A DNA stretch of 63,690 nt, counting the filler, from Nemertoderma westbladi (taxonomy: Eukaryota > Animalia > Xenacoelomorpha): NCBI GenBank assembly GCA_032718475.1. It is 3 parts of 3 records of this genome, joined end to end, with 100 filler letters (N's around TTAATTAATTAA, not from the genome) between each part and the next. Parts side by side here need not be neighbours in the genome. Positions count along the whole stretch, not along the records: positions 46,097 to 63,690 come from JAUCBJ010008520.1; 2 more parts are not named here. The stretch is one strand, 5' to 3'. The number at the start of each line of letters is the position of its first letter. Within the stretch, counting starts at the first letter, position 1. The notes beneath the pieces are model-generated. The model worked only from the letters and a program-made list of their open reading frames with translations. It did not search any database and was not told the origin of the DNA. The translations under genes were made by a program, and so were the position numbers. Below are positions 1-63,690 of the stretch, piece by piece.

Positions 1-650
1 CAATTTGGATGCAAAAGGCCACTGTAAAAGATGTATATTTGTGGCCCTAATGTAAATCATCTCATTCTTTATGATAGTAAAGGTGGCCCTTTTCCCGTTC
101 ATTTAATTTAATAAATCAATTTTGAAACAAATGGGCCAGTCAAACTTTCTCAAAAAATGACATGAATAGTAATATGAATTGTAAGACTTGCAATGTAATT
201 ACCACAGTTAACCAAACTAAAATAATAAAAGTTTTAATAATGCATTATTTTTGTTTGAACATAATTTTATGTATGGTTGATATATCTTCTTGAAATTTGG
301 TAAGAGTGACCTACACCTACAAGCATTGCTTATTTAGAAATTCTAAATTCAGACAGACTTTAAAGTTCCCCTGTCTGCCGCTGGGGGGGGGGGGCGAATT
401 GACAGAATCGTAAAGGTACTGTAGCTGTGTAATTGTAGAACCAACCATCAGATTCCATCTGAAATTTGGTAGGAGTGACCTAGGAGCATTGCATAATTAG
501 AAATTATTGGTGAGTTTGTCGCCGAGGCTACTCTACGGGGTCGAAAGAAGTCAACAAAGCGGGCCATCATAGCTCAGATCCGCGAACGCGAAATAACTAC
601 ACTTGATCCCGACACAGGGGATGTGAATTGGTGCTACAAAATAATTATTT

Positions 651-985
651 ATTACATGGTAAAAAAAGTAGAATTTTTTTTCATTATTCTCAAGGCATTT
701 TATTTACCGAGCGCCAGCGAGGTTAATAAAGGGTCGAGAGAATATTGAAAAAAAAATGTTCTACGTCTTTTTCCCCATGTAATACGTAATTGTATTCTTA
801 AATTGGTACTTTTTTGTTGCTTAATTCGTTAATAAAATATAGAGCGATATAGTGTTACAATATAAATATAACTATAGTACTTTACTATATTGCTTCCATT
901 GTTACTGCGATTCAAATTATTGTACTCTTCAACTCCTGATGCTGCCTTATTCAATGTTAAAATGATTTTGTGTTCTCGAATATTT
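651..985. repeat. Dispersed repeat with a long imperfect palindrome (651-783), MITE-like
   Basis: attacatgg...ttttcattattctc pairs imperfectly with gagaatattgaaaa...ccatgtaat; 740-985 is clearly homologous to 55001-55265. Confidence 0.55.
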
Positions 986-1267
986 TGTGGAAATATTTCA
1001 CTGTTGGGTAGCTATTTGTATATTAGTTATATTTATTTATTAGTTATATTTGTATATTAGTTGTTTTAGCTTTTAGATACTCCGTTTAATATAGTCAGTT
1101 GTTTTAGCTTTTAGATACTCTGTTGAAAAGTCAGTTGTTTTAGCTATTAGATACTCCGTTTAATATAGTCAGTTGTTCAATACTCCGTTTTATATGCGGG
1201 TCTCGGTCTACGGTTAAGCGGTGCGGTTGGTGAATGCTGGGTGAACCTAGCTTTTGTTAGCTTTTAA

Positions 1268-2348
1268 CCCTTTCAGTACCTAACTGGAAATTATTCAAAT
1301 CCCCAAGTGCCCAAGTCTAATTCATGAATTTCTGAAGTCTGTCTGTCTTTCTGTCAGTTTGTCTGTCAAGACTTTAGAAATAGTAAAATCTACTAACATT
1401 CTCCCTATAGGGGTTTCCTGCTCAAGGATTTCATTTCCGCTGTCAGTTTTCACTTTTGACCCTATCCAGACTGTCTGTCAGTCTGTCTGTCGGTCTATCT
1501 GTCAGTCTGTCCGTCAAAAATATAAGGAATCGCATTAGCTAATTAAAATTCTCGCTAAGGGGGTTTTCCTGGTCAAGGATTTCATTTCCGAGGTCAGTTT
1601 TAACTTTTCACCCCATCCAGTCTGTCTGTCGGTCTGTCTGTCGGTCAGTCTGTCCGTCAAAAATATAAGGAATTACATTAGCTAATTAAAATTATCGCTA
1701 TGGGGGTTTTCCTGGTCAAGGATTTCATTTCCGAGGTCAGTTTTAACTTTTCACCATATCCAGTCTGTCTGTCGGTCTGTCTGTCGGTCAGTCTGTCCGT
1801 CAAAAATATAAGGAATTACATTAGCTAATTAAAATTATCGCTATGGGGGTTTTCCTGGTCAAGGATTTCATTTCCGCTGTCAGTTTTCACTTTTTACCCT
1901 ATCCAGACTGTCTGTCGGTCTGTCTGTCGACTGTCTGTCAGTCTGTCCGTCAAAAATATAAGGAATCACGTTAGCTAATTAAAATTATCGCTATGGGGGT
2001 TTTCCTGGTCAAGGATGTCATTTCCGCTGCCAGTTTTCACTTTTGACCCTATCCAGACCGTCTGTCGGTCTGGTCTGACGGTCAGTCTGTCAAATTTGAA
2101 AACTAACAACAGGGTTTACCTTATTGCTGCAGCCTGGCAGTCTGTAAGCAGGTCTGCAGTAGGCGTACCGTAGTTAAATTACAGTAGATACAAGCTGAAA
2201 TGCGCCGCTAACATATAGAAAGAAGCATGTACTTAATGGTCCAGCAACATTTTCCCTTCTTAGAAATCGAATAAATGTCACGGAACAGACGTATGTGTCA
2301 AGGCGCTCTACCCATGGATCAGACGTATGTGCCATGGTACCGAAAGGG
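1268..2348. mobile_element. Non-autonomous piggyBac-type DNA transposon with internal ~143-151 bp tandem repeats
   Basis: TIRs ccctttcagtacc (1268) / ggtaccgaaaggg (ends 2348), 1 mismatch; TTAA on left, TGAA on right; about 5 internal units (ggtcaaggatttcatttccg...ctgtctgtc) at ~1410-2090; no transposase ORF. Confidence 0.7.
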
Positions 2349-2829
2349 TGAATGCTAACAAGCTAACCTTTGTATCAATAAATTAAATAAATAACTAAAT
2401 AGAAAATAATATTTACAATAAACAAGAAAGTTCTAAGATTTAGTTCTATAGAATAAACCACATGACACCCCCCCCCCCCCCCAAAGTGCAAAAACAGCAG
2501 TTTTGTCACAAATTTATATCTAGACCCTCTTCCTCATTAATCGTGATGACATTTATAAATCTATAAATATTTATAAAAATATCTTGCCATCGTAAATTGG
2601 TGGCCTATTTAGTTCTCTAGCATTGTCCACATGACACCACCACCACCACCCCAGTAATAATTAGAACCAGTCATTCGATTCATCTGATATTTGGTAGGAG
2701 TGGTAAGTCTCGTGCTGCGCGAATACTCCAGCCCGTATGTGCAAGATAAGGTTGATATCGACTTCGACTAATACCGCTAATTAATATTTTTTTCAGTTAA
2801 TTTGATTAGGTACTAATCAATTTGGATTG

Positions 2830-3470
2830 GAATCGGGCCGTTTTAATCAATGTATATTTATGGCCCTAATGTTGTTAATCTCATTCTTTATGATAGTAAA
2901 AATGGCCCCTTCTTCGGGTCATTTTATTTAATAAATCAATTTTGAAACAAGTGGGCCACTCAAATTCTCAGCTCAGTTTATTTGTAGGATCAAATTGGAT
3001 TCAAAAGGGCCACTGTATAATGGCCCTAATGTTATTTATCTCATTTTCAGTTCGGCCCGTTTCCTTCTCAACTAATTTGATAAATTTCATATGAAGTCAC
3101 ATCAAATAGGGCCTGTTATGGCCCTTTCTTTCTTCACTATATAGTAAGCTCAGTTCGGGCCAATGATATATTATTCCAGACAGTAAGAGGGCCAATTTTG
3201 GCAAATTTTGGCCCTTTTGACTTTTTTGGCCCTAATTCCATTTTATACATTTTGGTAAGTGGCCCGAAAATTGTGTTTTCATTTAGTAATAAAATGAAGG
3301 TGCATAACTTTTTAGAGGAAGGATATACACAAAGGGCCATCCAAGCCCGTTTGCGGTTTCGGGCTAAAGGGCCAAAAAGGGGCTAAAGGGCCACTTTTTA
3401 ATACCCCCCAAGTCGCAATAGGGTCACTTTTGATATACAAAAGTGGCCCTTCAGCCCGAACGTATATCTA
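2830..3470. repeat. GGCCC-rich repeat also present at 1-150
   Basis: ggccctaatgt...atctcattctttatgatagtaaa...aataaatcaattttgaaacaa at ~43-130 recurs at ~2862-2950; related copy at ~2995-3050. Confidence 0.5.
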
Positions 3471-3547
3471 TATATATATATATATAATGTTAATGTTGAA
3501 TTGGATCCAGCGAGAAGATAAGACCACTGTGAATACCATAACGCAGT

Positions 3548-6351
3548 CAGTTAGGGTAGGTTTCATAAATAGAGGAAGTTTTTTTTCTTCCTATATAGGA
3601 AAAAGTGCTTCCTATATAGGAAATTTTTGCCATTTTTCTTAACATTTTCTTCGTTATCTTTTGAAATAAATTTTAGCGGCATATTTGAATTCCTGGCTCT
3701 ATCCTGTTTGGGGGCCTCCAGTCTATTCAGAGTTCCGATAGGCTTTCTCGCTTTCTATAGCCATTTTAAAAACACTTTTTCCGAGAATTTCTTATATAGG
3801 AAATATTTTTGGACTTCCTATTTAGGAGTTTAACTTATTTCTTTTTACTTTACTTATTTTTAACTTTTTTAAACAATTTTATGTATATATTTTTCTTAAA
3901 TAAGAAAATATATATATTTTCCAGCAGTTCATTCCAGATACTGAGCTGACCTGATAGGGCTGGGGCTGGGATACTGTTAGTTACCCCGTCATCCGGTCTA
4001 GTCTATCTGGCTATATCTGTATATGGTTTGCAGTTTCAGATAATACAGCAATAACTACATCCCTCCAACACAGAGGGATATTTTTTACAATAATTATTAC
4101 AGTAATAATTATTGATTAATAATATTTTTAAATAATTAATAATTATTAATGCATATTATTTTTATAATAATTAATGATTATTTATGGATCAAACAATAAT
4201 ATTTTTGTAATAATTAACAGATTAATAATTATTCATGCAATATTATTTTTATAATAATATTTTTAAAATAATTAATAAATTATTAATGCAATATTATTTT
4301 TATAATAATTAATGCAATGTTATTTTTATAATAATTAATACAATATTATTTTTATAATAATTAATGCAATATTATTTTTATAATAATTAATGCAATATTA
4401 TTTTTATAATAATTAATGCAATATTATTTTTATAATAATTAATGCAATGTTATTTTTATAATAATTAATGCAATATTATTTTTATAATAATTAATGCAAT
4501 ATTATTTTTATAATAATTAATGCAATATTATTTTTATAATAATTAATGCAATATTATTTTTATAATAATTAATGCAATATTATTTTTATAATAATTAATG
4601 CAATGTTATTTTTATAATAATTAATGCAATATTATTTTTATAATAATTAATGCAATATTATTTTTATAATAATTAATGCAATATTATTTTTATAATAATT
4701 AATGCAATGTTATTTTATAATAATTACCGGTAGGCCTAATGATTATTTATGCATCAGGCAATAATATTTTTGTAATAATCAACAGATTAATAATTATTCA
4801 TGCAATATTATTTTTACAATACCAGTAGGCTTAATTAATAATTATTTTGCTGCTTTGCAATAATATTTTTACAATAATTCATAATTAGAATTAGAATTAA
4901 GAAGGAACAAAATAAAATTTACTTCCGTAAGATTCAGCGCAGTGATTAAAATAATTAAAATATTATCAACAATACAATAATTATACGATGCTATTATGAG
5001 CACTCAACTGCTTAATAGGCCTACACTCATAATTAACGTACCAATACAATACACTATCATTGTTTAAATTGGCACATCGCTCAACACATTCACCTCCACT
5101 ACTGGAATATAAATATTTATTGAACAGTCAGAAATTAATAAATAAATGAGGTTGTTTTATCGGTGAGATAATGTTCGGTAAATTTCTCCCAACTTGCGGG
5201 CCTCTTCCGACTTACGGGCCCCCGGCAGCTGCCCCTGTGCATTTAGCTTCATTTAATTAAGAACATTAATGGAAAGGAGCAGGTTACAGTGGCGGTGTTT
5301 TCTAACCTAAACAATAAACTATAAATTATTTCACTTGCGCTCAATGTGCGCCACTATACTGGCGGTAAGATAATTTATAAAGCAAAATTAATTTATGTTA
5401 ATGATTCTCGAAGTAAGTAAAAGTTTCATTTTAAATCTAATACTATTGTGTTAAATCGTGGGAAAGTTAATTTCAAAATGCCTGTTGTTTTTCATCTACC
5501 GTAAGTCTAGCTACTGCAGTACTGTAATTGTGAGTGGAACAAAATTCGCAATAGATTTGCGAGACAGACAGACAGACTAATTAAATTTCATAGGAACAAA
5601 ATTCACTCAAATAGGAACGAAATTCGCAAAAATAGGAACAAAGTTCGATGTGAATTCGCATTTTCACATTCCGACATTTTAGGAACAAAGTTCGCGCTCC
5701 GAAGTTTACAGTAATTAATCGCACTCTACATTAATAACATCGTCTTAAATTGAACTGGCAAGTCATAATTTTTATTAATTAAGAAAAATCAAGACATAAA
5801 ATATTTTAAATAAGAAATAAGTTAAACTCCTAAATACTGTAGGAAGTCCAAAAAATATTTCCTATATAAGAAATTCTCGGAAAAAGTAACGTTTTTAAAA
5901 TGGCTATAGAAAGCGAACGCACAGATAGTTTTTTTCTAGTTTTCACAACAAATGTAGTAAAGATTAACTTGCAATAACCAGGAATTCGGGATTATCCTGT
6001 TTGGGGCCTCCAAAACCAGGCAGGTTAGTAAAGGAGCAGGTTACAGAGGCGAGTTGAAAGGAACCAAAACAATAAACGTGAGGAATGTTGTAGAATAGAA
6101 AACCAAATTTAAAACCAAATTTAATTGAGAATCAACAGTCAGGATGTATAGATGTGACAATGCACAACAGATCTGATTGTCAACAATCACAGACTGGAGG
6201 CCCCCAAACAGGATAGAGCCAGGAATTCAAATATGCCGCTAAAATTTATTTCAAAAGATAATGAAGAAAATGTTCAGAAAAATGGCAAAAATTCCACTTT
6301 TTCCCATATAGGAAAAAAAAAACTTCCTATTTAAGAAACCTACCCTAACTG
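3548..6351. mobile_element. Foldback-like non-autonomous DNA transposon with long inverted arms and 5-bp TSD
   Basis: Termini cagttagggtaggtttc / gaaacctaccctaactg; arms 3548-3724 vs 6191-6351 and ~3747-3843 vs ~5812-5916 are reverse complements; GCAGT duplicated at 3543-3547 and 6352-6356. Confidence 0.8.
4270..4725. repeat. 26-bp AT-rich minisatellite inside the foldback element
   Basis: Unit aatgcaatattatttttataataatt, about 17 copies. Confidence 0.9.
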
Positions 6352-6672
6352 GCAGTTGGAAGAGGGACAAACTGTTAAACGCCTTATCGAAAGTTAATCA
6401 AGAAGTCTCCTTACGTATACGCACGCACCCTTACAGTAGCATATCTTGGTTGGAACTACTACAGTAATTACGATTTATAGAAATTAATTAATTTATTTTT
6501 TTTTGGGGGGGGGGGACATCCATGTCGCTATGAATTAGAATGACGACACTATAAATTACAGGACAAATTGTGTGAATATAGTTACATTATAACCTTTTTA
6601 AGAATAGGACAACACTGCAATTTTCCAGAATATCCCCCCCCCCCCCTGTTAGCCGTCCCTCCCCCCCCCCCC

Positions 6673-7182
6673 TGTTAGCGTATTCAATTCCGCTAACACA
6701 AACCCATAAAGTAAGCCGTTAAGCAATATTGGGGGCCACGAGGTTGATTACCCAATCTCGTGCCACCCCAATAAAACGGGAAGGAGAAACACACAATAAG
6801 GGTCAGGGGCCACACCCCTGACCGAGAGAGAATAGCTGGAGTGAAGGGAAACACTCCAAAGGGCGCCAACAGGGATATTAGCCAATGGGAGGGAGGCACC
6901 GGCTAGGTACAGTAACAAGGCCAACCCGTGCAATATAACCAGTTAACGGTAATCAGTTATTTCAGTTATCTCATTGTGTTGGTCGGTTTAGCTAGGATAG
7001 GACCGGAACTTTAATTACCGTTGTGTAACCACTGTGCAGACATCTATATCTATATCTATACTATTATACCGGAGGACTTTATACAGCAATCAGCATTCAT
7101 CCACCTTTTACACACACACGGCGGGAACGCGACGCGTAAATTAAAACCGGATAAACCGGGATCCTTTGTGGATCCCGTCACA
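6673..7182 (+). repeat. 5' LTR (510 bp)
   Basis: tgttagcg...ccgtcaca; matches 20869-21378 with only two differences seen by eye (aaaacggg/aaaatggg; gcattcat/gcaatcat). Confidence 0.95.
6934..6967 (+). promoter_or_regulatory. Putative LTR core promoter (TATAA plus TCAGTT initiator-like motifs)
   Basis: TATAA at 6934; TCAGTT at 6953 and 6962; candidate polyA signal ATTAAA at 7140. Confidence 0.35.
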
Positions 7183-7240
7183 GTAATTAAAGTCAATCGT
7201 CCTTAAGTAATTAAAGTCTATCGTCCTTAAGTAATTAAAG
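7183..7240 (+). promoter_or_regulatory. Atypical primer-binding site: 24-bp repeat x2.4, complementary to the LTR rather than a tRNA 3' end
   Basis: gtaattaaag at 7183, 7207, 7231; gtaattaaagt is the reverse complement of actttaattac at 7008-7018; no TGG start. Confidence 0.65.
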
Positions 7241-7276
7241 CCTAGAACTCCAGCCAGCTACCGATCTAAAGAGGAG

Positions 7277-8950
7277 ATGAGTGACGTTACGCCAACGCGG
7301 ACCCCGGAGGAAGACCCAACGATTCGCGAGGCCGTGACCAGACGGTATAGGCCCACGACGCCGGACCCATCGGTAACGGGTCATCCGGCAGATCAGGATG
7401 AAGGGGGCCGTCTGGAGCCAGAGATCGAGCCGAGAGGAGCGGGAGCCGATTTGAGAGAAGGAGAGGGCGAGAGGAACGGAGAAGAAGACGAGTCGACACG
7501 GAACGAGGGTCGACGTACCGATGTCGCCGGCCAGCCACAGGCCGAGGGCGACGAACGGCCCACCGAAACGGCGACGGTGGGGCCGACGGTACGACGCCGG
7601 ACCCGGAGAGATGGGGGAGATGTCGGTACCGATGTCGCCGGCCAGCTACAGGCCGAGGGCGACGGACGGCCCACCGGAACGGCGACGGTGGGGCCACCGG
7701 TACGACGTCGGACCCGGAGAGACGGAGGAGAGGTCGGCGACGAGGACATCGGGGTTTCTGATCGACTTCGACGGGCCTACAACGCAACCCGGAAACTACT
7801 TAAGGAGGCCAAGGAGGGGGCGAAGATAGATGAGGTAAAGTTAACAACAGGACTAGGTGAGTCGGATAGACATTTTAGTTATCTAATGCGTTTCGGGCAG
7901 AGAGAACTGGCCAAGGAGAGAGCGAGAGGGGTTGCCGAGGAACTGTGTGATTTATGGCGGTGTAGGGGTATGCAACCTAGTGCAGTGTACGTAGGGCCAT
8001 ACTTAGTCGATGCCCAGGGTATAAAATCAGTGGGTTGGAGGAGATCTGAGGAGGGTGAATCCGAGGTTGACCCCGAGGATTCGATCTCGTCAGTCGGAGG
8101 AAGTTCTGGGAAGAGGGGGAAAGTTAGTAGGTCGGGAAGGCGGAGGGAATCCGTCGTAACCGATAAGTCTGCTACATCCTCCATAAAAGAAAGACGGGTG
8201 AGAGAGATAAATGCCACGTACAATCTCGACCTGATAGCGCAAGGTCAGAGAGAGATAAATAGACGGTTAGAGGAGGGGAGAATGCAACTAGAGAAGGAAT
8301 TGGTACTGATTAGAGAAACCGGAGAGAGGGCCGAAAGGGCCGCGAAAAGCCTTAGAGAGTGTGAGGAAATAGAGAGGAGGGAACAAGAGGAGCGTGAGGC
8401 GAGACGGGAAAGTGAACGCAAAGAGCGTGAGGCGGAACGCAAGGAGCGCGAGGCGAGAGAGGAAAATGAGCGCAAGGAACGTGAGGCAAGAGAGGAAAAT
8501 GAGCGCAAGGAACGTGAGGCAAGAGAGGAAAATGAGCGCAAGGAACGTGAGGCGAGAGAGGAAAATGAGCGCAAGGAACGTGAGGCGAGGGAGGAAAGTG
8601 AGCGCAAAGAGCGTGAGGCGAGGCGAAGGGAGGGAGCTAGGAGAGAGGCGGAATTGGCCGAACAGAATGCACGGGAGGTGCGGGAGAGAATGGCAAGAGA
8701 GGTGCGTGAGCGAAAAGAATTGGAAAGACAGCAAGGCGAGCTTATAGAGTACAAAACTAGGCGTACGCGCGAACTGGAACTGGCGCGGGTGGGGGCGTCT
8801 GAGAGCGAGGCTGACTCGAAGATTTTCGAGGAGCCAAGGGCCGTGGATATATTTATTAATACCCCACTTACAGGGACCGCACGACAGACCCGAAACTGGT
8901 GTGACCGTACGGGCGGGGGGGGGGGGGGGGTAATAATAATACTACAGTAG
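7277..8950 (+). CDS. gag: Gag N-terminal extension, segment 1 (111-bp duplication, E/R coiled-coil repeats); frame shifts at G-run ~8916-8930
   Basis: ATG just after PBS; TDVAGQ...RRRTRRDGG x2; EREAREENERK repeats (33 bp); continues in another frame after the G homopolymer. Confidence 0.7.
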   Translation: MSDVTPTRTPEEDPTIREAVTRRYRPTTPDPSVTGHPADQDEGGRLEPEIEPRGAGADLREGEGERNGEEDESTRNEGRRTDVAGQPQAEGDERPTETATVGPTVRRRTRRDGGDVGTDVAGQLQAEGDGRPTGTATVGPPVRRRTRRDGGEVGDEDIGVSDRLRRAYNATRKLLKEAKEGAKIDEVKLTTGLGESDRHFSYLMRFGQRELAKERARGVAEELCDLWRCRGMQPSAVYVGPYLVDAQGIKSVGWRRSEEGESEVDPEDSISSVGGSSGKRGKVSRSGRRRESVVTDKSATSSIKERRVREINATYNLDLIAQGQREINRRLEEGRMQLEKELVLIRETGERAERAAKSLRECEEIERREQEEREARRESERKEREAERKEREAREENERKEREAREENERKEREAREENERKEREAREENERKEREAREESERKEREARRREGARREAELAEQNAREVRERMAREVRERKELERQQGELIEYKTRRTRELELARVGASESEADSKIFEEPRAVDIFINTPLTGTARQTRNWCDRTGGGGGGVIIILQ

Positions 8951-8976
8951 ACGACGTTAATATTAATGGTACCGTA

Positions 8977-9693
8977 TTGGATAATCCTAACCAAACTTAT
9001 ATTGCAGGAAATACTTTGCCTAGTAGTAGCGATTTGAATTTAAACACAAATAATCAAAATAATAATTTCAATTTAAACGTGCAAAATAATCCGAATAATA
9101 ATTTAAATTTAGAAAATAATAATAACTCAAATAATTTAAATAATGATCCAAGCCCGAATTTACAAAATAATTCAAATAGTGTAGTCGCGCAAAATAATCC
9201 AAATGGTTCTATTTCGAACGAACAAAATAATTCCGTTTCTAATATAGGTGCTATTAATGCGAACGCGTCGGACGTGTATAACCCGACAGACGGCGGCCTG
9301 GTAGGCCACGTAGTTAGTAGGCAGGAGGTGGCGGGGTTGAGTCGACCCGACGGCGGCCTGGTAGGCCACGTAGTTAGTAGGCAGGAGGTGGCGGGGTCGA
9401 GTCGAGCCGACGGCGGCCTGGTAGGCCACGTAGTTAGTAGGCAGGGGGTGGCGGGGTTGAGCCAACCCGGAGTAGGCCCGATAGGCCAAGTAGTAGTGGA
9501 GAGAGAGGCAGGGGTAAGCGAACCCAGCCGCAGTAGAAATATTGTGTCGACTGGAGAGGGGTGTAGAAGAGAAGTAAGAGGTAGCGGTGTGATATGTGGC
9601 GAAGGGGGGGGGGGGCTACAGGAGCCCCACAACGAGAAGTTGGTGGCGAGAGGGGGGGGGGGCAGAGAGTGTCCCACAGGCGTCGGCGGATAA
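8977..9693 (+). CDS. gag: Gag segment 2: Asn-rich low-complexity tract plus three 60-bp repeats
   Basis: NLNTNNQNNNFNLN...; DGGLVGHVVSRQ x3; frame open back to the G-run at ~8930; bounded by G-runs at ~9604 and ~9652. Confidence 0.6.
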   Translation: MDNPNQTYIAGNTLPSSSDLNLNTNNQNNNFNLNVQNNPNNNLNLENNNNSNNLNNDPSPNLQNNSNSVVAQNNPNGSISNEQNNSVSNIGAINANASDVYNPTDGGLVGHVVSRQEVAGLSRPDGGLVGHVVSRQEVAGSSRADGGLVGHVVSRQGVAGLSQPGVGPIGQVVVEREAGVSEPSRSRNIVSTGEGCRREVRGSGVICGEGGGGLQEPHNEKLVARGGGGRECPTGVGG

Positions 9694-11899
9694 TGCGCGG
9701 GCCGAATCAGGTAAACCGCAACACCCGGCGACGGAGAGTAATAGGGGGATTGCGAGTATCCCCAGCGGCGTGCGATCGAGCAGAGAGAGGCAGGTTGACG
9801 TCGCGAGAGGGCGGACGAAGCGTCGAGCCCGATCAGAAGAGGGAAGAAGAACAGTGGAGTTTAACCGGGAGGTCGACGAGAGATCTCACGAGCGGGAATA
9901 CTGCACTGAAAGGAGAAGAAGAGAAGACAGCAGAAGAAGTATCGCCGCGAACGACAGGAGAGTGAGGACGGATAGCGAGCCGTCGGTAGTCGAGATGGAA
10001 AGAGAGAGTCGGTGGGGTCGAACTTCGGGAGATTGCCGTCGTCCCGGAGAGACGCGACCTGACGAGACGCGTTACGCGTCGAGAGAGGGGTACACGATGT
10101 ACCGGCACGAAGACGAGAGTAGTAGAGGGGGTCGAAGAGAAACTTTCCGACGGGATATACCTACAGATCGAGAGTACGGTAGCCGCGGGGAGGATTATTC
10201 GAGAAGAATAAACTTCGATCCCGAGCAACACATACAGACTGTAGGACATACTGTAGGCCTTACTGCACATACCATAGGCCATGCTGACAGGAATAATGTA
10301 GGCGATAGGATAGCGCGGACGACGGAATTAAACCCGGAAGTCGCGGAGTACATACCGGCAGGTAGGCCAGAAGCTGATAGGCCTATACCGGTACCAGTAC
10401 AGCAGTATGACTACAGCATGCAAGGACATAACATATACCCAGGGGAGGGGGGAATTATTGCGGATAGATGCATGGGCCCCAATATATTAACATCAACCCC
10501 AGTACCAAACATACCGGTGGGGGGGGGGGGGGGACAGGGTGACATTCCCCCATCGCAATATCAACAATATACCCCGATAGGAGCAAGAACAACGAGACCC
10601 TTGGATGGAAATAGGTCATGTGACACAGAAATATGGAGGGGGCCGCTACCCCCAATGATATACCCAAGCCAAAGAAAGGCAGAAAATAGGACGGGCGGAC
10701 CACACCCAACAGGAGAAACTATACAACATCCATCGAATCCATTGGAAGCGCAGGCGATGGGGATGGCCACGTTGATCGATGCATTAAAAACAAGGATCGA
10801 ATTACCACCCGTGGAACCATTCAAATTCGATGGGAGTAGGCCGGAAGAATATCTCCAGTTTCGGCGTATGTATAGTAACGAAATACTAACAAAGAACTTG
10901 ACGCAGGCGGAGTGCCTAAAGTATCTGCAAGTATACACAGGAGGCCCAGCATACGACATCGTGAGGCAATATCAGGGCATAGAGGGCGGCTTCACGACGG
11001 CATGGCGGGCACTGGACAGGGAATACGGGCACCCGGCCAAGATCATCAGGCAGACCCTGAGAGGCATAACATCGGGTGGCCTACAGGATAATCCCGTTAG
11101 CATTAAGACATTCGCGAACAAGGTCGAGAAGGCGCTAATCGTGTTAAAGACGCTAGACGCGCCATATGAACTCAACGCGTCCAACAACATCACCACGATA
11201 GCGCAGGCACTACCGATGTGGTTGCGCAACAAGTGGAGGAAAATCGCTTTCTCCACTCGAGATAGGAAGGGTGCGGAACCGGGTTTAGAAGAAATGTCAA
11301 GCTTCTTAAACTACGAAGCTGAACTAATAACCGACCCAGTCTATAGCGAAGATAGCCTGGGAAAGGGACCGAAGACGGATTACCATAGACCGAAACCAGA
11401 GCACAATATGTCAAACGCATTACCGAAGCTCAGGCAATCACTGCCATATGCAGCAACGCAGGGGACTGCAAGTCCACAGGTAGCCGAAGGTAAGACCACA
11501 CCATGGAACGGACAGGGGAACAATAACAACACGAATAAATATAACCCCAGTACGTCCAGTAGGCCGAACCCAAACAATAAGAATAGTAGGGACTTTGGTA
11601 CAAACGCAGCTGCGATACGCAATGCACTGTATAAGGAGGGCTACGACCCAAAGAGCAAATGCCAGCTACATACAAATGCGCTTCATCAAACCATGAACTG
11701 CAGGTACTGGCAGGCGCTACCCAGGGAAGATCAGGTAGAATATGCGGCGAGGAATGAGATCTGCTCGCGATGTGTGATGAGTGGACATAGAGCTAGGCAG
11801 TGCAAGGAGACGCCGGTCAAGTTTGGTCAAAGGAGAGGCCAAACGATGGCAACGAGCACAGTAGGGGCGAGAAGAGAGGAACGGTGCTACTTGGAGTAG
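9596..11899 (+). CDS. gag: Gag segment 3: BEL/Pao capsid-like (DUF1759-type) domain and Cys/His knuckles
   Basis: ELPPVEPFKFDG..EYLQF...LKYL...A..L..EYGHP; CQLHTNALHQTMNC; CSRCVMSGHRARQC. Confidence 0.85.
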   Translation: MAKGGGGYRSPTTRSWWREGGGAESVPQASADNARAESGKPQHPATESNRGIASIPSGVRSSRERQVDVARGRTKRRARSEEGRRTVEFNREVDERSHEREYCTERRRREDSRRSIAANDRRVRTDSEPSVVEMERESRWGRTSGDCRRPGETRPDETRYASREGYTMYRHEDESSRGGRRETFRRDIPTDREYGSRGEDYSRRINFDPEQHIQTVGHTVGLTAHTIGHADRNNVGDRIARTTELNPEVAEYIPAGRPEADRPIPVPVQQYDYSMQGHNIYPGEGGIIADRCMGPNILTSTPVPNIPVGGGGGQGDIPPSQYQQYTPIGARTTRPLDGNRSCDTEIWRGPLPPMIYPSQRKAENRTGGPHPTGETIQHPSNPLEAQAMGMATLIDALKTRIELPPVEPFKFDGSRPEEYLQFRRMYSNEILTKNLTQAECLKYLQVYTGGPAYDIVRQYQGIEGGFTTAWRALDREYGHPAKIIRQTLRGITSGGLQDNPVSIKTFANKVEKALIVLKTLDAPYELNASNNITTIAQALPMWLRNKWRKIAFSTRDRKGAEPGLEEMSSFLNYEAELITDPVYSEDSLGKGPKTDYHRPKPEHNMSNALPKLRQSLPYAATQGTASPQVAEGKTTPWNGQGNNNNTNKYNPSTSSRPNPNNKNSRDFGTNAAAIRNALYKEGYDPKSKCQLHTNALHQTMNCRYWQALPREDQVEYAARNEICSRCVMSGHRARQCKETPVKFGQRRGQTMATSTVGARREERCYLE

Positions 11900-12654
11900 T
11901 ACCCGTGCGAGTGATTGGGGAAGGCAATCGATCAATAACAACATTAATGCTGGTTGATAGTGGAGCTGCCTTCACATTAATCGAAGAATGGGTGGCCGAA
12001 GAGATAGGATTGAGAACGAGGCCAAGTAGAATGGCGGTAACAACCATCTCTAGCAAAGATGAGATCCTGGAGATGAGAACAGGACGGTGCGCAATTGCAG
12101 CAGTGGCACCAGGATGCGACTATGGGGCAACCATCGACCCCATCCAAGTGATAGAGTCAATTAATATCAACGCCAGGCGGCCAACCAACATCGAGGTCGA
12201 GCAGTATAAATTCCTGGACGACATTGACTTCTCAATCCCAGACGTGGACGTTAGGAAGGTGTCCATCATAGTAGGTATGGACTGCCCAACGGCCCACGAA
12301 AGAATGCAAACGGTCTTCGGCGAAGACAAGCAGAGTGACCCGGTGGCCATATTAACACCATTCGGGTGGACGCTGAGTGGTCCAATCAAGAGTAAGATAC
12401 CATTTAGGATGTCGGAGACATCAGGATGCATGTTCGCGGGAGCAATGCAGGAAATGGGTGACGAGGGAGCAGAGGAGCAGCTTAAAAGACTGCTCAGACA
12501 GTATTTCGAGGGACTGAAAGAAACTGGGGTCGGGACCTCGGTAGAAGACAAACAGGCTTTAAAGAGCGTGGAGGAATCGATGACTATGCGACGAGGGGTG
12601 GTATACAATAGGAATGGTATGGAAACTACCGAAGATACCGCTACCCGACAATAG
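11800..12654 (+). CDS. pol: Aspartic protease segment of BEL/Pao polyprotein (frameshifted)
   Basis: LLGVVPV...LMLVDSGAAFTLI; IIVGMD; TPFGWTLSGP. Confidence 0.85.
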   Translation: MQGDAGQVWSKERPNDGNEHSRGEKRGTVLLGVVPVRVIGEGNRSITTLMLVDSGAAFTLIEEWVAEEIGLRTRPSRMAVTTISSKDEILEMRTGRCAIAAVAPGCDYGATIDPIQVIESININARRPTNIEVEQYKFLDDIDFSIPDVDVRKVSIIVGMDCPTAHERMQTVFGEDKQSDPVAILTPFGWTLSGPIKSKIPFRMSETSGCMFAGAMQEMGDEGAEEQLKRLLRQYFEGLKETGVGTSVEDKQALKSVEESMTMRRGVVYNRNGMETTEDTATRQ

Positions 12655-14080
12655 GGGGATGGTACTCACGAGACTCCGCAAGCTGAAACAAACACTAAAA
12701 CGGAGCCCCAAGAAGAATGAGTACATCCACAGAACGATTAAGAAGTACGTCGAGAAAGGATGGGCCGTGGAGTTACCGGTCGACGAGCCGAACACGGACA
12801 GGATATATTACCTGCCACTACACGTGGCTTTAGACCCAAAGAAAGGTAAACTACGGATGGTAGTCGACGCATCAGCAAAGACAGACGGAAAATGCTTAAA
12901 CGATTACCTGTTAGAAGGCCCAAACATATACAACTCGGGCATAGAGGTCCTACTTAGATTTAGAAATGGGAAACACGCCTTCACGTGTGACATAGAAGGC
13001 ATGTTCAACCAAGTCCGTGTAATGGAAGAAGATAGCGACAGTCAGCGCTTCTTATGGTATAACGGCGAGGAAGAACCGCCGATAATACCAGCATATAAGA
13101 TGGTAGTACAAAACATGGGGGCCAAGTCGTCTTCATTTACGACGACTATGGCAGTGAGAGACACAGTGAAGGGGAAGGAAGATAGATACAGCAGTAGGGC
13201 CGTCGATATGATTCGACGCGGCTTCTACGTAGACGACGGAATGGAGTCTGGAAATACGGTTAAGGAGATACTGGACACAGGGCGCGAGGTTCGCGACATC
13301 CTAAAGGGATCCGGCTTTAACCTGACCAAATTCCAATCCAGTTCGGAAGAATTTATCAAGGCGATAGAGGACAGGAGACCAGAATCGACCATGGATAATC
13401 CCACAACAGTCAAAGGGCAGGACATGGCGATTAAGAGAACAGAATCTCAACAGAAGGCATTGGGAATCGTGTGGGATAGAGAGACAGACGCACTGAAGTA
13501 TCAGCTGAGCCAGGAGGGCGCAGGCATCCACACGAAGAGGGGCTATGTATCGTATATAGCAAGGATATACGATCCCCTAGGCCTAGCATCCCCATTATTA
13601 GTCACGGGGAAACAGATACTCAAGAGAGTATACAAATTGAAGGATGAGTGGGACGTAGAGGTACCAGAGGAAATCAAGAAACAGTGGAGCAAGTGGACAA
13701 GAGACTTGGAGAAGATGGGAACATACAACATGCCTCGAGTGTATTTCCCGGATGGGAACATGACGAGTCTGGACCTATACATGTTCTCCGATGCGTCGTT
13801 GGAGGCGTACGGAGCGGCACTCTATTTAGTACAACGAGAGGGGGCTCACAAGCCCAGACTGGCCTTTAGCAAAGCTAAGTCAACGCCGTCAGATTCAGCA
13901 TCAGTTCCCAAACTAGAATTGACAGCTGCCAGACTAGGAGTTAGGGCCACGGCCTACCTACTGGATACTATTCCCAACATAGTGGAGACACACTACTGGA
14001 CGGATTCCATGGTAGTGCTTGGTTGGCTACATAACGAAAGGACGAGATACCCTATATTCGTCGCGAATAGGGTGATATAG
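12614..14080 (+). CDS. pol: Reverse transcriptase and RNase H (first copy) segment
   Basis: YYLPLH, KLRMVVDAS, CLND.L..GP, CDIEGMF, QRFLW, FYVDD, LGIVWD, YDPLG, FSDAS..AYGA, WTDS. Confidence 0.92.
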   Translation: MVWKLPKIPLPDNRGMVLTRLRKLKQTLKRSPKKNEYIHRTIKKYVEKGWAVELPVDEPNTDRIYYLPLHVALDPKKGKLRMVVDASAKTDGKCLNDYLLEGPNIYNSGIEVLLRFRNGKHAFTCDIEGMFNQVRVMEEDSDSQRFLWYNGEEEPPIIPAYKMVVQNMGAKSSSFTTTMAVRDTVKGKEDRYSSRAVDMIRRGFYVDDGMESGNTVKEILDTGREVRDILKGSGFNLTKFQSSSEEFIKAIEDRRPESTMDNPTTVKGQDMAIKRTESQQKALGIVWDRETDALKYQLSQEGAGIHTKRGYVSYIARIYDPLGLASPLLVTGKQILKRVYKLKDEWDVEVPEEIKKQWSKWTRDLEKMGTYNMPRVYFPDGNMTSLDLYMFSDASLEAYGAALYLVQREGAHKPRLAFSKAKSTPSDSASVPKLELTAARLGVRATAYLLDTIPNIVETHYWTDSMVVLGWLHNERTRYPIFVANRVI

Positions 14081-14785
14081 AATAGATAAGGGCGACTACA
14101 GAATTGGAAAGGTGGCATTACTGCCCAACGGACGAGAACCCAGCAGACTTGTTATCAAGGGGCATGGCACGCCACACTTTCTTAAAAAAGGAAGGATTGT
14201 GGCAACACGGGCCGCAGTTTCTGAGCGACAAAGAGGCCTGGCCGCCGATGAGAAAGGTGGACCCGGGCTCAGGAGAGGTAGTGTCAGAAGGAGAAGAGGG
14301 AGACTCAGAGGGAGAAGAGATAAGCCCAGACTAGCCTTTAGTAAAGCAAAGTCAACGCCGCCATATTCAGCATCAGTTCCCAAGTTAGAATTGACAGCTG
14401 CGAGACTAGGAGTTAGAGCCACAGCCTACTTAGTGGATACTATTCCCAACATAGTGGAGACACACTACTGGACGGACTCCATGGTAGTGCTTGGTTGGCT
14501 ACATAACGAAAGGACGAGATACCCGATATTCGTCGCAAATAGAGTGGACGAAATAAGGGCGACCACAGAACTGGAAAGGTGGCACTACTGCCCAACAGAC
14601 GAGAACCCAGCGGACTTGCTGTCGAGGGGCGTAGAACGCCACACTTTCCTGAAGAAGGAAGTATTGTGGCAGCATGGGCCACAATTTCTGAGCGATAAGG
14701 AGGCCTGGCCGCCGATGAGAAGGGTGGACCCGGGCTCAGAAGTGGTATCAGAAGGAGAAGAGGGAGATTCAGAGGGAGAAGAGAT
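13850..14785 (+). repeat. Tandem duplication of the RNase H C-terminal region (13850-14321 / 14322-14785)
   Basis: Both copies start aagcccagact and end gagggagaagagat; copy 1 has a frameshift/stop near 14075-14090. Confidence 0.9.
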
Positions 14786-15302
14786 ATACTCCCAGATGGT
14801 GAGGGAGATTAGGGACGTGCAACCAGGACGAGAACTGTGCGATAATCCGACAGATAAACTCCTCAGTTACAGTTCTAGTTGGTATAAGACCAAGAAACTA
14901 GTGGCGTACTGGAGAGCCTTCGGGAATTTCCTTGCGGGAGTTGGTAAGGACAAGAAGACCAGGACAACCATAGATCTGGAAGGAGCGGCCAAGGCAGTGA
15001 TCCGCTATGAACAACGGAAGAACTACGGCGACGAGATGGAACGCGTCGGTAACCAACAGCACCTCCGATGGGACAGCGAGCTGATTACGCTGTCGCCACA
15101 ACTCAATGACGACGGGATTCTAGTAATGAATTCTAGGGTGGGATACAACAACAGCATAGTCGTACCACCGAAACCCATCATCATTCCTACAGGATCGCCG
15201 ATAGTCCATCAGATTATATGGGACTCCCACAAATCCATATTGCATGGGGGCACCAACCGAACCCTCACAGAGATAGGAGGACCTATTGGGTCAAACAATT
15301 GA
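14322..15302 (+). CDS. pol: RNase H (second copy), linker and start of integrase zinc-binding domain
   Basis: Within ORF 14112-15302: KPRLAFSKAK, SVPKLEL, FVANRVDEI, ENPADLLSRG, LWQHGPQFL, H...LHGG. Confidence 0.88.
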   Translation, partial: KPRLAFSKAKSTPPYSASVPKLELTAARLGVRATAYLVDTIPNIVETHYWTDSMVVLGWLHNERTRYPIFVANRVDEIRATTELERWHYCPTDENPADLLSRGVERHTFLKKEVLWQHGPQFLSDKEAWPPMRRVDPGSEVVSEGEEGDSEGEEIYSQMVREIRDVQPGRELCDNPTDKLLSYSSSWYKTKKLVAYWRAFGNFLAGVGKDKKTRTTIDLEGAAKAVIRYEQRKNYGDEMERVGNQQHLRWDSELITLSPQLNDDGILVMNSRVGYNNSIVVPPKPIIIPTGSPIVHQIIWDSHKSILHGGTNRTLTEIGGPIGSNN

Positions 15303-16334
15303 GGAAGAAGGTAAAAGCGGTAGTGGGGCAGTGCCAGACATGCCGACGAGCGAAGAAGGAGCGAGCGGTACAGGAGATGGCGCCACTACCGGCGAGTAGG
15401 GTAAGACAGCACGACCCGCCATTTACGCATTGCGGTGTGGACATGTTCGGGCCGATAAAGATCAAAGTGATGCGACACACGGAGAAACGCTACGGCATTA
15501 TCTTCGTATGCAACAACACACGGGCGGTAGGGATAGAACTCGCCCAAGATGCAACCGCATCAGCATTCATTAATGCCTTAGAAAGGTTTAGGGACCGCAA
15601 AGGTGGGACGATCGCAGTGATATACAGCGACAACGGCACCAACTTTGTGGGCGCAGAGAATGAGATGGCAGAGGCATTGGACATCTTGGAGGGAGAAGAA
15701 GTCAGGGCAGCCATGAGAAGACGACAAGTAAAGTGGGAGAGGAGGACGCCGTATGCACCACATACACTAGGATGCGTCGAGAGACTGGTGGGCAGTTCAA
15801 AGCGTCTCATGACGAAGCTAATGAACACCCACATGGTCACCGAGGACGTCTTGAGAACGGTGCTTGCGAAGTGCGAGGGTATCATTAATAGTAGACCGCT
15901 ATATACGGAGAATGATGACCCTGAGTCATTAGATGTGCTGACGCCCAGCCATTTTCTAATGGAAAGGCCAGCGACCATCGATATGCGGGGTGTAGACCCA
16001 GATGACATACACTCCCGCCAGAGTTGGAAGGTCGCTAAAGCGATAAGCGCAGAATACTGGAGAAGGTGGGTTGAGGAATACCTACCCACGCTTCACAAAA
16101 GAAGCAAGTGGAGGAAGTCGAATAGAGAGAGGAGAGGGAGATCTCGTAATCGTCACGGATGATACTATCATCAACAACCAGTGGCGGTTGGCGAGAGTTG
16201 TAGGCACTTACTCCGATGAGGACGGAAGAGTCCGATCGGTAGAAGTGCGGATAGGGGGCAAGATAGGTGTGAAAGACAGAAAAACCTACAGGAGAGCTGT
16301 AGGGAAATGCTGTCTATTAGAAGGGGCACCTTAG
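15218..16334 (+). CDS. pol: Integrase core and C-terminal (DUF5641-type) region, frameshifted near 16130
   Basis: YWV...CQTC; MAPLP..RV; GVDMFGP; SDNGTNF; VERLV; INSRPL; LTPSHFL; WRRWVEEYL; GDLVIV...WRLARVV..DGRVRSVEV. Confidence 0.92.
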
Positions 16335-16470
16335 ATCGTTTGTTAGGAAGGATTTAGTCGTCCAAGTTTTGGACTGAGGGGGGTTGGGATTGAGGGTGAG
16401 ACGCCCTTCCCACACATAAAATAAAAATAAAATAATATAAAAATTAGAGTTAGTCAGTTAGTTAGGAGTT

Positions 16471-17117
16471 AGTTAGAAGGTACGTAGTACCTAGAGTTAG
16501 TTAGTTAGTCAGTTAGAAGGTACGTAGTACCTAGAGTTAGTTAGTTAGTCAGTTAGAAGGTACGTAGTACCTAGAGTTAGTTAGTTAGTCAGTTAGAAGG
16601 TACGTAGTACCTAGAGTTAGTTAGTTAGTCAGTTAGAAGGTACGTAGTACCTAGAGTTAGTTAGTTAGTCAGTTAGAAGGTACGTAGTACCTAGAGTTAG
16701 TTAGTTAGTCAGTTAGAAGGTACGTAGTACCTAGAGTTAGTTAGTTAGTTAGTTAGAAGGTACGTAGTACCGAGTGTTAGGAGTCAGTTAGTTAGAGGTG
16801 TTAGAGAAGTAGTAAGAGGGTACGTAGTACCGGTGGTTAGTAGAGTTAGAGGTTAGTAAGAGGGTACGTAGTACCGGTTAGTAAGAGTAGAGTTGGAAGT
16901 TAGTAAGAGGGTATGTAGTACCGATAGTTAGTGGAGTAGGTAGAGGGTACGTAGTACCGTTAGTTAGAGAGTAGTAAGAGGGTACGTAGTACCATTAGTG
17001 GAGTTAGAGTAAGAGTTAGAGGGTACGTAGTACCGCTAGTTAGGGAGAGAGAGTAAGAGTTAGAGGGTACGTAGTACCGATAGTTAGTTGGAGGTTAGTA
17101 AGAGGGTACGTAGTACC
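16471..17117 (+). repeat. Array of 16 GGTAC-GTA-GTACC hairpins: 8 in near-perfect 40-bp units, 8 with variable purine-rich spacers
   Basis: Unit agttagaaggtacgtagtacctagagttagttagttagtc from 16471; further cores at ~16819, 16863, 16910, 16946, 16981, 17022, 17066, 17105. Confidence 0.9.
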
Positions 17118-17556
17118 GATTAGTAAGAGATAGAGGTGGAAGGGTATATATAGTATAGATATTAGTCAGTAGTTAGTAGCGAGAGGGGGGCATATGAGTA
17201 CAGTTGGATAGATCGTGTAGGCCACGCGACATATACTGCTGTACTGCACAGGCCCATAGAGTAGGTCAGAATGTGGATTACGAAATAGAATAATCCATAA
17301 ACAGTAAAGTAGTAGAATTAAGTTAAATTAAAAATAAATAGAATAAATAGGGCTAAAAATTACAAATTATGGTAACAGAAGGGAAATTATTCTGGAACAT
17401 AATTAAAGCAACGGACAGAAATTGCAAATAGGGTACATTTGTTAGCTACAAAATTAGGTAATAGAAATTTAGGCTAAAAGGCGTAGTTAGATAGAAAATA
17501 GGCCATTCTCGAACTGTGCAGACCATCAGAAACTTATCACTCATCTGTATTGCACC

Positions 17557-20163
17557 TTGGTAAGGCACCACCTTACAGGTGAGCTAGTGAGAGTGTTCGG
17601 AATGGCGGGAAAACTGATCAGAAAGAGAAAGGTGGAACAAGGAGGAAAGGAGATACTGGTGGATTTCACCAAGAGGCATCCGGAAGAGAAGACGAGAGGA
17701 TACTACGAGAGGTTGGAAAAGGGTCACGCGGCACGAGCGCTGCAGGACCACTTCCGGGAGATGCACGAACAGCGGCTGGTCGGGACCTACGGGACGCCGT
17801 TGCTGGACAACGCGATCTTCCAACACTTCCACTACGTGGTGAAAGGGGACGAGGCGAAGTTCGGGATTCCGAAGTACCTGAGGGAGTCGCCGAAGAAGGA
17901 TTGGAAGAGGTTTATAGAGTCTGTCAACAGGGGAGGATATATGATCCTAGACGACGAGGGAACCGTGGAAGACGAGGAGGGTTCGAGACGAGGATCAGCG
18001 GGGTCGGCCAGGACCATACTCCTACATTTGGCCGCGCCAAATGGGGACATTTTCTTATTCGATCTAGGAACGTATGGGAAAAAGGACGGGCCGAAATTAA
18101 ACCGGTTGCCGAAAGCGGTGCAAGTCCTGGTAAGAGAGAAGTCGACGACGAAGGTGGGATCGGCGATTCGCGAGGATGCGGAGAGAATCATCGGTCCGGA
18201 CACCACCAACCTCCTGGATATGCAGAAGGTCTTCATGGCTATGACGGCACCAGATGGGTTGGGAGTAGTCGGGAACACAGGCCAATGCGGGGCGGTGGCA
18301 ATGGGCCAGCTATTGGGGCTCGTATGCCACAAACCGATGGACTGGGGGAAGTTCAGGGAGGAATACGGAGCAGAACTAGCGAACTCGCTAAAGTGGGGAG
18401 CGAGACCGGGAAGGCAAGAGGTGTATCAATTCCTCAGAGGAGCGATAAAGGTATATCAGAAGCGATATATCCTGCAGGAAGATTGGATGATGATGAGTTT
18501 GCTTAACTTATTCATGACCGTGGTTATCGAGAGGGAACCAGCGGCATTTCTGTTATCGGGATCACCCCTAAGCTACAGGAGAGCCTTTAAGACGGCCTTC
18601 GACGGTCTGGTAGACCACCCGGGGCTGAAGGGCGAGTCGGTGTATTACAACAGCCGACATCTGATAGACAGGGAGATAGATACGCCGTATCAGAGATGGG
18701 AGCAGCTAGAGACAGATAGACGAGAGGCAAAGCGACTGGAAGAAGTCGCTAGACGGGAAAGGATAGAAGCAGAGGAGAGGGAAGAGGAGGCCAGGACGCA
18801 GAGTTACGGCTTCGAGGAACAGGCAGGCTTAGACGAACTTCGTTGGACTTCATCAGGGAGTTCGGGGGAGTCTCTAGGGCGAGAACTGGGATGGACGGTG
18901 GGATCGCCGAAACAGTCAACGTCGGGGTTGCAAGCGATGCCCATACCAGCGGGCGCCGAAGGCGACCAACCGCCAAGGAAGTTAAGGGAGCTAGAGGGAT
19001 GGAGAGCTACGGGCGAGAGCCAAGGCGGGAAGGGACATAGTGGATCCATCGGGATACCGGGGTTGGAGCCACTGCCAGAGGAGGATGAAGACGACGACGA
19101 GGTCGGAGAGATGCCGCCCATCGGGAGGATAGGCCACTCGGACACGGACTGGGTTGGCGGGAGGGTGGTGACGGCCAGTGGGGCGAGGGCCTTCTGGGAT
19201 AGACCCGGCAAGCGGGCCTGGGTGCACAAGGAGCCGGCGATGGATTTCGCGGGGAGCACTATCAGGTTGGGTGAGCAACCGGGGACGGCACCACGGGTAG
19301 TATTCGGGGAGACGATGCCCGAGAGGGGCGAGGAGATCGACGTAGACAGGGACACTAACGTGCAGAAGTTCGCCTACCAGCAACTCCACAGACCGCGGAG
19401 ATCGCTTGGGACGAAAGACGATGTGGGGCGGGAGACATTGGTACTCGGTTGCGATTACTGTGGGAGACAGACCCACCAGGAAAGGAGCTGTTTGTACCGA
19501 TTCCAAAAGGGGACCTTTTGTCTCTACTGCCGCGAGTCGAGCCACAGGATGGGGGCGTGTCCACGGTTGCATAACCGATGTCCGAAGTGTAACTTCCGGG
19601 GACACTACGGACGCCAGTGCGACTGGATGGATGATGAAGAGAAGTTCAGAACCTTCAGGAGTGGGCGACTCGGGGCCATGACGCGGCAACGCATGAAGGC
19701 TCAGGAGTTCAAGTGGGGTTTCTTCCTTATCAATCAGGAGGCTCACTTGGAAATCATAAAGCGGAGGTTACCGTTTACCTATCAAGAGGTAGCAACGGCG
19801 GCGTCGTATGCCGGGGTGATAAATACACAAAGGTATTTGGACAGGTGGACGCCACAGAATCGAGGGGAGTTTAGGGATTTCCTGGCGGAGCACGTGCCGC
19901 GGGCAATGAAGATGATCTTATGGGACGCCACCAGGGGGAGACAACAGGGCCACTCGGAGGGGCCACCCGCGAAGCGATATCGGGAGCTGATAACACCAGC
20001 ACCCAAGGAGCCAACGACCGGGATCAGCAAGGAGGTGGCGGCGAGGGTCCGAAGACAGAAAACGGATCCCAGAGGAGCGGTAGTGACCAGGAAACGACCC
20101 AGGGAGGAGGACGGCAAAGGGAAAGACTTGAGGTGGTTCCCAAAGTCAGGGGGGATAAACTGA
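17557..20163 (+). CDS. Extra ORF of the BEL/Pao element: DEDDy-like 3'-5' exonuclease + acidic linker + 3 CCHC zinc knuckles + basic tail (868 aa)
   Basis: ExoI-like MILDDEG (17941); LLHLA..DIFLFDL; LP.AV..LV....TKVGSAIRED (ExoII-like); LLDMQ; LG..CHK; ExoIII-like YILQED; CDYCGRQTHQERSC, CLYCRESSHRMGAC, CPKCNFRGHYGRQC; uninterrupted; first ATG 17602, frame open from 17491. Confidence 0.8.
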   Translation: MVRHHLTGELVRVFGMAGKLIRKRKVEQGGKEILVDFTKRHPEEKTRGYYERLEKGHAARALQDHFREMHEQRLVGTYGTPLLDNAIFQHFHYVVKGDEAKFGIPKYLRESPKKDWKRFIESVNRGGYMILDDEGTVEDEEGSRRGSAGSARTILLHLAAPNGDIFLFDLGTYGKKDGPKLNRLPKAVQVLVREKSTTKVGSAIREDAERIIGPDTTNLLDMQKVFMAMTAPDGLGVVGNTGQCGAVAMGQLLGLVCHKPMDWGKFREEYGAELANSLKWGARPGRQEVYQFLRGAIKVYQKRYILQEDWMMMSLLNLFMTVVIEREPAAFLLSGSPLSYRRAFKTAFDGLVDHPGLKGESVYYNSRHLIDREIDTPYQRWEQLETDRREAKRLEEVARRERIEAEEREEEARTQSYGFEEQAGLDELRWTSSGSSGESLGRELGWTVGSPKQSTSGLQAMPIPAGAEGDQPPRKLRELEGWRATGESQGGKGHSGSIGIPGLEPLPEEDEDDDEVGEMPPIGRIGHSDTDWVGGRVVTASGARAFWDRPGKRAWVHKEPAMDFAGSTIRLGEQPGTAPRVVFGETMPERGEEIDVDRDTNVQKFAYQQLHRPRRSLGTKDDVGRETLVLGCDYCGRQTHQERSCLYRFQKGTFCLYCRESSHRMGACPRLHNRCPKCNFRGHYGRQCDWMDDEEKFRTFRSGRLGAMTRQRMKAQEFKWGFFLINQEAHLEIIKRRLPFTYQEVATAASYAGVINTQRYLDRWTPQNRGEFRDFLAEHVPRAMKMILWDATRGRQQGHSEGPPAKRYRELITPAPKEPTTGISKEVAARVRRQKTDPRGAVVTRKRPREEDGKGKDLRWFPKSGGIN

Positions 20164-20830
20164 GACTTCGATGTGGTACGCCTGGAAGGCGCCACGTGAG
20201 ACGTGCGAACTATTAAGTACAAATTCAAAATGATGCAAATAATTAAATAAGTGCAATTGTATGTACGTACGTAGTAATCAGTAGTTTAGTTATGAAATAT
20301 ACGTTCGAAGTAAGTACTATAGTCATTCAACCTTTCTCAATTAGCTACTGGGACTGGGGGGCTAACTGACTATGGTACTATGGACGAGACACTAGACGAT
20401 TTCACACTTCTTGAGTGCGACGGCACAGGAGGGGGGGTGAGATTCGTCAGAAGGGATGAGGTAGTCAAAGAGGGGTCGAGTAAAGGTGATAGTGCGGAGT
20501 GCGGAGAGAGTGCGAATGCAATTCAAGTGTGTGGGAGGAATAGGAGGCTGAGTGAGGGACAGGGAAGTCCGAGAGTTAGAGCGATAGTGAGGAGAAGTAG
20601 AGGAGAGTCAGGGTGAGAACAGTGTGGAGTTAAAGTGGCAAAAGTGTTGGGGAAACAAAAGTCGTGTGAGAGGAGCGCACGATCGGCCCGACATGGGACG
20701 CCAGGCGAACCGGGTGGCGATATCATACCCATAGGGAGCGGCCTGGAAAGCCGGCTCCGAGAGAAAATAGTTCCACCCCACACCCGATACTAGATCGGGA
20801 TCCAGCGGAATTGTAGCGCACTTTAGGAGG

Positions 20831-20868
20831 ATGCTATCTTCTCACCGGGAAGATAGCATGGGGGGGAG
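20831..20868 (+). promoter_or_regulatory. Perfect 11-bp hairpin followed by the polypurine tract
   Basis: atgctatcttc-tcaccgg-gaagatagcat (20831-20859), then gggggggag abutting the 3' LTR. Confidence 0.8.
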
Positions 20869-21378
20869 TGTTAGCGTATTCAATTCCGCTAACACAAACC
20901 CATAAAGTAAGCCGTTAAGCAATATTGGGGGCCACGAGGTTGATTACCCAATCTCGTGCCACCCCAATAAAATGGGAAGGAGAAACACACAATAAGGGTC
21001 AGGGGCCACACCCCTGACCGAGAGAGAATAGCTGGAGTGAAGGGAAACACTCCAAAGGGCGCCAACAGGGATATTAGCCAATGGGAGGGAGGCACCGGCT
21101 AGGTACAGTAACAAGGCCAACCCGTGCAATATAACCAGTTAACGGTAATCAGTTATTTCAGTTATCTCATTGTGTTGGTCGGTTTAGCTAGGATAGGACC
21201 GGAACTTTAATTACCGTTGTGTAACCACTGTGCAGACATCTATATCTATATCTATACTATTATACCGGAGGACTTTATACAGCAATCAGCAATCATCCAC
21301 CTTTTACACACACACGGCGGGAACGCGACGCGTAAATTAAAACCGGATAAACCGGGATCCTTTGTGGATCCCGTCACA
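20869..21378 (+). repeat. 3' LTR (510 bp)
   Basis: Near-identical to 6673-7182; followed by poly-C. Confidence 0.95.
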
Positions 21379-24300
21379 CCCCCCCCCCCCCCCCCCCCCC
21401 CCCAGTGCTAAGTGTGTGCCTTGCATGAATATAAATTTAAATATACATTAAACAGTTAAAGAAACATGAAATAATCAAAAATAACCGTATGCAAAACCGT
21501 TTGCAAATTCATCTGTTCATGCAAAACCTGACATAAATCAAAATATGTAATATGTAGCCTGTATAGGTCAATATTTATAATATAACAAATACAGACATAT
21601 TGATTTAAAGCATAAAACTCAGACGGAACAGGTTACTAAGCCAATACAATAGTGTAGGCGTAGGCCTACACGTAGGGTTGATTGTGATAGCCTACTGATA
21701 ACAGGATAATATTAAATGCAAACAAAAGTGTTATGTACAGACCATACTGTAGGGCCTACAGTTGTAGTTTGTTGTATTATACTGTACACCGGTAGGTGTA
21801 CATATAAGCCCGTCTAAATTAAATACTTTAGGCCTATTTAAGACAGCCAACAATAAAGTAAAAACAATTCTCGAAATTAATTACACAGCAACTACATCAA
21901 CAGCACCGGTACGTACCGCCTCACACGTTAAACTTATTATTTCCTACAATAGGTAAGAACTAAGAACTGAACTACAGTATGCTGAATAGGCGTCATTAAA
22001 AAAATAATAAATACTGTATGATAAAAAGTGAAATAAACATAATATAACACAAATAATAACACAAATAATGTCATATCAAAACAACTGGATGCAGCATATA
22101 TAATTTCGATTATTTCGACTTCCATATAATATGTAGGCCTAGTCACCAAGTCATTTTATTTTTGAAATTCACACACTTTGCACCAAATTTGTGCCCTTGC
22201 CAAAATCCAAACCTTTCTTTATCCGCCAGTGCTGCGACTCTTACAGTACACGTTAGTGGGGCATCGCGCAGTAGGTGACGTCCCATGGCTTGAGCAAGTT
22301 CAAACTATTTCGATTTGATCTGGAATCAATAGCTCGAGAGGTATTTGCCAGCAACTTTCAAAAATATTGGAACTTTTTCTATAGTATGTCCATACAATAT
22401 TGGGTTGATAATGGTTATAATCTTCAAAAGTTATTTACGAATGAATTTTTATTTCAGACAGACAGACGGACATGAAATTTTCCCCTACTTACTAATTATA
22501 ATTGTGCGCTAAGGCTCGCCCTGACTGCGTGGCTCGCCCCACAGCAGAACACTATCACTGTAGGCCTATTTGTTTTTATGTGTTTGTATATCATTATCGT
22601 TGTTCCTGTTTATATGGCATTTATTTAACTAGTGTGGCGCCTTTCGATGGCTGATTTAGACCATATTTAATTTATATTTCTTTAAGGGGAAATACGAATA
22701 AAATACACTAAATAAACTAACGATGTTTCATTGAGGATTAAGAAAACAGAAACTTCTGAATATTTGAAGAAAACTAAATTACTGTATTATAGGTAAATTC
22801 TGATTTGTTTGTACAAAATGTATTTAATTCACAGTAGTTTATTTATTTTTTCAACATAATTTAGTTTATTTTGTTACTGTTTTCTTAATCCCCAAACAAC
22901 CTATACCACCTAAACATTATAATTTGGTTTATTTTTTTGTGTATATTATACTGTTCAATTTATTTTAGACATTACTCATTAGGCCCATTCTCACCAAAAT
23001 TGGCCAAACGGGTGTCCGAGGCCATAACTTCTGTTTATGCCGGTTCTAGGAAGTGGTGGATGGCTTTGAAGAAAGCTGCTGCTGCTGAAAAGTAGATTAT
23101 GTACAATTAATTTAAGCTCAAACAGACATCATACCCGCAGCAGAACATAATACGACCACAAAAATGATATTTTCAATGTCCGGGGTCCAATAGGGGTCTA
23201 ATAGAACAAACTGTGATAAAATTCCAACACTATACATACAGTACATGTAGGTCATATCCAGTAAACCCGAAGCATTATTAGAAAGCTGGATAAATGGAGA
23301 TTCTTTTTCAGGAGTATTTGTATGCATACAATGTCGTGTCAAATTCAATTCAAGTGTCGTCCATCTCCATTTAACATCGTATCCGACACTTTTCTTATTT
23401 TTATGTTCGACCCTGTAATGGTGCTGATTTTATTTTAACTTTTTTAAGAGTAATCCTAAAAGTAAATATTCATATAAAATTTTACCAGGATAACCAGACC
23501 ATGTTAAAAAAAAACATGTAATCTGAACATGTAAAACATGTAAATGTAAAATAAACCATGTAATCGTCTTCTAAGTAGACCAAGGTTTATGTACTGTAAC
23601 AATCAATTTGCCCGGTCCCTGTAGTGGTTAGACAGGCCAGCTACTGTATTTGAAAATGATAGAATTACAGATAAGAGTTAAGATAGTGCCAGAGTCGTAT
23701 TTCAACGCGCGTTCTAGAGGTGTATAAAATATGTAGGTTAGCCACACTGAAATTATCTCAGACAAGACTGTAGTCAATCACTGTATCCTCCCTGTACAGT
23801 TGTATTGGCGTCTGCCACTCACTGTGATAATGTATGGATCTGGGATGATTACAGTGCCGGACAGTCCGGACTGTTCATGTTCACGTTCACCAATGTATGT
23901 ACAGTAATATCTATGTTTAATATAATAAATGTATATCTTAATCTTTCACTATTCAAAATATAATTATAGGCGGAGATTATTATATATTTACCTAGAAATG
24001 AATGCATTACAAGCCGGACAAATCATTACAGGGAAGGATCGAGATAATGATCTATTTTGCCTAAATGTTAAGCATTACAGGCCGGAACAATTCATTACAG
24101 GGCAGACTCGTTATTTTAAATAAAAAATAATTTTTTCAACGGCTCAAAAGTGTTTGTCCATGGCAGCATGGTACGGTCCCCATGAAATTCGCCTGACATC
24201 AAGAGCTTTTAGAAAATATGGGTTTACTATATTCTGGTGCAATTTTTTTGAAAATACTTTAATAGCCTTTAATAGAATTCAACTCACTAAATAGGTGCAG

Positions 24301-24614
24301 CAACGCAGCCAATTGAAGTTATGTTGATATAATCCCAGTAGTTGGTTTAGTATGGTTTACTGAGTTGGATTTCGTTGGGTAAGTTTTACTATTAACAAAC
24401 TATGGTGTATGAGCGGGAAATTTGAAAATGTTAAACCCCAATCGCTGGCATCTGTTTTTTGTTAATACTGTAATACAGTACCGGTACCTAATTCTGTAAT
24501 TAGTTTACTAGGCTACCTACTGACCTACCATACATTCTGACATTAGTTTATTAATAGGGCCTAGTTACCCTACCACTACAGAAAGGGGATTCACCCCATA
24601 TCCGCTATCTGGAC

Positions 24615-25466
24615 ATGAATAACCGACCAATCTCTGATAAAAACCTCAGTTTCATGCGGAACATCAACACAAAACTCTTCGAAGAATGGGTTGTGGATGA
24701 ACTACAATCTAAAGGTGTTGATAATATCAATAATCTTTCTATAGGGAAGAGAAGAGATAGTCTGTTGCACTACGCGACCAAGTACAATCGGGTGGATCTG
24801 TGCGAGGTTTTAGTATCGAAGTTTGGCATATCAACAGAAATATCGAATTCCGAGGGTCAACGGCCTATCCATGTTGCTACGAGTTTGGGTTGCGTGGAAT
24901 CGATTTCTTTCCTTTTATCTTCCGGAGCCAACGTTAATTCTCTTAAGCGGGCGGACTGGACTCCGTCAATGTTAGCCAGCTCCAAGTCGAATATTACTAT
25001 TCTTAACTTACTAATACAACACAAAGCGAATTTACACTTGAAAAATAAAGACGGCTGGAATTGTTTCCATTTAGCATGTCGGGAAAGAAGTACAGATGTT
25101 TTAAATTTGTTACTTTCGATTGACCCTACATTGAATAGGACCGTTAGTAGAAACGGACGAACCCCTTTACACACGGCTTGTTTGCACGGCAACATTGAGG
25201 TTGTCCGCTTCCTATTAACCAAATGCCGTGACTCTTCTATCAATGAAGCTGATAGTTGTGGCAGTACCCCGGTAATGGAATGCGTTCGGGGCGACCATGT
25301 TGATGTACTGGAGTTTCTGGTGGGAGAAGGAGTTGATATCGACAAAGTGGATAGGGTGGGAATGAACTGTACCGATGTCGCTGAGTTTTGTAAATCTATA
25401 AAATGCTCTCGTTTCCTCAGCGATTTGCAATGCCCAACTAAATCTTTGGTGAGTTCAGAGTCGTAA
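24615..25466 (+). CDS. ANKRD16: Ankyrin repeat protein, ANKRD16-like, single coding exon (283 aa)
   Basis: LKRADWTP.MLA, LKNKDGWNCFHLACRE, RTPLHTACLHG, DSCGSTP match the ANKRD16 repeat series as I recall it. Confidence 0.8.
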   Translation: MNNRPISDKNLSFMRNINTKLFEEWVVDELQSKGVDNINNLSIGKRRDSLLHYATKYNRVDLCEVLVSKFGISTEISNSEGQRPIHVATSLGCVESISFLLSSGANVNSLKRADWTPSMLASSKSNITILNLLIQHKANLHLKNKDGWNCFHLACRERSTDVLNLLLSIDPTLNRTVSRNGRTPLHTACLHGNIEVVRFLLTKCRDSSINEADSCGSTPVMECVRGDHVDVLEFLVGEGVDIDKVDRVGMNCTDVAEFCKSIKCSRFLSDLQCPTKSLVSSES

Positions 25467-25711
25467 TTGTTTTGGATTCGTACGAGATTAATCAATGGTT
25501 CATTTTTATCTGAAATAATATTAATATACCAGTTTGGGTTCATAAAACGTTTAGTCCAAAAATCTGACCCTGATCTTTTGAAGTTAAAAATATAACCGTC
25601 CCATGGTTGACTAGTGTCACTGTCACATACACAACATTTGTGGAAAAATAACTGCGTTAATACTATATATATAAATAGAGTTAATGTAAGGATGTGGTGT
25701 GTGGGGCGAGT

Positions 25712-25811
25712 NNNNNNNNNNNNNNNNNNNNNNNNNNNNNNNNNNNNNNNNNNNNTTAATTAATTAANNNNNNNNNNNNNNNNNNNNNNNNNNNNNNNNN
25801 NNNNNNNNNNN
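25712..25811. other. Synthetic assembly gap/linker
   Basis: 44 N + TTAATTAATTAA + 44 N. Confidence 0.95.
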
Positions 25812-26013
25812 ATGGGATGGGATGGGATGGGATGGGATGGGATGGGATGGGATGGGATGGGATGGGATGGGATGGGATGGGATGGGATGGGATGGGATGG
25901 GATGGGATGGGATGGGATGGGATGGGATGGGATGGGATGGGATGGGATGGGATGGGATGGGATGGGATGGGATGGGATGGGATGGGATGGGATGGGATGG
26001 GATGGGATGGGAT
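25812..26013. repeat. (ATGGG)n microsatellite
   Basis: About 40 perfect copies adjoining the gap. Confidence 0.95.
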
Positions 26014-26079
26014 GAAAAAAATATTAACAAATGTCCATAAAGCTTAATCGAATGAAATTTCACTTCAAAATAATAAAAC

Positions 26080-26307
26080 ATGTTATGTGGGTATATGTAT
26101 GACGGTATGTTATGTGGGTATATGTATGACGGTATGTTTATGTGGGTATATGTATGACGGTATGTTATGTGGGTATTATGTATGACGGTATGTTATGTGG
26201 GTATATGTATGACGGTATGTTTATGTGGGTATATGTATGACGGTATGTTATGTGGGTATATGTATAACGGTATGTTATGTGGGTATATGTATGACGGTAT
26301 GTTATGT
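26080..26307. repeat. 27-bp minisatellite
   Basis: atgttatgtgggtatatgtatgacggt x ~8. Confidence 0.9.
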
Positions 26308-27117
26308 CGTGACAGTTTTAATAAACAATTAATGTAAATGTTATACTTTTTTTCAATGTCTTAAATTTGTCGTGCTCCCGATATGACATGCATTCGCATT
26401 GGACTGCCGTTGTTTATTTAATGCCGTGCCATTCAATTGTGTATCACATATAATATCTCATCACAATAGGCCTGCTATACAGTAGCAGTAGGCCTACTAA
26501 CTAATATTTTAGTGTAAATAAAATTATCTAACGTTGCCCTGTAACCTGATACTTTTTGTGATAATTGACATATAATTTGTAAATCTTCAGATTTACTTAC
26601 TGTAAGAAAATCGTGTCTGTTTGTCTGTCTGTCTGTTTGCTTGTTTGTTTGTTTGTCACACGAAAGGCTCCGAAACTATCCGGTCAATTGTGTTGTTTTT
26701 AGTACCTTCCTGTAGAGTATGGTCTAAATGGGTGTAATTTGTAAATCTTCAGATTTACTTACTGGAATGTGAATTTATCACTATTACCAGGTGAATGAAT
26801 TTTAGTAATAATGTAGGCCTTCAACTGTAAGTACTACAATAATTGGTGTAATTAGAATCATAAGAGGGAAACGTAGGTTTAGAAAATTGGATCATTGTCA
26901 GGCCTAAAGGAACAAAGTGATTTAAAAAGTTTAATATTACTGTAGTATATTAATTAATTAATATAAGTGTTATGGAGTTTGAAGATTTACATCCCGCGTG
27001 CTTGCACGCCACTAGTCTGTGAAATTTGTAATTGTTATGATTTTATGAACGAGATTCTTTTTATCCCCAAGTTCACCCAATTCTACAATCCCGCTGCTAC
27101 CTTATTCTTATGTTTAC

Positions 27118-27375
27118 TCACTCATTATTGTTTTCAGTTGGTTTCCATTCAATCCCCTCGCAACTGCCACCTGGAGAATTATATCCGAACTCATTAATAA
27201 TAAGTTCAACCGAGGCGAGACTATTACCGTCCTCCAGGTTTATGCTTCCCGTAATGTCTATCTTCCCGTCATCTTCACTGGGAGTCAATGTAACAGATCC
27301 ATGTATTGTTTTTGGTTCGGCGTGTGACATCAACAGAGCCCCAGCGGTGTGTCCCTTTTTGAAATAAATTGAGAC
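27118..27375 (-). CDS. Probable exon encoding a Cu/Zn superoxide dismutase-like beta-barrel N-terminus lacking His ligands
   Basis: GSVTLTPSEDDGKIDITGSI...LIINEFGYNSPGGSC aligns with SOD1 [20 protein letters not shown]...FHVHEFGDNTAGC; splice boundaries unresolved. Confidence 0.4.
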   Translation of the reverse strand, partial: VSIYFKKGHTAGALLMSHAEPKTIHGSVTLTPSEDDGKIDITGSINLEDGNSLASVELIINEFGYNSPGGSCEGIEWKPTENNNE

Positions 27376-27814
27376 TTAGAGTAAAAACTGTAAATCACAA
27401 AATGTATTTAGCTATTACCTTGCAAACATCATCATAGCGTGAGTAATTAGCAATTAATAAAATAATATTACAGGAATTAATTTACTATATGTAGGGCCTA
27501 CAGTAAATTTTACTGGATAATTTCTATAATTCTAATTGTGGAGTTTTTTATAAAACAAATTATCAAATAAATGGATTTCCTGCAATATTTCTAACTGTTG
27601 TTTATTTTATTAGTTCATTCCATCAGTTTATGTAACCTGCTTGCTCCTTCACTATATTTTATATTCCAATTTGTAGGTCTGAAATTTTTTATTTGTCAAG
27701 TTCATTTGACGATCCAGTTTGGTATAGGTAGAATACACAGTTTTACAATCCCAATAGGAGATAGAGAGAGGGCAGCACACTTTTGATTATTGATGCATTA
27801 TTTGGCATTAAAAT

Positions 27815-29165
27815 CCGTGCTGCAGTAAAGACTGTGCTGGTCTATGGCAGTACTTGCTGGGACGTTTCTGTGCAGCAGTATAGACTGTGCAGGCATATGG
27901 CAGTCCTTGTTAGTACGTTTTTGTGCAGCAGTGGAGACTGTGCTGGTCTATGGCAGTTCTTATTAGTACGTTTCTGTGCAGCAGTACAGACTGTGCAGGT
28001 CTATGGCAGTACTTGCTGGGACGTTTCTGTGTAGCAGTAGAGGTTGTGCTGGTCTATGGCAGTCCTTGTTAGTACGTTTCTTTTTACCAGTAGAGATTGT
28101 GCTGGTCTATGGCAGTCCTTGTTAGTATAATATTTATGTGCAGCAATATAGACTGTACTGGTCTATGGCAGTCCTTGTTAGTATGTTTATGTGCAGCATT
28201 AGAGACTGTGCTGGTCTATGGCAGTCCTTGTTAGTATGTTTATGTGCAGCATTAGAGACTGTGCTGGTCTATGGCAGTCCTTGTTAGTTCGTTTCTTTGT
28301 ACCAGTAGAGATTGTGCTGGTCTATGGCAGTCCTTGTTAGTACGTTTCTATGCAGCAGTGGAGACTGTGCTGGTCTATGGCAGTCCTTGTTAGTACGTTT
28401 CATTGTACCAGTAGAGATTGTGCTGGTCTATGGCAGTCCTTGTTAGTATAATATTTCTGTGCAGCAATATAGACTGTACTGGTCTATGGCAGTCCTTGTT
28501 AGTATGTTTATGTGCAGCATTATAGACTGTGCTGGTCTATGGCAGTCCTTGTTAGTATGTTTATGTGCAGCATTAGAGACTGTGCTGGTCTATGGCAGTC
28601 CTTGTTAGTACGTTTCTTTGTACCAGTAGAGATTGTGCTGGTCTATGGCAGTCCTTGTTAGTACGTTTCTATGCAGCAGTGGAGACTGTGCTGGTCTATG
28701 GCAGTCCTTCTTAGTACTGTACATTTATGTGCAGCATTATAGACTGTACTGGTCTATGGAAGTCCTTGGTAGTACGTTTATATGCAGCATTATAGACTGT
28801 GCTGGTCTATGACAGTCCTTGTTAGTACTGTACATTTCTGTGCAGGCAGTAGAGACTGTGCTGGTCTATGGAAGTCCTTGTTTGTACGTTTCTGTGAAGC
28901 AGTAGAGACTGTGCCGGTCTATGGCAGTCCTTGTTAGTACATATCTGTGCAGCAGTAGAGACTGTGCTGGTCTATGGCAGTCCTTGTTAGTACTGTACAT
29001 TTCTGTGCAGCAGTAGAGACTGTGCTGGTCTATGGCAGTCCTTGTTAGTACGTTTCTGTGCAGCAGTAGAGACTGTGCCGGTCTATGGCAGTCCTTGTTA
29101 GTACATTTCTGTGCAGCAGTAGTGACTGTACTGGTCTATGGCAGTCCTTGTTAGTACGTTTCTGT
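27815..29165. repeat. 53-bp minisatellite
   Basis: gcagcagtagagactgtgctggtctatggcagtccttgttagtacgtttctgt, about 25 variable copies. Confidence 0.92.
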
Positions 29166-29683
29166 GGATCAGTTGGCGACTGACCGAGAGATTAGGTGGC
29201 GTCTCTGGTCTCACCGAGTACTGCGATCAAAAGATTTTATGACGACTCTTTTTGGTTCTGACGGCATGGCACCACAGTGCAGCGTAGCCAATTGTTATGA
29301 ACCGGAGATTAATTATTAACCGGAGATACGGATGAAGAAAAAGAACGTAGCAACTCTATTTCTTTCATAACGTACAGTATGCCTATACATACAATAATTA
29401 AATGGAAACATTTAGACCGTTAACTGAGAGCACAGATATCGCTTTTCGCCACTAACTGATAGCTATCAGATGACGATGAATAAAATTGTACTCAAACTAA
29501 ATTCAAACTGTAGGGCCCACATACAGCTAGAGTTCAATATCTAATCAAAAGTTGGTGTAGGCCTACAGTATATCAGTATAAGTAGGTGTAGGTCTACAGT
29601 ATATCAGTTGGGTTTTTAATTTGAATAATACGAGATGTGGATAACGGGAAGCGCATAATAAACGTAGATTAATTATTTAGTCT

Positions 29684-30134
29684 CTATTTGGTCTCCGTTA
29701 CGTTGGCGGTGACTTCCGGGTTAATTTCTTCAATGGTATCCTTAACAACTTCTTCACCGGCGAGTTCGTGTATTTCTTCCAAAGGTGGTTCATCCCTTGC
29801 GGAAACAGAAACTCTTCTATTAGCGTCATCAACATGACTAACATTTCCGCCTCCAGTCGAATCCTCTCCGAATTCTGCACCAACATCAAACACCATTGTT
29901 TCGTTTTCTGGATTTTCTCCTGTGGCTGCAGTACTGCGTTCACATTCGGGTAACTCTTCCAACCCATGTGCGCTAGCGGTACCAACTCCATCCGAATCGG
30001 CGGGTCTCTGTTGAATTCTCATAGGTTTCCTGCAACTAAAGAGACAGCAGACGGGAATGAATGGACCGCATGAACACGGGGTGGCGCTGTCGACAATATC
30101 ACCATCCTCTGGGTTGACTTTATTTTCCTTCAAT
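29684..30134 (-). CDS. Exon 2 (acidic cytoplasmic tail) of CUB-domain membrane protein
   Basis: tttcag acceptor ending at 30135; phase matches the phase-2 donor at 31474; stop at 29684. Confidence 0.7.
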
Positions 30135-30564
30135 CTGAAACATACGGTATAAGATATTATTGAAATTTATTTGTATTATAATTAATTGTAAGGTTTTAAA
30201 AAATATATTTTATTCCAAAATTGTAACATTACTCAACGTCGTTAGTATTAACAGCGAGTTGTTATTTAGCACTTTTCAACTTTAGAGGACATTACAGCAT
30301 TGTATTGGCCTGTACATTTAGTATTGTATTTGGTGTTATCGGTTAAGTAATGTCCCCTTAGTGGACATTACGTAAGTAACGCCGTCATTGGATACCACGT
30401 AAACAATAGGTGGAAATTTGCCTGACAGCCAGTTAGGCCTACTGCATTACCTACCGGTAGGCGGGGTATAGCTATTAATAACCAGTTGGGCCTAGTTATA
30501 TCATTATAACATGGCTCCACCCGCCACGGCGCCACCATAATTATAAACTATATGTTAGCCTAAC

Positions 30565-30627
30565 CATGGAATACTAAATATAGATAATATATATATATAC
30601 TAAATAATGTATATTTAGTATTCCATG
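30565..30627. mobile_element. 63-bp P-element-like mini-MITE in the intron
   Basis: TIR catggaatactaaatata / tatatttagtattccatg; 7-bp TSD GCCTAAC at 30558-30564 and 30628-30634. Confidence 0.75.
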
Positions 30628-31269
30628 GCCTAACTTACTTATAATTTATATCATTTTTACATTTATTTATACAGCAACTAATTTAATTTGTGCAGTTTCT
30701 AATCACTTATGATGTATATGTACAATCATTTCGTAATGTTAAAATTTTGGAATAAAATTACTTACATACTTGTTGCAAAGTACTTTACAGTGTTCTGATC
30801 CTCGTGGCTTTATTTTCATTCACTCACTAACGTTCGTTCGTGTAACAAAGCACTCAGATCACCACACTGTAAAATGCAACTTCACACAAAAGTATGTAAA
30901 TAGTTATTACATTATTGTGTGATAGAAGCAATTTATTAGGCACATAGCGAGTAACACAAATAAACATTGGCCTTTAACGACAAATGGTGCCAACGTGCTT
31001 GGTAATTTTTTTCATTTCTGAACCAAATCCTATTAAAAATTGTATATCTACAGTTTTTATATTATCAGCTCAACTCCAATTTATTTACCCGCGCAATTAA
31101 TTGCAATTACTTTAACAAACTAACTACAGTATATTACACTTAGCATCCGGTTATGTAATTGTTATTATATGCGGTTATGTAATTGTTATATAAATGTAAT
31201 TTCGTAAAATTTAACTATTATAACATTTCCAGGTCCAGCTTGATCCAAACACGCATTATTATCAGCTCA

Positions 31270-31465
31270 TTAATGACAATTACTTATAAATATTAATGAC
31301 AATTACTTAAAATATATTAATGACAATTACTTAATACTGTAGATATCAATGACAATTACTTAATACTGTAGATATCAATGACAATTACTTTATACTGTAG
31401 ATATCAATGACAATTACTTTATACTGTAGATACCATTGACAATTACCTAATATATATCAATGACT
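31270..31465. repeat. ~24-29 bp intronic minisatellite
   Basis: aatgacaattactt(aatactgtagatatc) x ~7. Confidence 0.8.
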
Positions 31466-31474
31466 ATTGCTTAC

Positions 31475-32397
31475 CTGCAACATCCGTCGCGACAAACCCC
31501 AAATCTCCAAGGCAACCAGCCCGGCTTACATACGCACCACAAAGAAACGCAACACATTAAGGGTAGACACAGTACCACGATGAGGGGTATAAGCCACAAC
31601 ATTTGGTCTACTGGTGGCCCGGGAGTGGGCGTCGTAGTGGTTATCGGAGGGGTGGTAGTCGGGAAAGCGACGGCCGTGATTCGGTATTCGAACTCGACGT
31701 GGGACGAGAAGGCATTAGTGTAGACCTGTAGGACGAAGAGGACGTTGGGGCCGGAAGTGGTGACCGTAGTCTCGAGAGGAAGGTTACCTTCGGCACAGCC
31801 GTGGTGTTCGTCCAGTAGCGTCTCGGTAGAATCTCCATCGTAGATCTTGATGTGCGTTGGTTCTGCAGGACATTTCAATATGTCATATTGTGCGACTGAT
31901 TGGTCGTCAGGCCAACATAGATGGCAATATTTCGCACAATAAAGCTCAGCGACATCCCTCTTAGCGCAACACGCAGCTTCGTCAATTTCCATGGTCGAAA
32001 GGGCTAGGTCAAAAACTAAAAATCCGAAATTTGTTGCCGCGCATTCCTGTTCAGTGTACTTCGATTGATCGACACACCTTTCCTTATCATTCTCAGAAAA
32101 GGAGCATATTTTTAGTTTAGTAATCTCCACGACAAATTTATCGATGCGTTCGTCGTCCGTAGTGAATTGCACCCTGCAACTTCGACCGTTAACGTAAATG
32201 TCTTTGGATTTGTCGGTGGCAGGGTCTCGGTATACTTTCCACGAGGTTTCTGCAACGTCGGGGCCAATATCTGTCAGTTTGTGAACGTAGTTCTCTTCTG
32301 ACAATTTGGTGCCACAAGGGAATGGAATATCAACCACAGCAGAAAATGCCACATTGAAAGTAATTGCCACCAAATAAGCCAACTGTAATTTATGCAT
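31475..32397 (-). CDS. Exon 1 of a type I membrane protein: signal peptide, CUB domain with ShKT-like insert, Thr/Pro stalk, Cys-rich TM (spliced product ~457 aa)
   Basis: MHKLQLAYLVAITFNVAFS signal; CG...Y.NGRSCRVQF; IKIYDGDS...GC...TTSGPNVLFVL; TTTPPITTTTPTP; LWLIPLIVVLCLPLMCCVSLW; AG|GTAAGC donor. Confidence 0.8.
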
Positions 32398-33029
32398 GAT
32401 ATCAAGTTTATATGATATTATTTTTGTGGGTAATTAATATATTGTTCATTATTTCATCATTATTGTTCTGTAGAAAAATGTAATGATAAAGCTATTTCCA
32501 GAATCATTATTGTTCGGGATTTAGGCCTACATTTGGAAAACAATAACTGCCATGAATTATTTTACCTTCAGTATTTGTCTAACTAAGTTCAATCCTATAT
32601 ATACTAACTACGCTATCATTAAAAATATGTTTTGAGAAAAAACAATATTATTTTTTCAAGATTGTTGTAATAAATATGCATTCCACTGGACCTGGATACC
32701 CTGATATAGTCCTGCACGATATAAAGAAGCTTCTCTTGGATTTATAGGAGGGAATATATGTTAATCCTAATCTATATTCTTGGAATCAAATCAGAAATAA
32801 CATAAACATATAAATTTAAGGAATACTGCATACTGTATATGTTGAAGTCTCTTTTTTTGTTATGCATTGCTTCCGGTGTAAGAGAGCATGGATCAGTCAT
32901 CTAGATACAGGTCTGAGTTTATCATTTTCTTTGTGCAAATCATTGCACAAGCTATGCCATTTACTCTTTACGCATTGCAATGCAATGTGTAAAGAGTAAA
33001 TGGGATATCTTAGCTTAGCAAAGTCAGAT

Positions 33030-33090
33030 TTTACTTAGTTAGGATCGAACTGATGACTTTGAGGTTAGAAGTCTGACGAGCTAACCTTAG
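33030..33090 (-). mobile_element. Degenerate tRNA-derived SINE head
   Basis: Minus strand ggttagctcgtcagacttctaa...cagttcgatcc; similar to 42850-42930. Confidence 0.35.
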
Positions 33091-33294
33091 GACTGTGTAC
33101 GACCGACCACATGGCAATATGGTTGAACGTACATAAGGTATACCGACCTATCCTTACCTAGACCTACCTTCCTGGAATTCCACTACTCAGGCCAGGGTTG
33201 CAAACACACAGCCCACAGACTACAGCTAATTTGTATACCACATATCATGTGGGGTGTCGAAAATAATTAGAGATTGTGTTGTGGAAGAATTACT

Positions 33295-36200
33295 TCATCC
33301 CTTCACATCCATATTAATGCCAGGTAGGCATGCAATCCCTGCACATCCATATGAATACCAGGTAGGCCTGCCATCCCTGCACATCCATATTAATACCAGG
33401 TAGGCCTGCCATCCCTGCACATCCATATGAATACCAGCTAGGCCTGCCATCCCTGCACATCCATATGAATACCAGGTAGGCCTGCCATCCCTGCACATCC
33501 ATATGAATACCAGGTAGGCATGCCATCCCTGCACATCCATATGAATACCAGGTAGGCCTGCCATCCCTGGAAATCCATATTAATACCAGGTAGGCCTGCC
33601 ATCCCTGCACATCCATATGAATACCAGGTAGGCCTGCCATCCCTGGAAATCCATATTAATACCAGGTAGGCCTGCCACCCCTGCACATCCATATTAATAC
33701 CAGGTAGGCCTGCCATCCCTGCACATCCATATTAATGCCAGGTAGGCCTGCCATCCCTGCACATTCATATGAATACCAGGTAGGCCTGCCATCCCTGGAA
33801 ATCCATATTAATTCCAGGTAGGCCTGCCATCCCTGCACATCCATATTAATGCCAGGTAGGCCTGCCATCCCTGCACATTCATATGAATACCAGGTAGGCC
33901 TGCCATCCCTGGAAATCCATATTAATACCAGGTAGGCCTGCCATCCCTGCACATCCATATTAATGCCAGGTAGGCCTGCCATCCCTGCACATCCGTATGA
34001 AACCAGGTAGGCCTGCCATCCCTGCACATCCGTATGAATACCAGGTAGACCTACCATCCCTGCACATCCGTATGAATACCAGGTAGGCCTGCCATCCCTG
34101 CACATCCATATTAATGCCAGGTAGGCCTGCCATCCCTGCACATTCGTATATACAAACCAGGTAGGCCTGCCACCCCTGCACATCCATATTAATACCAGGT
34201 AGGCCTGCCATCCCTGCACATCCGTATGAATACCAGATAGGCCTGCCATCCCTGCACATCCGTATGAATACCAGGTAGGCCTGCCATCCCTGCACATCCG
34301 TATGAATACCAGGTAGGCCTACCATCCCTGCACATCCGTATATACAAACCAGGTAGGCCTGCCACCCCTGCACATCCGTATGAATACCAGGTAGGCCTGC
34401 CATCCCTGCACATCCATATGAATACCAGGTAGGCCTGCCATCCCTGCACATCCATATTAATGCCAGGTAGGCCTGCCATCCCTGCACATCCGTATGAATA
34501 CCAGGTAGGCCTGCCATCCCTGCACATCCGTATGAATACCAGGTAGGCCTGCCATCCCTGCACATCCGTATGAATACCAGGTAGGCCTACCATCCCTGCA
34601 CATCCGTATATACAAACCAGGTAGGCCTGCCACCCCTGCACATCCGTATATACAAACCAGGTAGGCCTGCCATCCCTGCACATCCATATTAATACCAGGT
34701 AGGCCTGCCATCCCTGCACATCCGTATGAATACCAGGTAGGCCTACCATCCCTGCACATCCGTATATACAAACCAGGTAGGCCTGCCACCCCTGCACATC
34801 CGTATATACAAACCAGGTAGGCCTGCCATCCCTGCACATCCCTATTAATACCAGGTAGGCCTGCCATCCCTGCACATCCGTATGAATACCAGGTAGGCCT
34901 GCCATCCCTGCACATCCGTATGAATACCAGGTAGGCCTGCCATCCCTGCACATCCATATTAATACCAGGTAGGCCTGCCATCCCTGCACATCCATATTAA
35001 TACCAGGTAGGCCTGCCATCCCTGCACATCCGTATATACAAACCAGGTAGGCCTGCCACCCCTGCACATCCGTATATACAAACCAGGTAGGCCTGCCATC
35101 CCTGCACATCCCTATTAATACCAGGTAGGCCTGCCATCCCTGCACATCCGTATGAATACCAGGTAGGCCTGCCATCCCTGCACATCCGTATGAATACCAG
35201 GTAGGCCTGCCATCCCTGCACATCCATATTAATACCAGGTAGGCCTGCCATCCCTGCACATCCATATTAATACCAGGTAGGCCTGCCATCCCTGCACATC
35301 CATATTAATACCAGGTAGGCCTGCCATCCCTGCACATCCATATTAATACCAGGTAGGCCTGCCATCCCTGCACATCCGTATGAATACCAGGTAGGCCTGC
35401 CATCCCTGCACATCAATATTAATACCAGGTAGGCCTGCCATCCCTGCACATCCATATGAATACCAGGTAGGCCTGCCATCCCTGCACATCCATATGAATA
35501 CCAGGTAGGCCTGCCATCCCTGCACATCCATATGAATACCAGGTAGGCATGACATCCCTGCACATCCGTATAAATACCAGGTAGGCCTTCCATCCCTCCA
35601 CATCCATATGAATACCAGGTAGGCCTGCCATCCCTTCACATCCGTATGAATACCAGGTAGGCCTGCCATCCCTGCACATCCGTATGAATACCAGGTAGGC
35701 CTGCCATCCCTGCACATCCATATTAATACCAGGTAGGCCTGCCATCCCTGCACATCCATATTAATACCAGGTAGGCCTGCCATCCCTGCACATCCGTATG
35801 AATACCAGGTAGGCCTGCCATCCCTGCACATCCATATTAATACCAGGTAGGCCTGCCATCCCTGCACATCCATATTAATGCCAGGTAGGCCTGCCATCCC
35901 TGCACATCCGTATATACAAACCAGGTAGGCCTGCCACCCCTGCACATCCATATTAATACCAGGTAGGCCTGCCATCCCTGCACATCCATATTAATACCAG
36001 GTAGGCCTGCCATCCCTGCACATCCATATTAATACCAGGTAGGCCTGCCATCCCTGGAAATCCATATTAATACCAGGTAGGCCTGCCATCCCTGCACATC
36101 CATATTAATACCAGGTAGGCCTGCCATCCCTGCACATCCGTATGAATACCAGGTAGGCCTGCCATCCCTGCACATCCATATTAATACCAGGTAGGCCTGC

Positions 36201-37470
36201 CATCCCTGGAAATCCATATTAATACCAGGTAGGCCTGCCATCCCTGCACATCCATATTAATACCAGGTAGGCCTGCCATCCCTGCACATCCATATTAATA
36301 CCAGATAGGCCTGCCATCCCTGCACATCCGTATGAATACCAGGTAGGCCTGCCATCCCTGCACATCCATATTAATACCAGGTAGGCCTGCCATCCCTGGA
36401 AATCCATATTAATACCAGGTAGGCCTGCCATCCCTGGAAATCCATATTAATACCAGGTAGGCCTGCCATCCCTGCACATCCATATTAATACCAGGTAGGC
36501 CTGCCATCCCTGCACATCCGTATGAATACCAGGTAGGCCTGCCATCCCTGCACATCCATATTAATACCAGGTAGGCCTGCCATCCCTGGAAATCCATATT
36601 AATACCAGGTAGGCCTGCCATCCCTGCACATCCATATTAATACCAGGTAGGCCTGCCATCCCTGCACATCCACATTAATACCAGGTAGGCCTGCCATCCC
36701 TGCACATCCATATTAATACCAGGTTGGCCTGCCATCCCTGCACATCCATATTAATACCAGGTAGGCCTGCCATCCCTGCACATCCATATTAATACCAGGT
36801 AGGCCTGCCATCCCTGCACAGCCGTATGAATACCAGGTAGGCCTGCCATCCCTGCACATCCGTATATACAAACCAGGTAGGCCTGCCACCCCTGCACATC
36901 CATATTAATACCAGGTAGGCCTGCCATCCCTGCACATCCATATTAATACCAGGTAGGCCTGCCATCCCTGCACATCCATATTAATACCAGGTAGGCCTGC
37001 CATCCCTGCACAGCAGTGAATACCAGGTAGTCCGCCATCCCTGCACAGCAGTGAATACCAGGTAGTCCGTCATCCCTGTACAGCAGTGAATACCAGGTAG
37101 TCCGCCATCCCTGCACAGCCGGGAATACCAGGTAGTCCGCCATCCCTGCACAGCACAGCAGTGAATACCAGGTAGTCCGCCATCCCTGCACAGCTGTGAA
37201 TACCAGGTAGTACCAGGTAGTCCGCCATCCCTGCACAGCAGTGAATACCAGGTAGTCCGCCATCCCTGCACAGCCGGGAATACCAGGTAGTCCGCCATCC
37301 CTGCACAGCAGTGAATACCAGGTAGTCCGCCATCCCTGCACAGCCGGGAATACCAGGTAGTCCGCCATCACTGCACAGCTGTGAATACCAGGTAGTTCCA
37401 GGTAGTCCGCCATCCCTGCACAGCCGTGAATATCAGGTAGTCCGCCATCCCTGCACAGCCGTGAATAAGT
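33295..37470. repeat. 4.2-kb minisatellite: 38-bp unit switching to a ~35-bp variant near 37010
   Basis: aataccaggtaggcctgccatccctgcacatccatatt x ~100, then gtgaataccaggtagtccgccatccctgcacagca. Confidence 0.95.
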
Positions 37471-37688
37471 ACCGTTAGTCCTTACCATTTATGAACAACC
37501 ATGAGAATACGGTATTTCATATGGAAGTAGTTAAGAGAGTTCGGTATTTCGGTGATACGTGATTGTTTACATTTATTTTAACATTTTATTTTCCGAATTG
37601 ACATAATAATGAACCTTAGAACAGAATATTACACTATAATATGAATAAACTTTGTCAAACAGTAGCAAAAATATAATATTTGAATTAC

Positions 37689-37877
37689 CTGGTCATCAGT
37701 GTGATAGTAACAAACTCTGGGAGAGTCGCTCAAAGGTAAAACTTTTATATCAACAACATCTAGTATTTCGTAGTGACCAAGAATGATAATAGCCGCGAAT
37801 CCAAGACTTAATATAATGAAGAAAACTAGAAGAATGGTTAGGAAACATTGGCAAGCTCCTCCACCCTCCTTACCCAT
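37689..37877 (-). CDS. Candidate first coding exon with an N-terminal signal-anchor helix
   Basis: ATG at 37877; FLTILLVFFIILSLGFAAIIILG; CAG|GTAATT donor; ttttccag acceptor just upstream of ATG. Confidence 0.45.
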
Positions 37878-40800
37878 GTTGGTTGAAATTGCTGGAAAAT
37901 TTGTAATATTAATTAATATTAAAGTCGATTATATCGGCTTTATCAGGTACTAATTTAGCTATCGCATCCGCGGTATCCTTATCTCTAAAATTACGCTATT
38001 ATTACTTGAAGGGAATAATCCTGATTTTAGCAACAAAACGTTTGGCTGGAATAAGACAAGACCTAACCATATAATAATTGGTGCTATTGATTAGAAGTAA
38101 AAGTACCTAATGGAGGCCGTCGCGTCTATTAAAGGTGGTAATTAGGTGGATTTAGAAAAGGAAGTGATAGGATCAAGGTTCCTTAATAACTGTGTGGGGA
38201 ACTCCTTCAATAAATCAGCTTCCTCAATGGACTTTCGACCTTGATCATAGATACCGCGATGGATTTGTTGATAATTAAATTTCAATCTTTGTGATTCAAA
38301 TACCGTAGTATAATGTCCCTTTCCCAATCCCTCGTCCCCTAATTATAAATTTCTTATTATCAATAATAGCATTCTACACTGAATGATAAAGGAAAATACT
38401 GCTAACGCAGTATTTCTACAAACTTCACTTCCCTATACTATTGTCGCAATCAAATGCTGCGTATAATTGTAGTTGTATTAGGTTTCCCTCCGGCCTTACC
38501 GGTTGGTACTCCGTGCCATTCGGCATGTTTGAGCATCGTATCCGGTTAATGAGCTACACTAGTTGGGCACTCACTTCACTACCTACCTGGTACTTGGCTG
38601 AGTGATAAATCATTGATTGCAAAATTTTATTACATGAAACAGTTTATATTTCAGTTTTAATTCCCATAAATTTAATTTTACAAACTAAAATTTCCCCCAA
38701 CTTTCTGTTGTTATTTTGACAGGATTTCTGATTGCATGATTGTATTTGTTTTGCGTGAAATATGGAGATTACATTACTGAATCTATTTTTTAGCCCGTTT
38801 CATTTTTCAATATGTATATAATTTGTGTATATCTTGATTTATCTTTATACTATTAAGTGTGTTGTGATGATGCTTTCTCTGCGTTATTGTGCTAAATGTT
38901 GTTCTTCTGTTTTTTTTGTGTGATACAGTAAATAATGTGTATGCATGAGCGTGACAAAATGTATATTAATATTTTCCTTTAAATATTAAAAAAATATATT
39001 TTTAGCCTGTTCCTGAAAATACCTGTTTGTTTCTAATTATTTTTTTCTGCTGAATATTAAGTTACGTATAAGTTGTTTTCTTTTGCTCACCTGTTACTAT
39101 TGTAGATAGTAGTCACTTTGTTCGATTGTCGCTGGAGAAATAATTCTTTAGAAATATTTAAATCTTTATGTTTTAAATTGTAAGAGAAAGAAGTAATTCC
39201 TTATATTTACGGCGGTAAAGTAAAGTAAAGTTATCTGTGAACGTAACCACGAAACACCGGAGCTAAGCCACACAGGGAAGGCGCCACACTAACTCCCAAG
39301 GAAAAATACTATGCTTATCTAACTTTTTGTTACTCACCCAGCTTATGCCAGGTTCCCACCATTACAGCTGGTAATAATATTTAATGTTTTACTTAAACTC
39401 GATAATAATGAAAATGTTTCAGGCCCATGTGAAGAATACCAGGTTTTCACAAAAAACCCAGGTTACATTATGCCGAATCTAACCAAAACAATAAACGAAT
39501 TTGAAACTGTACATGTTATAAGAAATAATTTAGCGCTTTAAAATAGTCCTGGCCTACTTAGGAGGAGACATTTAAAATAACACAATGTTTCCATAAATAA
39601 ATAAAAAGACGACCGAAAAGTGAAAACCTGGTATTCGTCAGATGGGCGATGTTTTACATCCGTAGCGTGTTTTATTTTGTACAATGTGGAAAGGGCCAGG
39701 AAGATTGATAAAAAATAGATATAAATGGGAATTAAATTGAAACATGTAGAAAATTAAGATTAAATTATATAAATTGTAAAAAAATTTGGATGTATTATTT
39801 CATTTATAGTTCAACAATAATGAACTATTGAGAATTTAAAGTACAGATACTGAAACTAAGAAATCGGTGGGCTTCTAAATGAGAACAAAGGATACGGGAA
39901 TTCCGGGCAGGAAGCAAAACTATGTGGACTAAATAAAAGGGAGTATAAAACGTGGGAAGAGAAATAAAAATACGTGAAATAAAAATACGATGAAAACTCT
40001 CGCGCGGAAATGGTCTAAAAAGTGAGAGCTGGTATTATTAAAATAAAGATCAGTGAAATTGTAATCATTAAACTGACTAGAACGCCATCAAGATGGCTTT
40101 AAACGAACCTGTCTTAAACTGACTCCAAGAAACATGGGATTGGAAGATGCAAACCAAGAATGACTTGCATCAACCAAAAAACTGCCTCCCATCTAATGTA
40201 ATACACATTCGCCTAGGCAAACAAATCATAATCACAATAACTGCGATGTATGAAATGTTATCCATATCCGTAACCTGGGAAACGGCCCCAAGGAGCAGTT
40301 TATTCTGAGGAGGGGTCTTTCTGTATTAGAAAAATATAATAAAGAATACGAATTATTTATACCTAATACATTCTCAGTTAGCCTAATAAAAACATAGGAG
40401 CAACCAATACAACATATATTAATGATAGTACATAGAAGCCTCCTATGAAAATTTGTGAAATCTTCCATTAACTCTACAACAGCCGTTGGTAACCGGCTTG
40501 CACCCGCAAGTTTTTCGTGAGTTTTATGGTTTTGTTAGTTTAATCGACAGCTGTTGTAAACGTCCCAGATATACAAAACCTACTAAGCCTATACATTATA
40601 ATTGATCTTAGCCTAAGTTGATGACAGTATTATAACGATGACAATAGGCCCTATAGATACATACGATATATAAATGATGTACTGCTTGACATTACACTAA
40701 CTGACAGAATAGAATAGAGATAGAACAATAATTTACGATATAATTAATATACGTAACTCAAATTGAGAATAAGTAGAGAAATATTGTTCAGCTGTAAAAG

Positions 40801-41789
40801 TGTAGTTGTGGGTATTTAATTTCGCGTTACATAATGTTGATAATATGCTAATATTTTGTATATCGCAGATCGAATCGTTCCCAACTTTTTTATTCAACAA
40901 CTAGATACTAATGGATAAATAGTCGTGCTAAAAATCTTTGCGTACCTGCTTGAGTTTTTGAGATATTGAATGGTTAAACACACACACACCCCCAACCACA
41001 TCGTGTTTTTGACATGAACTACCCAGTCTAAAGACAGGTTCGTTATAATAGCTGTAATAATATTTAAAACAATGCATTATTTTTGCATTACATCACGCAG
41101 TAAAATAATAAAATATTACAATACAATAATGTAGCGGCATTGAAACTCATAATTCTATCGTAACATTGTTTCCTGCCTGGTAAGCAAACTATTGTCTCAA
41201 TCTAAAACGTCCATTACAGAAATAATAAATCTTTTATTTGATGTTACAATGAGATACAAAGACTTGAAATGAATGTGAATAAATAATATTTTATTATGCA
41301 GAAATTCCTCAAAAACGCAGAACTAACTGTTGAATAGAATGTACCAATGAATGCAACTGTCCTTCATCATTGGCCTATTCATCAGGGATAATCTCACTAA
41401 CGGTAACTCTATGGAGAGGTTTTCACTTAAAATCATCCACAGTGTAGGACATCTCACGGGAACTATAATGGGTTTGAAATCCGCAGTAAATGGGCGTTGT
41501 CGGTGCGGTGTAACACAGGGCGTGGTACCTACACACACATACTGTACAGCCCCCCCCTTCTCATGCGTATCCTAAACCCGTACTACTACAGTATATTGTA
41601 ATACCAATGTTTTCAAGCAACTCTGCATATTTTCATCGTTAGTTGGTATTTGCCAACGCAACGTACTGTACATCTGCTCTCTATTAAACGTAAACACCCA
41701 CGCGTATTAATTCAAAGAATATTATAATTAATTAATACATGGGTGTGTGTATCCGTAAATAGGAAATAATTTTGATAATTTAAGCAGGT

Positions 41790-42030
41790 TAGTTAGATTG
41801 ATATGATATTTGAACCAAAATAAAACACGAGAGTCAATAGAACTGGATACAGTTTCTCAGCTGTTATTTGTCTCGATTTTCCCTTGGAAACGGTTGGGAA
41901 TGTTTGAATGGCGAGGTTTCATCGCGTCAAGAATAAAGGTTACATACAACATCAGAGTGGAAGTTTAATTAATGTATCAAAGTCAAAGTGTACACCATTC
42001 AAATATACATTGGGAAATATGACACGTCAA
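41790..42030 (+). pseudogene. Possible highly decayed Merlin/IS1595-like transposase relic
   Basis: Fragments EWRGF, KNKGYIQHQS, VYT in different frames resemble D.WRGY..L...GY.H..V...VHT; weak. Confidence 0.2.
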
Positions 42031-42289
42031 AGGTTGCAAAATTTCTATATAAAGTAAGTGAGTGTATACAATTTTGAACAATATATAAATATGGGGAATG
42101 CGCGCGCTTGTTGCAGAGGCGAAATAACAGTAGTTATAGGCATCAGGATGTAGGTCTATTGCCTGAGGCCTACAGATCGAGACATTTATGATGGGATCTT
42201 AAATACCTCCATGATTATAAGTCCAGAGACCTTCCTCTTCCTCTTCCTCTCCCCGATCTATTTCTCAACGATTCGGATATAGGCATTAC

Positions 42290-42482
42290 TACGGAAGTCA
42301 GGACTACGAGACCTTCGGATACATAAGGGGAAGACAGGGGCATCTTTGAATAGTCTGTCCAGGATTTAAAAGTCCCATAGAATAAAACGTAACCTCGATT
42401 ATTTAGGGCAGCAGTAGTACCAGTACTTATATATATAGGAGTCCATGCTGGGCTCTAACTGCAGAGGATACCAAATCTCTGG
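42290..42482 (+). mobile_element. Decayed fragment of the same RTE family as 46097-47408
   Basis: gcagcagtagtaccagtac...gagtccatgctgggctctaactgcagaggataccaaatctctgg matches ~46830-47005. Confidence 0.7.
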
Positions 42483-42849
42483 TACTACAGCTAGCTGAGT
42501 TCGCAGCATCTAAGCTGAGTTATAATAATATGAAACCACTCATTCACACAAAATCACCAATAATAAATTACAAAATATACCGGTCGCATTTCTCTATGGG
42601 TGTAACTGTCCTGCTTAAATTAGTAGTTAGTGTGTATAATTAATCATTGTGGCCGTGATGGTTCTGGTTCATGGTTAAATATACACTACCCTTTCATTAT
42701 AGCGAGTGGTTAAAGACGGCCAAGTACGATAGGGTTGAGCACAGTGGCAGCATATGATGGTATTGGCAGATGGGAGGCCATGGGAAGGTAAATTGCGGAC
42801 ATACAAGGTATCAGATAGTATTTCCAGGTCTATCTTTTACCTGAGCCGC

Positions 42850-42930
42850 TATCTGAATGGTTAGAGAGCGTCAGACTTCCAAGTTCCAACCCGGAGGTCA
42901 ACAGTTCGATCCCACCTGGACGTCATTGCC
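42850..42930 (+). mobile_element. tRNA-derived SINE head (A/B-box-like)
   Basis: tggttagagagcgtcagactt...aggtcaacagttcgatccc; no complete cloverleaf. Confidence 0.4.
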
Positions 42931-44132
42931 GACTTTGTACAATTTTATTTTTAGAGTAATCAGCTGTTATTTGCGTCGATTTTTCCACTGGAGAGGGATA
43001 AATTTGTATTGCTTCGAAAGTCCCCCCCGAACTTTGACTATAATGTAACAATCATGCAACAATTCGAATGACGTCTTCACATTTTTTATTGACCAAATAT
43101 TAATCAACACATTTTCCGTCTCTCAAATCGATAGTGGTATATTTACATCAAAGTGACTTGCCTACATTAACATATTAAAATAAACGATGTAATTAACCAA
43201 CAGAACTCTAACGTCAATTTAACATACGATCCCAGGGTTGGGATTACCTGACCGAATGACGTATTACCGGGAGTGAAGTCCAACTTCTACAGGTACTACA
43301 TACATCAACCACGAAGTAATTATTGTTATGACAGTATGCAAACCCCACGCATTAGGTAGGCATTCTGTAATATAAAAGTATTCGGGGCGAGTCAAATCTG
43401 AGAGCCATCATCAGCGTATAGGCTAATAAATACAGTAGCCATTTTCCAAATGTCTGTTTCTGTGCGGAATCCGTAATCGTCGGACGTCTATATAACTAGC
43501 CAATGACAACTGTTCGCTAAGATGACCGGGTGTTTTCGTCATACACGAAGCCCAAGACCTGTAACACTGTACATTAATCATTCATTTCAAGAATTTCCCA
43601 ATGCGGACTGGGCAGACTGACGAGATTCTGATTCACAATTTGGAGGGCGGTTGGCGACATGCCATCGCATCAGGCAGATAACAGTAGTGGTAAGGGAAGA
43701 ATTTATCTGCAGCATTATTTTGAAAAAAGACTAAAGAAATTTGTATTAACATATATAATATAAGCCCAACAATGATAGGGGCCTACAACTGTAGAACTGT
43801 ATATGCAACTAAATTAAAAATCCCGCTATTGTGAATGCTGTTAGAGCTTTTCACCTAGATCGGAAGGAATCTCATCATTTTATCGACAGTCTTTTATCGA
43901 AAGAAAAAGTAATTTGGGATGACTCATTATGAGCGAGCATTGAGCTCTGCAAGTACAGTAGTACAGGTACAAGTAGTATTAGTAGTAGATGTACCCTACT
44001 AGTAGGGTACAAACAAAGCGGTTATTTAGTTCGTTTATTATTTTGGTTAGGGTTAGTTGTCAGGCCTCAACCATAATTAAAACTATTATGTTCCGCTAAA
44101 TTTCTTAGATTATGAGGTGATTATGGGTTACA

Positions 44133-44555
44133 GTGGAAAGTGTATTTTTATACGGGGGTGAGACCTGGACACTGACTAAATCACTTGAACAACGAATTGA
44201 TGGTTGCTATACAACACTACTTAGGGCAGCCCTAAACATCAGCTGGAGACAACACATGACAAACGCCGAGCTTTATGGTACAATACCACCTGTATCAACC
44301 ACCCTCCGTGAACGCAGATTAAGATTCAGTGGGCACTGCTGACAAAGTAAAGACGAGGTCATACCAGATCTACTTCTCTGGCAACCAACTCATGGAAAGC
44401 GAAGTCGTGGACGACCGGCCATAACATATATAGATCAACTTGAAATGGATACTGAACTTGGGAAAAATGAAATTGCGACAACTATGGAGAATCGGGAAGC
44501 CTGGAAGGATCTCATTTCCACTGTCCGAGTTCGCTCGACCTAGTAGTAGTAGTAG
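44133..44555 (+). mobile_element. 5'-truncated RTE-clade LINE 3' end with (TAG)n tail
   Basis: ESVFLYGGETWTLTK...LRAALNISW..HMTN.ELYG...RRLRFSGHC, then GKRSRGRP after an in-frame stop; tagtagtagtagtag at 44541. Confidence 0.8.
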
Positions 44556-44670
44556 CAGTTAGGGTTACATGAAGGTTTTAATTAGGGTTGAGGCCGCCAC
44601 TACTGTAACCAGCGAGTTTCATATAAGTATAAAAATCCCTGTTGTTCACTTTGTCCTGTTGTGAGACAGG

Positions 44671-44711
<41 letters not shown>

Positions 44712-45996
44712 GGACGCAAAACCCGGCTTGGCGAATTAATATTCCGCCTCAATGTTAAATTCTCAATTTAGGGAAAGGAGCAGGTTACAATGCAACGTCG
44801 AATTTCCCCTGGAGAGGGATGAATTTTTATTGCGTCCAGTCCCCCCCCCCCCCCCCCCCCTATCTGCCTGTTGTACCCTTTCTATAACATTTGTAACCTT
44901 TGACATGGTTTTTGAACCCCCCAACCATTTGACATGGCTGTTGTTCACTTTACTAAAATGTTACAATATAACAATAAAACAATTCAACGTAAATAATTAC
45001 TGTAATTTATTGTAACAATGTATTTTTCCCAAGCACCAGTGAGGAATATATAGTCGAGTCGAGAGTATAGTCGTAGGCCTACGTTTAATTCCCCGTATTA
45101 CGTAATTATTTTAATATATTTTTAATTATATTTGAAATAATGAATTATTTTTTTCTGGTGGTTGGGTGGGATATGGGGCGCCGTGGGCTTCAAAAATATG
45201 AAAATGCCGGCGATTGCGGCGGGGAATTTTCAAGGACTTTCTCCCATCTAACTGTAATGGAATATAAAGACGATGCGGTGTTCTATAGTTATACTAGAAA
45301 GTCTTAATTGTGAGTAATTGTAATATATCACCTTTTGGTTCGATACCTGTCACTTAACCTGTTCCCTCAATAAATTTCCCCCGACCTATTGCGCCCATAG
45401 GACCTATATCATTAATACCAGAAAAATCAAATTTAAGACTAAAAGAAATCTTCAAACATATTTATTCCAGGCTAAAATCATTGGGTCACTTTAAGAATTC
45501 TTCTCTCTGTGGTTCAGTACCAAGGCGACCTCTATACAGGTCGCCTTTGTATAGAGGTCGCCTTGTTCAGTACTGTCATAATATTGAAGCAGTTAATAGT
45601 TAGGTACACACGTTCGTGGGGACTTCGCGCAGCACGTAGTCGGCAAGCCTTGGCATACGGTTCATATAGAGCAAATGAGGCATGTCTAGTTTGGACCCCA
45701 TATCCCATGCTATAAATGTATTCATTCGATATACAATCATATGTTAATCCGCTAGGTGGTGTCAAATTGTTATTCTGCAATTTCGTACTTACCAGTGCAG
45801 CACTGTACAGCAGTACCGTACCGGTAGGCCTATGTCATTACTTCTGAGTCTCTAGCGGATCCCCAATTAAATGTCTTAACTTTTCAATTTCGTAAAAGAT
45901 AGACTTCATGATTCTCTACATGCCACCAAAATTTCAGCTCAGGAAAATGAGGCCTTCCCGAGAAATTTAACATTTTCTAAAAACCACATAATCTGT

Positions 45997-46096
45997 NNNN
46001 NNNNNNNNNNNNNNNNNNNNNNNNNNNNNNNNNNNNNNNNTTAATTAATTAANNNNNNNNNNNNNNNNNNNNNNNNNNNNNNNNNNNNNNNNNNNN
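45997..46096. other. Synthetic assembly gap/linker
   Basis: 44 N + TTAATTAATTAA + 44 N. Confidence 0.95.
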
Positions 46097-47408
46097 GGAT
46101 TATATTAAATCGCATCAGGGATCCCATTGAGAGACTGCTCCGTGGAAATCAGAATGGGTTCCGTAAAGGTCGTGGGACCATGGAGCCCATTTTGGCTCTT
46201 AGAAGGATAATTGAAGAATTATCAAAAAAGAAAGACAGGCATCTGGCTGTTATCTTTGTTGACTTCTTCAAGGCCTTTGATTCAGTCTCTCGCTCACGTA
46301 TGTTCAGCATACTTTCATTATATGGGATTCCTGATGAAATTATTGCAGCAATCAGATCAGTATACGATGGTTCGACAACATTTGTGTCTACTGTTGACGG
46401 TGACACAGAACCATTTGAAGTGTTATGGGGCGTCCTCCAAGGAGACACACTTGCACCATTCTTGTTCATTATTGTGGTTGACTATGTTCTACGCATGTCC
46501 TTAGATCATCATAATGATGATGGGGTGATGATAACTCCACCTACTGGCTCCATAAGTCGAGGAAATCCTGCCAAGTACCTAACTGATCTAGACTTTGCTG
46601 ATGACTTAGGAGTACTCTCAGAATCATTAGAGGGAGCCCAACGGCTCCTCAGCTCATTAGAACATGCTGCTTCTTTTATTAACTCCAGAAAGACCAAAAT
46701 TCTGACCGTTAACTTTGAAAGTCCTCAGCAAGTCTCTGATCGGATGAGCCTAAGCTCAAAGGATGGTATGCTTGAGCATGTGGACGACTTCTGTTACCTG
46801 GGATCATGGATCCGGAAGTCAGGTGAGGACCTTCGAATACGTAAGGGAAAGGCATGGGCAGCTTTGAATAGGCTTTCCAGGATTTGGAAGTCACCGAGAA
46901 TTAATCGGAAACTTAAGGTCCGGTTATTTAGAGCAGCAGTAGTTCCAGTACTCCTCTATGGGAGTCCATGCTGGGCTCTAACTGCTGAGGACACCAAATC
47001 TCTGGACGGCACATTCACAAGAATGCTACGCCGGGTTCATTGTGTCAAGTTCAATGCACACATCTCCAACCAGACACTATATAATATTGTACAGTAGGTG
47101 TCTCATTGGTTCCCCCAAGCTTGACACTAGAACAAAATCGCCTCCGCTTTGCAGGACATTGCTTTCGCCGTGAGGTCCAGCCAGTGCATAATCTTGTACT
47201 TTGGCAGCCTCATGGAGTGAATAAGCATGGTGGACAGCCCATGACTTTCTTGAGACGCATCTTAAAGGACACTGGCCTTAAAGATGCGGATGATCTAGCA
47301 AATGTCATGGGTGATAGGGAGTTGTGGCGGTGCAATTTTGTCGATGAGCCGGCACAGCATTCTTAAAAATGCAGCTGCAATGCAGCATGCCGATCCTAGT
47401 AGTAGTAG
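46097..47408 (+). mobile_element. RTE-clade LINE, RT to 3' end, with (TAG)n tail; broken near 47095
   Basis: QNGFRKGR, FVDFFKAFDSV, GVLQGDTLAPFLF, LDFADD, YLGSWI, LLYGS, RLRFAGHC; tagtagtagtag at ~47397. Confidence 0.9.
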
Positions 47409-47833
47409 CCACTCTGCCAGGGTAGGTACCTAACCGAGACTCAGCTTTTTATATTCCAGTGCAACAGTAGGCAGTTGTTCGATGTTTCAACGGTGTTCGA
47501 TTGTTTTATAAGTATAGAGTTTATAAGAACACGTGGCTCAAATTAGTTTAGAAATGATTAAGAAAAGTTTATGAATATTTTTCTTCACCAAATTGCTCTT
47601 TTTATTATTGTTATTTAATTACCGTTAATAATGGTTTTCGGATTTGGTTTTCGGTTATTGGCGTAGCCTTTACACCCCACTAATCTTGAAGGCAGAGACG
47701 GGGGGGGGGGGATACTGGACGCAAATCACATCTTGGCGAATTAATATCCGGCTGTCGGCTGTCGGATGTCGGCTGTTGGTTGTCGGCTGTCGGCGTAACG
47801 TTTACACCCTGATTTGATAATATTATATATAAA

Positions 47834-49410
47834 CAAGGACTTCTAGAACATAGTATATATTCAGGACGCGATGCTCGCATACAGTGTTAATTTTATTAGA
47901 GGCCGGTTTTTTCTATTTAGTGTAGGCCTAATTACTTTAATTTACTTCTCAATTTCCTTTCATTGTTTTTAATGCGAACGTTTTTAATGTTTTTAATTTG
48001 TATTGCTAACAACCTAATGTACTTTCTTTTAATGTAAATATTTTACGACAATTTGCTAGCGATAATTTATTAGTACAAAATAACTATGTTGAAAGATATT
48101 CGAAATAACCTTTGAAATAAGTTGTGTGAAATAACTGACTGTATCTACCACTGAAACCGAACTCCTAATTAAATATACGAGCCACAATATTTCGAAATAT
48201 GTATAATCTGGAGGCAGTTTTTATACGTTTATCCCAGAGTACAGTTAGACTTGATACACTTATTATTGTTTACAGGAAATTTACTGTTTATTTACTGAGA
48301 ATAAGTCAAATAATTTTGTGCGTAATCTAATCCCTGGCCTAACGGCTGAAAAACATTACATTTTACTTAATTTTTATTCACAATAAGTGCTCATTTTCGA
48401 TAACACATTTAGCTTATAGTAAGCTCTTATTCAACAGTCTCGTCTAATTTATGTTTATTGCAGCCCTATTGGCTATTCAGTTTTCTCTTCTTCCTATTGT
48501 TAGTCTCTACATCTCTGTCATTAGCCGCTTTATTGCTGTAGAACTTGGAGAGTCCCTTCATCAGTATATATTGCCTTCGTAATTAATTACCTTCGAAAGC
48601 TGTTCTATGAGAAAGTCATTCTTCAATGAGTAGACTGGGATCAACTTCACCATGAATGCACATCCACTCAATAAGGGCTTAACCATAACCATGATACTCA
48701 GAACCTTCCTAGCTGGTTTTGTTTGATTTTGTTTACCTTTACAGTGTGCGGTTAATAGTGTCTAGTAGGCCTATAGTTAGTGATGTTAAGGCACCTTCTG
48801 GTGTTTCTCTGTGCCCTCTCGGTGTCAGACTAATGGCGCGACATCTCCCTGCACTAAATTAATTATTCAATGGTCTAGGCTCATCCATCCATATACCCAT
48901 CCACTCCATGAATCTCCATGTGGTCTTGTATGTAGTTCTCTCTCTACCAATACAGCCCATGTCCGCAATGTTACGCCCTGGAATACGTTTTAAAAAAGTA
49001 GCAACAACTAGCTAGTATGTACATGATCTTTTAACTTGATGAAACAAGTTCTAGAATAAAAAGCTATGATTAAAACCAAGGCGTCCTAAACTATTTGATT
49101 GTTAAATTTGCGAGAAATTTCCACTGTGTTTCTGTTTACTATGTAATAGGCAATACTATTGTATGTGTGTGTGTACCCATAAACAAATTTTTGCTACTAC
49201 AGTATAGCTAGTTTTTGTATTAGTAATTTTAGTAATAGTATTGTAGTATAATTTTCGCCAATACTGTAGTATTTCAACTGCATTTCTTTTATTTAGCTAC
49301 ACTTTATCTATAAACTAAGAAACTAAGATAATGAATACCGGCCTCTAATAAAATTAACACTGTATGCGAGCATCGCGTCCTGAATGTATACTATGTTCTA
49401 GAAGTCCTTG
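47834..49410. mobile_element. Non-autonomous P-element-like DNA transposon, ~74-bp TIRs, 7-bp TSD
   Basis: caaggacttctagaacatagtata...agaggccggt (47834-47907) inverted at 49337-49410; ATATAAA at 47827-47833 and 49411-49417. Confidence 0.8.
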
Positions 49411-49659
49411 ATATAAATGACTGGAAATGTAGTTATTTATTTTTAAATAATTGTTATGTTCTTGAGCAACAAGTTTCTGTGTGTGAGTGAGGTCCAGCAA
49501 CAACTTTGAGAAACAAGTTCCAGAAACAAGTTGCTCCGTGTGAGGGGGGCCTTAATGGGATTACATGAAATTTGTTGAATTTGAAAATTGAAATTTGAAA
49601 AATGTTAGATAATTTTATAAAGCAATATTGTATATTGAGTTCCTTTTTGGAGTTCGCCT

Positions 49660-49875
49660 TGAAGCTTGAAGACACTAAATTTGCAATATCTTTTAACTTA
49701 GTGAATTAATTTAGCTAAAATTACTTGCAAACCTTTTCTACCCTTCCTAGAATTTTTTAAAATTTATTATATTTGTTAAAAAAGCATCTTTTAACAAATG
49801 TAATAAATTTTAAAAAATTCTACCAAAAATATTAACTTTATTTTTTCACCGGGAAGAGAATTAAAATCAATGCAA
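49660..49875. repeat. Dispersed repeat, second copy at ~58320-58490
   Basis: gacactaaa(t/g)ttgcaata...atgtaataaa...ccggga...taaaatcaat shared. Confidence 0.55.
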
Positions 49876-50594
49876 TCCTATGGGATACTTTTTTCCCTAT
49901 GGAAAAGGTGAATTTCGGAGTATATTCGAGCAGAAAAGTAACAATTTAGAATAAAATATATGTATATTTAGTATTCTATGGTATGTTGAATCTATCTATC
50001 GCTGTTTCAAATTTCGTACAATATCATTAAGATTGATTTGTATGTAGAACAATTGGGGGGTGGGGGGAGGGGGGGAATGTTGACCCCCCTCCCCCCCTCC
50101 CCCCTCTAAAATCTACAAATTTTAACGAATATGTCTGAATTTTTGTTTGTACGATTTCACTAGTCTGAATCCGACCGAAAAAAAATTTTTGAAAAAATGT
50201 ATATGTACAATGTATTGTTATACAATTGTATATACAATGTATATATTGCAGCACCAAAATTACAAGGTAGACCTAGTGAACAATTTTCATACAATTTGAA
50301 AGTTACAATTTTCTGCTAATTGTTTTTCAATACAGGTTTTCTGGGTTGCAAAATCCATTGGAAAATATTTAAAATTGATCTAATTATAAATGGCTGTTTT
50401 AGTCCTCTACAGTAGGCCTACATTGGCAAAAAATGAAAAAAAAAACAGGTGACAACCACTTCGGTTTGAATAAAAAATTTTTAATTCACGATGCTATAAA
50501 TTCGCAGTTTATGTTTTCTGGGGCGCTGATTCTAATGGAATACATTTCTAATTTGCCAGATCATTGCTACACACATTTTTGGGCGTAATATGGC

Positions 50595-51300
50595 AAATTT
50601 TGGTGCTAGCACCAAATTTCGTACCCATCACCAAAAAGTGCAAGTTTGAGATGTCCAGTGATATTTTTATTGATTTCATCGCATTTAGGACCCTCATAAA
50701 CCCGTATAACGCAAGATGATACTATATATTGATCAATATGCTTATTTTCAAAAATTTGGTGCTGGCACAACAATTTTCGCCCCACCGGCGAAAAATACAA
50801 GTTTAAAACCTCTTATGCAATTTTTACTTGTTCCATTGAATCCAGAACCCGGACAAGCCCGTATAACGCAAGAAACAGGGTGACACAATCAATTGATATA
50901 TTTGACGGTATTCAAAATTTGATGCTAGCACCAAATTTTGCACCCACTTCCGAAAAATACAAATTTAAGATGTCTAGTTAGATAATTATTTATACCATTG
51001 AATTCAGAACCAACATAAACCTCTAAAACTCGGGAAATAATTTGTTACAAGCAATACTTGATCTATTGAATAGATTTTCAAAATTTCGTGCAGGCACGAA
51101 ATTTTACACACAGCAACGAAAATTACAAGTTTGATATGCCTGGTGCAACTCGTATATATTCCATCGAAACCAGAACCCAAAATAACCCCTAAATTGCGCA
51201 AAATTCAATCAATTTACAAAATTAACATATTTCAAAATTTGGTGCTAGTACCAAAATTTGGCGCCCGCCGAAAAAAAACAAGTTTGAAATTTCTAAACAC
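50595..51300. repeat. Diverged ~160-bp tandem repeats
   Basis: aaatttggtgctagcaccaaattt-like palindromic core at ~50600, 50755, 50917, 51080, 51237. Confidence 0.6.
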
Positions 51301-51611
51301 CAAAAAACCAGTGTAAATAAAAAATAGAGGTTTTACAAATCATATTTCTTGAAATGTATTTTTCAAAAAAAGTCTCAAAAAAGTGACAAAAGTAGGGTTA
51401 AAAAATGGTGTTATAACTCGAAAACTTCCCTTTATTTTTTAAAACGGTTTTCGCAATTAGGAAGACAATTGATTTTTAGGAAAAGTCATACAATTTCAGA
51501 TTCCCCTCTACGTTTGTTTCAGAGTTATAACAAAACAAAAAACACGGGGGGGGGGGGGGCTAGATTAAACTCAACCTTTAATTAAGCTTTTAAGAAATGT
51601 TGCTTATAATT

Positions 51612-52659
51612 TTATATGTTACAGTACATAGGGTTTGTGTATTTATTTATGATATGGCGTTTGAGTGAACCAATACACATTTTCAGATATACTTTGATGC
51701 AATCATGACACTTGCATGCCCATAAATTACCACTATTCAATCTAGTAACCTCGGCTTCGGGGCACCTGTGCTTTCCTTTTTTACATCGCGGTACCACGGA
51801 GATTGCTTCAACAACTTTTATGTCAATCACATTTGAATCTTTCAACTTTTGAATAAGATCGTAGTAGAAATGTGTGGTGCATTCGTGGCACTTGGAATTC
51901 ATGAAGTTGGTGGCTGTTATCGGTGAGACACCCGCCATTCTGTTCTTGGAACAACAATTGTTGTCTGACCGACAACCGGTACTGGTGAACCCGTCAAAGA
52001 GAGACTCAGTCTTCAAATTCCGCTTGAATGAACTCACTTGGAGGGAAATCTTTTGTTAGCATAAAAATATCAACTGGTAAATATTCACGTTGCTTAGCTG
52101 CAGTACTCCTACCATTTAATTCGCTTTCGTGCGGCAACTGACGTAAAATTGGTAGAATAGGTGATTCTTTGGATTTATAAAGAAAGTTGCGTGCCCAGGT
52201 CACCGGGTTTCGGGTATGTTTCTGTTGATTTACGGTTGTTTTAGCTTGTTCCTGTTCGACTCTCGCGACTTCGACCTGTCTCTTAAAGTCCTTAACATCC
52301 TCCACAATTATCTCATGTTTTTTGTAGACTTTGTCAAGGAATACCTTGTAGTAAATTTCTAAACGATTAATCTTGTTAGCATATTCAGAGAATTTACTCC
52401 AATGTTTATGTCCATCGTTCATTCGATGTAACTTCGCTCTATCTCTCGGATGTGCCAGAGGATTACTCTCTATGTCCAATGTATTGTAATATGTTAAAAC
52501 TTCATTTACTTTATTAAGCCATTCTGAAGATAGTCTCTGTTGTTCTATCCACCAGTTATGGCTGTCTTTCAGTAATTTTTCTAAAATAATAGCTGTAAAC
52601 TCATCGTCTCTCTCTTGAATTTGTTCTTCACCTTTATCAATGTCACGGCATTTATTCAT
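51612..52659 (-). CDS. Two overlapping orphan ORFs (217 aa helical/charged; 141 aa Cys-rich), possibly one frameshifted or spliced gene
   Basis: ORF track 52006-52659 and 51612-52037; long for AT-rich DNA; no family recognised. Confidence 0.4.
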
Positions 52660-55319
52660 TCCCCTTGCATTTATTCTTGAATTATAAATATGAAAATCGA
52701 TTAGTTAATTATTGTTTCGTTTCATCGCTACTGTATTAACTAGGTAAACTACACTAATGTTACCGTAGCGACCAAAGCTACTGGAGAATTTTAACAATAA
52801 ACAGAAGCGGCCCACGGAGTGAAACCAATCCAAACATTGGCAACACAAGAATAACAATACTATGTAGATTTGGTCTCATCTAAGTAAGTGAAACAATCTC
52901 ACCCATTAAACCACACGGGAGCTTAGGTGCGTGCAATATACTGTAGGCAATATGTACAGTATAACATACCCATGTAACTACAGAGAAGGCCAGGTTTGGT
53001 AGCTGTACTGTATATTAATCAGCTGACACAAACGCTGAGCCAATCTGAGCCGGTAAAGTGAATATTGAGTATACCTACATAATTATCCAATCAATCTTCA
53101 AAAAATACGGAGATTAACATATTCATCCAATCAACGATCAACAGTTTATTATGTTGGTTGTACATTATTTATTCTAGATCAGTAGTTACGTTGACGGTAA
53201 TTATTAATAAATTTGCATTAAAGTGTTAGTTGTAAGAGCTTTTTCTCCAGTAACTACAGTAGTTTAATGGAATTTTTGGTTTGATTATTTGATTAACTTT
53301 CTGGAATATGATTTGTCTACTGTATGCCTCGAAAATGCTGATTAAAAACTCGGACAAAAATTTTTTACTTTTTTTAATAAGAAATAGTTAATTTTTTTTT
53401 ATTTATTTGTTATACTGTATAAATATCCGCATTTTTTATCCGCATATATTATCCGCATTTCTTCGAAATCGTAAAAACATATTTTTCTTAAATTAATAGG
53501 CGTACCTTTTTCAACATTATAACACCTAAACTGTAGAGTCAGACGATCGCAGGGCTGGGTCCTGCTGACAACACCGCCATTATATTTGCAATTACAGTAG
53601 CTAGCTACTGTAATATTACGAATTTAAAGTAAATCAATTGAATATAGAGGGCCCAATAAAATAGGTCATATCGCCGGTAAAAAGGCAAAAGAGCATTTAT
53701 GCAAGCAGATTCCTGGCAATGTCGTCCACTTTCTGGCGAAATATTAAAGCCTGAAGTGATTTTTGTGCAAAATTACTGTATAGCGTTTTTTAGGAAATTT
53801 TTCGGGTGTAAAAGGGCATTTGTGTAAAATCTATGTAAAGGAAGTTGGTAGGCCTACAACTAACGGTACTTCGCCCTGTCAGCACCCTCTGTCATTTTTT
53901 TAATCATAAATTTTTTGAGAGTTTTTGAGTGTTTTTTTTACATTATGTCAACTTAGCAGCGTTCTAGTAATTACTCGTAACGCTGCAAAGTACTACTGTA
54001 ATTTGCAGCGTTGCGGCCTACTGTATAGGACCGAACGCTGCAAAGTAATCATTAGATTAGACAGGAAACAACTTAAGGGGAGGTACCCCATCAGGATATT
54101 TTATTTTTAAACAGCTCTACCTTCGTGTTGTACGTCAATATCACTGTTATGTTGTGTTCAGCCATTACCATAATATAAAATTTATTGAAAGATGATTTGC
54201 TTCGCTGTCGTTCCTAACAAAAATTGTTCTTTGTCCCCTAACGACCAAATTTTCATTGTAACACGAAAATGGAATGATCTGAGTTTATAATTTTTTTTTT
54301 TTGTGATGGAGGGTTTACTTGTGGTTCATTTTATAATCAGACCACCCCAAAATACGCAGGAACCCGAAAGGAAATTGAAGAAAATTTCCAACTATCCAAA
54401 ATTTCTTATTTCATCAAATCTATCCCTAAAGTTTTTGGTTTTCGTTATATCTCGTGAAGTTCCAATTAAATCCGGTCGATTTTGTTAAAATATTATAAAC
54501 AGCCTGTTATTTTCTAATTGTTATATTTTGAACACTCAAAGTTCTAAACTTTGAGATTTTGCGTGATAAAGATATCAAATTCTCTGTCCGTAACAAAGTC
54601 TTTTAAATTATTATGCCCATAATTAAAATGTTCAAATTAGCATCCATAAAATCCTTTCTTCACATACCGACCGCTGATTGGTTGACAAAATATAACTAAA
54701 TTACATACATTACATACATACATACATTGCATGCAAAGGTTTCTTTTCAGCGTTAAAGACCCTTGTTTATTTATGTAGACTTCCCTCGCTGCGCTCGTTC
54801 GGTACATAAATAAACTCAGGTAGTAACCCTGCAAAGTGCTACTTTGCACGCAATGATGTAAATAGTACCATCTTACTACACAACTCACTAATATAATAAT
54901 AATAATATTCTCCCACTCCCTCATTCCTAATACCATTTACATAATCTAAACAAACAGCTGAATATTCCTATACAAATAAACCATATTGAAAACTACTGTA
55001 TATTGAAAAAAAATGTTCTACTGTATGTTTTTTTTTCCCATATAATACGTACTAACTTTATTCTTAAATTGGTAGGCCTACTTGTTTGTTGCTAAATTCT
55101 TTAATAAAACATAGCTATCACAGTCCAACAGTAGTGTTACAAGATTAATTCAACTGTAGTATTTTAATATATTGCTTCCAAAGTTACTGCGATTCATATT
55201 ATTGTACTCTTCAACTGTCCATGTTGCCTTACTCAATGTTAAAATAATTTAGTGCTCGAATATTTATTACGTATCTAGAGAGCCGCATGACCTGACATTA
55301 TAGAGTCAGATCACCTTGA

Positions 55320-57476
55320 TCAGACCTTTTGGAAGTTGTTAAAGTCCGCTGCTGGAAATACAAGTAACAACACATCAGGTATTTGTCTGGACAAATTAGA
55401 AAACCATTTTCGCAAACTAAATAATACAAGTGAGTTTGAGTTCACGGATATTGGGTACATCCCGCCTGAAAATTCGAATGTAAATCTCAGCAGAGAAATA
55501 TTCGAAAATTTCCTAAGCGAACCGTTTTGTGAGGCTGAGATGAATAATGCTATCAATAGATTAAAACGCGGTAAAGCGGCGGGGCCTGATGAACTCGACA
55601 CAAATATTTTTATTTTGGGCTGTGAACATTTGTCTCCAATAATTACTGCGCTTTTTAACGCTGTGTTATATTCTGGAATTTTTCCCTCACAATGGGCACT
55701 TGCGGACTTAATTCCAATTTATAAAAACAAAGGCAATCGTGCTGACGCAAATTACTATCGGGGAATCTCTTTACTTAGCGTTTTAGGAAAGTTGTTTACA
55801 GCGGCTATAAACGCACGCTTACAGTGGTGGGAGGATGCCTTTGGAATAATTATTGATTCCCAGGCTGGTTTTCGCCCTGGTTACAGGACGACTGACCAGT
55901 TATTTATACTTAGCAACCTGATAACGCAGTACTTAAATAAATCCAAAGGTTGTAAGTTTTATTGCGCCTTCATAGATCTGCAGAAGGCATTTGATATGAT
56001 TGATAGAAGTGCTCTATGGTTTAAACTTAATGCATTGGGATTTTCAGGGAAAGTTTATAAAATAATAAAAAGTATGTACGCCGCTGCCAAAACAAGAGTC
56101 ATCTGGGGGGACAATATGTCGGATTCCTTTAACTGTCTAGTTGGAGTCAGGCAGGGCGAATGCCTTAGCCCTTTTCTATTCGTTTTGTTCATTAACGATT
56201 TAGAAGCTGAGCTGAGCAAAGGAAATGCCACTGGTGTAGACGTTGGCTTATTTAAACTCTATCTGCTACTTTTTGCAGATGACATTGTTCTACTGGCTAA
56301 TACTGTGGCGGGGTTGCAAGCTTCACTTGATACTCTAGGTTGCTACTGTACTTTTTGGGGGCTGACTGTAAATTTGACAAAATCAAATATTGTTATATTT
56401 AGACAAGGGGGCACCCAAGCGGCACATGAAACTTGGACATATAAAGGAGTAGGTATGAAAGTTGTACCTCATTACACGTACCTTGGAATTACCTTTACTT
56501 CAACAGGAAAATTTATTAAGGCTCAAGAAATATTGACTGAGAAGGCAAACAAATCTTACTACACGCTCTGCCGCTATATGAACTCATTCCCAAACATCGG
56601 TTTTGACCTAAAACGACATCTCTTTAACAGTTTGATTAAGCCTATTTTGCTGTATGGATCTGAGGTATGGGGATTCACAAAAGGGAGGGACACAGAAAAA
56701 CTACAGCTGAAATTTCTGAAAAATGTTTTGGGTGTGAAAACTTCAACGCCAGACTTTATAGTCTATGGAGAAACCGGTGTCTTCCCGTTGACAATAGACC
56801 GAACCATTGGGATTATAAAATTCTGGTTACGATTATTGTCATTGCCATCATATAGATTAGTAAAACGGGTATATCTCATATCAGTGGAAGGGCTTAATTC
56901 TCAAAGGGTTCCAAATTGGACGTCAGGGGTTCGGGATACACTTAATAATTTGGGATTTTCTTGGGCTTGGGAAGCGCAATCAGTACCAAACGGGAGGGAG
57001 TTCCTAGCAAAGGTGAGGGATACGCTACAGAGTCAGTATATCCAAAATTGGTGGTCAACCCTAGAGAATTCCCCAAAAGGCGACTTTTATGTCAAAGATA
57101 CATTTCGAACCGAACCGAACCGTACCTTATAGTTCTTAAAAATTACCCCACTCTGAAACGTACAATAGCTAGTTTCCGATGCACTTCACATAGATTAAAA
57201 ATCGAAGAAGGACGCTGGTACAATATCCCACGGTTGAACAGGCTATGTCCAGTATGCAACTTGGGGCGTATTGAATCAGAATACCACTTCCTTCTCGAAT
57301 GCCCAATATACAGTAGCTTACGCGAACAATACCTGCCACCCCAATACAGTAGGTTCCCATCTATGTACAAATACCGTAGGATTCTACAGTACACCGATCC
57401 AACAATAGTTAAAAATCTCTCCCTGTTTTTGTACAACGCGTTTTCACTTCGCTCCACAATTTTAGGCCAAAATTAA
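55320..57476 (+). mobile_element. 5'-truncated RTE-X-like LINE: RT plus C-terminal CCHC; frameshift at a cgaac triplication (~57106-57120)
   Basis: GKAAGPD, YRGISLL, QAGFR, FIDLQKAFD, GVRQGECLSPFLF, LFADD, YLGI, LLYGSEVWG; RCTSHRL.IEEGRW...RLCPVC...ESEYHFLLECP. Confidence 0.88.
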
Positions 57477-57679
57477 CATACACTCTAGACGTAGTTACAA
57501 TTCAATTTAAGTATAACTACAGTACACTAAATACAATATGCCTTCTGAGATACACTAGTTCCTTCTCTGGTGAAGGGTTATTATTATTATACTCATCTGG
57601 TGCAATAAGTTTTGACTATGTTACAATCAACAATTGTACTTTTGTGTACATGTTGAAGTAAATATACAAATATATCATA

Positions 57680-58137
57680 CCAAGGAGTGGCTGTTGGAGG
57701 AGTTCGTGCGGACCTGGGTCAATCAGAGGGTGGCGTCTTTTGACATCGCTGTTATTAACACGCTGACGCCCCCTCTTATGCTCAAACCAATAGATCGGTT
57801 ACCTCCCTGCTTGAACAACGGGTCGCGCGTAGAAACAGCACTACAACAGCGTGTGCGAAGCGAGAAGGATGTTCTTTACACCCTTGTTGGTACCACCGAC
57901 GGCATATGGTGTAGAGAGGCGGAGATTTTTATCCGGCACCTCACGGACTCACTGGTGACTCGGAGTGAAGGAATGCGGGAACGTGGCTTTGCTGGGGTAC
58001 TTGGAGGAGTCCGTAGGAGGCTCCAATTCACCCTCTTCAGGTTCAGCTCGCTCTGCCTAAGGGGTGGTCGTCATCCATTGGTGATCTCTCGGCTTTGGCG
58101 ACGGGGCGGGTCTGCGTTGTCTCGACCTCCGGGATAA
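57680..58137 (+). mobile_element. 3' fragment of a restriction-like-endonuclease non-LTR element (CRE-like)
   Basis: ASFDIAVIN...SEK...LVGTTDG.W..EA..F...L...RRRLQFTLFR....CLRGGR resembles the CRE-type PD-(D/E)xK C-terminus. Confidence 0.55.
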
Positions 58138-58836
58138 TTATTAGATGAATGTAATTACTTTTAGCCTACTGATATTTATTTATTTATTTTGTTATATTTT
58201 ATTATATTAAATTATTATTTTACCCAATGCTGTGTAAGTTTTAAATTAATCTTAAGAACTACAAACTAGAGAGCCGCTTAACAACAATATTGGATATTGA
58301 GTTCAGTTTTGGAGTACACCTTGCAGACACTAAAGTTGCAATAATTTTTGAGTGCTGGATTTTGCTCAAATTACGTACAAATCTTTTTTTTACGTCGATG
58401 CTCTTTCAATCTATGTAATAAAATTTAAGAAATTCCACCGAAAATGTTTTACTTTACTTTTTTCTCCGGGAAATAAAGTAAAATCAATCTCTAGTTACCA
58501 ATCGGTAGGCATTAGGTCTGAGCGATTTAGGGATGCCGCCGAAACTCGAGAATGACGGATAGTTCTGAAAGAGGACACTTACCGAAAGCTATCAAAATTT
58601 ATGACAAAGTTATCAAAAGGTTCTAATAAATAATAAATTAATTATAATAAAAGTACAGTATGGGGTGAAAGATATCCATTTATTGATAGGGGGAACATTT
58701 CGCACTCTCAGCAGCCGATAGCATTCTTAAACAAAAAATATCCCTTGCGCGAAATATAATTTCACTGATACTGTACACTAAGGGCTCTCCTCTACTACTA
58801 CTACAGTTCTATGACTGAGCTGCATTCGGTTACTTA

Positions 58837-58884
58837 CCCTTCTGTGTCCCTGGGGTCACACATGACCCCAGGGACACAGAAGGG
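58837..58884. mobile_element. 48-bp perfect hairpin, piggyBac-like mini element
   Basis: 22-bp arms cccttctgtgtccctggggtca / tgaccccagggacacagaaggg, 4-nt loop; TTA left, TTAA right. Confidence 0.6.
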
Positions 58885-59149
58885 TTAATTATACCAATAA
58901 TCCCCACAGCAGAAGACTAACACAATGCGGTCCCTACACTGCTAATCAGACCGGCTACCGTTTGACCGCATGGCGGCGCATTACAGCGCATTGAGGATGG
59001 CCTATGCTATACATTACAAACTCTTATAATACTTTTAAAGCGAAATTCGATTCGGGTACTGATAACGTCGATAGTACAGTAAGACCTGTATGAGGCCTCA
59101 CCACTGATCTATCCCTTGATTCAAGTAGTCCGTATGTACTGTAGTACTG

Positions 59150-59420
59150 TAGGCCATCCTTCAGTCCAAAGATTGGCAAGAATTACCACTTGGGGACAAA
59201 AGAGACTACACAATATACCACCAAGTATGGCATTGTTATGCAAAACACGGATTAGATGCAAAGAATGTCTAGAAATATAACACAAAATAGATACTACTGT
59301 AGATACACATCGAGAAATGCATCAATGGCTACAAATGCGGATGAAAAACGACAAACTGTATTAGGAGTTGTACCAGTGGAACCAAGACATTGATGTTAAT
59401 AGACAGTGGAGCATCCTTTA
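59150..59420 (+). pseudogene. Decayed BEL/Pao gag-protease junction related to the main element
   Basis: WQELPLGDK (cf WQALPREDQ), MATNADEKRQTVLGVVPV (cf EKRGTVLLGVVPV), TLMLIDSGASF (cf TLMLVDSGAAF). Confidence 0.7.
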
Positions 59421-61675
59421 TATATTCGATCCGGCTTAACGCCCCGGCGGCTATATTGTAATAATGATTATCATAAGTAAATAACTTTACATATAACAAT
59501 TCAATCGGACAACAAACACAGATCGTATCATCAATAAAAACCCTATTGCGTTAACAGATAAATAAAAGCAGCCGTGCAAGCATACGTGTCGGTGTCGTAC
59601 ATAGTAAGAATTTATGATCCACTCAGACTTGCGCCACATTTAATCGTCAATGGCCAACTGCGTTACTCGATGCAAGCGGGAAACCAACCATTGGCGATCA
59701 TTTTGAGATGAAAAGAAATCACTCATTACTATTTTTGTGGACAAAATTTTAGATAGGACGTTTATCATTTGATTTGTCTGATTGACGATTGCAGGAGAGT
59801 TGAGGGTTGAACTAAAACAATCAGATATAAATAGTCGGGAGTTATGGGGAATCATACCCGATAAATGCAATCCTGTGAGAGAGCTGGAGTGGAGCCCAGT
59901 GGAAGCAGACTGTAGCGTGGTGGAATGGAATGCAGACATGGTGGAACCTGAGCCCGAAAGCAAATAAACACTATACCGTTCATGTGTGAATAAGGGATTC
60001 TCAATTCTATTGATTAGGGATATTTGACAATGTCTGTTCGAACGGAATTTGAGCATGTTTCTAGTGATTCGAACAATAACTAGAGATACTTTTTGGACAA
60101 AATTAGATATTAGCCCGTGCCATTGCGCACACCTCGAACTACCATAATTGTCTGTCAACATTAATGAGAGTTCCTGTGAGGCGAGCCACGGTGTGAGTGA
60201 GCCTTGGCGTACTGCCGTAGTGGTACCATTATTAAACCTGTCGTTCAGTTGATCTGTAGCTATTTTTTTGCAGTGTTCAATTTTGAACGTGAATAACTCT
60301 ATCAATCCTCGATGAAATGTAACCACACTTTGTAGACAAATAGTCTGTCAAAAGTTTAGAAATTTTCCAAGTAGAATTTGCGTGGGGCCTTCGTGCAGCA
60401 CCAGTGTAACTGTCTTACAGTTATAATAAATTCATTTTGTTCGCGCTTTCAGACCTTTGGCAGTTTAACCCGCCAAATTAGGATGTCTTTTAGATAATAA
60501 ATCACTTTTAGCCTATGACAAGTATTTGATTCACTACACTAGTCGAAACCAATCTGTGCGCGATCATTCACCCGCTGGATATACCCGGGAGATTGGGTTC
60601 GACGGCTTAATCTTATTGCTATGTAAGCCTAATGTATTATTCGACTGACAGTATTATATAATCTCTGACAATATTATTCACCTTCGGGGAATATTAACAG
60701 TTCCTTTAGGACGTGGCGCTCTATCTATATAAACAGAGTTATGACTTAAACTACTCACAACGATATGGCTTAGTTATAATTCACATATATGGCGCATTCT
60801 TTAGGAAATGCTTCGTTATCAGTCTCACTCATACACAATGCCTGCACAATACTGCACACTGATCTGCCGATCTTCACTGATTTTAGTTATATATAAAAGG
60901 AACACGGACCGACTCATGTAGGGTCTATCAAATAACATTAGATTCACTTCAAACCACTTTAACATAAGTCACAATCGTTATATGTAACCTTTCTCTCTTA
61001 CCTTCGGTATATCAAGAATATTGGGTTTCGGGGTTATTTATCGTTATTCCAAATATAATAATTCATCAACCATATTATGAAGAACTGACAGTAAATAGCA
61101 GTATAACAATAGAAAGACCAAACATCAGTTTGATAAATCAGTTTGGTTTGTTTTGTTATTATAACCAGTTTGATAACGGATATATGTCCTTATAATTAAG
61201 CCTACTAGTGTTAGACTAAAACAGAAAAGCACAAATATTTCCAAGCCGTTCTCTCCTGGCTCAGGACAGAAAGGCCAACAACACTGAAAACTGATAAGAA
61301 TAACCTTATTTACAAAGGCTTCCACCCAACACAGAGAAAGAGCATACAGATAGGAAAATTCAGTTCAGTAGATCTGTGATAGGTCGAAATCAAAATCAAC
61401 TCAAATCCTATTGGCAGATACTTTCCCAAGCTGGTTGGACAATCAAACGTAGCCCAGATCCCTTCGCACAGCGAATCAGCCAATCAGCCGGTAGCTTGCG
61501 CTATTCGAGTTATAGATCCCTTTTTAGAGTATTCCAGCGCCTGGGGGGAACTGGTTAGCAAGGCAAACGAATCAGTTATCCCACAAAAGCTTTTACACCG
61601 CTCCCAGAAAATGGGATTTAAGTCTATAAAATATACAAAATCACAATTTCTAATATACATAAATACTCTAAACAG

Positions 61676-63690
61676 TTAGTCTTTCTTGCGCGGACGGCGT
61701 TTACGCAGTTTTTTAAAGCTAGCAAGAGTCCTTTTCTCTTTGGGGCGAGCCACTTTACGAGGAGGGCTGTAGCTCCTAGGCGAAGGGTGCAATATAATTG
61801 CATCAGAAGGTGCAGGGTTACGATCGGTATACCCGCCGGTCGAAGTACCTGGTTGATTAATATCAACCTCAGTGGAGCGAGGTCTAACGGCCTTTAGAGC
61901 GCGTCTCAGGACAGCAGCTCCTACGGGTCCTTGACGGGTCGTCTGGACACTAGCGGTGGGTGGACCGTGAGTGGTGAGGAACTTTCTCGGTTTAATGGTT
62001 CTCTCCAGCTCGCGTTCTCGGGTTCGATATTCATATGGTCGCCGAGATATTTCCTGTAGTTCAGGATGCGAGTTCACAAAGATGTCGCCATACTCAGGGT
62101 CCTGACGGATAAAATTGATCAGGTGATATGTGGTTATATCATTAGGGTTAACGTTTCTAAGGTATTTCCTGACAAACTTGGTGGAAATACACTCACCAAC
62201 ACGCTTCATTAACTCGTAACTTGGTACGCGTGTTTTCTGTTCAATCGACGCGAATAGATAAGGATGGAACGCGTAAACTCCCTCGTAAGCTCGTCCAGGG
62301 TAATAGCGATGTCGGGATTCGCAATGTAAATCGGCGTTCGCTTCCCAAGCTCGGATGTATCGCAGGGTGATCATCTCGTCTACGCTCTCTAAATCGCGAT
62401 TAAAGGGACAATTGTAACTTTCATGTCCTTTAAGTTGACAGTAGTGACATTGAGTCATAAATTGTGGGCAGACGGCAAATATATGAGAGTTATTAAGCCG
62501 GCAATAAGCACAATATATTTCCATCATTGGTTGTTCGAGGAAATAGGAACAAGGTACGCTCGAGTCTAGAGGAGTGAAGTGGTCTCTCGATGCGCATAAT
62601 CGACAACGTTTTCGAGAAACGTAGTTGGCGTGTCGATAATCGTACGCTGTGAGACGCTGTGGACCTTGATACCACTCTATGACATAATCACTGTCACTGC
62701 TCCGGGAAGCTGTAGGTTGAATCGCTTCTGATTCCAAGCATACTGGTTCATCCTCCAGCTGTATAGACGAAGTGGGTGCGTCGGTCTCCGTAAGTGGACC
62801 CACTGTCTGTATTTCCACGACAGAATAACCTGTAGATATTCGGGGTCTTTGTATAACGGATGAATGTAGGTTCTGTATACAAACGTCTTGAAAAACGGCA
62901 AATCCAGCGCTACTCAGTTTCTCCGCAGCTGAGTCTCTCAGACTGAGTTTGGTCAGCGCGCGGTCCTTGAACTGACTATCGACGTTACGGAACGGAGTCA
63001 GAAAGCGCCGGAAACATTCGAAACGTATGAACTTATTGTGTTCGTCTAACTTGGCGAGTTTAGTTCCAAGTATTAAGGGATGAGCGCGTATGGTACGACT
63101 GCACACATCGGCTAGCCAACCGGCAAGTGCTGCGTTTTCAAAGATCGTGTATATAGCTAAGGAAGGACGAAGTGGAACACTCATAAAGCTATATACGGCA
63201 CCAGGCGCAGTTAATGGTCCATCAAAATATAAACGAGAGTAATGATCTCCATATACTTGCTGGTAATTGGTAGGATTTCCAACTTTGAAATTCCACCCAT
63301 ATTCTTGAAAGGCAAGATGTCCGATGGATGTCCGTTGTACCTTAGTAATGTCGCTGGGTGTATTGGCATACATAGTGCGAAAGAAACCTCGGCCTTCGGC
63401 CCAAGGAGCAATCAGCTGAGTATCAACGAAAGGGTATGGAATGTTTTCCATATTCCGGAAGTCGTTTTGGAGATCTCCATAAACAGCTGAGCCGATTTTT
63501 AGGATTCTTTCGTTAAACAACATTTCGAGCACAGGTTGGGGTAACATTGATCCATCGATACCCATGGCCGGTTTGCGCTCGGTGTCGGTGACGTAACGCT
63601 GCGCGAGCTCGAATTGTCCATGTCGAAGTTTCTTTTGTGTCTCCGTAAGGGTTTCAAAAGAATAATCAATCACGTCGGAACACGCTCGAG
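61676..63690 (-). CDS. Homologue of the extra exonuclease-zinc-knuckle ORF; N-terminus runs off the window
   Basis: LPQPVLEMLFNERILKIGSAVYGD, FVDTQ, YG...VYSF...YTIFEN; CRLC..RDH, CAYCRLNNSHIFAVC, CHYCQLKGHESYNC; basic tail KKLRKRRPRKKD; frame open to 63690. Confidence 0.78.
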   Translation of the reverse strand, partial: RACSDVIDYSFETLTETQKKLRHGQFELAQRYVTDTERKPAMGIDGSMLPQPVLEMLFNERILKIGSAVYGDLQNDFRNMENIPYPFVDTQLIAPWAEGRGFFRTMYANTPSDITKVQRTSIGHLAFQEYGWNFKVGNPTNYQQVYGDHYSRLYFDGPLTAPGAVYSFMSVPLRPSLAIYTIFENAALAGWLADVCSRTIRAHPLILGTKLAKLDEHNKFIRFECFRRFLTPFRNVDSQFKDRALTKLSLRDSAAEKLSSAGFAVFQDVCIQNLHSSVIQRPRISTGYSVVEIQTVGPLTETDAPTSSIQLEDEPVCLESEAIQPTASRSSDSDYVIEWYQGPQRLTAYDYRHANYVSRKRCRLCASRDHFTPLDSSVPCSYFLEQPMMEIYCAYCRLNNSHIFAVCPQFMTQCHYCQLKGHESYNCPFNRDLESVDEMITLRYIRAWEANADLHCESRHRYYPGRAYEGVYAFHPYLFASIEQKTRVPSYELMKRVGECISTKFVRKYLRNVNPNDITTYHLINFIRQDPEYGDIFVNSHPELQEISRRPYEYRTRERELERTIKPRKFLTTHGPPTASVQTTRQGPVGAAVLRRALKAVRPRSTEVDINQPGTSTGGYTDRNPAPSDAIILHPSPRSYSPPRKVARPKEKRTLASFKKLRKRRPRKKD

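What the first reader, a model, noticed from the sequence alone, without database searches (positions are those of the whole stretch)
7008..7240. No tRNA primer site: the PBS is complementary to the element's own LTR (candidate self-priming BEL/Pao) and is triplicated
Seen: the 5' LTR ends ...gtcaCA at 7182 and is followed directly by GTAATTAAAGT, with no TGG. This 11-mer is the perfect reverse complement of ACTTTAATTAC at 7008-7018 (3' LTR copy 21204-21214). An extra aggac/gtcct pairing extends it across an internal loop. The geometry places the 3' end of the LTR-derived strand at the U5 edge, as a minus-strand primer requires. The site repeats at 7183, 7207 and 7231. Known: Tf1/sushi-type gypsy elements self-prime via an 11-nt PBS pairing to their own transcript 5' end; BEL/Pao elements normally use tRNA PBSs. 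Inference: independent self-priming in a BEL lineage.
Basis: partly seen in the sequence, partly recalled or inferred. Interest (0 to 1): 0.88.

Follow-up and report, generated by a model that had tools for sequence, protein, structure and literature searches.

The report
Self-priming BEL/Pao element, intron lost
A young jumping gene lacks the usual tRNA landing site and instead carries 11 letters matching its own terminal repeat; in many relatives those letters match only after an intron is spliced out, so the group likely starts copying itself with its own spliced RNA, and this copy probably lost the intron.

Summary
Observation confirmed. A 14.7-kb BEL/Pao element (510-bp LTRs, 2 differences) has no TGG after the 5' LTR; 7183-7193 is the exact reverse complement of LTR 7008-7018 (6 of 20,000 shuffles). 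The third copy has 10 of 11 bases. Covariation exists, with a twist: in metagenomic relatives the PBS matches the exon-exon junction of a GT-AG intron inside the LTR (7 of 13 boundary-defined families versus 0 of 182 cross pairs; 16 of 48 further loci versus 11 of 500; 21 different 10-mers in 25 loci). Two families show both the intron-bearing and the exactly spliced LTR. These elements form one clade apart from TGG elements; the window element, a long branch, probably nests in it (AU p=0.046). So it likely self-primes and has lost the intron: neither an independent origin nor Tf1 +1 geometry is indicated. The triplication is private (0 of 25 relatives). No RNA, host tRNAs or sister copies were available. 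Ten literature searches found no report. This scan noted the same mechanism before in other genomes (three notes, read after my tests).

The parts
6673..7182 (+). 5' LTR, 510 bp, TG...CA; no intron with a strong donor and acceptor
   Evidence: 0 strict GT-AG junction candidates
6934..6967 (+). TATAA (6934) and initiator-like TCAGT (6953, 6962); predicted transcription start near 6964 (inferred from recalled promoter spacing, not mapped)
6999..7003 (+). arm of a possible second helix with 7199-7203 or 7223-7227; not significant alone
7008..7018 (+). predicted self-primer segment, ending in AC; likely the spliced exon-exon junction of a lost intron
7137..7151 (+). competing partner of the primer segment inside the LTR; holds a poly(A)-signal-like ATTAAA at 7140
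7157..7177 (+). 8-bp hairpin just inside the LTR end
   Evidence: minimum-energy and centroid structures
7183..7193 (+). primer-binding site, copy 1, directly after the LTR's CA; begins with GT, not TGG
7182..7240 (+). 24-bp tandem array, 2.5 units; PBS copies at 7183 (11/11), 7207 (11/11) and 7231 (10/11)
7235..8950 (+). ORF, repetitive and charged, no Pfam family; probably the N-terminal part of gag
9593..11899 (+). gag part with DUF1759
   Evidence: E 1e-10
11797..12654 (+). aspartic protease
   Evidence: E 2.5e-6
12584..14080 (+). reverse transcriptase and RNase H (Peptidase_A17 family)
   Evidence: E 2e-41
13850..14786 (+). internal tandem duplication of about 470 bp, copies 89% alike
15137..16162 (+). 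integrase (H2C2, rve, DUF5641)
16456..17187 (+). tandem repeats (40-44 bp units) between pol and the extra ORF
17491..20163 (+). extra 890-aa ORF: possible 3'-5' exonuclease domain (lead only) and three CCHC-like knuckles
   Evidence: no homologues found
20860..20868 (+). polypurine tract
20869..21378 (+). 3' LTR; primer segment copy at 21204-21214; ends at CA followed by poly-C, with no PBS letters

Best explanation
This BEL/Pao retrotransposon likely starts reverse transcription with a piece of its own LTR transcript instead of a host tRNA, and it is probably an intron-lost member of a clade whose primer is predicted to be built by splicing. Steps. (1) Shown in DNA: the 11 nt after the 5' LTR pair exactly with LTR 7008-7018, and the segment's 3' end lies at the LTR edge. 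(2) Shown in DNA of relatives: the same pairing holds with different letters, but only across the joint left by removing a GT-AG intron from the LTR. (3) Inferred: transcription starts upstream of the segment (near 6964 here), and in relatives the host spliceosome removes the intron from the 5' copy. (4) Inferred by analogy with Tf1: the RNA folds back and is cut just after the conserved AC, probably by the element's RNase H, giving a 3' OH. The primer would carry a 5' tail, unlike Tf1's 11-mer. (5) Inferred: DNA synthesis runs only back to the cut, so everything upstream of it, intron included, is copied from the 3' LTR transcript. An unspliced 3' copy preserves the intron; a spliced one yields intron-less LTRs at both ends, the state seen here. 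(6) Inferred: the PBS is re-copied from the primer in each cycle, which keeps the two matched. Copy 1 of the PBS was used for this insertion, since the 3' LTR ends cleanly at CA; copies 2 and 3 are a private duplication with no shown role.
For: Exact 11-nt match at offset 0, 6 of 20,000 shuffles. Families whose LTR end is fixed by the repeat boundary: 7 of 13 match a strong-site splice junction over 11-15 nt, versus 0 of 182 cross-family pairs at 10 nt or more. Of the other 6, two match with weaker sites (11 and 10 nt; relaxed null 11 of 182), one matches contiguously in an intron-less LTR (10 nt; null 1 of 182), two have TGG sites and no match, and one had a wrong boundary and shows TGG further on. 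Further loci: 16 of 48 versus 11 of 500. All loci, relaxed sites: 31 of 64 testable loci, 25 of 47 families, versus 74 of 1500. In 25 retained loci perfect pairing averages 11.6 nt spliced versus 6.7 unspliced, there are 21 different PBS 10-mers, and the donor is GTAAGT in 15. Two families show both forms, with exact loss of 536 and 117 nt. All 10 non-TGG matches, and the window's, start with GT although that was not imposed there. Junction-type elements form one clade against TGG elements (SH-aLRT 98; 99). The mixture-model tree puts the window element inside that clade, and forcing it out gives AU p=0.046.
Against: No RNA evidence of any kind: start site, splicing, cleavage and the RNA-DNA joint are untested. 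No second copy of this family was available (no genome; none found), so an intron-bearing parent is not shown. The element is a very long branch (36-38% identity to its nearest relatives); FastTree and LG+G4 trees place it outside or unresolved, and the AU result is borderline. With the predicted start at 6964 the segment pairs more often inside the LTR (0.63) than with PBS copies 1 and 2 (0.25, 0.10), and the region's fold is not unusual (z -1.57). Most families were first seen by eye, so that test is not blind. The relatives are metagenome contigs of repeats and may be chimeric; the two 'both forms' cases could join different copies. Host tRNAs could not be scanned. The element's own gag-pol is in several frames, so this copy cannot be shown to be autonomous.
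Confidence: 0.62

Rival explanations
1. The element self-primes, but its lineage never had the intron: it is an independent origin or the intron-less ancestral state.
For: Both LTRs are intron-less, with 0 strict junction candidates. FastTree and LG+G4 trees leave it outside the junction clade or unresolved. It also differs in size and in its extra ORF, which none of 79 relatives shares.
Against: The mixture model nests it in the clade at support 99; AU p=0.046 against forcing it out. It shares the clade's GT start, offset 0 (10 of 25) and 11-nt length. Exact intron loss is seen in two families, and one more family is intron-less inside the clade.
Confidence: 0.15
2. The primer is element-derived but supplied in trans: a separate short spliced RNA from a solo or 3' LTR, or from the second packaged genome, anneals to the PBS.
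For: All the DNA evidence shows complementarity, not which molecule pairs. In cis the segment has a competing partner.
Against: Cis fold-back is the mechanism reported for Tf1 (PMC7175516, passage). Pairing in cis is favoured when the 5' tail is short (0.88 from 6999, 0.70 from 7008).
Confidence: 0.1
3. The pairing is real but serves structure (packaging, dimer formation, control of splicing or polyadenylation), and the primer is something else.
For: The competing arm at 7137-7151 covers the ATTAAA signal. A poly(A)-like hexamer follows the acceptor within 200 nt in 21 of 25 relatives. Fungal GalEa elements replace the PBS with a hairpin of unknown role (PMC5445492, passages).
Against: The helix always ends 0-4 nt from the LTR's CA, with the polarity of a primer and a fixed AC end, and these elements have no other PBS. 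Perfect Watson-Crick matching to a spliced joint is what re-copying of a primer would give.
Confidence: 0.08
4. A host tRNA fragment (for example a tRNA-Lys half) primes, and the LTR match is incidental.
For: An 11-nt half-tRNA-Lys PBS printed for fungal copia elements (PMC5445492) resembles the site: 8 of 11 at 7209, 7 of 11 at 7185. The host's tRNAs were not available (0 tRNA genes in the window).
Against: The match to the element's own LTR is perfect and the tRNA-like match is not. 21 different PBS 10-mers in 25 relatives cannot be served by one or two tRNAs. Rfam finds nothing tRNA-like in the element at E up to 1 (a weak test for short fragments).
Confidence: 0.05

Closest known systems
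Tf1/Tf2/Tj1 and the Tf1/sushi group (Ty3/gypsy), self-primed reverse transcription
   Same: About 11-nt PBS next to the 5' LTR, complementary to the element's own LTR transcript; no tRNA (PMC7175516 and PMC4600332, passages).
   Different: Different superfamily. In Tf1 the primer is bases 1-11 of the RNA and is contiguous in DNA. Here it is predicted to lie about 45 nt into the transcript, and in relatives it is split by a spliceosomal intron.
Plant Tcn1 (gypsy) and TAR/Houba (copia) predicted self-primers
   Same: The same prediction rule (10 bp or more complementary to the LTR, starting 0-5 bp after it; PMC6317226, passages) is met here.
   Different: Other superfamilies; the passages I saw mention no intron in the primer.
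Canonical Belpaoviridae (BEL/Pao)
   Same: Domain set and order gag-PR-RT-RH-IN, DUF1759, Peptidase_A17, DUF5641, LTR length, polypurine tract.
   Different: ICTV gives an 18-nt PBS for the 3' end of tRNA-Arg or tRNA-Gly and a size of 4.2-10 kb (PMC8742986, whole text). This element has no such site and is 14.7 kb.
Fungal GalEa copia elements with a conserved hairpin site
   Same: A clade that has lost the tRNA PBS and has a conserved self-pairing at its place (PMC5445492, passages).
   Different: There the pairing is local and the authors found no LTR complement; here the partner is in the LTR.
DEDDy-exonuclease ORF3 of bdelloid Juno and Vesta elements
   Same: Extra ORF after pol with a possible 3'-5' exonuclease domain (PMC5408684, passages).
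   Different: Those are not BEL/Pao. The exonuclease call here is only a lead, and none of 79 relatives has the ORF, so it is not needed for the clade's priming.

Membership tests
BEL/Pao (Belpaoviridae) | LTRs flanking gag and PR-RT-RH-IN with BEL/Pao-specific domains | tested here: met
   DUF1759, Peptidase_A17 and DUF5641 above cut-off, in this order; all top homologues are Pao-type
BEL/Pao (Belpaoviridae) | 18-nt PBS for a host tRNA 3' end (ICTV) | tested here: not met
   No TGG until 7413. Membership rests on the proteins; this feature departs from the family description.
BEL/Pao (Belpaoviridae) | Size 4.2-10 kb | tested here: not met
   6673-21378, 14.7 kb
Sailor lineage (Sinbad, Sparrow, Surcouf) of BEL/Pao | Clusters with named reference elements | not testable with these tools
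   No named references were held. Aquatic hosts of the nearest proteins (sea urchin, anemone, coral, fish, barnacle, tunicate) fit, as a lead only.
Tf1/sushi self-priming group | Ty3/gypsy chromovirus pol | tested here: not met
Tf1/sushi self-priming group | PBS of about 11 nt complementary to own LTR, adjacent to the 5' LTR | tested here: met
Tf1/sushi self-priming group | [quoted passage not shown] | tested here: inconclusive
   Motifs predict a start near 6964. Relatives show no fixed TATA spacing (6 of 25 have a TATA-like motif, 36-129 nt before the donor). No RNA data.
Tf1/sushi self-priming group | Cleavage by RNase H releases the primer | not testable with these tools
   needs biochemistry
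Junction-PBS BEL/Pao clade (defined here from relatives) | PBS starts with GT 0-4 nt after CA and pairs 10-15 nt with own LTR | tested here: met
Junction-PBS BEL/Pao clade (defined here from relatives) | GT-AG intron splits the primer segment | tested here: not met
   Both LTRs are contiguous; intron-less copies also occur inside the clade
Junction-PBS BEL/Pao clade (defined here from relatives) | Falls in the clade on a pol tree | tested here: inconclusive
   Inside under the mixture model (AU p=0.046); outside or unresolved under simpler models
Half-tRNA priming (copia type) | PBS matches an internal tRNA segment ending in the anticodon stem | not testable with these tools
   No host tRNAs; one published 11-nt motif matches 7-8 of 11
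DEDDy 3'-5' exonuclease | Fold and catalytic acidic residues | tested here: inconclusive
   Atlas 0.90 with 154 of 256 shared features; no Pfam hit; model pLDDT 36.5, not searched

The most novel reading that the evidence does not exclude
A large, widespread clade of animal BEL/Pao retrotransposons has abandoned tRNA priming and uses the host spliceosome to assemble its own reverse-transcription primer, while keeping the intron in its DNA by copying it from the unspliced 3' LTR. Elements like this one have escaped the splicing step through exact intron loss and carry the primer ready-made.
Probability: 0.65. Interest if true: 0.9.

Novelty: new variant of a known kind. Interest (0 to 1): 0.78.

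Why it matters
Priming in BEL/Pao, the third LTR superfamily of animals, is assumed rather than shown (ICTV: 'poorly understood', tRNA-primed). A primer that exists only after splicing would be a new link between RNA processing and reverse transcription. It would break the rule that the packaged genome of an LTR element is unspliced, and it would take these elements out of reach of tRNA-fragment defences. It also explains why PBS finders miss these elements. The claim is directly testable in existing RNA data from fish, sea urchin or anemone, whose proteins fall inside the clade. This intron-less copy is the natural control: it asks whether splicing is required or only supplies the sequence.

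Tried and rejected
No host genome and no read data, so start site, splicing and sister copies were not examined. Searches for close relatives found none: viral contigs, metagenome contigs with the single protein, genome contigs (two bacterial 20-nt chance matches); the alignment query failed on genome contigs. The first permissive junction scan gave many chance hits and was replaced by scans with nulls. Dropped before the 25-locus counts: L015 and L039 (hits look spurious) and four near-duplicates (L020, L024, L051, L079) out of 31. For L033 and L048, picked a different acceptor of equal match. L033 was left out of the concatenated trees; L080 (same contig as L079) was left out of the trees and the scans. 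A micro-exon model (start 4-7 nt before the donor, restoring Tf1 geometry) fits one family's TATA spacing only; a second helix further into exon 1 is seen in 8 of 25 loci at q<=0.05, so I rejected it as a general rule. The extra ORF as primer-trimming nuclease: no homologue in 79 relatives, none in the protein search, unusable model; the deeper protein search and a second Atlas look did not complete. A role for the triplication: 0 of 25 relatives. The test of 'window plus TGG group' did not finish. Four primary Tf1 papers were not held.

Full report
1. The observation. Self-comparison gives one long direct repeat, 6673-7182 and 20869-21378, 510 bp, TG...CA, with 2 differences, so the insertion is young. 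Pfam finds DUF1759, an aspartic protease, RT with Peptidase_A17, integrase and DUF5641 in that order: a BEL/Pao element of 14.7 kb. Its gag-pol lies in several frames, with breaks near 8.9, 9.6, 11.8, 12.6, 14.1, 15.2 and 16.1 kb; two lie at long G runs, so some breaks may be read errors. The 11 nt after the 5' LTR (7183-7193) are the exact reverse complement of 7008-7018, and the first TGG is at 7413. Six of 20,000 shuffled LTRs hold the 11-mer. Of 13,656 internal positions, only the PBS copies and one AT-rich stretch reach 11 nt. The 24-bp array has 2.5 units and its third PBS copy is 10 of 11. The aggac/gtcct extension is matched by 13-21% of shuffles.

2. Relatives. No host genome or reads were available. 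In those whose LTR end is fixed by the repeat boundary, most have no TGG after the LTR, and the LTR partner of the PBS starts right after a pyrimidine tract and AG. Adding the bases before an upstream GT donor completes the match: the PBS is the reverse complement of a spliced exon-exon joint.

3. Tests. Thirteen boundary-defined families, strong splice sites only (0-23 candidate joints per LTR): 7 match over 11-15 nt, and 0 of 182 cross-family pairs reach 10. Two more match with weaker sites (11 and 10 nt; relaxed null 11 of 182). One intron-less 200-bp LTR matches contiguously (10 nt; null 1 of 182). Two have TGG sites and no match. One boundary was wrong, and that family shows TGG. Most of these families had been seen by eye first, four LTRs were taken as a 600-nt fallback, and one was the intron-bearing sister contig. 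A second set of 48 loci gave 16 with 10 nt or more, against 11 of 500 cross pairs; one of the 16 is probably chance. A unified relaxed scan with the GT/AC end imposed gave 31 of 64 testable loci (25 of 47 families) against 74 of 1500. Many negatives are contigs that lack the LTR. In 25 retained loci, pairing is 11.6 nt spliced versus 6.7 unspliced (3 reach 10 unspliced), with 4-7 nt from exon 1 and 3-11 from exon 2, offsets 0-4, donor GTAAGT in 15, and 21 different PBS 10-mers. Two families show both LTR forms with exact removal of 536 and 117 nt from GT to AG. These may be different copies joined by assembly; either way both forms exist as DNA.

4. Where the window element sits. On RT-RH, connector and integrase (57 rows, LG+G4), 25 junction-type rows form one clade against 4 TGG rows (support 98). 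It includes proteins from sea urchin, coral, hydroid, tunicate, barnacle and fish; the window element is a long branch at an unresolved base (similar). With a site-mixture model on 33 of those rows it nests inside the clade (99), with L007, L061 and L040 (97), and forcing it out costs 12.5 log units, AU p=0.046. The root rests on lepidopteran elements. The placement is likely, not settled. Its PBS follows the clade's pattern (GT start, offset 0, 11 nt), but both its LTRs are contiguous at the primer segment and hold no strict intron. The simplest reading is exact intron loss.

5. Mechanism. Shown: complementarity, polarity, covariation, dependence on a GT-AG joint in relatives, and exact intron loss. 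Inferred: a start upstream of the segment (TATAA 6934, TCAGT 6962; spacing rule recalled); fold-back; a cut after the AC, by analogy with Tf1, where RNase H cuts between bases 11 and 12 (PMC7175516, passage); and re-copying of the PBS from the primer (recalled from retroviral replication). Because first-strand DNA would stop at the cut, the intron is inherited from the 3' LTR transcript, and splicing of that copy gives the intron-less state. A poly(A)-like hexamer follows the acceptor in 21 of 25 relatives (no null computed), which would place the joint in the transcribed R region. Against: with a start at 6964 the segment prefers an arm inside the LTR (0.63 versus 0.35 for PBS copies 1 and 2), although a shorter 5' tail reverses this (0.88). 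The 3' LTR ends at CA with no PBS letters, so priming for this insertion began at copy 1. No relative repeats its PBS (0 of 25). The array begins at the LTR end and stops at the end of the PBS match, which hints at an error during strand transfer (inference).

6. What is known. ICTV describes an 18-nt tRNA PBS for the family (PMC8742986, whole text). Self-priming is described for Tf1/sushi and predicted for Tcn1 and TAR (PMC7175516, PMC4600332, PMC6317226; passages). Term look-ups in four BEL/Pao surveys found no 'PBS' in any (PMC3118150, PMC554778, PMC6238403, PMC8556966) and no relevant 'intron' or 'primer' passage. I also saw passages of PMC3601003, PMC5445492, PMC5408684 and PMC5443660. 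Ten library searches (listings only unless named above) showed no report of self-priming or of an LTR intron in BEL/Pao. Subscription journals, Repbase reports, GyDB and all supplements were not seen and could hold a remark. Three earlier AI notes of this scan describe the same splice-junction primer in other genomes. I read them; they agree but are not independent evidence. No notes exist for this genome or sequence.

7. Verdict. The feature is real. Self-priming in some form is about 0.87 likely; the full reading, an intron-lost member of a splice-primed clade priming in cis, about 0.62. It works like Tf1 but is not a member of that group. New variant of a known kind; interest 0.78.

Noticed in passing
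window 6634-6672 and 21379-21403: The element sits in a poly-C tract, so the target duplication cannot be read; a 10-nt piece resembling the LTR start lies between two C runs at about 6648-6657. Assembly artefact or a failed integration end.
   Followed up: no
window 13850-14786: Tandem duplication of about 470 bp in the RNase H region with copies only 89% alike, though the LTRs are 99.6% alike; suggests template switching between two diverged family members.
   Followed up: partly
window 17491-20163: Intact 890-aa extra ORF after pol with a possible 3'-5' exonuclease domain and three CCHC-like knuckles; no homologue found.
   Followed up: partly
window 7003-7030 with 7125-7151: Imperfect inverted repeat within the LTR that can hide both the primer segment and ATTAAA; a possible switch.
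   Followed up: partly
window 33296-37395, 27817-29173, 25812-26014: Satellites of 38 bp (108 copies) and 53 bp (25 copies) and a perfect ATGGG run of 40 copies.
   Followed up: no
window 24558-25466, 46045-47097, 55291-57132: An ankyrin-repeat ORF and two further reverse-transcriptase ORFs, probably LINE-type.
   Followed up: no
L069 about 130-190: Short repeated units just before gag in a relative within the junction clade; no PBS match was called, but it may be another repeated site.
   Followed up: no
L009, L029, L040: Junction-type sites that read TGG by accident of the spacer and could be mis-annotated as tRNA sites.
   Followed up: partly
L013 1069-1081: A 13-nt junction match whose primer would end in AT rather than AC, an exception to the rule.
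   Followed up: no

Follow-up and report, generated by a model that had tools for sequence, protein, structure and literature searches.

Open reading frames for DEDDy-type exonucleases, known as ORF3s, have been described in the bdelloid rotifer retroelements Juno, Vesta and Athena/Terminon (available sections of PMC5408684, PMC5718144, PMC6431247 and PMC6338049), which bears out a precedent mentioned in an earlier note on the DNA analysed here. According to the available sections of PMC5408684, the ORF3s of Juno and Vesta are non-env genes located 3' of pol, with DEDDy-like products that lack a transmembrane (TM) segment and exhibit a variant acidic motif, and by description alone, which is how the two were compared, the ORF3 reported here resembles them. 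The same sections also bring out the differences: the lineages of Juno and Vesta are restricted to rotifers and have a dUTPase, whereas the host element here belongs to BEL/Pao; the acidic motif reads D-E-D-E here and DEED in the rotifer ORF3s; and in our ORF3 the domain is followed by a 300-aa linker and three CCHC knuckles, whereas only a Cys-His-Cys motif is mentioned there, for some Vesta ORFs. For the rotifer elements, in which env and GDSL ORFs were sequenced, those sections report no evidence that selection acts on them within a genome.

By analogy, the best model for the architecture of ORF3 appears to be the cellular RNase D of T. brucei (TbRND; PDB 7C42/7C4C), in which the CCHC domain makes the exonuclease bind and cleave RNA more effectively (available sections of PMC7797062). 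Both proteins comprise a DEDDy exonuclease followed by CCHC knuckles, and TbRND is the top Foldseek match; the likeness is one of architecture. TbRND trims guide RNAs in the mitochondrion, and a 28-aa linker separates its exonuclease from four knuckles (same source), whereas ORF3 is transposon-borne, with three knuckles after ~300 aa, and its knuckles match those of TbRND weakly (E-value 0.83). With WRN, EXD2, Mut-7/Nibbler and EXD1/Egalitarian (PF01612) ORF3 shares the order and spacing of the ExoI–ExoIII blocks, and the matches of its alignment-guided model to this group have Z-scores of ~12, but the identity is only 9–20%, extra sequence is inserted after ExoI, ahead of the second strand, and again ahead of ExoIII, and the last Asp is replaced by Glu. 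ORF3 is not an orthologue of WRN, EXD2, Mut-7/Nibbler, EXD1 or Egalitarian.

An exonuclease domain may be present in Cer13, a BEL element of nematodes, and there may be an earlier BEL/Pao precedent for an exonuclease ORF. In the literature searched, including the available sections of PMC3985635, PMC11662393 and PMC7879559, a BEL/Pao exonuclease was not found (subscription papers and Repbase notes lay outside the scope of the search), and the string "exonucle" is absent from the main texts of PMC3118150, PMC554778, PMC9094657, PMC3315495 and PMC2774666. ORF3 would represent the exonuclease ORF3 type in a BEL/Pao lineage, with the addition of zinc knuckles and of clear purifying selection.

An atypical BEL/Pao element and its third open reading frame

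The window (the whole stretch of Nemertoderma westbladi DNA that was analysed, 63,690 nucleotides with filler included) contains an ORF3-bearing LTR retrotransposon of 14.7 kb, the features of which are collected in Table 1. The element is young, with LTRs that are 99.6% identical, and C runs flank both LTRs on their outer sides, which is compatible with a CCCCC target duplication and not diagnostic of one. Belpaoviridae are defined by LTRs of 0.2–1.2 kb around gag-pol and by the order PR-RT-RH-IN (PMC8742986); the LTR length and the domain order of the element agree with this definition, and the Pao-type domains DUF1759, Peptidase_A17 RNase H with the DAS motif (Peptidase_A17 E-value 2e-41), YVDD and DUF5641 are all present. 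Typical BEL/Pao genomes, in contrast, measure 4.2–10 kb, and a third gene, if there is one, is env-like. On the evidence of its pol sequence, which places the lineage, the element is treated here as an atypical BEL/Pao member. PF05380 was identified in all 120 relatives listed, out of 294 with E-values of 1e-40 or better, for the RT-RNase H part of pol; their identity to the query is only 32–38% and the named ones among them come from various animals, and therefore the element is a deep-branching BEL/Pao member that belongs to an animal.

Table 1. Features of the ORF3-bearing element, numbered from the first letter of the window
Feature	Position	Strand	Remarks
5' LTR	6673..7182	+	510 bp, TG...CA, 2 mismatches to 3' LTR
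Candidate self-primer	7008..7018	+	11 nt in LTR, exact reverse complement of 7183-7193
Primer-binding position	7183..7193	+	directly after 5' LTR
gag region	7235..11899	+	several frames; low-complexity N-terminal part, DUF1759
pol	11797..16334	+	protease (DSG), RT (YVDD), Pao RNase H (Peptidase_A17), integrase, DUF5641
Tandem repeats	16456..17187	+	40- and ~44-bp units, between pol and ORF3
ORF3	17557..20163	+	868 stop-free codons + TGA
Candidate splice acceptor	17560..17578	+	pyrimidine-rich, CAG/G, 23 nt before ATG; predicted from sequence
Predicted DEDDy 3'-5' exonuclease domain	17857..18555	+	~aa 101-333
ExoI D132/E134	17950-17958	+	ordered-block placement
ExoII D207	18175-18177	+	ordered-block placement
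ExoIII Y304...E308	18466-18480	+	ordered-block placement
Three CX2CX4HX4C zinc knuckles	19450..19620	+	aa 632-645, 655-668, 675-688
Basic C-terminal motifs KRYR, RRQK, RKR	19972..20097	+	possible nuclear localisation signal
Polypurine tract	20860..20868	+	short hairpin 20831-20859 precedes
3' LTR	20869..21378	+	510 bp, TG...CA

The earlier note had described gag-pol as frameshifted and had by implication given weight to the intactness of ORF3 against this background. At least six frame changes were indeed found, five of them in pol and one more between gag and protease, together with a duplication of ~470 bp in pol (13850–14786). In the N-terminal part of gag the frame changes sit at G runs, and the further frame changes upstream, at long G runs, may be assembly errors. 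A triple Cys-His box is known from BEL/Pao gag (PMC554778); here two Cys-His boxes are readable in one frame, after which a frame change follows. The intactness of ORF3, on the other hand, carries no such weight: for the 5–7 breaks in the 9.1 kb of gag-pol, the probability of no break in 2.6 kb is 0.14–0.24, the contrast is not significant alone, and the idea that ORF3 has been kept intact by selection in this copy was rejected.

The remaining observations of the note about the reading frame hold. ORF3 is stop-free between the integrase and the 3' LTR, and an open frame of 868 codons would be expected by chance, given the base composition, with a probability of ~3e-17, while the other five frames over the same stretch contain 15–51 stops. 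The frame opens at TTG. The likelier start is its first ATG, at 17602 (853 aa), because indels in the family contigs described below lie just upstream of it, at 17589–17593; the candidate splice acceptor, which ends at 17578, agrees with this start. All motifs named in the note were located within aa 130–310 (ILDDEG, 130–135; LLHLA, 155–159; DIFLFDL, 164–170; KVGSAIRED, 199–207; LLDMQ, 219–223; YILQEDW, 304–310), and so were the three zinc knuckles and, after them, the basic motifs, which may serve as a nuclear localisation signal. Judging from its sequence, ORF3 is, as the note had proposed, not env: no membrane segment is evident because the hydropathy over 19 residues peaks at 1.35, and sequence and domain searches revealed no match to a fusion protein.

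Prediction of the exonuclease domain

The motif series had been taken for the DEDDy pattern of WRN/EXD exonucleases with a variant ExoIII. The DxE of ExoI, the D of ExoII and the Y of ExoIII are present in order, and the variation of ExoIII is real, as the Asp column of YxxxD is occupied by Glu (E308), with D309 adjoining it. The suggested Pfam check yielded no PF01612 match in ORF3 over the Pfam cut-off, and an exonuclease was likewise not detected in ORF3 by the Pfam, NCBIfam, PHROG or PDB sequence searches. Neither the whole protein nor aa 595–800 exhibited a relative among proteins of 477–1519 aa, and no relatives of ORF3 were found in metagenome and viral contigs, phages or plasmids. The search of 1.84 billion representatives with aa 16–368 returned one match, an aRib-repeat surface protein, which was rejected as spurious.

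The comparison with the ESM Atlas gave a different kind of evidence. For aa 95–345, 24 of the 30 matches belong to a PF01612 set (score 0.94, with shuffled proteins reaching 0.9 in 4–10% of cases, a rate determined for whole proteins), in which the family is annotated on 34–50% of members and 173–180 of the 256 features are in common with the query; the first match (0.95) is an unnamed cluster. For aa 600–800 only zinc-knuckle leads were obtained, all below 0.9.

A WRN-like profile was constructed from bacterial WRN-like exonucleases, collected by an ExoIII motif (80 loci, of which 79 pass the RNase D profile, 67 are long enough and 66 were aligned). Its best matches in the PDB are WRN, Mut-7 and EXD2, with WRN the closest. 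Against ORF3 this profile scored 4.4 bits in hmmsearch, with 4 of 1,000 shuffles as high, and the hhalign probability was 12%. In an ordered eight-block score tolerant of insertions, with both the profile blocks and the seed motif picked after ORF3 was known, ORF3 reached 52.5, which falls within the range of 19 true RNase D/NrnC proteins (41.5–63.1) and was attained by none of 1,500 shuffles (mean 10.5, maximum 35.2) and none of 120 pol proteins (maximum 35.8). The replicate with an RNase D/NrnC profile gave a weak or null result (-2.2 bits, with 117 of 1,000 shuffles as high; a block score of 22.5, which 38 of the 1,500 shuffles and 37 of the 120 pol decoys also reached): its blocks place ExoI, ExoII and ExoIII where the WRN-like blocks do, and are not significant against real decoys. 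The MAFFT alignment puts D207, Q301 and Y304 on invariant columns and favours a second DxE (aa 139–141) as ExoI, which we regard as the less likely register; it also reveals in ORF3 a Phe in place of a Trp that is nearly invariant among the aligned proteins.

Modelling had been suggested as a further check. AlphaFold run on the single sequence gave a pLDDT of 36.6, and fold searches from that model are meaningless. With a DEDDy alignment the pLDDT rose to 70.7 (pTM 0.65), and the searches with this model, which is circular as to fold, the alignment having been built from DEDDy proteins, identified DEDDy folds: in Foldseek, T. brucei RNase D (E-value 2e-5, 18% identity) was the top match, followed by EXD2 and EXD1, while WRN and apicoplast polymerase domains were the joint top matches in VIA (Z-scores 12.3–12.7). 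Egalitarian, Nibbler, WRN and giant-virus 3'–5' exonucleases were also returned; EXD1 and Egalitarian exhibit Z-scores of 12.6 and 12.2 and rmsd values of 3.5–3.8 over 183–189 residues. The guided model contains a strand at aa 128–132 that ends on D132, a segment about which the alignment held no information, as its homologue rows lacked the ExoI strand.

The DEDDy reading is thus supported by the ESM Atlas, by the ordered-block test and by the guided model, and finds no significant support in the RNase D-profile replicate. We consider it very probable that the domain adopts a DEDDy fold of the WRN/EXD type. The chances that the predicted exonuclease is catalytically active seem only slightly better than even, because the fourth metal ligand is Glu.

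Conservation of ORF3 in the family

The earlier note had named a one-off captured host fragment as the alternative to a gene of the whole family. Logan contigs from four runs (X1–X4) of three studies, one of which is possibly the source of the window, were aligned to positions 17180–21380; their numbers were 5,803, 10,084, 6,457 and 151, they cover 30 of 30 bins of this stretch, and in X1–X3 only 0–1% of them pass into unlike sequence. Contig depth is not copy number; the many divergent contigs imply a highly repeated family. Among these contigs, aligned to 17180–21380 only, no single one bridges pol and ORF3.

In the exonuclease region (17930–18500), 31 of the 40 listed differences are synonymous, as compared to 12.8 expected for the same kinds of change (P-value 5e-9, omega ~0.14); these 40 are the best supported and not the full sample, as 33 further rows exist. 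When only segregating differences are considered, 23 of the 27 listed are synonymous. In the two shifted frames, 7 and 4 of the listed differences would be synonymous. No indel at a 20% share was found among the rows listed for this region. Over the wider stretch, 20 of 31 listed in-ORF differences are synonymous (878 more rows exist beyond those listed, and some of the rows overlap with those of 17930–18500). The listed differences at the codons of D207 and E308 are synonymous too, although such best-supported rows are no proof of conservation for each catalytic codon.

ORF3 is therefore present beyond this copy, and we are nearly certain that it is an accessory gene of the family that evolves under selection. 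A one-off captured host fragment is ruled out by the coverage of the family by multiple contigs together with the purifying selection. It is also unlikely that the element acquired a host EXD/WRN/mut-7 gene recently, because so conserved a gene would match among the 1.84 billion representatives, where no such match was found. The copy in the window itself follows another course: at 8 of the 12 listed ORF sites where it differs from at least 95% of the X1 contig depth, the residue is changed, and these near-private differences look neutral, so that this copy seems to be decaying.

Possible function of ORF3

Our tentative proposal, which we prefer and to which we assign somewhat less than an even chance, is that ORF3 is a conserved accessory gene for a DEDDy exonuclease with knuckles whose likely task is 3'-end trimming of RNA from the element itself, with the finishing of a self-primer as a possible part of it. 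The protein would be made from its own message, probably a spliced one, and its knuckles would bind single-stranded RNA and raise the exonuclease activity, by analogy with the trypanosome RNase D. That RNA of the element is the main substrate is a view we hold with confidence just short of even.

For the BEL/Pao family, the ICTV gives an 18-nt primer site for tRNA-Arg or tRNA-Gly (PMC8742986). Directly after the 5' LTR of our element there is no TGG tRNA-type primer site; instead, this position, which belongs to the first copy of a 24-bp unit repeated 2.5 times (7182–7240), is complementary to 11 nt of the LTR (the copy in the 3' LTR is at 21204–21214). Among 20,000 Markov-resampled LTRs only 9 had 11 or more matching nucleotides, and a scan of 13,658 internal starts found an 11-nt complement of the LTR only at 7183, at its tandem copy 7207 and at 17150–17152. 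In two leader folds the pairing of 7008–7018 with 7183–7193 has a probability of ~0.6–0.7. The leader therefore appears, by analogy, to have the self-priming anatomy of Tf1/Tj1, which likewise lack a tRNA site and carry after the 5' LTR a sequence complementary to a segment of the LTR (available sections of PMC4600332). According to the same sections, however, Tf1/Tj1 are of the Ty3/gypsy type and use the mRNA 5' end as primer, whereas the element here is BEL/Pao, and its TATAA/TCAGT pair at 6934/6962 would set the transcript start ~45 nt before the primer segment, unlike in Tf1. An intron in the LTR that would extend the primer was considered and rejected, as no AG acceptor stands immediately ahead of 7008.

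If the predicted exonuclease acts here, the LTR segment would pair with the primer-binding position, the RNA of the element would be cut, or would end early, 3' of 7018, and the exonuclease would remove the unpaired tail up to the edge of the duplex, so that minus-strand synthesis could start from a 3'-OH flush with the end of the LTR. The suggestion of the earlier note that the protein matures a primer thus receives circumstantial support from the self-priming anatomy, that is, from the 11-nt LTR complement. Primer finishing as the specific role of ORF3 nevertheless appears to us rather doubtful, and we give still lower odds to a tRNA-independent BEL/Pao lineage with a self-encoded RNase for primer maturation, trimming RNA to the 11-bp duplex of LTR and primer site. 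In Tf1 the primer is produced by the RNase H of the element, according to the title of a reference in PMC4600332, and this, like the position of the TATAA/TCAGT pair, counts against primer finishing by an exonuclease. The LTR-complementary anatomy offers a defined substrate, which makes a nuclease role directly testable. If true, primer finishing would mean that self-priming has a second biochemical route, and it would give the exonuclease ORF3s of retroelements their first assigned job.

Alternatively, ORF3 might trim or destroy small RNAs of the host or piRNA precursors and thereby, through counter-silencing, help the element to its high copy number. The closest folds do include proteins of small-RNA pathways (EXD1, Nibbler/Mut-7, TbRND), the family is highly repeated, and the basic C-terminal motifs could bring the protein into the nucleus. 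Mature piRNAs, however, are usually 2'-O-methylated, which hinders 3' trimming, and the nucleocapsid-like knuckles suggest, though not exclusively, binding of genomic RNA. A mut-7-like role in silencing is raised as a possibility in the available sections of PMC5408684, a study that found no clear link to copy number. We regard a counter-silencing function as doubtful, though conceivable.

Could ORF3 be instead a non-cutting adaptor, akin to EXD1 or Egalitarian, whose fold and knuckles bind, package or transport the element RNA while its catalysis is weak? EXD1 and Egalitarian are among the top matches of both fold searches, the Glu of ExoIII and the Phe at the near-invariant Trp position are departures from the canonical enzyme, and EXD1 and Maelstrom are inactive derivatives that retain RNA binding (available sections of PMC5408684). 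Yet all four metal-ligand positions are acidic, the Tyr is kept, the listed changes in the D207 and E308 codons are silent, and rotifer ORF3s, which vary the motif as well (DEED), are judged possibly active in the same sections; an adaptor is in our opinion unlikely.

A DNA-directed enzyme that trims or proofreads cDNA ends or clears aberrant single-stranded cDNA, in the manner of WRN or of Pol I proofreading, would agree with the profile that detects ORF3, which is closest to WRN in the PDB, and with the domains that top VIA; it is very improbable, as RNA is the usual ligand of CCHC knuckles. The only solved protein that combines an exonuclease with CCHC is an RNase (available sections of PMC7797062). 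Least probable of all is that the motif series is coincidental and ORF3 a conserved protein of another fold, as might be argued from the lack of a match in standard databases and from the weak RNase D-profile tests: the ESM Atlas and the ordered-block test, which are largely independent, agree with each other, and the catalytic positions all occur in order.

Structure of the BEL/Pao element and its flanks

The 11 nt that adjoin the 5' LTR of the BEL/Pao retrotransposon (window positions 7183–7193) are a perfect complement of an internal segment of the LTR (7008–7018), and this pair is, as read from the sequence, the anatomy of a self-priming element. By virtue of a 24-bp tandem unit, the 11-nt LTR complement occurs again at 7207, with a partial copy at 7231. 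The N-terminal gag region (7235–9693) is unusually long. It contains repeats of two kinds, charged ones of 33 bp and others of 60 bp, together with a stretch rich in Asn; the part spanning 7235–8947 gave no match in Pfam. Repeats are present also further downstream (see the table), and the tandem arrays that separate pol from ORF3, the predicted exonuclease/zinc-knuckle frame, are a possible regulatory spacer.

Among the Logan contigs of the element's family, some exhibit junctions that skip parts of ORF3 (e.g. 18410 to 20339 and 19421 to 20173), hence copies with internal deletions exist.

The element is inserted in a run of C (6634–6672 and 21379–21403). Immediately 5' of the 5' LTR there is a short piece resembling the LTR start, TGTTAGC, flanked by two C runs. 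The inverted repeats located shortly upstream of the element may be the termini of a DNA transposon.

Repeats and other features of the window
Feature	Position	Strand	Remarks
Inverted repeat pair	3548–3724 and 6191–6351		103 nt at 98%
Tandem duplication	13850–14786		~470 bp, 89% identity; RNase H region of pol
Tandem arrays	16456–17187		40- and ~44-bp units, core GGTACGTAGTACC
Host gene with ankyrin repeats	24558–25466	+	single exon; translation read by eye
Large minisatellite array	33159–37500		38-bp
Reverse-transcriptase-like fragment	46045–47366	+	non-LTR type; read by eye
Reverse-transcriptase-like fragment	55291–57476	+	non-LTR type; read by eye

Follow-up and report, generated by a model that had tools for sequence, protein, structure and literature searches.

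A preliminary description of the window analysed here, a stretch of 63,690 nucleotides made of three joined parts of the genome of Nemertoderma westbladi (GCA_032718475.1), presented the open reading frame at its end (ORF A) as the second, highly diverged member of a family of proteins that combine an exonuclease with zinc knuckles, the first member being encoded by an ORF placed at 17557 (hereafter ORF B). Are the two proteins related, what carries ORF A, and what could its product do? The answer that we favor, with a probability of about 0.6, is that ORF A would belong to a retrotransposon and code for an accessory protein, a 3'-5' exonuclease that binds RNA and has the architecture of trypanosome RNase D; it is likely a distant relative of the product of ORF B.

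ORF A runs on the minus strand from 63688 to 61676, over 670 codons devoid of stops, and leaves the window at its 5' end (the first methionine in the window is residue 42). The frame is open, as had been described, while each of the other five frames of the region contains 22–43 stops; the probability that such a frame is open by chance is about 2e-15. Behind the exonuclease-like N-terminal region, which is discussed below, the same strand codes for three CCHC-type zinc knuckles (62408–62605, residues 362–427), a post-knuckle region (62030–62407) and a basic C-terminal tail (61679–61798). The three knuckles that had been pointed out are present, although only the third has the canonical spacing (the first reads H-x9-C and the second C-x5-H). 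So is the basic tail, with 16 lysines or arginines among the last 40 residues of ORF A, and 13 among those of ORF B; in ORF A it may serve in nuclear localisation or RNA binding. The post-knuckle region matches no known family in Pfam. A LOTUS-like domain was considered there and dropped, as no Pfam match went with it. AlphaFold was uninformative, both for a single-sequence model (pLDDT 30.6), too uncertain to recognise an RNase H-like fold, and for a second, helical model of the post-knuckle region (pLDDT 42.9).

The copies of the region 59500–63690 were analysed by aligning the Logan contigs of four public runs out of nine, in which the summed depth is not a copy number. In run X1, 21,710 contigs align, with identities that go from 99% down to less than 90%, and their summed depth rises from 43–230 in the flank (59500–60199) to 3e4 in the bin that follows, then to 7e4–1.8e6 from 60340 on. 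In run X4, the pieces that cover the repeat fall at several separate levels of identity. ORF A is part of a multi-copy mobile repeat with many diverged copies, and a single-copy host gene is excluded. It is true that cellular proteins combining an exonuclease with knuckles exist and that the 5' end of ORF A is out of view, which would be compatible with an exon of such a gene, but the thousands of contigs of graded identity, the sharp step in depth at 60200–60400 and the uninterrupted 2-kb frame leave this explanation with next to no probability; the context is that of a transposable element rather than of a spliced host gene, as the preliminary description supposed. We also observed a peak of depth over the end of ORF A (61600–61880), where run X4 is 20–40 times as deep as elsewhere in the ORF; this part of the repeat may be shared by a non-autonomous derivative.

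The copies also tell whether the protein matters. Among the best-supported 40 of 649 differences, 22 fall outside the ORF and 18 inside, 16 of which are synonymous (P = 3e-7 against an assumed 30% of synonymous changes). A single indel lies within ORF A among the best-supported 12 of 50, although the ORF makes up about 60% of the repeat. One loose end, represented by 10 contigs, carries five consecutive third-position changes at residues 13–17, all silent, and pieces at 82–85% identity span 63275–63690 without gaps. Since the differences considered are the best supported ones, they reflect the divergence between subfamilies and are not an unbiased dN/dS. These observations support purifying selection on ORF A, whose protein is kept; a gene that is selected for inside a mobile family should be of some use to the element that carries it.

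The nature of ORF B's host is clearer. ORF B (17491–20163, plus strand; methionine at 17605, 852 amino acids) codes for a DEDDy-like domain followed by a long linker, three knuckles and the basic tail, and it is located in a BEL/Pao element, after the integrase and before the 3' LTR. The element is recognised by its paired TG...CA LTRs, its polypurine tract, its DUF1759 gag and the order protease, reverse transcriptase, RNase H (Peptidase_A17), integrase. On the plus strand, the 5' LTR (6673–7182, 510 bp, TG...CA) is followed by gag-pol in several frames (9593–16162; DUF1759, protease, reverse transcriptase, Peptidase_A17, integrase and DUF5641), and the polypurine tract (20860–20868) directly precedes the 3' LTR (20869–21378), which shows two differences from the 5' LTR over 510 bp. 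The insertion is young, and poly-C is found on both of its flanks.

Several features of this element deserve mention in their own right. It sits inside a poly-C tract (6634–6672 and 21379–21403), in which the first 7 bases of the LTR are repeated 26 bases upstream (6647–6653), possibly as a target preference or as the scar of an earlier insertion. Downstream of the 5' LTR (7182–7240), there is no TGG-type primer-binding site and a 24-bp tandem repeat is found instead. Long open frames with charged and Asn-rich repeats precede the DUF1759 gag frame (7235–9693); the first of them has no Pfam match, and they can be read either as an extended gag or as an extra ORF. The RNase H region of pol contains a tandem duplication of about 470 bp (13850–14786), 89% identical, which is odd considering that the LTRs are nearly identical. 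The interval between the integrase and ORF B contains tandem arrays of 40–44 bp (16456–17137).

Because of the analogy with ORF B, our best guess is that ORF A is also hosted by an LTR element. Its repeat continues behind the stop codon as a non-coding 3' part of about 1.3 kb (60400–61675, minus strand), until an outer end at about 60394 to 60440, where it adjoins another repeat. There are several candidate ends, and every one of them reads CA on the coding strand. Within the window, which ends at 63690, we saw no pol, second LTR or primer site for this element, and behind ORF A there is neither a clear polypurine tract followed by TG nor an internal repeat. It may be that ORF A is borne by an element of another kind than LTR retrotransposons, for instance a Penelope/Terminon-like, a tyrosine-recombinase or a DNA element; indeed, DEDDy ORFs are described in both LTR elements and Terminons (PMC5408684, PMC6431247). 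We consider this possible but doubtful, since no Rfam family, the hammerhead included, reaches its gathering score in the region 58000–63690, the 3' end of the repeat has no poly(A) or tandem tail, the candidate ends are all CA, and the distance between ORF A and the end of the repeat is comparable to that seen for ORF B, which is followed by 0.7 kb and then by an LTR of 0.5 kb. Two candidates for the structure of this 3' part were discarded: a hammerhead ribozyme at the end of the repeat, which has no Rfam match, and an LTR at 60405–61595 with 5-bp inverted ends, which the depth pattern does not set apart. A short hairpin at 60405–60425 (in 60388–60425) is followed on the minus strand by a stretch that starts with TGG, like a primer-binding site; this may be due to chance or belong to the adjoining repeat.

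We now turn to the N-terminal domain. In ORF A, NCBIfam RNase D models match residues 51–96 with E values of 0.0019 (TIGR01388) and 0.014, both far under the curated cut-offs, whereas Pfam gives no exonuclease match for either protein, PF01612 itself included, so that the curated cut-offs of Pfam or NCBIfam for DEDDy membership are not reached. In the ESM Atlas, the top match of the whole product of ORF A is a mainly euglenozoan cluster of PF01612 plus zf-CCHC proteins (0.81; a lead only), and 24 of the 30 matches of the N-terminal domain of ORF B are PF01612 clusters (0.94). Four profiles built from 30 bacterial PF01612 domains were also scored against 300 shuffles. ORF A scores above all 300 with two of the profiles (17.3 bits, at the ExoII segment) and not with the other two, ORF B is exceeded by 1, 5, 35 and 56 shuffles, and two of the four profiles give nothing for either protein. 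In ORF A and ORF B alike, the RNase D profile places its ExoII block on the K-[IV]-G-S-A motif (0/300 shuffles in each case), and the two proteins share G-S-A where the bacterial profile reads f-H-a. This confirms independently the ExoII pairing that had been made by comparing the two sequences. In ORF A the ExoII segment spans residues 49–94 (63407–63544, minus strand), with D72 and D89 as acidic residues. A DEDDy-type domain is thus well supported in both putative proteins by the NCBIfam and Atlas matches, the bacterial profiles and the placement of the ExoII block, which bears out the exonuclease-type N-terminal domain of the preliminary description. No HRDC domain was detected after the nuclease, whether with Pfam or with a profile of full-length bacterial RNase D, which aligns with nothing past ExoII; this search is of low sensitivity. 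The idea that ORF A codes for an Rrp6 or RNase D with HRDC was dropped.

The other two catalytic motifs are less clear. With a mixed profile, the best ExoI candidates are D35-x-E37 in ORF A (63578–63586, minus strand; 9/300 shuffles) and D-D-E at residues 116–118 in ORF B (12/300). The former is only third-ranked with the RNase D profile and lies 29 residues ahead of the ExoII lysine, which looks short compared to the 67 residues of ORF B. The ExoI motif of ORF A had been thought to lie beyond the window, which is possibly wrong in view of this candidate. Another one, D8, was rejected (155/300 shuffles).

Regarding ExoIII, the best placement of the RNase D profile's block starts at residue 165 in ORF A and 273 in ORF B, in the ungapped register that the preliminary description had already proposed, and a glutamate replaces the last aspartate. 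The candidate helix of ORF A (residues 165–185, 63134–63196, minus strand) reads Y180-x3-E184-N185. No canonical Y-x3-D motif could be placed in this protein, and the best placement, with E instead of D, is not significant: the block is matched by 204/300 shuffles in ORF A and by 30/300 in ORF B, where the helix alone reaches 17/300, in a total of 28 block tests. The variant Y-x3-E-[DN], proposed earlier as a possibly diagnostic ExoIII, coincides with the best placement of the profile, but these figures do not confer significance or diagnostic status on it.

These uncertainties bear on whether the proteins cut RNA. They could be pseudo-nucleases that merely bind it, in the manner of EXD1 or Maelstrom, with an altered ExoIII. 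The ExoIII aspartate is at best a glutamate, and in the alternative register of ORF B, in which a forced alignment shifts a W-x-x-R-P motif 12 residues earlier, it would be lost, with Phe and Ala in place of the catalytic Tyr and Asp. Next to the candidate glutamate, ORF A has an asparagine where ORF B has an aspartate, the ExoI of ORF A is uncertain, and inactive DEDD derivatives are described as functional in piRNA pathways (PMC5408684). On the contrary, both proteins have acidic residues where ExoI, ExoII and ExoIII are proposed, and we would give the absence of activity about one chance in four. Judging from these motifs, 3'-5' exonuclease activity of the two products is plausible.

Are ORF A and ORF B members of one family? 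All the motifs that the preliminary description quoted were located in both proteins, in the same order, and there is, as it stated, no obvious similarity between the DNA sequences (61001–63690 against 6601–21400; blastn with word 7, no match at E ≤ 1). The alignment of the proteins that it called for gives a mixed answer. It is convincing for the knuckles, which BLASTP matches with E = 3e-7, to the exclusion of anything else; their alignment score is reached by 0/1000 shuffles, and by 3/2000 if cysteines and histidines are kept in place. In local alignments, the N-terminal domains are at chance level (157/1000 and 165/1000 shuffles, z about 1). A global alignment recovers the register proposed earlier with z = 2.8 using BLOSUM62 (12/2000 shuffles), against a maximum of 1.6 for 23 unrelated pieces of other proteins of the window with the same matrix, but z is only 1.4 with BLOSUM45. 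The stretch after ExoII taken alone is not significant (872/2000). As for the post-knuckle domain, which was thought to be shared, the similarity is marginal (37, 81, 246 or 689 per 2000 shuffles depending on length and matrix, z from 0.4 to 2.3) and does not establish the sharing. Beyond the knuckles, the pairwise evidence is thus suggestive only.

It may be that the two ORFs result from separate captures of DEDDy-plus-knuckle genes, the colinear motifs being generic to such proteins. The weakness of the pairwise signal outside ExoII and the knuckles is what one would then expect, and the spacings are far apart (29 against 67 residues between ExoI and ExoII, 182 against 328 between ExoIII and the knuckles). 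The same architecture is found in a cellular enzyme, the trypanosome RNase D (TbRND), and at least two gains of DEDDy ORFs are described in rotifers (PMC5408684). We nevertheless regard separate captures as unlikely: the knuckles resemble each other beyond their cysteines and histidines, the ungapped register of 40 residues after ExoII coincides with the best ExoIII placement of the RNase D profile in both proteins, both have G-S-A in ExoII, unlike the bacterial profile, the order of the domains is the same, and both have a basic tail. A common origin of ORF A and ORF B appears likely, because DEDDy profiles match the two proteins at one and the same segment, ExoII, and because their knuckles align beyond Cys and His; that it is no more than likely is due to the fact that the collections searched yielded no third homolog from which a profile or a tree could be built. 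The earlier view of an old family under purifying selection, rather than of a recent capture, hence holds with respect to selection on ORF A and to the deep divergence of the two ORFs, while a single family is likely rather than certain.

Homologs were sought widely. For ORF A, 0 of 7552 candidates of similar length and 0 of 2307 shorter ones were homologous proteins; for ORF B, the result was 0 of 7991. Scans of metagenomes, genomes and viral contigs returned no homolog of either, nor did tblastn against phages and plasmids, and sequence searches of the PDB gave chance-level matches only, none of them to TbRND. These blanks do not prove novelty, as prokaryotes make up most of the collections searched, or else short words limit the search. 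An exonuclease is reportedly mentioned in the nematode Cer BEL elements by Malik et al. 2000, which would lower the novelty of our observation. In the literature, we found no DEDDy ORF reported in BEL/Pao elements and none with a knuckle array, apart from what the figures and supplement of PMC5408684 may show of knuckles or ExoIII variants.

Two known systems help in thinking about function. The first is TbRND, whose zinc fingers are described as required for RNA binding and efficient trimming (PMC7797062; PDB 7C45). Like the products of ORF A and ORF B, it has a DEDD exonuclease with zinc fingers behind it, at the C terminus, and the top Atlas match of ORF A is of this type; however, TbRND is a cellular enzyme, described with four fingers that come shortly after the nuclease, whereas the proteins considered here have three knuckles beyond a spacer of 180–330 residues, then a post-knuckle region and a basic tail. 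More generally, their ExoII segments match models of RNase D, in the PF01612 family that also includes Rrp6, WRN and Mut-7, but their scores are far under the curated cut-offs, no HRDC is detected and ExoIII is atypical.

The second system is that of the bdelloid rotifers, whose LTR retrotransposons Juno and Vesta and whose Terminons carry DEDDy exonucleases as ORF3 (PMC5408684, PMC6431247). A role in 3'-end processing or in silencing has been proposed for these ORF3s, their function being described as untested (PMC5408684). The likeness lies in a DEDDy ORF of RNase D type with an altered catalytic motif, which follows pol and takes the position of env (as seen for ORF B). There are also differences. 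The motif is DEED in rotifers, whereas ORF A and ORF B keep the ExoII aspartate and it is ExoIII that seems altered, a comparison made with the published description and not with rotifer sequences. The text on rotifers describes a Cys-His-Cys motif in two of the ORF3s and no knuckle array, whereas there are three knuckles here, and the host of ORF B is a BEL/Pao element.

Returning to the reading that we favor, the knuckles and the basic tail of ORF A's product would grip single-stranded RNA, and the DEDDy domain would then trim the 3' end of the bound molecule. We propose this division of labor because the fingers of TbRND serve both in RNA binding and in efficient trimming. As to the target, by analogy with TbRND, whose knuckles deliver small RNAs to its nuclease, we would assign about two fifths of the expectation to small RNAs of the host's silencing machinery, slightly more than a third to the RNA or cDNA ends of the element itself, and the remaining quarter to binding without cutting. 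A bolder proposal is that ORF A and ORF B represent an old, unnamed family of RNases encoded by retrotransposons, in which ExoIII is rewired and the knuckle is triple, and that selection would maintain in BEL/Pao as well as in other elements as counter-silencing factors that destroy the piRNAs or siRNAs of the host; in this strong form, we judge it improbable, at odds of about one to four.

Other features of the window can be noted. An uninterrupted ankyrin-repeat ORF (24558–25466) adjoins an assembly gap, and frames that resemble non-LTR reverse transcriptases were recognised by eye from their motifs at 55291–57476 and 46045–47097. Two orphan ORFs on the minus strand (31471–32433 and 52006–52704) have no significant Pfam match; the product of the first looks Cys-rich and secreted or membrane-anchored. 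There are two satellite arrays, one of 108 copies of 38 bp (33296–37395) and one of 25 copies of 53 bp (27817–29173), and a near-perfect inverted repeat (58831–58891), whose matches to miRNA models are all sub-threshold.

Last, we consider what ORF A means for the biology of these elements. That retrotransposons can have a DEDDy third gene is already in print for rotifers, which limits the surprise. Yet the genes located behind pol are usually read as env, and here two deeply diverged mobile families of one genome keep an exonuclease-knuckle gene, which in one of them, that of ORF A, bears clear marks of purifying selection between copies. Selection tests in rotifers are described for the env-like and GDSL ORF3s only, which proved mostly neutral (PMC5408684), so that a DEDDy-type ORF under constraint adds to the evidence for a role of such genes in the life of the element. 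ORF A is a compact and testable candidate for how animal retrotransposons may counter small-RNA silencing or process the ends of their own RNA.
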